Origin: Psammoneis japonica | Taxonomy: Eukaryota | Assembly: GCA_008632985.1 (NCBI GenBank) | Contig: QPGO01000263.1 | Span: 61,916-81,915 of the forward strand | Direction: 5' to 3' | DNA: 20,000 bases | Shown here: positions 1 to 20,000 of the stretch, one piece after another | How the letters are laid out: each line of letters opens with the position of its first letter | Position numbering within the stretch: position 1 is the first letter of the stretch | Notes under the pieces: generated by a model | Databases searched by the model: none | Told to the model about the DNA's origin: nothing | What the model saw: the letters and a program-made list of their open reading frames with translations, nothing else | Translations under genes and position numbers: made by a program

Positions 1-45
1 CCTCGAAAGATCCGATCGCCCAAATTCTCCATCTCGGACACGCCC

Positions 46-444
46 ATGTTTTCATGCACCGGATCTTCCATTGAATTTGACGTTGTCGGAAAGCCAATGC
101 CAAAGTCAAGACCAAAGCATGGGTGGAATGGAAATGTTTACAATCCAAACCAAGCTGATGAGAAAGAGTTTGCAAGTGTAGCATCAGATCTCTGCCGATC
201 AAGACTAGATTCAGTGCCAAAGTTCCGTGACGGTGTGTTGTTGAAGGCTCGGATTGAATTTACTTTTCCTGGGAAGAGTCTCAAGGATACAGGAGACATT
301 GACAATCTCTGTAAGTTTGTTTTGGACAGCTTAAACACAGTGTTGTATCAAGATGATTGGCAAGTGTCGCACTTGTCGGCGAAAAAGGTACTTGCTTCGT
401 CCGAATCTGCCGGACGTACAGCAGTCGAATTGAAGCGAATTTGA
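46..444 (+). CDS. rusA: RusA-family Holliday junction resolvase (endodeoxyribonuclease RusA-like)
   Basis: N-terminal VVGKPMPKSRPK motif; catalytic GDIDNLCKFVLDSLN...LYQDDWQV matches the RusA DxDNxxK...DDxQV signature. The frame is open back to position 1, so the true start may lie outside the window. Confidence 0.88.
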   Translation: MFSCTGSSIEFDVVGKPMPKSRPKHGWNGNVYNPNQADEKEFASVASDLCRSRLDSVPKFRDGVLLKARIEFTFPGKSLKDTGDIDNLCKFVLDSLNTVLYQDDWQVSHLSAKKVLASSESAGRTAVELKRI

Positions 445-528
445 AACAAATAATTCTATACGATTATAACAAGCACTGTATCACCTACTCACTTGACGTG
501 TGCCTAGAGTAGTCATGTTTTATTTTAG

Positions 529-792
529 CCCACTTGTGTCGTGAGACAAGCACTTGCTTCGTCTGAATCGGCTGGACGCACGGTCGTCTCTCTGAACCAA
601 ATTTGAAATAGATAGTGTGTTATTTCACTTGGCATGTGCTGTGCCTTACTTTGGTGCACTTCTTTGACTGGCAAGTTGTGGAGCCGTCGGCATGAAAAGC
701 ACACATTTTTCGTCTGAATAGATCGGACGCATGACAATCTGGCGGACGCAAAATCTGGAGTCGTTGCACCGCACCAAATTTGAAATAGACAG
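529..792 (+). repeat. Two degenerate copies of the rusA 3' end
   Basis: About 550-606 translates ALASSESAGRTVVSLNQI* versus rusA VLASSESAGRTAVELKRI*. About 667-792 begins DWQVVEPSA (rusA DWQVSHLSA) and ends in the same aatttgaaa stop context. Confidence 0.8.
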
Positions 793-852
793 TTCCACAA
801 GCTTCTGTTGGTGCAGTAACACACAATTACTTTACATACATTTTACTTTCAC

Positions 853-3276
853 CTAATTCTTTGCATGTGGGTTCACGGGTTTTTTCGGACTAGTTCCAGA
901 AGCTTTGGATACAACCTTTTTCACAAACCCTGCCAAGACGCTCGTTCGCTGCTCGCCGATGGTTGACATGTTCTGATTCTTCTTGTACGCTATAACTCGA
1001 GCACCTAGACCTATGAAGGTAGGCTGTGCTCTTCCCTTCTTCTTGTTATCCAGGGGGCTCTTCATGCCAGCGTCTTCTTCCATCTTTCTCATTTTTTGCA
1101 GGCAAGTGTTTTGCACGGCGTAACAAACATTGTGGAATTCGACGGATGCATGGTCATGAATGCGTGTCGTATGCCACTGGTCTTCCGTCATGACGTGTTC
1201 TAGGAGCTCCATAGCTGCTTTAAACTTCTGTGGCTCTGCTTCACTGTTTGGAAACTTGAGGTGCAAAAGCCGCTCCTTGGATGACGAAGAAAGGTGTCCA
1301 TGCTGCTTGAAGAAACTTAGGCATACATGCAGAGAGATTTTTGCGCCTGTACTGTTTACCAAGCCATCCACTTGCTCCTGCAATGTCAGTTTCTTTTTCT
1401 TTTTGTTTGAAAACTTCTTACTCACAACTCCGGCCGAGAACAGTGTCGCGACAGCGGGAGGTCGTTGCTTTCGCGTGGAGGCCGTGACAGGCTGAGTCGC
1501 AGTGGCTGACTCGTCAGAATCCACACGACGTCGAGAAGCAGCCGGCGCGTCACCATCATCAGCAGCAGTAGCATCAGCATCTGGTGGGCTTGCAGCATAG
1601 GCAGCCACATTGTTGTTTTGAGTGGAGCCGGCGTTTTCATCAATAACGTTGCACTCGATGCCGCCGTCTCGATTGGATATTTTTTCGTCCGCAAAATCCG
1701 TCGTGCTATCTTCCTCCTCCGATGATAGGAGTTCAATATTCCTTTTCTTACTGGACTGATTGGCCTCAAGCTGAGCCATCTCCAAGTTGCGAATCGCGTG
1801 GGCTTGCTCGGAAAGCTCGGTACGTTGTGCATCACACACTGATAATACACGAGACAGTAGCTCATTCTGCTGCTTTATCTGTAAAGCAAGGTTGATGTCA
1901 CTTGAAAGATCCGGGTTGCGGTCTTGAAAGCTAGCGTCTATTTTCTTTCCCCAGATCCGAAGCACTTGTGAGGTGTCAGCCGTGTCACCATCACGAATCT
2001 TCGCTTCTGCTGCAGCACGCTCCAACGTGTACACGATTTGATGGTTTTGACGAAGCTCCTTCGAAACTTCAGCGTGATGCCGAATCATACTAGCCGTGCA
2101 AGAACGCAAGAAGGGACGCAGCTCCCCTCCTTTCAGAAATTGAGCAAGAGAGTCAGAGATCATATACAATTTTTCAATGAGACGTTCAACATCATCTTGT
2201 ACATGGCTCCCAAGGCATTCCAAGTTTGGAGCAAATTTCTTGCCGGCAGTATCATCCCAGCCCATCATCGCGTTTGCCGCTGGAAGAGTGAGCTGCGGTG
2301 TAATTCGTTTGTAAGTCTTGCCATTGGCAGCTCCGGGCGCCCATCCAACTCGAGCGTCCGCTTCTTCAACTGACACTCCTCGATGCGAATTCAAGAATGT
2401 AGCCATACCAACTCGAATAGACTTAGAAGAATAATCGTTCTGTAGAACCGGGTTGACCTTGCTTCGAACAATAGACGTCAACTTAGCGGCAACATGCTTG
2501 TCGCTCACGCTCCACAAGTCTGGAAAAGTGCACTTGTGGAGCTCCTTCTCCATGCTGTCTGGACGATAGAGACCTTTCTCACAAGAATAGAAACACGCGA
2601 AAGCATGGTAGAGATCAAAGAGATAAGACTTTTTGTTTGGTGGGAAGAGGAGTCCACACAAATCCACAGTCTTCGGCTCACACCACGTTGCTTCCAAATT
2701 CTCATAAAATAAATCCCAGAACCATTCATCATACCGTTGATACCTCACTTCCCCTCCACGTCCAGCAGCCATAGCACCCATCAAAATCCAGCAACGCTGC
2801 TGAAGAGGGCCATTGTTCATCATTGGATAATTGCATTGCAGAACAAGAGCAAGAAGCAACGTCTCGATGTCGTTTGCGAATGCACCGTTCTCGCGTCTCA
2901 ACATTGAATTTCTGTCAGACGTAAGAATAGTATTTCGCTGCTTGGCTCGAACATATTCTGAAGACACGTTTGGAACCAGGGGCAAAGTCCTTTTGTCAGA
3001 ATGCTCCATGCTAAGGAGGTTGGCTTTATCAGTGGCCTTTGCCACATCTTTGAACAGAGGCTTGTGCCACTTGTCCTCGTCTTCCCAGTCAGGGTGCTTG
3101 GGGAACTTCATTTTTAGCGCTTCTTTGACCTTTCCAAAAATTCGCTGCTTTCCGTCAATTCCTACTAGCCCGTTGGAGGGATTGTCATGCCGACAGATGG
3201 GCTCATCCGACAAGAACTTGCTGAAGCGCATCATAAGTGTCCTGAGGTGGTATCCATCCACATGACGTTCCTCCAA
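853..3276 (-). CDS. Tyrosine recombinase (Crypton-like transposase), 5' end disrupted
   Basis: Catalytic motifs in YR order: AAGRGGE (R1), EPKT (K), YSSKSIRVG (HxxR box with K for H), RVGW (H/W), KTY (candidate Tyr nucleophile), followed by a coiled-coil/low-complexity C-terminus. The ORF has no ATG start: the frame continues upstream as FDAFQDKKQDKPFHG and joins APSTISGDKSAIKR through a frameshift near 3322, with in-frame stops further upstream. Confidence 0.75.
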   Translation of the reverse strand: MEERHVDGYHLRTLMMRFSKFLSDEPICRHDNPSNGLVGIDGKQRIFGKVKEALKMKFPKHPDWEDEDKWHKPLFKDVAKATDKANLLSMEHSDKRTLPLVPNVSSEYVRAKQRNTILTSDRNSMLRRENGAFANDIETLLLALVLQCNYPMMNNGPLQQRCWILMGAMAAGRGGEVRYQRYDEWFWDLFYENLEATWCEPKTVDLCGLLFPPNKKSYLFDLYHAFACFYSCEKGLYRPDSMEKELHKCTFPDLWSVSDKHVAAKLTSIVRSKVNPVLQNDYSSKSIRVGMATFLNSHRGVSVEEADARVGWAPGAANGKTYKRITPQLTLPAANAMMGWDDTAGKKFAPNLECLGSHVQDDVERLIEKLYMISDSLAQFLKGGELRPFLRSCTASMIRHHAEVSKELRQNHQIVYTLERAAAEAKIRDGDTADTSQVLRIWGKKIDASFQDRNPDLSSDINLALQIKQQNELLSRVLSVCDAQRTELSEQAHAIRNLEMAQLEANQSSKKRNIELLSSEEEDSTTDFADEKISNRDGGIECNVIDENAGSTQNNNVAAYAASPPDADATAADDGDAPAASRRRVDSDESATATQPVTASTRKQRPPAVATLFSAGVVSKKFSNKKKKKLTLQEQVDGLVNSTGAKISLHVCLSFFKQHGHLSSSSKERLLHLKFPNSEAEPQKFKAAMELLEHVMTEDQWHTTRIHDHASVEFHNVCYAVQNTCLQKMRKMEEDAGMKSPLDNKKKGRAQPTFIGLGARVIAYKKNQNMSTIGEQRTSVLAGFVKKVVSKASGTSPKKPVNPHAKN

Positions 3277-3626
3277 TCCGTGAAACGGCTTGTCTTGTTT
3301 TTTGTCTTGAAACGCGTCAAACGTTTGATTGCAGACTTATCGCCACTTATGGTAGAAGGGGCCTAGACGCCTTCATGATTGGCGCCTCAAGGGTCGAAGT
3401 GGGCATGCTGCACGGCTGCTCTGTTGTTGCGGGTGGCTTCTGTGACAGCTGTGTGGCTGCGTCTGCTTTTTTGTGAGACGATATCTCCTCCGTGCCGTGT
3501 CTCTAGTCTCGAACTTTAGCACGGTATCGCAGAAGTCTTGCGGGTGGTGGTGAATCTGATGATGTAAAAATTCTGGCGCGTTTCAAGGTTATGTGTGTAT
3601 ACAGACATGTGATGTTATATTTACAT

Positions 3627-3667
3627 CAACTTTCAGAGAACTTTCGGGTTACTTCTTCTGAAAGTTG
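3627..3667. repeat. Perfect 11-bp inverted repeat caactttcaga-N19-tctgaaagttg
   Basis: Read directly; arms at 3627-3637 and 3657-3667. Confidence 0.8.
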
Positions 3668-3854
3668 CCAAATCTATTCCGGAAAGATTCTTCCTTGTTT
3701 GTGTCGTGCGTGACCGTCGCCGCGATTTTTTCGGTGTAGCTTGTAGAATTAATACCATGATTTTCGTATGTAGATCATTCGTGGATCATGGTACTTTCAA
3801 AATTATTACCAATTCCTACGTACCGGTACACTGTACGTCCTACTACTTCTACTC

Positions 3855-3881
3855 TAGCTACAGTAGCTACTACTGTAGCTA
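3855..3881. repeat. 12-bp stem hairpin tagctacagtag-cta-ctactgtagcta within a CTA/TAG-rich patch
   Basis: Read directly. Confidence 0.8.
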
Positions 3882-4075
3882 CTGGTACCCGGCGGCCTCT
3901 CCTGGCGAAGATTCATAATATTCAGCATAGATATATATTTTGGTCGTCGGAATCGAATATCCAGGCTTTATCGATCTAAAATCCAAAATTCTTTCATGAT
4001 TGACTTTCATCTTTCATGTTGTGGGAGCGAGAATGTTGCGGCACTGTATGACTGTGATTGAATGAACGATGCACC

Positions 4076-4550
4076 ATGGATGCCGACTTCACATCATCCA
4101 CGATGTCGACCTCATCAGGGGCGCACGTCTGTGATGGTGGCAAGTGGCAACACTGCAGCAACGATGTCACAATTGGTTGGCTTTGTCGTTCCGGGTGGGC
4201 AAGTTCGCACCGACTTTTCAAAAGCTGATCTGTCAGGAGCAAAGTTCACCCTGACGCTCACATGCCCTGGAGATTTCCCAGCCCCCATGTCTTCTGTGTC
4301 TGATGTGGTGTGGTTTCTGTTGCCGGGAGCACTGTTGCCACCTCAGCACGGAGTTCTGTGTTGCATTGGCAGTTGGCTGCCGCACCTGGAACAGCACAGG
4401 GTGGTGACATGGGATTTGAATTGCTTCGAGCTCTCACACTGCTCAGACCATCTGTGGTGCCTTTTGCACTGGATGGGCTCAGAATGAACAGGTGCAGAGT
4501 CTTGGGTCACCTGGCAACAACGTGTCATTGCAACCTTGGGGCTTTCAGTC
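4076..4550 (+). pseudogene. Hikeshi/OPI10-family gene, frameshifted 5' fragment
   Basis: Across frameshifts: GFVVPGGQVRTDFSKAD..KFTLTL..VSDVVWFLLPG..LPPQHGVL[C]/WQL..GFELLRALTLLRPS/AF[C]TGW/VIATLGLSV. This follows the Hikeshi N-terminal domain pattern (recognised from memory of the family). No C-terminal domain follows. Confidence 0.7.
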
Positions 4551-5891
4551 ATTGGCTCAAGCAGAAATTCTCTCCATTCAATGTTCAGAAATTCCAGCAG
4601 ATGGAAGACAGACAGTCATTTTACCACCAGCAGCCAGCAGGCATGCACGGGTGGTCTCCGTTGCAATCCAATGTGTGACGATTTGTTGGCCACCATGGGC
4701 ATTGACAGTGACTGTGTTCATTGACAAGTGACAAATGGTGCAGCAGCTTGGACTTTACAGCATTCACTTGGATGCCATGTCACCGCCTAAGATGCTGCTA
4801 AGCTTCAAGTGCCATCCTCAAGCTTCCAGGTCAGAAGGCACACGCACCCTGTTTTGCCAAAAGATTGAAGCTCAATGTCAACAAAGCCGAACTTGGTTTT
4901 GGCAGACATGAGTGTGAAGCAATGTGTCAAGGGGCCTTCCAATCATCTTCATGAGGTTCTGAGGGCTTGCTGTGTTAGAAAAATCAAGGTGAGAAAACCA
5001 TGCCACAGTGAACTTGTTGGAGAAAATGACTGTCCTCATCTCTCACGTTTTGCAACATTGTCTTTTTGGTTGGCTGAAATTCATCATGTTGATGACAGCG
5101 GTGAGCATTTAAGGCTGGAAGTGTCTGGCATGACATTGCCAACACGATGACAGCTGCAAAAAAGGCAACTGCCTGCACACTCATTTGAGTGGGAATGTTG
5201 CTGGGTCTGGTGCACAGCATGTGTTGAAAAAGGCAGGAGCAGGGTTGGGTGATGGCCTCAGTGCTGTGACAGGGGCTCTGGGACAAGGTGTTGAAAATGC
5301 AACAGACAGATTGGGAGCTGGATCAGGTGGTTTGGGGGTCTGCAATGTTGTTGCTGGGGGGTGGGACACAGTGTCGGCAACAAAGTTAAAAGCAGTGAGT
5401 TGCTTGACGTGCCTCAATCTTCATGATCAGTTGATTCAACAACAGCTCATGCTCACAAACTTGTCACATCTACAGTTGGGACAGTGAACCCAGAAGGAAC
5501 AGCCAAAGCAACCCAGCATTGCCAAAGGAACAGCAAGTGCTGAAGCTGTGGATTGATCTTTGCACCATCCAAGCCACTCTCCACCTTGAAAATGCCCTTG
5601 ACAGATTGACTTTGTCCCCTCACAGACTAGCCACAAAATGAGAGAATCCAAAACTCAGCATGGATTCCTTCTTGTCATTTGCGGGACTTGCTGTTCCCTC
5701 CCCCAGTGGTTGGAATGATCAGAAACCCAGCAGCACTTCACAAAAGATCCAGCATTGTGCAAAAGATCTAAAGGTTCACTTCAACTGCAGCACACTGCAT
5801 CAATGCTCTTGCTGTCTCTCCCACTCTCCTGTGCTGGTGCCAGCACTTAATTTTCCATGTTGTGCTTGCTTCATCATCAACTGTGACAAAC

Positions 5892-7093
5892 ATGAGTGTT
5901 GATGAGGTTTCTTCTGAGCCAATGCCAAAGCACAAGAGAAACAAAAACATCTTTGAGCTTGACCTTTGGATCGACCCCGACACCAGAAAGAGTGTCTTCA
6001 CTGATGATCAATTGGACAATGCACTCTCCAAAATTGCATGTGCAGAGTGGGGGTGTCCTCCTGCACAAGAGACAAACTGTTTTGGAAATTCAAGAGGTGG
6101 GAGCTGAGGAAACTGAAGGGTGGGCAATGATGAGTGGCACCCTGTGCATTCAATTGTCAAAGCAAGTGCAGCTGCCACATGGAGATTGTTCAAAATCAAC
6201 CAAACAACAATCAAATGTTCAAGGGATTGATGCACTCTCCAAAACTGCACTTGCAGAGTGGGGGTGTCCTCCTGTGCAGGAGACAAACTGTTTTGGAAAT
6301 TCAAGAGGTGGGAGCTGAGGAAACTGAAGGGCAGGCAATGACGAGTGGTGCATTGTGTGTTTTGTTGTCAAAGCAAGTGCAGCAATTGCCATGTGGAGAT
6401 TGTTCAAAACCAACCAAACAAGAATCAAATGTTCAAAGGATTGATGCCTCATGCAGACAAAATGTGTCTTTCCACAAGAGCCAACCAGCAAAACAACAAG
6501 TCTTGCAAGTCTTTGGCTCACTGTTGCATGCTGAGTTGCATCTGAGTCAATGGCTCTGAAGGGGCCTTTGACAGAATTGGAATCTTGACAAAGATGCACA
6601 GAGGAAGGCCAAGAGGATGCTTTCAAAACAAGCCAAGCAAGTGTTGATGTTGCACCTCACCAATGGAGGGAGTGGAGCAGGCTGGGAATGCATTGTGGAT
6701 GCCCTTGAGGGATGCAAGCATGACTCCATGAATCCTGATGTGCTCAACAAGCACACAACACACCTTTGTGGGGGTGAGCATTTTTGCAACAGCAACACAG
6801 AGTGATTTTATTGTGCTTTTTCTACAGAGAATCTTCTGCTGAATGGACATTGTCAACTTGCATCAGGGCAGGATTTCTTTTTTGCTGTCAACACGTTGTG
6901 CCACCACACACATGAAAAGGCTGGTTTAATGCCAATCAAGGTTGTCAGTTTGAATCAAGAGGGCCACATTGTTGTTTGCAGTGTTGCATCAAATGAAGAT
7001 GAGGAAACCCACAAACTCATCTTTTGGAGTGTCAAAAAGGCAGCAGAAGATGTTGTTCATTGATGTGTTGCTCATGGGGACAGGTGCACTTGG
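5892..7093 (+). pseudogene. Mutator/MULE transposase N-terminal half (WRKY/FAR1-like Zn finger plus first catalytic Asp), decayed
   Basis: C-x-F-x2-QSKC..EIVQ..PH Zn-finger-like segment, then FYCAFSTENLLLNG[HC]Q..FFFAV[N]T[LCHH]T.EKAGLMPIKVVSLNQEGHIVV[CS]V.SNEDEETHKLIF. This reverts to the MULE pattern VDTSY..GL.PI.V...NQ.GH.V.YGV if only CG and TA are restored. D1 codon at 6890-6892. Confidence 0.7.
6020..6444 (+). repeat. Tandem duplication, two units of 211 and 214 bp
   Basis: 6020-6230 and 6231-6444 align end to end (about 90% identical, one 3-nt indel). Confidence 0.95.
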
Positions 7094-7210
7094 GACACAG
7101 CATGATGTACAATGTCGCACAATGTGGCATTGTGCAACACATTCAATTTTGGACCACCCAGTGGGTTGCATTCAATTTTGCACTCCAACCACAAATCTGT
7201 TGGTCAACCT

Positions 7211-8470
7211 TCATGAGTTGATTGTCAGGGCTCCTCTGCACCTTGCAGCCTTTGAATGACCCCGGCCCAATGCTTGGAATGGTCCTTTGCATTCAGTGCA
7301 GGAGGGAAACCCAATGCTGTTCCTTGGCACTTTGCTTTGGCACATGAATGGCAGCACCATGCATGATGCTGGTGTGCATCTGGCATGTGCAAGACATGAG
7401 ACCTGTGTTGATGCCTCATTCCAACAGCTCTTCTGCTGGCATCACTGGCAGCCCATTGTGTGTGAGCATCACATGAAGCTCTTTTGTTGCAGTTCAAGTC
7501 ATGTTGTCTGATGGCAGGATTGGCGTGTGGAATGACTTGATCCAATCTACAACCATTTCACCACTCATGTGTTGAACTTGGTGATGGTTGTTCAAGGGTT
7601 GCGGAGCACCAGTGTCTCACATTGATGCAGCCATCAATTTGTCATGAGATGCTTTTTGCATGCATCAATGTCATCCATGTCAACAACAAGGTCAACCAGA
7701 TCATCAATGCAGTGCTGCCCCCCAACAATGTGTGACCCTCACGGCACATCCACAAGGCCACAGACTCTTGGAATGGCCGCTGCAAAGAAAGAAAAGTGAA
7801 CCCCATTGTTTTCACAATTCATGAGAGTCATGTGCACTTGTTCATAAAAATCCCAATTGTGGATCTCTGGCTTCATGCTTCCACAGAGCAGTGAGTCCTC
7901 TTTGCTGCAGCCGGACAGCAATTTGCAAAGTTTTGGCATGAACGGAGCAACACTTCACTTTTGGCAATTCAAAGCATTCCTGTCATGACAGTTGCTGCTT
8001 TCAACTGCATTGTTGTCATTCAGAATTCCTCCCAAGAGTGGGTTGAAAACATTCCTCTTGATGTGTGTTGACATTTTGTCTCCCCAGCTTTCTGCCCATT
8101 TTTCTGCTGCAATGGGCTCCTTGTGCTTGGTTTTCCATGATTCAAGCATCATTTTCTGCATGGTCAGCACCAGCAAAACGGTGGGGCAAGCTTTGGTGAA
8201 CAACTTGAATTCAACCTGGAGATCACTTCATTTGCTGGTGTCCCTGAAGGGCTTTCTGTTGTTGTCAAACTGCCAGCCAGAAGCATGGAATGAACAAATG
8301 CTGTGAATCCCATCCACTTCCTCTGACCCCCCCACACTGGTCAAGGCATTTGTGGTGACAAGAGCCACATCCTTTTGAGTGACAAGGATGCCTCTGAGCT
8401 CCCACTTGAACTCATCAACATCAGCTCACAGAGGCCCAGCACGCATGTGAGGACTTCATGTGTGACATCG
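7211..8470 (-). pseudogene. Mutator/MULE transposase C-terminal half (D2, CxxH, E, SWIM), decayed
   Basis: In order on the minus strand: GILVTQKDVALVTTNAL (D2 at 8369-8371), ICSFH (CxxH at 8285-8296), NDNNAVESSN (E near 8000), SWIM finger CTC..QHHAWCCH (about 7345-7392, with a frameshift), and a basic KAAR..GAL tail. Confidence 0.75.
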
Positions 8471-8479
8471 CCCAGTGGC

Positions 8480-9085
8480 TGGCATGAGATGAGGACAGAT
8501 GCGGAGCAGGGGTGGAACTGAGTCATGCAGGGAGGGCAAGGAATGGGATTGGGGTTGGGGCCAGCAAGATGGGACTGCAGTTTTGTGGAGCAATGGGTGA
8601 GATGGTCAGCAAGCAATTTGGCTGTTGCAAAGCTGAGGCTTTGAAGGCCTCATTGTGATGGAGTTGAGGTGTGGTGGCGGGTCAAGCTGAAATGTGCAGT
8701 GGATGTGTTTTTCCAACAATTGGCGGTGGCAGTGGGGAGGATGGCAGACAGGGAGCAACTGTTGTGCACAGGTGCATGTGGCATGGGCAGCAGGACATTG
8801 GAAGGAGGATTTGGTGTTCCAAGCATGTGCAGGTGGGGCAGGGACAGGGTGTTGGTGATCGGCTCCAAAAAGGAGGCTGTGTGCAAAGCAGCCGTGGGCT
8901 CCAAAGTGATCGATGGTGAAAGGGATGAAGCAAATGCTGGCATTGTTGAGGGAGGATGCAATGGTGGTTTCATGTGCTGGGTTTTGTGTGTCCCGTTGAA
9001 CTTCCGTTTGGTGCTCACATGGTGTGCCTCAGCACAAGGGTTGAGAGTGAGGGCAGGCAAGCCAGGAGCAGGCAATGGAGGAGAA
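8480..9085 (-). mobile_element. Decayed 3' fragment of a second CRE-like non-LTR retrotransposon
   Basis: Translates PAPGLP..AEAHHVSTKRKFNG / LNNASICFIPFTIDHFGAHGCFAHSLLFG / SAILPTA..W..F..T..TSTPSQ*GLQSL. This is collinear with PPPGLP..TEAHHSSARLKFLG / LDNNGIFLLPFTVDHLGGLGCFAHRLLFG / SAILPSADSAW..FGSTYRTATPSQWATQTL in the 15387-18059 ORF. Confidence 0.85.
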
Positions 9086-10202
9086 GAAGTTGCTGTGCTC
9101 ACGAACAATCCCACTTTAGCTTCTGAAGGCAATGTCAAGGCAAATGGCGGGGATGCCTTCGGCACTCCTCTTGTTGCCCGTAGCCACAGCACAAACAATG
9201 ACACACCAAGCACCGGAGCATCGCCCACAGGAGTGCGAATGTCTTCTACGCCCATGCATGCTGCCGGAGTGGAATGCAGAAAGCTCACGTGGTTCTTCCA
9301 ACCGCCACCCATGAATGTAAACTAAAAAAAACATTGCAGTCTAGATTGCGTTTGAAGAAGTCTAGTCCTAATGCATGTCATGACGAAGTCCATTGCCGAT
9401 CCAATGCCACCGTCAACGACTGCCAGATTGTCATCGCGATTCCCTCCGTCCCTCGGGATGCGCAGCGCCACAATGGAGGTGTGGCAGCAGGCTCTTGGCA
9501 AACCTGTCTCGTCGTCCAACAAGATTTTAAAGACAATGCCGCACCAATGAACAAGGTAGCTAAGGAACTCAGCACACTGTCCCATTTCCAAAGACAGCAT
9601 GGCCGGAACAACGGATGAAGGCAAAGACTCCGTAAAGGATGATGTCGCTCAGGGTCACAGTCCATGATCCGTAACCAGAAGCCAGGTGATTCCTAAAAAT
9701 AAGAACGACATACGGAATTTCAACCATTCAGTCACTTGATCCAATTTTCGACATGTATGATGTAGCACTAGACTGGCGGTCTCTGGACGTACAGGTAAGC
9801 GAGCTTGCATCTCACCAAACGATAGAGGTAACCGCACGTCCCGTTCGCGAGAACAAGAATGCGGCTTAAGATACGGTCCTCGAAACAGTAGAGACCGGGG
9901 ATCCATCGACTCACAAGAGTGAGTTTTTGGAGACAGAGTTGATTGCAGAAAGTCCGCAGTACAACATTATTGTTCCCACACCGTCCTTTGAACGACTACA
10001 AGATGGCAGAAATAGACATTGATCCTAATGCGACCATCACGAATGAACAGCGTTGCTAAGAATTCTCTGATTTTTGTCGATCGATCGTGTTGGTGATGAA
10101 TAATTGACAGGAATGATGCGGCTCCAAAACATCAACGAGATGCCCATTGTCACTTCAGCAGATGCCATTACATGTTGCTAATGATCGCTAAGCATCTATT
10201 GG

Positions 10203-12389
10203 TCATAGAGGCTGTCCATCCTGATTGATTAAAAAACGATCGGGACGATAAGGCTTCAAAATGTCCCACGAAATGCCTTTTGTCACTTCAACAGATGCCA
10301 ATGCACAGAGAAGAGGAGCCAAAGTCACTCCAGAGTGAGTCACAATTCCGTAGAGCCCCCGTTTAATCCAACCAACAGACGGAAGCCCATCCTTTGGGAT
10401 GGGCCTGTTAGCCTCTTGCAGCCATGAATGTGACAGATCGTGCATGATACGAGGAGTCAACGCCGAGGCGCCTTGTAACAATGAATCTTCCACCGCGACT
10501 TCGGCGCTTCGCTTTGTAGTGGGCGACCCTCCAGTTTCAAGAACTCCACCCCCTACTGCTATGATCCCATCTCGTCTTTGTAGCACGTGTGCTTTCCTCA
10601 CAGTGTCCACTAGTATTCGATTAAGTCGTGGGCTCTGAGATTTTGAAGAGGATTTCGTCCTGCAAAATACGCTTTGACCCGGTCGATGTAAAAGAGGCAG
10701 CCCACCAAAGGCAGGGTTGGAAGAACCAGCACCAGCTGCGACAACGACTACATCGCAGGAATTTTCGCTGGTTGCGTTTGAGGTGATGGAACGTGTCACA
10801 ACACCGGACACACACCGTCTTTTATTGTCTCGTATCAAATCAACTACTTGTTCGTTTGCAATAAACGTTACTCCCAAGTCTGTCGCTGCTTTGCGCAGCT
10901 CCTTGACAGCAACAGATGGATTGACGCTGCCCTCTTGTGGATAAAAGTAAACTTGCCTTGAAGATGAAAACTCCACCTGTGGTTCAAGCTCTTTGATGCG
11001 AGCTGCTGAAAGCGGTCCCTCCACATGGTACCCACCGTTATGATTGGGTTTTGTGTCAAACGCGACCAAGGAGCCACTCCATACTGGTAGTGGAGTCAAT
11101 GTTCCGTCATATTTCCACGACCGCAGCCCTAGCTGATTAAGTAACTCGTATGATTGAGGAATCTTGCCATTCGCATTGATCCACGCCCATGATGCTGCGG
11201 TGGTGGCTCCGACATTTTCTTTTGGAGGCAGACGGTCATACACTGTCACATTAACTCCCTGTCGCGCAAGATTCAGAGCCATGCAACTGCCAATTATACC
11301 AGATCCAATGACTACGACATGCTGGCAAGGAATAACAGGTTGTTTGTCCTTTACACCCCAAACAGTGAGACCCACGTCGTTCAGTTCTAGCATGGTTCTT
11401 TCAGCCGTGGTTGCAGGACTAGTAGCTTGGGATGGGATAGTTGATACTCCGACTCTTTTTAGCAGTTCCTCATGAAAAGGCTGAGGAAATTTGTTTCCTA
11501 GGCGCAGCCATACACCATTCCGCTCCTGGACTTCACCAAGCGCAAGCTCCTTGCTCGGGATAGCATTGGGCATTGACAAAGAGTACTTTTCCATGTATTT
11601 CAGTGTTTCAGAAAAACTAGAACTCTCTCCCGTTAGCTCCTGCAAGACAGGTGATAACTCTTGCACCAATTTTTCTAGTTCCTTTCGATACACTTTGTGT
11701 ACGTGCGAAACCGAAGTTGGTGGACTAGAGCGATGACAGAATAGCCACATACAGGCCGCCCACAAGAGCTTGCGTGCTGCAGCTACTCGAACTTGACCCC
11801 AATCATTTGATATTTTTGTCGCAACTCCATGTTCTTCCAAGATTTGTTGAATTATGGACGAGTGCTTCCCATAGATAAGTGTCGGAGGCGACAAAGGTGT
11901 CGTAACAGGATCCCCGCCTACCTCTAACACTCCATAATGTGGAATCACGAACGTGCAATTTTCAAAAGAGTCAAGTGGCAAGCCGTTTCCCACAAAAGCC
12001 AAGTCGGTTTGTCTTTTTGGTATCGTGTCATGTAGCACACTCGACCACGCATGAGACGGAGTTGTCACAAGAATGGGTGTGCCGTTCGGAGACAAACAGC
12101 CCGGAGCCACTCCTCTTGGAACTGCCACTAGTATCGAATTGTTTTGGTTGATGCTACCATTTTTCAGGAAAAAAGAACCCATGCGCCCACTCGCACCGAC
12201 GATTTCTCCAGAAACTTTGCATTCAAAGTCATTATGATCGTCAAGCTTGGAAGAAGTTGACGAGAGGCCACGGTTCGACCGACGACATGAACGGGGAGAT
12301 GCAATAGCTTGTAAACTGTCGGCAATTACCAACACGAAAGTCCACAACAATACATTGGCCAGTTGCTGTCGATGTACTATTCTTTGCAT
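10203..12389 (-). CDS. Fusion protein: signal/transit peptide + At1g16080-like Rossmann (ketopantoate-reductase-like fold) domain + DAO-family FAD-dependent oxidoreductase
   Basis: 728-aa intact ORF with a hydrophobic N-terminus (LLWTFVLVIADS/LQ). Domain 1: IVGASGRMG, DLAFVGNG, YGKHS, KLLWAA, ERNGVW. Domain 2: VVIGSGIIG, GATTAASWAWIN, VVVAAG, RPIPKDGLP, HSGVTLAP. Confidence 0.85.
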   Translation of the reverse strand: MQRIVHRQQLANVLLWTFVLVIADSLQAIASPRSCRRSNRGLSSTSSKLDDHNDFECKVSGEIVGASGRMGSFFLKNGSINQNNSILVAVPRGVAPGCLSPNGTPILVTTPSHAWSSVLHDTIPKRQTDLAFVGNGLPLDSFENCTFVIPHYGVLEVGGDPVTTPLSPPTLIYGKHSSIIQQILEEHGVATKISNDWGQVRVAAARKLLWAACMWLFCHRSSPPTSVSHVHKVYRKELEKLVQELSPVLQELTGESSSFSETLKYMEKYSLSMPNAIPSKELALGEVQERNGVWLRLGNKFPQPFHEELLKRVGVSTIPSQATSPATTAERTMLELNDVGLTVWGVKDKQPVIPCQHVVVIGSGIIGSCMALNLARQGVNVTVYDRLPPKENVGATTAASWAWINANGKIPQSYELLNQLGLRSWKYDGTLTPLPVWSGSLVAFDTKPNHNGGYHVEGPLSAARIKELEPQVEFSSSRQVYFYPQEGSVNPSVAVKELRKAATDLGVTFIANEQVVDLIRDNKRRCVSGVVTRSITSNATSENSCDVVVVAAGAGSSNPAFGGLPLLHRPGQSVFCRTKSSSKSQSPRLNRILVDTVRKAHVLQRRDGIIAVGGGVLETGGSPTTKRSAEVAVEDSLLQGASALTPRIMHDLSHSWLQEANRPIPKDGLPSVGWIKRGLYGIVTHSGVTLAPLLCALASVEVTKGISWDILKPYRPDRFLINQDGQPL

Positions 12390-12806
12390 TGTCTTCAGCG
12401 ATTCCTCAAAGGACTTAATTCCTCATCATCTTGGTGGCTGATGCGCGATCTTTTTCTGTTGCTCTCTCGCTCTCGCGCTCGCCGTTTTTGATTTTGCAAA
12501 ACTGCCGCCAACCGGGAGACGGATAGGCGGTAACCTACGTATGAGGTCAGTACTTTTGCTGTATGTAGAATCAATACTACGCCTACATGCAAGATTCATT
12601 ATGATATGTACAGATTTGTATAAACCTATTTCAGCAGGACTCAGTTCGCGTCAAGTTCGCGTGTATCGACTGATTTGAGATTGACGATCGACTGACATTG
12701 GGCTTCACGTACGCTGGAACACCGAACGCATAGTTGATTGCCATATTCTTGTTTTGTTGCTTGCGACAAAGAGAGAAACCAAGAGAACTTATCGAAGAAT
12801 AGAACC

Positions 12807-14632
12807 ATGGCGTCTGCTAAACAGGGTGCATATGCCCAAGTCTCAGAGGAGGCCTCCGAAAAAACGGCGGTACCCATCAGTGCGGCTGAACCGATTGGTG
12901 AAAAAGTTGAACGTTTGGAGGTGACGCAGACGTGGGCCAGAGGAGAAGTCCAAGAAGATGGATACAAGGATGTCTACTTTGCAGTGGCATTCTATATACA
13001 ATTAGTGGCAATGATGGCGACCGCGTTTTTGTTTGCGATCGGAGCCATTGAAACTTCTTCTGACAGCGGTGACGGCGATTGGAACCGGAGGCTATCCGAT
13101 TACGTGTCCGGAAACTACAACGAGAATAGCAACAGCTACAATGACAACAACAACTCTAACGCCGGTGGAGAGGACGATGACATTTCTGACGAAGACTTTG
13201 GCAAGCTGCTAAGTGTTATTGCCCTATCTCTTGTGCTTTCGCCCGTCTTGGCTGTGCTTGCACTCGGCCTCCTCCGTGAGCATGCCCGTTTGCTAATCAA
13301 GGCTTCGTTGTGGTTCAATATCGGATTATCGCTTGTGCTTTGTTTGCTTTCTCTGGTGACTGCTCCACTTGCGGCCTTTCTCTACGGAATTCTCACGCTG
13401 ATTCTGGTGTGTTATGCAAAGGCTGTCTGGCACCGCATCCCATATGCCGCTTCCAACTTGCGATGTGCCGTGACAGCCGTCAAGGCCAACCTGGGAATTG
13501 CCCTCCTTTCCTTTGGTGCAGTCCCCTTCAATATTGGCTGGTTCTTTCTATGGGGCTACACCCTCTACAAGACGATGCAAACCGACTTTATGAAGGATCA
13601 AGTGGAAGAAGAACCGAGCTCATTCAATGCCAACGATGACTTCAACAGCGACAGTTCGACGGAAACGCTGTCTGCCGCGGGGACTTGCGTTATCATGCTC
13701 TTCTTGCTATCATTGTACTGGACGTCTGAAGTCATAAAGGTACGTCCCAATTTTGAGGTTGTTATGTCTAACATTTGATTGGGTAATCTCAATTGTGTTC
13801 TTGTATTTCGTCTCGTCACGACAGAACACCATTCATACAACAATTGCCGGTGTCATTGGCACGTGGTGGTTCCTCCCTGAAGAGGCTTCGTCGTTTTGCT
13901 CGAAACATCTAACCGACTCGCTTGCTAGGTCTACAACATATTCGTTTGGATCCATTTGCTTTGGAAGTTTGATTGTTGCTATTCTAGAGGTTCTCAAGAA
14001 CTCGCTTCGCAATGCCCGGAACAACCGCAACAGCCTGCTGCGATGCATTGTCATTTGCATACTTGCATGGATTGAAAGATTGGTGGAGTACTTTAACAAA
14101 TGGGCCTTTGTTTACGTGGGTTTGTATGGCTACAGCTACTTGGAGGCCGGGAAAAATGTGATTACGTTGTTTCGAGCACGCGGTTGGTCCGCGATTATTA
14201 ACGACAACTTGGTTTACAGAATGCTCGGAATGATGTGCCTGGCAATTGGGCTTATTACGGGTTTGATTGGCTTTTTGTTTGCGCTCACACTGGGTCTTGC
14301 TAGTGACGGGCTAGTCGCTGCTGCGGTAATGTGAGTGGCGTGTTGCTCATTGTTGTTGCATTGGTCTTTTGCGCTTGCTCACCTTAGATCCTTTTCCGTT
14401 TGTTTGTTTTGCAAGTCTGTCCATACTGACTGGACTCATCACGTCGGGGATCATGATGACCGCTGTTGGAAGCTCTGTTGACTCCATCATTGTTCTGTAT
14501 TGTGAGGCTCCGGCCGAGTTTGAAGAAAACCATCCAGATCTGCACCGGGAGATGCAAGCAACATGGAGTGAAGCCTGGTCTAGTGTTATCACAGCGGAAG
14601 CAGAGGTCGTCCCATCGGCTAACGTGGTCTAG
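12807..14632 (+). CDS. Choline transporter-like (CTL/SLC44/PNS1 family) membrane protein, 3 exons: 12807-13739, 13825-14330, 14416-14632
   Basis: Motifs YKDVYFAVAF, RIPYAASNL, YWTSEVIKN, AGVIGTWW, SFGSICFGSLIVA, YFNKWAFVYVGLYGYSY, GWSAIINDNL. Introns 13740-13824 (GTACGT..ACAG) and 14331-14415 (GTGAGT..AAG), 85 nt each, restore the frame. Confidence 0.93.
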
Positions 14633-14949
14633 AGAGCAGGCCCATAGTTTGAGAAAAGTTTGGACGTGTGGGAATACGTACAATTTTTATTGGGTTTGAT
14701 AGTACTTCTAGTTGAAAACGTTGCATAATTAATGATCCTATTTTTTGGCAGTAGCTACGAACAAAAAGCTGAAGAGCTACAGGGGGCCTACTCTGCAAGC
14801 AGTAAGTCGAGGATGGCTGAGCAGTCGTAGAAACCTAAAAATACATCTCAGTCAAGCAGCAGCCGTTATGTTGAGTGCTCCAAAGCAAATTACCATGAAC
14901 TATCGCTGTGCATGAACTACATCAACCTGCTTTCTCCTCTCTCTAGTAG

Positions 14950-17900
14950 TTGGACGGTCGGTCGAATCTGAGCTGCTTGGTTGGTCCCATACGCCGCGCC
15001 TCTCCTCATCTTCCCCCGACTTTTCTGCTTCCACCTATTGCTACTCCGCTCAAGTCTGCGCCGACGAAGATAACTTTCACTCGGCCTACTCCAAGCTCAC
15101 CTCTGCGCTTCCTGTTGCTGCCGTTACTCCTGAGCGCCTTCCTACCATCCTCAAGCTCTACCCTCCTCGCCTGCACCCCTCCGACCTACCTAATCCTCCT
15201 TCAACTCGCTCGGCCTCCTCCCTTCATAATGAGCCTATTGAGCTCTCCTCCGATGCTCTTCTTTCCGCTCTCTCCAAATGTAAGCCTGGGACTGCTGCCG
15301 GTGTCTTTGCTGATTCTACCGACCTTTTCAAGTCCTACGCCCTCTATTCTACCAAAACCCCAACAGGAGTTGCTCAACGCCCCTGCTTGTCATCCTTTCA
15401 TGAGCTTGTCCTTCTTCTGCTCCATGGCTCCATTCCTCCCTCCGTCCATTCCTTATTTGCTTCGAACTACTTTGTCGCTCTGCATAAAGATGCCAGCGAC
15501 CTCAACAAGCTTCGCCCCATTGGCGTCGGTGCTGCTCTTCGTCGCATTGCCGGCTCCGTCGTCATGACTCTCTTTGGTTCTGCATTTACCGAATGCCTCC
15601 TCCCAGATGGCCAATTTGGCATTGGTGTCAAAGGTGGCCTCGATTATCTCATTCACTCTGCTCTTGCCAACATTGAACGATGTCTTTCTTCTGCCGACTC
15701 TACCAAGGCTCTTCTTCTTCTTGACCTCGTCAACATGTTCAACGAAGCATCCCGAGATGCCTGTCGACACGTTCTCACCTCCACCCCTGCCTTCCATCCT
15801 CTGCTTCCTTTTTTTGACCTTCCACGTCAAAGTTCCAATACATGTTGGTGTCGCCGACCCGATTCTTCCTGGGGCTCCTTTCTTCAAGAAGAGGGATTTG
15901 CCCAAGGATGCCCTCTCGGCCCTGTTTTCGCCAGCCCAGTCCTCTCTCTGGTTCTTCGTCCGATTAACCAAGAGCTTCAAGAACATGTCCCTGGCCATTC
16001 CTCTGTCTCAGTTGGCTCCTACATTGATGATGCTCATGCTTTCCTTCCCCATTCCGTGCTCCCATGGTTCCTTGAACGCTTCTCCGCCCTCGGTGCCCCC
16101 TGCGGAATCTCCCTCAACCTCCGTAAAACCAAGATCCTCACCTCCATTGCCGGTGTTAGCCCCATCCCTGCTCTTCCCCCTTCCCGTGCCGATTCTCTCC
16201 GTGCTGCACTTTCCTTCTTAAACCCCACCAATGACCCCTCTCACAACCCCGAACTCACCTCTGGTGTTCGCTTCCTTGGACAGCCCCTCGGCTCCCACGA
16301 CTTCGCCACCTCCTTCCTTTCCGACACTTCCTCTACTCTCTCCGACAAAGTTGACATGCTTCTCACCCGTCTCCATGACAAACAAACCCAGGCTCAACTC
16401 TTCAAGCACTGTTTTGTTCCATCCTCTGCTCACCTCCTTGGAGCTGACTTCTGCTGCAACTTCGACCCTGACAATCCTCCCGACCCCTTTCTCTGGACCT
16501 CTCCGTTTCAAGATTTCCTCCTCACCGTTGCTCACCGCTTTCTACACTGCGTCACTTCCTTCGCCGCTCCTTTTCCCGACCATTCTATTGCCATCACTTT
16601 CCTTCCTGCCTCCTCAGGCGGGTTTGGTCTCCGGGACCCAACAGCTGCCGCCATTCCTTCCTTCTTGGTGTCGCTTCTCCGCTCGTTCCGCTTTGCTTCG
16701 CACGGTGTCAGCCTGCCATCTGGCGCTTCTGTTTCCCTTCCGCGCTGCTTTCGGCTCTCCCTGTCTTCCTGGTCCAACCCTTGCTCTTCCCTGCGACTCT
16801 ACATGCTCTTCCGCCGTCATGCTCCCGTTCTGGCTTCCGCCTCTGCCCTTTCCTCTTCTTCCCTGGCTGCCCTGGTTAAATCGGCCACCCTCCCCGGCCT
16901 GGCCCATCGTCTCTGCCATGAACATCAGCAACAAGCAGTGACCTCCATCCTTGCTAACTCATCTTACGACGTACAATCTTCGCTCCCTTCATTGCTGTCT
17001 CCGCTTACAAGCCTCCCTCTTCATTCCTTCTCTCATCGCTTTCCAAGCTCCCGCCTTTCTTCGGACGCCTGCGCTGTTGCCGCCCTTCGTAAGCTTCGTC
17101 TCCCCATCCTTCCTCCGTCCCTTGTCAACACTCCCTGTCCCTGTGGCCATGCCATTCTGGATGCCTGTGGTGATCATGCCTTTTCTTGCCGCCGTGCTCA
17201 CAAGTCCAAGCTTTCCAATGGTCTCCGTGACACTGTTTTCATCCTAGCCCAAACTTTGGGTCCTCTTGCAGAGTTCTGTCGATCCCCCAATGACGTTCAT
17301 CTTGAACCCACCAACCTGCTCCCCACCCGCCCGCTCCTCCGTCCCGCCGATGTCGGCATTTCAATCCCCCCTCCCGCCTCCCTTTCCGCTCCCTCCCGCC
17401 ACCACTACATTGCAGTGGACGTCACCGTCCCTCAAGCTTCCTCTCGCCCTCCTCCAGGTCTGCCTGCCCCCTCTTCTCCTGTCTTAACTGAGGCACACCA
17501 CTCGAGCGCGAGATTGAAGTTTCTTGGCCCCTCTACTTCCTCTGCCGATGGATCCCTTGTTGTTTCTTCGCTTGACAACAATGGCATCTTCCTGCTCCCC
17601 TTCACTGTAGATCACCTTGGTGGTCTCGGCTGCTTTGCCCACCGCTTGCTCTTTGGTTCTACATCCCCCTCCGTCTGCTCTCAGCCCAAGCCACCCTGGT
17701 CCTCTTCCTCTGACCTTCGTCACTCCGATGCCTCCTACTCCGCCTTCCTCTACGCTTTATCGTCTCCGTCTGCAATTCTTCCCTCTGCTGACTCCGCATG
17801 GCGTCGCCTGTCCGCCGATCGCTTTGGAAGCACCTACCGTACAGCCACCCCATCCCAGTGGGCCACCCAAACTCTTGGCTACAACGTTGTTCTTCACCTT

Positions 17901-18085
17901 TCTACGCACATCCTCCGATTCACCTCCTCTCTCCCTGCCCCCTCCTCACCCATACCTTCCACAAAACGCCCTTCGTCTTGCGTCCTTCGACCCTTTTACT
18001 CTACCGTCCCTACAGCTACCTCCGTGCCTCCCTCTGCTGTTACCTTCCGCTCTACATAGGCTTCCTTAATCTTCTATTTTAAATA
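14950..18085 (+). mobile_element. 5'-truncated CRE-clade (RLE-type) non-LTR retrotransposon
   Basis: Abrupt switch to a strongly C/T-rich sense strand. One reading frame is open from 14916 to 18059 with no ATG at its start. No clear TSD or poly(A) tail was seen, so ends are approximate. Confidence 0.85.
15387..18059 (+). CDS. Reverse transcriptase + CCHC knuckle + restriction-like endonuclease (partial; frame extends upstream to about 14916)
   Basis: RT motifs KLRPIGVG..LRR, QFGIG..GG, LDLVNMFN, QGCPLGP, YIDD, LNLRKT, RFLGQP, LP...GGFG. C-terminal CPCG..D..GDHAFSC, RPAD and VDVTV are typical of CRE/SLACS/MoTeR-like elements. Confidence 0.9.
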   Translation: MSSFHELVLLLLHGSIPPSVHSLFASNYFVALHKDASDLNKLRPIGVGAALRRIAGSVVMTLFGSAFTECLLPDGQFGIGVKGGLDYLIHSALANIERCLSSADSTKALLLLDLVNMFNEASRDACRHVLTSTPAFHPLLPFFDLPRQSSNTCWCRRPDSSWGSFLQEEGFAQGCPLGPVFASPVLSLVLRPINQELQEHVPGHSSVSVGSYIDDAHAFLPHSVLPWFLERFSALGAPCGISLNLRKTKILTSIAGVSPIPALPPSRADSLRAALSFLNPTNDPSHNPELTSGVRFLGQPLGSHDFATSFLSDTSSTLSDKVDMLLTRLHDKQTQAQLFKHCFVPSSAHLLGADFCCNFDPDNPPDPFLWTSPFQDFLLTVAHRFLHCVTSFAAPFPDHSIAITFLPASSGGFGLRDPTAAAIPSFLVSLLRSFRFASHGVSLPSGASVSLPRCFRLSLSSWSNPCSSLRLYMLFRRHAPVLASASALSSSSLAALVKSATLPGLAHRLCHEHQQQAVTSILANSSYDVQSSLPSLLSPLTSLPLHSFSHRFPSSRLSSDACAVAALRKLRLPILPPSLVNTPCPCGHAILDACGDHAFSCRRAHKSKLSNGLRDTVFILAQTLGPLAEFCRSPNDVHLEPTNLLPTRPLLRPADVGISIPPPASLSAPSRHHYIAVDVTVPQASSRPPPGLPAPSSPVLTEAHHSSARLKFLGPSTSSADGSLVVSSLDNNGIFLLPFTVDHLGGLGCFAHRLLFGSTSPSVCSQPKPPWSSSSDLRHSDASYSAFLYALSSPSAILPSADSAWRRLSADRFGSTYRTATPSQWATQTLGYNVVLHLSTHILRFTSSLPAPSSPIPSTKRPSSCVLRPFYSTVPTATSVPPSAVTFRST

Positions 18086-18168
18086 AGAAGCCTAACCATG
18101 GCAATCACAACGCCGAACGCACGCACACTCTTCTCTTCATTGTCCTTCGGTTCCTTGCAGCTTACATC

Positions 18169-19113
18169 ATGAGCTTGCAGGACGTTCCTATTCCTGTCCT
18201 GTTGGAGCAAATTGTTTATCCTGACAGGGAAAAGATGGTGGGAGAACGCTTCAAAGTCGCCCACCTGACCTCAACCAGAGGTCGAGAGTTGAACGGCAAG
18301 TTTTGCGTGGTGACAGGCTTTGATCGCGACACTATAGAGGCTCGCCTTCATTGTCTCATCGACGGTGTCGACAAACAGATCAGCTTGAAGCTGACCAACT
18401 TGATTCCAGAAGAAGTGAATGCCGTCCTCGGACATTTCATGGAACATTCTGCTTCCATTCCAGATGCTACACTAGCCGCCTGTTTGGAGCGTGCCATCGA
18501 AAAGCATGGCGGCCTCACGGATCGCGCTGATTTATCACATCGTATCGGTCTCTATCGAGAGCTTCTAAGCAAGCTGCGCCGAGAATCATCTGAGTCTTCA
18601 TCGAATTGCTTGTCTGACGCAGATTACTGTTTCCCGTGTGGAGCCGGTGTAGAGCTTCTCTTTGACGACGATCCTTTTGGTGTGCTTATGAATGCGATGA
18701 GACCGGCATGCCATGGAAATGAGATGATGGATATGCGCTTTGCGGACATTGGGCTGAAAGGTGATGGCCACACCGAATGCACTATTTGTCGGGAGGTTTT
18801 GGCGCCTCCAAACAACGATGATGATGGCTCCTCTTCGGGTCCGATATTGGTGACGCTTCCATGTCTGCATATTTTCCATGAATCATGTATCGTCGATTGG
18901 CTCGGTAGCCTTGTAGGTCAACAGAACTGGAATTGTCCTTGCTGTCGTGCTGCTGTGCCAGACGACATTTCGACGTACCGAATTCGATACGATGAACAGT
19001 TGCAGCGTCGCATCGATGAATATCCTCTGTCGGGTTTTTGCACGAAGTGCATAATGTGGGTTATGGAGCGCAATCGCAATGACACGCTACCAATTGCACA
19101 AGTGCCAATCTAA
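18169..19113 (+). CDS. RING-H2 finger protein (putative E3 ubiquitin ligase)
   Basis: CTIC...LPCLHIFHESCIVDWL...CPCCR is a C3H2C3 RING; intact 314-aa ORF starting with ATG. Confidence 0.88.
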   Translation: MSLQDVPIPVLLEQIVYPDREKMVGERFKVAHLTSTRGRELNGKFCVVTGFDRDTIEARLHCLIDGVDKQISLKLTNLIPEEVNAVLGHFMEHSASIPDATLAACLERAIEKHGGLTDRADLSHRIGLYRELLSKLRRESSESSSNCLSDADYCFPCGAGVELLFDDDPFGVLMNAMRPACHGNEMMDMRFADIGLKGDGHTECTICREVLAPPNNDDDGSSSGPILVTLPCLHIFHESCIVDWLGSLVGQQNWNCPCCRAAVPDDISTYRIRYDEQLQRRIDEYPLSGFCTKCIMWVMERNRNDTLPIAQVPI

Positions 19114-19729
19114 CCGCCGACTGACTCAACATGGCTCGCAGATCTGATCACGTCTCATGGATCGAGCTACAGATTATGAAACGGTGAAACAATGAAATCT
19201 TCGATAGTCAATAGCCGATGAAATTGACTGTAGAATTGCTTCTATCTTATCCTGGCTACTCAGGTTCCTACGTTACTGTTTCAAGTTTTTCGGCGCCATT
19301 GCAACTAATGCTTGCATACGGTACAGCTCGACATCTGCCCAGGAGTCAGAGGGCATAGGCATTGATACAAAATCGAACACGATAACCCTGCCTTTCAGAA
19401 CCAACCAACGCAGAGCTCTCCGGTGTCGTAGATACTGATGTAACCAAAACGCTCGTCGATTCCAGCCCAATCGTCACAGAAAACTTATACACGGGCTCCA
19501 TGCAGCCGAGCTATGCATCAAACGACAAACATCGGACAAGGAAATTGAACACATCCGATCCGACCGGTAGTGGAGAGGCCAACAATATTGCCTTGTTCAC
19601 TAGCATAGAGTCCCCAGACAAGTTATGCCGAGAAAATGACTTAATTCATCTTGAATCAACTGCGGTGGAGATATAATACCGGAGGTCTGTTTTTTTTTTT
19701 GCCAAGGCACTTCATAGAAGGCCATCTCT

Positions 19730-19835
19730 GCTCTAGCTATATAGTAGAGACTCCCTAGCTAGGGGCCCTACTCTGAAGTCTAAAGAGATCTCTTGAGAGT
19801 ACCTCTAGCTAGAGGGCCTCTACTCTAACTACAGT
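19730..19835. repeat. CTAG/CTA-rich palindrome cluster
   Basis: Perfect palindromes ccctagctaggg (19753-19764), aagagatctctt (19783-19794) and cctctagctagagg (19802-19815). Confidence 0.75.
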
Positions 19836-20000
19836 ATGCGCTCAGAAGTGTGGTAAACTCACCTGGCAGGGCAAGCTACTTGTGAGCGAGAAGAGCGCGA
19901 GCGATCGATGTCGCGGAGCGGAAAAACTTGTACCGTACGGAGCGTACAAATTCTACGTATAAAAAATGTATCATACGAATCCAAATATTTATATTTGTTT

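Follow-up and report, generated by a model that had tools for sequence, protein, structure and literature searches.

To our knowledge, no class of eukaryotic DNA transposons is less well understood than the Cryptons, and we know of no work that has dissected the circle excision and Holliday-junction integration proposed for them. Integration of CTX-phi proceeds by a XerC-only exchange that is completed by replication, while in DLP12 and phage 82 an integrase and the resolvase RusA occur together. Cryptons can acquire extra open reading frames, such as a C48 peptidase gene (Kojima & Jurka 2011, PMC3212892). Here we describe a 20,000-nt stretch of the Psammoneis japonica assembly (GCA_008632985.1, contig QPGO01000263.1, positions 61,916 to 81,915 of the forward strand; hereafter the window), in which a tyrosine recombinase gene lies beside a gene for a RusA-family resolvase. 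With a probability of roughly 0.65, we read the region as one left-cut and slightly decayed copy of a repeated, two-gene, Crypton-like DNA transposon of at least 3.8 kb.

Results

Gene layout

Bases 1–3823 of the window hold two genes only, and neither an RT domain nor a DDE transposase. The 3' part of a RusA-family Holliday-junction resolvase gene occupies 1..444 on the plus strand (147 codons, frame open to base 1, stop at 442–444), and the main open reading frame of the tyrosine recombinase occupies 853..3276 on the minus strand (807 aa). Both genes are intronless and they converge, tail to tail, with 408 nt between their stops. The first-pass annotation had placed these reading frames correctly (46–444 on the plus strand, 853–3276 on the minus strand, tail to tail), but the ATG at 46 that it took as the rusA start, giving 132 aa where the same frame from base 1 gives 147 aa, is probably internal. 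Relatives of this RusA carry an AT-hook and a longer N-terminus that align exactly where the window opens with 'PRKIRSPK', so the gene very probably starts left of the window. A DIRS, Ngaro or PAT retrotransposon was considered and rejected because no RT domain lies within the unit; an RT reading frame at 15387–18059 is 11.5 kb outside it.

Two partial copies of the rusA 3' end follow the live gene. Stub B (531..616, plus strand) repeats the final ~75 nt of rusA; it is 74% identical to 381–452 and still readable as a RusA C-terminus with a stop; in a 10-codon block shared with the live end, it differs by five third-position changes and no replacements. Stub C (665..795, plus strand) is a third, more decayed copy with insertions. 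We considered both stubs as attachment-site remnants and set the idea aside; no other copy of the motif is found elsewhere in the window.

The RusA resolvase

The window RusA matches Pfam PF05866 (E 3.1e-12, with 47.6 bits where the cut-off is 22.8) and PHROG 140 (E 2.3e-14). Its catalytic segment (295..357, plus strand) contains D99 (295–297), D101 (301–303), K105 (313–315) and D118–D119 (352–357), numbered on the translation of bases 1–441. These D/D/K/DD positions are invariant in an alignment of five RusA sequences, bearing out the earlier reading of intact acidic catalytic motifs. Although the PDB match to E. coli RusA 1q8r is weak (E 0.42), the alignment pairs them with D70, D72, K76 and D90/D91 of that protein, of which we take D70, D72, D91 and K76 to be the catalytic residues. 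The predicted activity of the window protein is that of a dimer cutting four-way junctions.

The N-terminal additions in RusA relatives, an AT-hook and a 'VIDL + acidic' motif, are eukaryote-style. In a quick tree whose key split has an SH-aLRT of 92, under the 95 mark, the window protein and L002 (a metagenomic relative described below) fall on a 43-row side that includes all 14 rows combining an AT-hook with a VIDL-like motif; proteins named from diatoms, whose N-termini resemble signal peptides, group on the opposite side. A literature search on RusA with diatom, protist or MOC1 returned nothing relevant.

The tyrosine recombinase

Residues 1–470 of the recombinase comprise an N-terminal helical domain and a catalytic domain, followed by a middle part that is coiled or disordered and then, at about aa 650–790, by a C-terminal region that is conserved. 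A sequence-profile search of the protein against the PDB gave chance-level matches only, as did an Atlas search with the C-terminal region (scores of 0.80 or below). Structure prediction with AF2, the fold check that the first-pass annotation had suggested, was run with a 126-sequence alignment (a 10-sequence alignment gave pLDDT 51.6). The model has a two-domain fold with the catalytic domain of the tyrosine recombinase/topoisomerase IB superfamily, and its best structural match is FLP, the recombinase encoded on the 2-micron plasmid. Together, the predicted fold and the conserved residues confirm that the protein is a tyrosine recombinase.

The catalytic core (2311..2760, minus strand) contains R173 (2760–2758), K202 (2673–2671), K285 and R288 (2424–2413), W312 (2343–2341) and Y322 (2313–2311). 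Among 126 relatives, conservation is nearly complete at R173 (121/122), K202 (124/124, between strands 193–200 and 205–211 of the model), R288 (124/126), H/W312 (119/125) and Y322 (126/126). Five of the six positions of the R-K-H-R-H/W-Y set are therefore present and conserved, as judged from sequence, and the sixth, the HxxR histidine, is replaced: position 285 is K or R in 121 of the 126 relatives (K 78, R 43, H 1). The SKSIR box had been called non-canonical, which it is, but the residue in the place of the canonical histidine is K285 (K-S-I-R), not the serine. A lysine at this place is reminiscent of topoisomerase IB.

The recombinase is of the FLP/Ndc10/Crypton type, in a family that replaces the HxxR histidine with Lys or Arg. 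Its nearest Atlas clusters are oomycete hypothetical proteins (0.97, 0.96), NDC10_II (0.95) and Phage_integrase/DUF3504 (0.91–0.94); the apparent likeness to Cryptons is drawn from these neighbours and from motif order. At E<=1e-3, the family numbers 1487 clusters (50% identity), and Pfam recognises none of the 49 relatives scanned.

The 5' end of the recombinase gene is disrupted in this copy (3277..3376, minus strand; ATG at 3376–3374). Relative to most copies, a base is lacking after 3361 and another after 3323, so that the frame is broken upstream of 3276. The first ~35 codons lie in two other frames, and the three frames each hold one consecutive piece of the N-terminus known from recombinase homologues. 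Most copies have one more letter at each of the two sites (675.5/727.8 and 724.3/890.7 of contig depth). The window copy is slightly decayed, its recombinase gene frameshifted.

Repetition and the right boundary

Copies were surveyed in Logan contigs from three runs, all of one sample that is possibly the source of the window assembly; run X3 contributed no contigs. From run X1, 241 contigs were placed on bases 1–6000, 69 of them at >=99%, 63 at 95–99%, 67 at 90–95% and 42 below 90%. Summed depth in this run is 779–937 over rusA and 845–981 over recombinase bases 2201–3200, against 61–116 in the flank at 4001–5000 (56–68 for single contigs there), which puts both genes at roughly 5–16 times the flank, Logan contig depth being distinct from copy number. 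One contig (376–1317; depth 266, about 4–5 times the flank) spans both gene ends. The first-pass annotation had named, as findings that would refute it, other recombinase copies without a linked rusA and a rusA that is a single-copy syntenic host gene. The two-gene idea withstands this check: rusA is not single-copy, and its excess depth is the same as that of the recombinase gene. Several diverged copies are seen, as are deletion derivatives (e.g., a joint 2008>3227).

Upstream of the recombinase gene, the repeated unit continues through non-coding sequence (3377..3823) to a right repeat-to-unique boundary at about 3823, the only boundary visible, the left end lying beyond the window. Depth drops after 3800, eight contigs run into differing sequence behind 3823, and at 3793 a unique contig begins. 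A perfect 9-nt inverted repeat is present at 3753–3761 and 3785–3793. Since the loose ends of these eight contigs agree on a consensus at 0.67, position 3823 may be a truncation or insertion point of the window copy rather than the family terminus. The TATGG or CTGTAAG termini typical of CryptonS were not seen at this one visible boundary. Cryptons are expected as dispersed copies flanked by short direct repeats and free of TIRs and LTRs; neither target-site repeats nor an empty site came to light here.

A second lineage

The same pair of genes occurs in two metagenomic loci, L001 and L002, which are 98.5% identical and counted as one lineage, the only independent one with DNA context besides the window. 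Relative to the window, their recombinase is 36–37% and their RusA 46–48% identical, and RusA is again convergent, about 105 nt past the recombinase stop. A composite of the two spans 3966 nt, with roughly 500 nt lying upstream of the recombinase gene and roughly 250 nt past the longest RusA reading frame; only the recombinase and RusA genes are recognisable in it. The recombinase lesions are independent (two nonsense codons in one locus, a 1-nt deletion in the other), which is the pattern of transposon-copy decay. Two more recombinase/RusA pairs are hinted at by equal-sized contigs only (3467 and 3855), but their identities co-vary poorly, and two such matches, with 19 recombinase and about 42 RusA clusters compared, are too weak to count.

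Discussion

Identity of the element

The two proteins are a RusA resolvase and a tyrosine recombinase, and their genes are linked, jointly amplified and conserved as a pair in a second, deeply diverged lineage. The joint excess depth ending near 3823, the bridging contig and the diverged lineage with the same pair indicate that rusA and the recombinase gene form one repeated unit. The proposal of a two-gene Crypton-like element made from the first reading of the sequence is partly supported by this linkage, shared depth and retention; the element's left end lies beyond the window.

It is unlikely, in our assessment, that the pair is instead the right-hand portion of a bigger mobile element, or of an endogenous virus, extending leftward, with the recombinase as its integrase and RusA serving replication or recombination, as it does in lambdoid phages. 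The rusA frame does run off the left edge of the window, the left boundary is outside it, and longer contigs carry some of the relatives (up to 8450 and 11043 nt for RusA, 6844 nt for the recombinase); annotations of the phage RusA matches also show integrase and RusA coexisting in phages. However, the 3966-nt composite contains the two genes and no further recognisable one, and most contigs with either gene are 3–4 kb, as expected when a small repeat breaks assemblies. A viral origin fits poorly with the lack of any recombinase relative in 2.9 million viral contigs, with the absence of a window-type recombinase from all 54 viral loci that have a RusA relative, and with the weak matches in a viral structure library (best E 0.015).

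Two further readings are less probable again. It is very improbable that the unit is primarily a small circular episome of the nucleus, like the 2-micron plasmid, with a recombinase that controls copy number or resolves multimers and a RusA that removes branched intermediates of replication, the copies in chromosomes having integrated secondarily. The small size and the structural match to FLP would suit it, and the upstream regions of the convergent genes at the outer ends of the integrated copy could fit a circle opened head-to-head. Yet L001 and L002 show no circular or tandem signature: their ends do not overlap, and the 3966-nt composite forms no closed circle. Moreover, several contigs diverge at 3823 into other sequence, resembling chromosomal insertion, and no replication gene was recognised. 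Least probable of all is that rusA belongs to the host or was captured, plays no part in mobility and was duplicated along with an adjacent Crypton (e.g., by segmental duplication), or that the two genes are a domesticated host pair. A host source does exist, since named diatom species have a separate host-like RusA class with signal-peptide-like N-termini, and Cryptons pick up extra reading frames such as the C48 peptidase (PMC3212892). But the pair recurs, with orientation and spacing class unchanged, in an element whose recombinase is only 36% identical; RusA proteins of the element type carry nuclear-type motifs at the N-terminus and cluster by themselves, separate from the host-like ones; the excess depth stops shortly past the recombinase gene, leaving no long duplicated segment; and frameshifted, nonsense and deleted copies speak against domestication.

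Proposed mechanism and its meaning

If the region is a two-gene Crypton-like transposon, excision and integration by the recombinase would pass through a Holliday-junction intermediate, the route proposed for Cryptons. We infer that junctions made by the recombinase are resolved by RusA: a dimer of the element-encoded protein would cut those junctions, or other branched DNA, that the recombinase had not resolved, and the reaction could then no longer run backwards. DNA of this kind might be produced when the exchanging sites have few bases in common, or when excised circles form multimers. A stronger version is speculative and unlikely: that the recombinase, with Lys or Arg for His, performs the first strand exchange only, at sites with a few bases in common, and so leaves a Holliday junction, and that RusA, recruited to chromatin through its AT-hook and possibly through a SUMO-interacting 'VIDL-acidic' motif, cuts that junction, in an obligate two-enzyme scheme of exchange, then cut. 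The element would then be the first known eukaryotic transposon with its own resolvase, taken from bacteria or phages. Our literature search, with Repbase and subscription journals outside its reach, found no paper joining a Crypton or any eukaryotic transposon with RusA.

A resolvase retained beside the recombinase would be natural evidence for the four-way junction as a real, limiting intermediate, and a compact two-protein system would suit reconstitution in vitro. The element would also be a case of a nuclease from bacteria or phages that, inside a transposon, became adapted to the eukaryotic nucleus, and it has revealed a large recombinase family (the 1487 clusters above) that Pfam missed in the 49 relatives scanned.

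Comparison with known systems

CryptonS (oomycetes, Phaeodactylum; Kojima & Jurka 2011, PMC3212892) resembles the window element in having the recombinase as its sole recombination enzyme, and the published alignment (supplement 4) has the same motif order: GRxx[DE], xKT...Q, [ST]S-x-S-[FI]-R-x-G, RxGW, Y. Where CryptonS has a second gene, that source gives a C48 peptidase, whereas the window element has a RusA resolvase; the window recombinase family differs further in that its HxxR histidine is Lys or Arg throughout. FLP and the Crypton-derived Ndc10/Cbf2 are only about 10% identical to the window recombinase in sequence. Unlike the window element, FLP belongs to an autonomously replicating plasmid that has no resolvase gene, and Ndc10 is catalytically dead. 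CTX-phi and XerC may serve as a model for the window element by analogy only, insofar as a junction made by a recombinase is finished by another activity. The RusA proteins of lambdoid prophages and phages (DLP12, 1q8r; phage 82; PF05866) share the domain and the catalytic Asp and Lys residues with the window RusA, at an identity of only about 30%, and their genes coexist with a tyrosine integrase gene, as rusA does with the recombinase gene here. The window RusA differs in its eukaryotic nuclear context, with relatives that carry an AT-hook and a VIDL-acidic N-terminal extension, and in its gene directly adjoining the recombinase gene in a two-gene unit, whereas phage rusA is part of a 40-kb phage genome.

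The recombinase and rusA genes at the left end of the window constitute a real, repeated, Crypton-like two-gene element, and the analysis shows what both enzymes are, that their genes are linked and amplified together, and that the pairing is conserved. The rusA ORF (46-444, +) lies in a frame that is open from base 1 (147 codons), the recombinase frame (853-3276, -) has 807 codons, and the two stops lie tail to tail with 408 nt between them.

Identity of the two enzymes

The product of 46-444 (+) is a RusA-family resolvase, matching Pfam PF05866 (E 3.1e-12; 47.6 bits vs a cut-off of 22.8) and PHROG 140 (E 2.3e-14). When aligned with four relatives, D99-I-D101-N-L-C-K105 and D118-D119 are invariant, in agreement with the intact acidic motifs read in the first-pass annotation. 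A profile of that alignment places D99/D101/K105/D118-D119 opposite D70/D72/K76/D90/D91 of E. coli RusA (1q8r) in a weak match (E 0.42); these E. coli residues are catalytic. The closest phage RusA proteins (11 records) are only ~30% identical (best E 2e-7). Relatives of 185-304 aa carry an AT-hook directly N-terminal to the nuclease domain (RGRGRPRK in L002, a metagenomic contig; RRRGRPR in the protein relative P0010), and because it aligns with the window's opening residues, PRKIRSPK, rusA very probably starts left of the window and is truncated by its edge. Many relatives also have an N-terminal 'VIDLCDDGDD'-like motif (identified with a loose search pattern), which resembles a SUMO-interacting motif.

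A profile from five RusA sequences found 254 proteins, ~40 of them close (35-50% identity across most of the domain). In a quick tree of 116 rows (6 of 120 hits, lacking a DxDNxxK pattern or shorter than 100 aa, were left out beforehand), the family appears to split into two classes, with an SH-aLRT of 92, under the 95 mark. The window and L002 proteins fall on a 43-row side that includes every row combining the VIDL-like motif with an AT-hook (14 in all), while the other side holds Skeletonema marinoi, Fistulifera solaris and MMETSP rows with signal-peptide-like N-termini, plus bacterial-type short proteins. Relatives P0219-P0240 (e.g. P0227, P0224, P0228) make up a separate eukaryotic class of 230-320 aa with such N-termini, named from S. 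marinoi, F. solaris and MMETSP transcriptomes. One possibility is that these are diatom junction resolvases targeted to organelles; no paper on a diatom RusA class of this kind was found in the literature searched.

The 807-codon frame encodes a tyrosine recombinase. The protein had no match in Pfam or PHROG, none of the 49 full-length relatives scanned reached curated Pfam cut-offs, and sequence-profile searches found no solved relative. Of the 1487 representative clusters that an exhaustive profile search recovered at E<=1e-3, 742 also passed 1e-10 and 217 passed 1e-30. Foldseek with an AlphaFold model built from 126 sequences (pLDDT 93.7, pTM 0.89) ranked only recombinases at the top, at weak E values (best FLP 0.011, none <=0.001); in VIA-align structure comparison, including a wide search over 48,161 chains, FLP of the yeast 2-micron plasmid was the best match. 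Together with the catalytic set conserved in the 126-sequence alignment, these ranks bear out the initial tyrosine recombinase call: R173 is present in 121/122 sequences, K202 in 124/124, R288 in 124/126 and Y322 in 126/126, and position 312 is H in 68 and W in 51 of 125. In the model, K202 is flanked by two strands, the position that the catalytic lysine takes in tyrosine recombinases. The non-canonical SKSIR box noted earlier is present, and since K or R at position 285 holds across the family (of 126 sequences, 78 have K, 43 R and one H), it is a form of HxxR, K/R-S-[IL]-R, that the whole family shares and not a sign of decay. Family members are transcribed, as the full-length relative P0012 bears the source label of an MMETSP transcriptome labeled 'Rhodella violacea'; unless P0012 is contamination, the family may extend past stramenopiles.

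Amplification as one unit

Only three sequencing runs contain the stretch, all DNA and all from one sample. In the DNA run X1, 241 contigs matched bases 1-6000 (69 at >=99%, 63 at 95-99%, 67 at 90-95% and 42 below 90% identity). Summed contig depth was 779-937 over rusA (bases 1-400), 845-981 over the recombinase (2201-3200), ~480 over 3401-3800 and 61-116 over 4001-5000, where single contigs had depths of 56-68. By this measure, which is not copy number and comes from a sample that is possibly the window's own source, rusA is amplified as much as the recombinase gene, and is not the single-copy gene that the first-pass annotation had set as the contrary outcome. The excess depth ends ~450 nt upstream of the recombinase start; behind 3823, eight X1 contigs continue into other sequence, and a unique contig begins at 3793. 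Another contig (376-1317; depth 266, ~4-5x flanking contigs) joins the rusA and recombinase 3' ends, and several joints, among them 2008>3227 with 38 filler letters, have the look of deletion derivatives. At 3753-3761 and 3785-3793 lie the arms of a perfect 9-nt inverted repeat; ending 30 nt short of the repeat boundary at 3823, it may be a binding site for the recombinase.

Most copies in X1 have two bases that the window copy lacks, a T after 3323 (675.5/727.8 depth) and a C after 3361 (724.3/890.7), and upstream of 3276 three frames each carry one consecutive piece of the N-terminus known from homologues (first ATG 3376-3374). The window recombinase therefore has two one-base deletions within its first ~20 codons. 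The deletion at 3323 is probably genuine and not an assembly error, since the residual depth of ~52 matches about one single-copy contig.

The 3'-terminal ~75-100 nt of rusA are present as three tandem copies between the two genes (381-452, 531-616, 665-795). The copy at 531-616 (+) still reads as a RusA C-terminus and stop, with 5 third-position changes and 0 replacements over the 10 codons shared with the live end, as if derived from a once-functional, diverged rusA. Such stubs also occur on an X1 contig at ~4-5x flanking depth. Across 617-1592, the window differs from X1 contig record 2 (depth ~4-5x that of flanking contigs) at 14 positions, every change being C>T in CpA or G>A in TpG, often paired as CAC>TAT (617/619, 641/643, 700/702, 796/798), a RIP-like context; unlike this pattern, transitions are symmetric when all X1 contigs are counted.

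The window outside the element is ordinary eukaryotic nuclear DNA, and base composition did not differ between element and flanks. It also holds a DAO-type oxidoreductase, a RING-finger gene, a choline-transporter-like gene in two overlapping ORFs of different frames (12738-13778 and 13753-14334) owing to an intron or frameshift, and a 211-nt tandem repeat (6019-6447; 2 copies, 88% identity) that yields repeated ORF fragments. A reverse transcriptase ORF (15387-18059; PF00078, E 1.7e-8) belongs to a separate retroelement, in a block (14500-18100) of strong strand skew (GC skew ~-0.4).

Conservation of the pair

When metagenomes were scanned with the recombinase alignment, two contigs came up, L001 and L002, counted as one lineage (98.5% identity over 2855 nt). 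Their recombinases are 36-37% identical to the window's, and a convergent RusA gene, 46-48% identical, lies ~105 nt past the recombinase stop, with no stubs in this interval. The pair is conserved in this second lineage. The rusA ORF is open in both despite independent disabling recombinase lesions (two in-frame stops in L001, nt 736 and 2452; a 1-nt deletion in L002, nt 228). Merged into a 3966-nt composite, the two contigs show no further recognizable gene, and the ends of the composite do not join into a circle. Two further recombinase/RusA cluster pairs on equally long contigs (3467; 3855), whose identities co-vary poorly, are weak linkage evidence. A search of the viral contig collection turned up no relative of the recombinase, and this recombinase was on 0 of the 54 viral loci that encode a RusA relative.

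Comparison with Cryptons

The element would excise and integrate in Crypton style via a Holliday junction, with RusA possibly cutting junctions or branched molecules left by the recombinase. The literature searched, with Repbase and subscription journals outside its scope, held nothing relevant on Cryptons or transposons linked with RusA or a resolvase, and RusA goes unmentioned in the Crypton account of PMC3212892. That account describes CryptonS elements as conserved in their C-terminal region and as carrying terminal direct repeats of 5-6 bp and, at times, an additional C48-peptidase ORF; CryptonS-1_PTri is 4671 bp with 4 copies. Atlas feature neighbors, which serve as leads only, were oomycete hypothetical proteins (0.97, 0.96), NDC10_II (0.95) and Phage_integrase/DUF3504 clusters (0.91-0.94). 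Motif order and these neighbors mark the recombinase as Crypton-like, as first proposed: in the CryptonS rows of supplement 4, GRxxD, RxKT..QG, TSHSFRRG, DRGxW and FxY follow the same order as the motifs of the window recombinase (Kojima & Jurka 2011, PMC3212892).

Follow-up and report, generated by a model that had tools for sequence, protein, structure and literature searches.

Near-complete loss of TpA, with an excess of TpG and CpA, in mobile-element debris of a Psammoneis japonica contig

Which process could take nearly every TpA out of 5 kb of DNA and leave TpG and CpA in its place? The question is raised by a 20,000-nt stretch of the Psammoneis japonica contig QPGO01000263.1 (positions 61,916 to 81,915 of the forward strand), here referred to as the window. 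A first-pass annotation had pointed out a TA-poor tract in it and had proposed that a second mutator, converting A:T to G:C in the 5'-TA context, acted there beside CpG decay. Mutation is usually biased from GC to AT, so hypermutation from A:T to G:C at one dinucleotide goes against the common trend, and in the literature searched its signature was found in a single 2026 preprint, in one alga.

Composition and borders of the tract

The hypermutated tract lies at 4050–9115 (5066 nt, no strand assigned), with TpA and CpG nearly gone, CpA and TpG doubled and the other dinucleotides normal. It contains 17 TA, in agreement with the fewer than 20 in about 5 kb that had been estimated, at an observed/expected ratio of 0.05 (flanks 0.55 and 0.58), and 53 CG at a ratio of 0.18 (flanks 0.93 and 0.85), while CA (564, ratio 1.96) and TG (606, ratio 1.76) are in excess; the CG depletion and TG/CA excess of the first-pass annotation were thus recovered as well. 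TA makes up 0.34% of the tract and 3.65% of the flanks, CG 1.05% and 5.22%, CA 11.1% and 7.0%, and TG 12.0% and 7.6%, respectively. Only these four pyrimidine-purine steps are shifted, the rest being as in the flanks, and their sum is kept (24.5% in the tract vs. 23.5% in the flanks), as expected if transitions had converted TA and CG. All 59 right-flank intervals of 5066 nt contain 137–211 TA each, and, with TA as frequent as in the flank, the binomial probability of seeing no more than 17 would be 3e-58.

Three runs without any TA were identified, of 1272 nt (7845–9117), 961 nt (5848–6809) and 575 nt (4047–4622), the first two being those previously put at about 1.3 and 1.0 kb. The borders are sharp: on the left, 10 TA are found in 3916–4047 and then none up to 4622, and on the right, the final TA-free run stops at 9117. 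The tract is strand-symmetric, as TG and CA showed no strand clustering along it (606 vs. 564; runs test, z = -1.0). Among the residual TA, 15 of 17 are YTA (51% in the flank; p = 0.0014). An extended RTA target motif was considered and rejected, the 9 polarised TA losses at 4047–4549 having a purine before the T in 4 cases and a pyrimidine in 5.

An artefact of assembly alone does not explain the tract sequence. Seven contigs from run X1, with 0–1 differences each and depths of 55.8–70.9 that are equal in tract and flank, reproduce most of it at single-copy depth, although the run may be the window's own source sample, hence not independent, and its library type and platform are unrecorded. 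These contigs cover 3793–6098, 6302–6632, 6995–7945, 8136–9024 and 9209–9700, with gaps, among the matches listed, at 6099–6301, 6633–6994, 7946–8135 and 9025–9208.

Elements within and around the tract

The tract lies between two host genes as an island of dead mobile elements, and the named relatives of the flanking gene are all diatoms. Its left end is a repeated segment (4047–4549, no strand assigned) with 0 TA and 17 CG, a paralogue of which elsewhere in the same sample retains TA; the left tract border coincides with the start of this paralogous segment at 4047. The ORF at 4062–4484 had no homologues among proteins of 77–247 residues.

Homologue search and tblastn identified, at 5892–7081 on the forward strand, the N-terminal half of a probable Mutator-like (MULE) transposase gene, which is degenerate and interrupted by frameshifts and TGA stops. 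It has 98 homologues, the best being P0001 (E = 4.6e-48, 54% identity), and it includes a tandem duplication with units of about 211–214 nt (6004–6447, forward strand). A C-terminal half that belongs to this transposase family was detected on the reverse strand at 7958–8419 (tblastn with P0036 aa 369–529 and P0052 aa 440–590), an arrangement that suggests an internal inversion. Translation of the tract itself in all six frames, with stops as X, gave neither MULE nor another Pfam family; there were only a weak match to Hikeshi-like_N (E = 0.26) and one to NPHP3_N (E = 0.036), and a Hikeshi identity was rejected, as the PDB search gave no Hikeshi match and the search with the ORF at 4062–4484 no homologue in the size range covered. 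The relatives P0001, P0002, P0006 and P0030 match MULE with E values of 0.00014–0.002 and 18.9–22.6 bits, under the curated cut-off of 27.6 bits, and P0030 and P0038 show weak matches to the ZSWIM1-3 RNaseH-like domain.

A hypermutated retroelement fragment occupies 8650–9150 on the reverse strand and is related to aa 662–824 of the ORF at 15387–18059 (BLASTP E = 1e-06; blastn of 8865–9072 vs. 17448–17656 with 64% identity, plus tblastx). Summed word depth is 1873 at 8882–9088 and about 60 in single-copy contigs. In run X1, 249 contigs were related. The tract also includes about 1.8 kb of other repeat. The intact retroelement ORF at 15387–18059 and the repeated stretch at 3500–3900, both in the same window, are unaffected by TpA loss.

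A search for terminal inverted repeats with transition-blind purine/pyrimidine coding did not exceed shuffled sequence (score 70 vs. a null mean of 79), and the repeat search found no inverted repeat at the tract borders. Viral contigs contained no relatives. Among the runs listed as carrying the tract, none was an RNA data set. Some low-similarity contigs join 5286/5319 to 9526, with joint sides of just 36–49 nt.

Direction of change and its independence from CpG loss

Protein outgroups, namely the transposase homologues, settle which way the change went. At all six columns with a Tyr consensus among 24 homologues, the window reads H, H, H, C, H and C (TAY to CAY or TGY). The same columns pooled over the homologues (144 cells) hold Y 117, F 16, H 3 and C 1, and no single homologue has more than one C or H at them. 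The aligned block contains 1 Tyr in the window and 5–13 in the homologues. The 13 Tyr of the closest relative, P0001, align to C5, H4, F2, Y1 and L1 in the window; Tyr was thus replaced 5 times by Cys and 4 times by His, showing that both strands changed. The 23 Arg of P0001 have H6, R5, stop 4, Q3, C2 and 3 others opposite them in the window, which gives a change from Arg (CGN) to His, Cys, Gln or stop at 15 of the 23 positions. Three transposase motifs had earlier been restored on paper by putting back both CG and TA (VNTLC to VDTSY, GHCQ to GYRQ and VVCSV to VVYGV), and the real homologue consensus matches them, with NAYRQ, DTSYRYT and VAYA/IAYGV where the window has NGHCQ, NTLCHHT and VVCSV.

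Equal TA poverty of the family consensus or of active copies had been named as a refuting condition, and the environmental relatives do not show it. Homologous DNA at 42 of 42 metagenomic loci has a rho_TpA of 0.19–1.01 (median 0.46) and a rho_CpA+TpG of 1.14–1.59, vs. 0.03 and 1.85 in the window transposase copy, the environmental scan having used Tyr-containing patterns that hypermutated relatives would escape. These comparisons show that the transposase family is not natively TA-poor and that the window copy lost its TA by mutation. A 16-class codon-reversion test against P0001, in which TA reversion fits 16 of 151 mismatches and the best mock class 14, discriminates weakly; it is the Tyr columns that carry the case. 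The paralogue of 4047–4549, on a 10-kb contig from the same sample, has 47 differences from the window and, with 36 of the 47 applied, 13 TA vs. 1 in the window. We rejected this comparison as proof of direction, as an estimated 6 or so new TA would appear if an ancestor without TA decayed neutrally.

The TpA and CpG changes arose in place, after the tandem duplication. Between the tandem units, 22 of 203 columns differ, and 5 double differences between CA and TG account for 10 of these columns; each double difference implies a single ancestral TA or CG that was changed on one strand in one unit and on the other strand in the other. TpA loss is also independent of CpG loss. The segment 4050–4550 has lost every TA yet keeps 17 CG (3.4%), whereas the central segment 5891–7100 has lost both (3 TA and 4 CG), so CpG loss is a separate process. 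CpG decay accounts for just about half of the CA/TG excess. The Tyr to Cys or His changes and the segment 4050–4550 uphold part of the first-pass interpretation, namely A:T to G:C change at 5'-TA as a second process beside CpG decay.

Relation to known hypermutation and possible mechanism

The closest known case is that of Bigelowiella natans, in which TpA to TpG/CpA hypermutation arises de novo in integrated viral DNA (Mettrop et al., bioRxiv 10.64898/2026.01.13.699255). According to that preprint, two viral inserts collected 231 mutations in mutation-accumulation lines, of which 230 were A>G or T>C, all of those at TpA, at about 1000 times the background rate and in some lines only; they were called as heritable mutations from Illumina data, and an ADAT2-like deaminase was proposed, without proof. 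Its clusters are defined by rho_TpA ≤ 0.43 together with rho_CpA+TpG ≥ 1.52 in at least 3 consecutive 1-kb windows, and our tract shows such values in 5 consecutive 1-kb windows (4001–9000), with rho_TpA of 0.00–0.10 and rho_CpA+TpG of 1.78–2.02. In both organisms the changes fall at TpA only and form local TpA-poor, CpA+TpG-rich tracts; transposase and reverse-transcriptase genes are enriched in the TpA-depleted sequences of B. natans, and the tract here is such mobile DNA. The two cases differ in host (a diatom relative, judged by the flanking gene, vs. a chlorarachniophyte), in target (transposon debris with no viral relative found vs. integrated viral DNA) and in extent, as the loss is near-saturating here, whereas the giant-virus insert of B. 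natans has a rho_TpA of 0.45. CpG depletion co-occurs here, while the available preprint text has 0 mentions of CpG. Also, de novo mutations were measured in B. natans, whereas our signature is known from sequence alone.

The tract is a real further case of this very recently described kind of hypermutation and, since the named relatives of the flanking gene are all diatoms, probably one in a second lineage beside B. natans. The earlier remark that no system of this kind was known has been overtaken by the B. natans preprint, which shows the signature arising de novo; for diatoms, no report of TpA hypermutation was found in the literature searched.

Fungal RIP is similar in that local transition hypermutation wrecks mobile-element copies within sharp borders, but it is opposite in direction (CpA to TpA). 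The contrast with RIP drawn in the first-pass annotation is reflected in the RIP indices, TpA/ApT being 0.055 and (CpA+TpG)/(ApC+GpT) 1.99 in the tract vs. 0.62 and 1.30 in the flanks, the reverse of RIP. Decay of methylated CpG fits the CG loss and the Arg to Cys, His, Gln or stop changes, but it is unable to remove TpA and is weak at 4050–4550, where TpA loss is complete. APOBEC (C-to-U) and ADAR (A-to-I) enzymes likewise inactivate foreign sequence by context-specific transitions; their substrates, however, are single-stranded cDNA or double-stranded RNA, whereas here a DNA transposon was changed on both strands, in place.

We infer that two processes acted on the tract. One would consist of A:T to G:C transitions that struck both strands alike, nearly to saturation, and only at 5'-TpA-3', TpA becoming TpG where the top-strand A changed and CpA where the bottom-strand A changed; the other would be ordinary decay of CpG to TpG or CpA, as expected from cytosine methylation. 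Most likely, adenine in DNA would be enzymatically deaminated to hypoxanthine at TpA and read as G at the next replication, with the deamination aimed, perhaps as a defence, at a domain of silenced or foreign chromatin rather than at one element family. We assign a probability of about 0.7 to this two-process account with TpA-directed adenine deamination of a silenced or foreign domain.

It is unlikely, if still worth considering, that the TpA process is real but has the chemistry of a modified base that is mispaired or misrepaired (N6-methyladenine, or an oxidised thymine such as the 5-hydroxymethyl- or 5-formyluracil that a TET/JBP-type enzyme produces). Oxidised thymine is mutagenic, and the signature affects both strands of a palindromic dinucleotide alike, as for a mark on both strands, and co-occurs with a CpG methylation footprint; the sequence, however, does not separate T-centred from A-centred chemistry. 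The B. natans study proposes the deaminase instead, also without proof. Polymerase eta mutagenesis has WA as its motif, and both Pol-eta-type error-prone repair (WA to WG), a candidate in the first-pass annotation, and biased T:G mismatch repair in heterochromatin yield A:T to G:C transitions. However, AA+TT is not depleted (15.4% in the tract vs. 14.6% in the flanks), AG+CT is not enriched (12.1% vs. 13.1%) and the effect is limited to TpA, so this candidate is disfavoured and we give it almost no weight.

Just as little can be said for a native composition, or selection, by which the elements had always avoided TA and CG. The paralogue at 4047–4549 could in principle have gained TA by decay, but the Cys or His at all consensus-Tyr columns, the 42 relatives with normal TA and the 43–55 stops in the three forward frames of the tract speak against it. 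A misreading of heavily modified DNA, with TA and CG still there, is very improbable. The sole run with the locus is of unrecorded library type and may be the source sample, but its 31-mer read contigs match the listed tract parts at flank-level depth, a misread two-strand mark would be expected to give strand disagreement and not clean TG/CA, and the same changes are reported as heritable from Illumina data in B. natans. ADAR-like A-to-I editing of double-stranded RNA, fixed by reverse transcription, is comparably improbable. ADARs favour a 5' U according to the preprint discussion (bioRxiv 10.64898/2026.01.13.699255), and one tract component is a retroelement fragment; on the other hand, the main component is a DNA transposon, which does not pass through RNA, the change is equal on both strands with no one-strand A-to-G clusters, the tract continues evenly through unrelated elements as well as non-coding DNA, and the changes are younger than the local tandem duplication.

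Returning to adenine deamination at TpA, we put forward a broader idea only tentatively, with the odds somewhat against it: TpA-directed DNA adenine editing could be an old genome defence common to distant SAR lineages (diatom relatives and chlorarachniophytes), independent of cytosine methylation, aimed at whole silenced mobile or viral domains and not at repeats as such, and able to saturate. Its enzyme would be a natural dinucleotide-specific adenine editor of double-stranded DNA.

Beyond what the available preprint text describes, the tract adds that TpA can be lost separately from CpG and that one tract spans unrelated elements. With a second case, the process would no longer look peculiar to one species or to viral inserts, and the scrambling of foreign DNA by TpA rewriting may be more widespread. 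As diatoms are transformable, knock-outs offer a way to look for the enzyme; a natural editor of DNA adenine with specificity for TpA, if it exists, would be of interest to base-editing technology as well as to the biology of genome defence.

Dinucleotide composition and make-up of the tract

The tract at positions 4050–9115 contained only 17 TA dinucleotides (observed/expected ratio, o/e, 0.05), while the flanks had o/e values of 0.55–0.58 and all 59 same-length windows of the right flank held 137–211 TA. The binomial probability of 17 or fewer TA in the tract was 3e-58. CG was also depleted (53, o/e 0.18; flanks 0.85–0.93), and CA (564, o/e 1.96) and TG (606, o/e 1.76) were in excess. These counts, together with TA-free runs of 1272 and 961 nt and a third of 575 nt, confirmed the composition described in the first-pass annotation. 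Expressed as shares in the tract and flanks, TA made up 0.34% and 3.65%, CG 1.05% and 5.22%, CA 11.1% and 7.0%, and TG 12.0% and 7.6%, respectively, with a nearly constant total for the four (24.5% vs 23.5%). The disturbance was limited to these four pyrimidine-purine steps, the remaining dinucleotide classes being at most about 2 percentage points off the flanks. Such shifts with a constant total are the expected outcome of TA/CG to TG/CA transitions; by itself, the decay of CpG could explain no more than about half of the additional CA and TG.

No Pfam family was found in the six read-through frames of the tract. When the frame spanning 6572–7060 was searched exhaustively with HMMER, 98 relatives were retrieved, the top one (P0001) showing 54% identity (E 4.6e-48). 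Several relatives gave weak, sub-threshold matches to MULE or ZSWIM RNaseH-like domains; thus we refer to the element as Mutator-like only, leaving its family membership open. By tblastn, the N-terminal half of the transposase lies at 5901–7081 (+), with an in-frame ATG upstream at 5892 and, from a repeat search, a tandem duplication at about 6004–6447 (+). The C-terminal half lies on the opposite strand (8419–7958, −), which we read as a putative internal inversion. At 8650–9150 (−) there is a retroelement fragment from a high-copy family (at 8882–9088 the word depths in the sample add up to 1873, vs about 60 for single-copy contigs). Within 4050–5890 (1.8 kb) the sole recognised feature was a paralogue of 4047–4549 on another contig. 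Together these pieces mark the tract as an island of debris from unrelated mobile elements. In low-similarity contigs from two sequencing runs (X1 and X2), sequence like 5186–5319 ran straight into sequence resembling that from 9526 on, with about 4.2 kb left out; the joint, at 5286/5319 with sides of only 36–49 nt, could represent other copies without the MULE part.

To the left of the tract is an 807-aa ORF (853–3276) without a Pfam family, and just past its low-coordinate end three diverged direct repeats (families D3 and D4) are spaced 162–177 nt apart at 381–793.

Direction and specificity of the change

As the TA-bearing paralogue of 4047–4549 could itself have gained TA, protein outgroups were needed for the direction of change. 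We aligned 24 of the 98 relatives, hand-picked among the higher-ranked matches covering most of the query. At the six columns with a tyrosine majority the window has H, H, H, C, H and C, while the pooled homologues (144 cells) have 117 Y, 16 F, 3 H and 1 C, with at most one C or H per homologue; the chance probability of C/H at all six is about 5e-10. Opposite the 13 tyrosines of P0001 the window has five C, four H, two F, one Y and one L, and opposite its 23 arginines six H, five R, four stops, three Q, two C and three others. Since tyrosine is encoded by TAY only, its losses to C and H are TAY to TGY/CAY; the arginine changes are CGN to CAN/TGN. Counting as consensus a majority residue shared by 50% or more of the homologues gave 80 columns, of which the window matched 45; among the 35 that differed, restoring TA explained 10, restoring CG 6, and neither 19. 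Reversion over 16 context classes against P0001 (151 mismatches) was weakly discriminating, with CG first (27), TA second (16) and the best mock class at 14. The protein outgroups settle the direction, the tract's TA having been lost by mutation. The tyrosine columns support the central claim of the first-pass annotation, namely a mutator that turns A:T into G:C specifically at TpA and is separate from the decay of CpG.

TpA loss is separate from CpG loss, as 4050–4550 has no TA and 17 CG (3.4%), and 5891–7100 has 3 TA and 4 CG. A Pol-eta-like WA to WG process had also been proposed; however, AA+TT is undepleted (15.4% vs 14.6% in the flanks), and the specificity is TpA rather than WA. The family itself is not equally TA-poor: homologous DNA at all 42 environmental loci that encode relatives had higher rho_TpA (0.19–1.01, with rho_CpA+TpG 1.14–1.59) than the window's transposase copy (0.03 and 1.85), in a scan whose patterns included tyrosine, so that mutated relatives would escape detection. 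Three of these loci (L030, L031 and L032) had lowish rho_TpA (0.19) and rho_CpA+TpG of 1.48 in their match regions, and either their native composition or a milder form of the TpA signature may lie behind this. No transposase relative was found in viral contigs.

As for an assembly artefact, 93% of the tract's sampled words were present in one run of one sample. Among the contigs listed, seven with 0–1 differences each covered part of the tract and its surroundings, at 3793–6098, 6302–6632, 6995–7945, 8136–9024 and 9209–9700, at a depth (55.8–70.9) equal in tract and flank. This run is possibly the assembly's own source and is listed without a library type, and the agreement is thus consistency rather than independent proof. 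By identity, the 249 aligned contigs comprised 51 at ≥99%, 29 at 95–99%, 86 at 90–95% and 83 below 90%; 227 of the 291 places of change listed were transitions.

Of 203 columns compared between the tandem units, 22 differ, and 10 of these 22 form five CA/TG double differences. Each double difference is the mark of a single palindromic step in the ancestor that changed on one strand in one unit and on the other strand in its neighbour; the process thus acted in place. It is strand-symmetric and unclustered (606 TG vs 564 CA, runs z = −1.0; five Tyr to Cys and four Tyr to His). The residual TA (4622–7845) were YTA in 15 of 17 cases vs 51% in the flanks (p = 0.0014), and YTAR in 9 of 17 vs 18.5%. 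Nine polarised TA losses at 4047–4549 (4 R vs 5 Y before the T) gave no support for a simple RTA preference.

Borders and spared repeats

The signature covers unrelated elements, and its ends (4047 and about 9117–9150) lie no more than tens of bases from the outer edges of these elements, in line with the fairly sharp borders first described. Directly left of it, the AT-rich 3500–3913 is repeated in the sample (summed word depth 297–665 vs about 60), but its TA is normal or high (o/e about 1.05) and the process left it untouched. The 890-aa ORF at 15387–18059 (+), which is intact, encodes a reverse-transcriptase domain (RVT_1, E 1.7e-08) and may be an active retroelement of the high-copy family, was also spared (rho_TpA 0.38, rho_CpA+TpG 1.23, 11 Tyr codons), whereas its related fragment inside the tract is hypermutated. 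With both repeats spared, the window is easier to reconcile with the targeting of a domain than with the proposed dependence on repeats.

Host lineage and relation to Bigelowiella natans

The FAD oxidoreductase gene that borders the island on the right (10203–12389) had 69 relatives at E ≤ 1e-10, none a 100% match. Named relatives at E < 1e-50 were diatoms only (Fragilaria crotonensis, 45%; Seminavis robusta, 45%; two Fistulifera solaris proteins, 42% and 39%), the next named matches being a green alga and bacteria below 30%. The public B. natans proteome would be expected in the database searched. The window's genes are long and nearly without introns. The host is thus probably a diatom relative and not B. 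natans. A choline-transporter-like gene (12738–14334, +) is divided between two ORFs that overlap and differ in frame (12738–13778 and 13753–14334), with the Pfam profile running through both; either a short intron or a frameshift accounts for the split.

The first-pass annotation knew of no characterised system of this kind in diatoms; outside them, a preprint on B. natans now describes the phenomenon (Mettrop et al., bioRxiv 10.64898/2026.01.13.699255), and a full-text literature search gave no other relevant report. According to the preprint, mutation-accumulation lines carried 231 mutations in two viral regions integrated in the genome, and 230 of them were A>G or T>C, all such GC-biased changes being at TpA. 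Only some lines were affected, the rate was about 6e-7 per site and generation, and an ADAT2-like DNA adenine deaminase was suggested. A search of its text found mention of neither CpG nor diatoms. By the cluster thresholds it gives, five consecutive 1-kb windows qualify here; the target is viral inserts in B. natans and transposon debris in our window.

For the TpA process, the enzyme, the targeting rule and any role in defence are matters of inference. TpA hypermutation was already known, but from one preprint on one species. The window adds a probable second lineage, distant from B. natans, a transposon target, saturation of the tract, TpA loss apart from CpG loss, and one tract across unrelated elements.

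Follow-up and report, generated by a model that had tools for sequence, protein, structure and literature searches.

RIP, or repeat-induced point mutation, is a defence of filamentous ascomycetes that acts on repeats only, and APOBEC3 and ADAR work on a replication intermediate, of which they change one strand; ADAR depends little on the neighbouring base and to our knowledge is known in animals only. RIP acts before meiosis and relies on methyltransferases of the RID/DIM-2 type. Every repeat-directed hypermutation system that we know of (RIP, its CpG- and TCG-biased relatives in basidiomycetes, and APOBEC) deaminates cytosine. As outlined in one excerpted account, the changes made by RIP run from C:G to T:A, mostly from CpA to TpA, and leave TpA enriched (PMC2621366). 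Context-biased enzymatic transitions by APOBEC3 (G to A) and ADAR (A to G) are described in a second excerpt as retained in genomic copies of retroelements (PMC4866542), and a third models selection against CpG and UpA (PMC3829696). In dinoflagellates, hydroxylated thymine (5hmU) is concentrated on transposons, LINEs with the labels CRE-Ambal and R2-NeSL among them (PMC11572971), and a sequence motif for it was not found in Breviolum (PMC11071213); the excerpted texts of these two papers report no mutational footprint of 5hmU. Our literature search found no description of TpA-to-TpG/CpA hypermutation of repeats, and in the excerpted text of a Rhizoctonia paper TpA-type terms serve RIP indices only.

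Here, we describe a loss of TpA from repeated DNA that was most likely brought about by an unusual mutation of TA to TG or CA, a rough reverse of the fungal RIP defence. Three repeat families of the window (the whole stretch of DNA that was analysed, 20,000 nucleotides) show the loss, and so does L015, a relative of the window's young element that comes from a different record. This element and its parts are as follows.

About 14985 to 18083, forward strand: R2-like (restriction-like-endonuclease type) non-LTR retrotransposon, 5'-truncated, delimited by the family HMM and by the points at which contigs diverge.
14916 to 18059, forward strand: open frame from stop to stop, 1047 codons long, of which about the first 23 are read-through from the flank.
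15501 to 16283, forward strand: reverse transcriptase domain (Pfam RVT_1, residues 196-456, E 2.4e-8), with its YIDD box at 16020.
17136 to 17519, forward strand: C-terminal Cys/His motif and PD..D..K-like motif in invariant alignment columns, presumed restriction-like endonuclease.
14986 to 15289, forward strand: 5' segment without TA avoidance (13 TA; junction T3/A1 8 versus C3/A1 6).
15290 to 17480, forward strand: TA-poor interior, wider than the earlier core of 15660 to 17460.
17481 to 18083, forward strand: 3' segment with TA near expectation (in the last 23 codons, junction T3/A1 5 versus C3/A1 0).

Judged by its sequence, the element is an abundant R2-like non-LTR retrotransposon, represented here by a 5'-truncated copy of 3.1 kb. 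This identity is established by the RVT_1 domain, by R2 proteins as the best structural matches, by zinc fingers in relatives, by a rise of contig depth from 5' to 3' and by the lack of LTRs. In a comparison of the family profile with solved structures, the R2 proteins 9nl3 and 9dou came out on top (E 5.6e-9 and 8.7e-9). The family HMM aligns profile positions 210-1255 to 14985-18053, and the N-terminal zinc-finger region is missing from the window copy, which begins at profile position 210; relatives of 1000-1370 amino acids possess N-terminal C2H2 fingers, and their lack here fits a 5' truncation and not a different family. Contigs from other copies diverge from the window upstream of 14985 and past 18083 (12 contigs at 18083), their flanks agree poorly (0.47), and summed contig depth, which is not a copy number, climbs from 1411 to 5784 along the element, compared with 61 for the flanking single-copy contig. 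Neither LTRs nor inverted repeats were found for the element, and its 3' untranslated end measures only 24 nt. The C-terminal region holds the invariant columns C741, G752-D753-H754, C758, K763, E797, P810, D812, D835, T837 and K868, which may represent a CCHC plus PD-(D/E)XK-type endonuclease motif; Pfam matched no model on residues 663-1047. Protein libraries yielded no close paralogue of the open frame (best identity 40-52%; among shorter proteins two matches at 42-45%), and cluster names offered nothing but 'hypothetical protein'. The sense strand is 69% pyrimidine, a trait of the element's subfamily, and 14% A, and it is G-poor and C-rich throughout the relatives, with 9-21% G in all 80.

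The interior of the element is clearly deficient in TA. Its core (15660-17460) contains 19 TA in 1801 nt, where base composition predicts 75.4 (observed/expected, o/e, 0.25), in line with the sequence-only reading, which had put the number at about 20. The 5' end (14986-15659) and the 3' end (17461-18083) each contain 22 TA, with o/e of 0.69 and 0.82, and the core differs from both ends with p = 2.7e-5 (conditional binomial test). That reading had also given about 15 TA to the last 0.36 kb of the frame, exactly our count for 17700-18059 (o/e 1.02), and about 17 to the first 0.4 kb; the latter number is nearly right (16 in 14916-15315), but some 70 nt of this segment are flank and lie outside the element. 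CG is abundant throughout, as had been noted, with 93 in the core (o/e 0.79) and an o/e of 0.84 in the ends. The 5' limit of the TA-poor zone falls at about 15290-15380. Relatives differ from this pattern: the core TA o/e of 0.25 compares with 0.46-0.81 in 43 of 44 mapped relatives, even at the level of the lowest relative the Poisson probability of 19 or fewer TA in the core is 0.003, and core and ends are alike in the relatives, with pooled junction odds ratios of 0.40, 0.40 and 0.47. The core is low in TA in all three codon phases, so that the deficit is not merely a matter of low A. Tyr codons number 4/600 in the core versus 13/422 in the ends (p = 0.005) and TA at codon junctions 11/599 versus 21/420 (p = 0.006); for NTA codons the difference is not significant (4/600 versus 6/422).

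The protein is recoded to match. Its core has 4 Tyr (0.7%), the fewest among 38 aligned family members (7-25 in the relatives), in keeping with the few Tyr noted by the sequence-only reading, and the peptides singled out there fall where relatives have Tyr or Leu (DLLY to DLPR, CWY to CWC, DVYY to DFCC, LYH to LCH and LDPYGDH to LDACGDH). Restricting the comparison to columns with at least 50% Tyr left 5-6 columns, too weak a test, and columns with a Tyr plurality were used in its place. Of these 19 columns, the window copy has kept Tyr in 5 and shows Cys in 7, Phe in 3 and His and Arg in 2 each; of 37 relatives, 31 lack Cys there, five have it once and one twice. The Cys, His and Pro residues are not shared by the homologues, among which Tyr prevails. 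Seven former Tyr codons now encode Cys (15384, 15594, 15681, 15849, 16452, 16914 and 17166), two encode Arg (15378 and 15825) and two His (16050 and 16818), and a Leu has become Pro at 15822 (codon CCA). These outcomes support a loss of TA by transitions to TG and CA in the element's lineage. That such changes seldom create stops is borne out by enumeration: among sense codons, 0 become stops through A-to-G or T-to-C changes. The conclusion drawn from it, an open frame possibly dead by missense, is not supported: of 68 columns with at least 90% conservation the copy departs from 3, and of 153 with at least 75% it departs from 10, numbers that for this family range from ordinary to low. As far as its sequence can tell, the copy is dead by truncation, without its N-terminal third and with its conserved residues intact. 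The latter fits a lineage kept under selection, not a freshly hypermutated corpse.

A TA-specific process is evident in L015, whose TA o/e is 0.07 at a CG o/e of 1.00. L015 is 75% identical to L006; of the 147 TA sites of L006, 56 appear in L015 as CA, 49 as TG and 6 as TA, and CG is retained at 110 of 201 sites; outgroups set the direction as TA to TG/CA. With outgroups, L015 shows 76 lineage-specific residue changes versus 30 in L006, the excess comprising Y>C 12, Y>H 7, T>A 5, I>T 4, L>S 4, I>M 4 and V>A 4. Sparing in L015 is slight and lies at the 3' side. A 19:1 preponderance of CA over TG at codon junctions of L015 was initially taken as a sign of selection, a reading given up because it is confounded by the divergence from L006 (dS about 0.8-1.0); in the outgroup test non-synonymous junction changes were found too. 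Tyr has also been lost in P0148 (10 of 10 compared with its nearest kin) and in P0074 (16 of 18), mostly to Cys or His. A further 27 close pairs of relatives (at least 5 differences each) have ordinary substitution spectra, and the TpA process is therefore sporadic.

The same specificity is found in neighbouring repeats of the window, namely in the following features.

3980 to 9116, no strand assigned: old repeat tract (o/e of TA 0.05, CG 0.18, CA 1.96 and TG 1.76).
8521 to 9045, reverse strand: old 3' fragment of a related element within this tract (39% identity in tblastn with E 1.4e-9; match to positions 1058-1230 of the family HMM with E 2.3e-13).
56 to 1166, no strand assigned: part of another repeat, whose open frame spans 853-3276 on the minus strand.

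Within 4001-9000 of the old tract, the dinucleotides other than TA, CA, TG and CG stand at 0.90-1.18, and unique intergenic DNA of the window has a TA o/e of about 1. CpG persists near both borders of the tract, and TA is absent right up to them. Together with the TA-free, CpG-intact L015, this upholds the earlier claim that the TA process is separable from CpG decay. Pfam matches for 15 frames of the tract did not rise above noise. Contigs assembled from a public run agree with the window except for 0-1 differences per contig in the old tract, and over 5268 nt of flank they show no difference. In passing, we note that contigs of run X3 skip two 85-nt GT..AG stretches and that 15342-18009 is without X3 cover.

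In the repeat at 56-1166, the window has TG or CA and other copies have TA at all 14 differences listed there (among the 40 variant rows listed of 1183), with same-strand pairs such as TATA to TGTG or CACA (617/619, 641/643, 700/702 and 796/798), and 10 of 17 TA have been lost privately within one 220-nt patch. At the one residue-changing site, Leu or Phe stands in the relatives, Ile (ATA) in the other copy and Thr (ACA) in the window, which gives the direction TA to CA; the other site within the open frame, at codon 705, is synonymous. The reverse reading, a RIP-like change of CpA to TpA in the other copies, was rejected on these 14 listed sites and the one polarised site, as the differences run one way, TA is the majority state and the outgroup site supports TA to CA. 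The protein of 853-3276 looks like that of a tyrosine-recombinase (Crypton-like) transposon, for which an Atlas search gave only a lead, at 0.97, and whose motif we presume to recognise in its invariant R..E..K..R..W..Y pattern. It had no Pfam match and no match in a profile search of solved structures, and its AlphaFold model has a mean pLDDT of 46.

Taken together, these data lead us to favour, with some reservation, a TpA-specific transition process on repeated DNA that partly stripped TA from the interior of the element's lineage. An A-to-G change on either strand would turn TA into TG or CA; the process would target repeated DNA here independently of CpG methylation decay, and it would have removed about half or more of the interior TA of the element, recoding Tyr codons to Cys, His or Arg in a way from which stops could not arise. 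That the process at work in L015 and the neighbouring repeats also lies behind the element's own deficit, and that it acts on DNA, is what we infer. We count against it that the ends of the element, its first 300 nt and its last 100-600 nt, are spared while the TA loss in the old tract reaches the border sharply. Equally strong junction avoidance in the host's genes, the intact conserved residues, the lopsided ratio of Cys to His at former Tyr codons, TA in the window against TG in other copies at 15702, and the ordinary spectra of the 27 further pairs count against it as well. A wider version, to which we incline less than to its opposite but which deserves a place, is that a repeat-directed DNA mutator converting TpA to TpG/CpA on either strand exists in this eukaryote and in the organisms that host related elements from metagenomes, a defence opposite to RIP that runs ahead of and independently from CpG decay, with the young element a copy or lineage seen after a partial pass. 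The chemistry could be adenine deamination or thymine oxidation, and by analogy with 5hmU mispairing of a modified T with G could turn TA into CA.

The TpA-specific process might instead have struck this very copy after its insertion and been caught half-way, guided by homology or chromatin and fading towards the copy's ends, as the sequence-only reading had it. We consider this unlikely, though a serious contender. The TA-poor zone does lie inside a truncated copy with TA-normal DNA at either end, a contrast that relatives lack, and the private changes at 56-1166 demonstrate that single copies do acquire TA-to-TG/CA changes of their own. A homology-guided fade, however, agrees poorly with the 3' end, which has the highest contig depth (5784 versus 1411 at the 5' end) and yet is least depleted, with the left border of the old tract, where TA loss ends sharply and without a fade, and with the position of the copy's 5' 'edge', which lies in the interior of the full-length element. 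The intact conserved residues speak against it as well. At 15702, the sole position of the element among the 40 variant rows listed of 1183, it is four other contigs that carry TG and the window that carries TA, and, depending on how such rows are picked, some 40 private changes might have given more unanimous rows than these 40 show.

A second alternative dispenses with a mutator: a long-resident family would have come to avoid UpA in transcribed coding sequence as its host does, and its Tyr-poor, Cys-rich protein would be the product of drift. Host genes avoid TA at codon junctions with odds ratios of 0.19, 0.28 and 0.28, the core with 0.22, so that part of the element's deficit could be host-like selection on RNA; the intact conserved columns are compatible with this. 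The junction odds ratios of the relatives, 0.23-0.64, were cited in our analysis as enclosing the core's 0.22. Host genes nevertheless keep 1.8-4.2% Tyr and 2.9-6.2% NTA codons, compared with 0.7% each in the core, seven Tyr-to-Cys changes are an outlier among 38 sequences, and selection on RNA would take synonymous routes and would hardly leave two coding ends of the same open frame without avoidance. We regard this account as doubtful.

The changes could also have been made on an RNA or cDNA intermediate by a UpA-preferring editing deaminase and fixed through reverse transcription, and not on chromosomal DNA. In the element, Tyr-to-Cys changes, which report A to G on the sense strand, exceed Tyr-to-His changes by 7 to 2, a lopsided ratio with the latter at background level, although TG and CA codons are both up in the core, and a patch inside a transcript could match a double-stranded stretch. 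Against an RNA stage, the 49 TG and 56 CA of L015 are equal in number and interleaved (57 runs versus 53 expected), and its A-to-G rate is 0.363 after T versus 0.074 after A (0.097 after C and 0.032 after G), unlike the preference of ADAR. The patch at 56-1166 belongs to a putative Crypton-like transposon, a type of element without an RNA stage. Between two tandem copies within the old tract there are 23 differences, 10 of which form 5 CA-versus-TG doublets and indicate change in place after duplication of the DNA. Editing of an intermediate thus appears improbable to us. Finally, that the deficit only reflects the A-poor composition or chance, or is an artefact of assembly or sequencing, is scarcely credible: with A at only 14% of the strand few TA are expected anyway, but o/e corrects for composition, ends of the same composition have three times the TA, public-run contigs reproduce the window, and L015 is from another record.

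If the TpA-specific process is real, the removal of TpA by A:T-to-G:C changes would bring a chemistry new to genome defence and would account for transposon relics without TA and CG. Since stops are never created, long open frames may be recoded corpses, a warning to annotators; such frames would look intact and, in the extreme case, be free of Tyr. Untouched relatives, the partly affected element, L015 and the tract without both TA and CG form a natural series in which order and targeting can be studied. The young element alone is moderately informative, and its worth lies in being the intermediate of this series.

How the locus compares with known systems can be summarised as follows. With the R2 group, the element shares a reverse transcriptase nearest to solved R2 proteins, zinc fingers in relatives, a putative C-terminal Cys/His plus PD..D..K-like region and 5'-truncated copies; it differs in its low identity to R2 proteins, with the reverse transcriptase region alone matching, in its G-poor, C-rich sense strand and in its 24-nt 3' untranslated region. 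Avoidance of UpA in coding RNA and RNA viruses has its counterpart in the host genes here, which avoid TA at codon junctions, but selection keeps Tyr codons and never produces an o/e of 0.05 in dead DNA. CpG methylation decay likewise leaves an excess of TG and CA and has affected the old tract, whose CG o/e is 0.18, whereas the young element (CG o/e 0.79-0.84) and L015 (1.00) have kept their CG, and in the old tract the loss of TA is the more complete. As with APOBEC3 and ADAR, copies of retroelements still residing in the genome bear context-biased transitions; unlike theirs, those of L015 affect both strands equally with near-absolute TpA specificity, and a probable DNA transposon copy is affected too. 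RIP resembles the loss described here in its transition hypermutation of repeated DNA, its dinucleotide preference, its same-strand clusters and its missense-riddled frames, but here the change runs from A:T to G:C at TpA, taking TA down to 0.05-0.25 and CpA and TpG up to 1.8-2.0.

The TA-poor core lies within an R2-like non-LTR retrotransposon copy (14985-18083) in a frame open over 1047 codons (14916-18059), which carries an RVT_1 reverse transcriptase domain (ORF residues 196-456, E 2.4e-8). A search of 5.8 billion proteins returned 24 relatives at E ≤0.001, with the full-length relatives being 27-41% identical, 630-1369 aa long and covering up to 96% of the query; among the 2327 matches at E ≤0.001 from 1.84 billion cluster representatives (175 at ≤1e-30), none exceeded 52% identity. 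Full-length relatives combine N-terminal Cys2His2 fingers and the reverse transcriptase with a Cys/His motif in the C-terminal part and, behind it, invariant E, P-x-D, D-x-T and K, which we take to be the restriction-like endonuclease of R2-group elements, and the best matches of the family profile among solved structures are R2 proteins (9nl3, 9dou). Because the window's match to the family HMM begins at 14985, which corresponds to profile position 210, the copy is without its N-terminal part. Contigs of other copies from the public sequencing run X1 diverge from the window before 14985 and beyond 18083, and no terminal repeats were found on the element. The summed depth of contigs of at least 80% likeness, which is not a copy number, rises along the element through 1411, 2554, 3862, 5060 and 5784, compared to 61 for the adjacent single-copy contig; such a gradient is expected where an abundant non-LTR element has left copies truncated at the 5' end.

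The window is of eukaryotic origin, and the frame is placed between a choline-transporter-like and a RING-finger gene:

1-3336, left-end repeat
3980-9116, old repeat tract almost free of TA
10203-12389, minus strand, FAD oxidoreductase gene
12738-14334, choline-transporter-like gene; contigs of run X3 skip two GT..AG stretches of 85 nt
14985-18083, plus strand, R2-like element (core 15660-17460)
18169-19113, RING-finger gene

The GT..AG stretches (13738-13822 and 14331-14415, 85 nt each) are skipped in one X3 contig and probably represent introns of the choline-transporter-like gene. Over 18055-19768, a contig of X3, a run with spliced-looking contigs, begins 28 nt inside the element's 3' end and continues across the RING-finger gene. 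The 5' untranslated region of that gene may contain or adjoin the element.

The sequence-only reading had described a loss of TA in the core with CG kept throughout, and both observations hold. The core contains 19 TA where 75 are expected (o/e 0.25), compared to 22 in each end (o/e 0.69 and 0.82; core versus ends p = 2.7e-5), while the o/e of CG is 0.79-0.84 in core and ends alike. All codon phases of the core are TA-poor, as seen in Tyr codons (4/600 versus 13/422 in the ends), NTA codons (4 versus 6) and codon junctions (11/599 versus 21/420). Before A-initial codons of the core, T is found 11 times and C 55 times, compared to 201 and 217 before other codons (odds ratio 0.22, p = 9e-7); the ends have 21 and 31 before A-initial codons (odds ratio 0.82, not significant). 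Scanned in 100-codon steps along the element, this junction avoidance is absent from the first 100 codons (14988-15287; 8 versus 6) and from the last 23 (5 versus 0), and the interior segment 16788-17087 is also flat, with counts too few to weigh (3 versus 3). Core-region TA o/e values of 43 mapped relatives are 0.46-0.81, and when 17 of the 43 are pooled, their core does not stand out from the ends (junction odds ratios 0.40, 0.40 and 0.47).

The protein bears the corresponding signature. A TAY codon becomes TGY by A>G at TpA, CAY by T>C at TpA and CGY by both. The core has four Tyr, the fewest among 38 aligned members, and of the 19 columns with Tyr as the commonest residue in the 37 relatives, this copy has Tyr at five, Cys at seven, His at two, Arg at two and Phe at three; Cys at these columns is absent in 31 relatives, five have one such Cys and one has two. 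Comparison with homologues bears out the peptides read as having Cys, His or Pro in place of Tyr or Leu, so the refutation envisaged, by homologues sharing these residues, fails. The proposal that the copy is dead by missense fared differently: it deviates at 3 of 68 columns conserved at ≥90% and at 10 of 153 conserved at ≥75%, the low end of the family range, and three of the ten deviations are R>H with codon CAT, of CpG type. Well-conserved columns are ordinary in this copy, which is dead by truncation.

Selection like that on the host genes can account for part of the TA deficit. The genes at 10203-12389, 12738-13736 and 18169-19113 avoid T before A-initial codons with odds ratios of 0.19-0.28, as strongly as the core does. 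However, they keep their Tyr codons (1.8-4.2% versus 0.7% in the core) and NTA codons (2.9-6.2% versus 0.7%), so such selection explains neither the excess of Tyr>Cys nor the TA-normal ends. The sparing of the ends speaks for an event that was local and centred on this copy. Against a simple dependence on homology dose speak the intact conserved residues and the 3' end, which is heavily repeated and the least depleted. The pyrimidine bias is not a mutation mark of this copy, being shared by relatives, and is no product of transitions, which leave the purine/pyrimidine balance untouched. The element's sense strand has 14% A, 39% C, 16.5% G and 30% T, with 80% pyrimidine at third codon positions. 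The family sense strand is G-poor and C-rich: all 80 relatives from metagenome contigs are G-poor (9-21%), and 14 of them, including the closest, form a subfamily with 63-70% pyrimidine. Other subfamilies are A+C-rich, and their proteins are rich in Thr, His, Pro and Gln.

Three independent lines say that a TA-specific mutator exists. The first is a relative on a metagenome contig, L015, whose o/e values of 0.07 for TA, 1.00 for CG, 2.11 for TG and 1.33 for CA (TA 0.39-0.87 in the 79 other relatives) confirm that TA loss is separable from CpG decay. L006, a relative with intact ORFs, matches it at 75% identity over 3.5 kb. At 147 TA sites of L006, L015 has CA at 56, TG at 49, TC at 17, TA at six and other outcomes at 19, with CA and TG interleaved (57 runs versus 53 expected), while 110 of 201 CG sites are unchanged. 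With dN/dS of 0.19-0.21 and dS of 0.8-1.0, the two lineages diverged under purifying selection. Polarization with the outgroups L012 and L013 over 660 columns assigns 76 private residue changes to L015 and 30 to L006, and the excess (Y>C 12, Y>H 7, T>A 5, I>T 4, L>S 4, I>M 4, V>A 4, L>P 2) is exactly what TA>TG/CA yields across the codon phases. The single break in the L015 frame is consistent with A>G and T>C being unable to create stops, which had been anticipated as a rarity. All Tyr of L006 are replaced in L015 (1-3577), mainly by Cys or His.

Among the family's library proteins, P0148 keeps none of the ten Tyr of its nearest kin (five to Cys, three to His) and P0074 two of 18 (seven to Cys, six to His). 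The loss is clear in these two, compared with kin of the P0002 cluster; together with P0154, P0071 and P0092 they have 0-0.8% Tyr and 3.4-3.8% Cys. Substitution spectra are ordinary in 27 further close pairs of relatives, each with five or more differences, and the process is therefore sporadic.

The second line is the old tract. In 4001-9000 the o/e is 0.05 for TA (18 in 5000 nt), 0.18 for CG, 1.96 for CA and 1.76 for TG, with the remaining twelve dinucleotides at 0.90-1.18; in 4048-9116 all TA is gone but 17 sites, and CpG remains only near the borders (4028-4430 and 8860-9300). The tract includes a fragment from the 3' end of a related element (8521-9045, minus strand), beside other sequence; 15 frames of the tract matched nothing above noise in Pfam. 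Between two tandem copies of ~215 nt (5990-6430) there are 23 differences, and ten of these make up five CA-versus-TG doublets, suggesting that ancestral TA or CG was resolved independently after duplication. At exact sequence the tract is single-copy, with diverged paralogues. It adjoins a TA-rich low-complexity CTAC/GTAG stretch (3750-3900; 45 TA in 3501-4000).

The third line is the left-end repeat, where the window carries TG or CA, and other copies TA, at all 14 listed differences (56-1166); a 942-nt contig of another copy differs at 14 positions in total, twelve of them among those listed. Changes are paired on the same strand, with G for A at 617/619 and 641/643 and C for T at 700/702 and 796/798, and 39 TA are still present in the compared stretch. 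In unique intergenic DNA, TA is near expectation. The repeat's ORF (853-3276, minus strand, 807 aa) contains one residue-changing site, with Leu or Phe in eight relatives, Ile (ATA) in the other copy and Thr (ACA) in the window, making Thr the derived state; the other site within the ORF, codon 705, is synonymous. Atlas features liken the protein very confidently to NDC10_II/GCR1_C proteins, and its invariant R173, E176, K202, R288, W312 and Y322 presumably recall a tyrosine recombinase; sequence and fold tests, Pfam included, gave no confirmation of a Crypton-like identity. A Crypton-like DNA transposon here would mean that DNA is the substrate of the process.

The earlier interpretation finds support in part: the TA-specific process stands and death by missense does not. 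A TpA-directed mutator probably shaped the element's interior, and the element, as the intermediate member of a series, points to such a mutator; that this very copy is caught mid-mutation seems doubtful. At 15702, the sole listed variant within the element, the window has TA and four other contigs TG. Counted over the window as a whole, A or T faces G or C of other copies at 483 sites and the reverse holds at 379, an excess that fits family-wide A:T>G:C drift.

Among the papers listed by literature searches, none describes a TpA>TpG/CpA process on repeats. Passages in two papers place 5hmU on dinoflagellate transposons (PMC11572971, PMC11071213); 5hmU would be a conceivable chemical route, though a hypothetical one for this organism. 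The closest known behaviour is RIP, which the process resembles in its occurrence in repeats, its transitions, its dinucleotide rule and its strand-coherent clusters, whereas the bases change in the opposite direction and TpA is affected the opposite way. From ADAR and APOBEC footprints it differs by its strand symmetry and the sharpness of its context rule, and it is likewise distinct from CpG decay.
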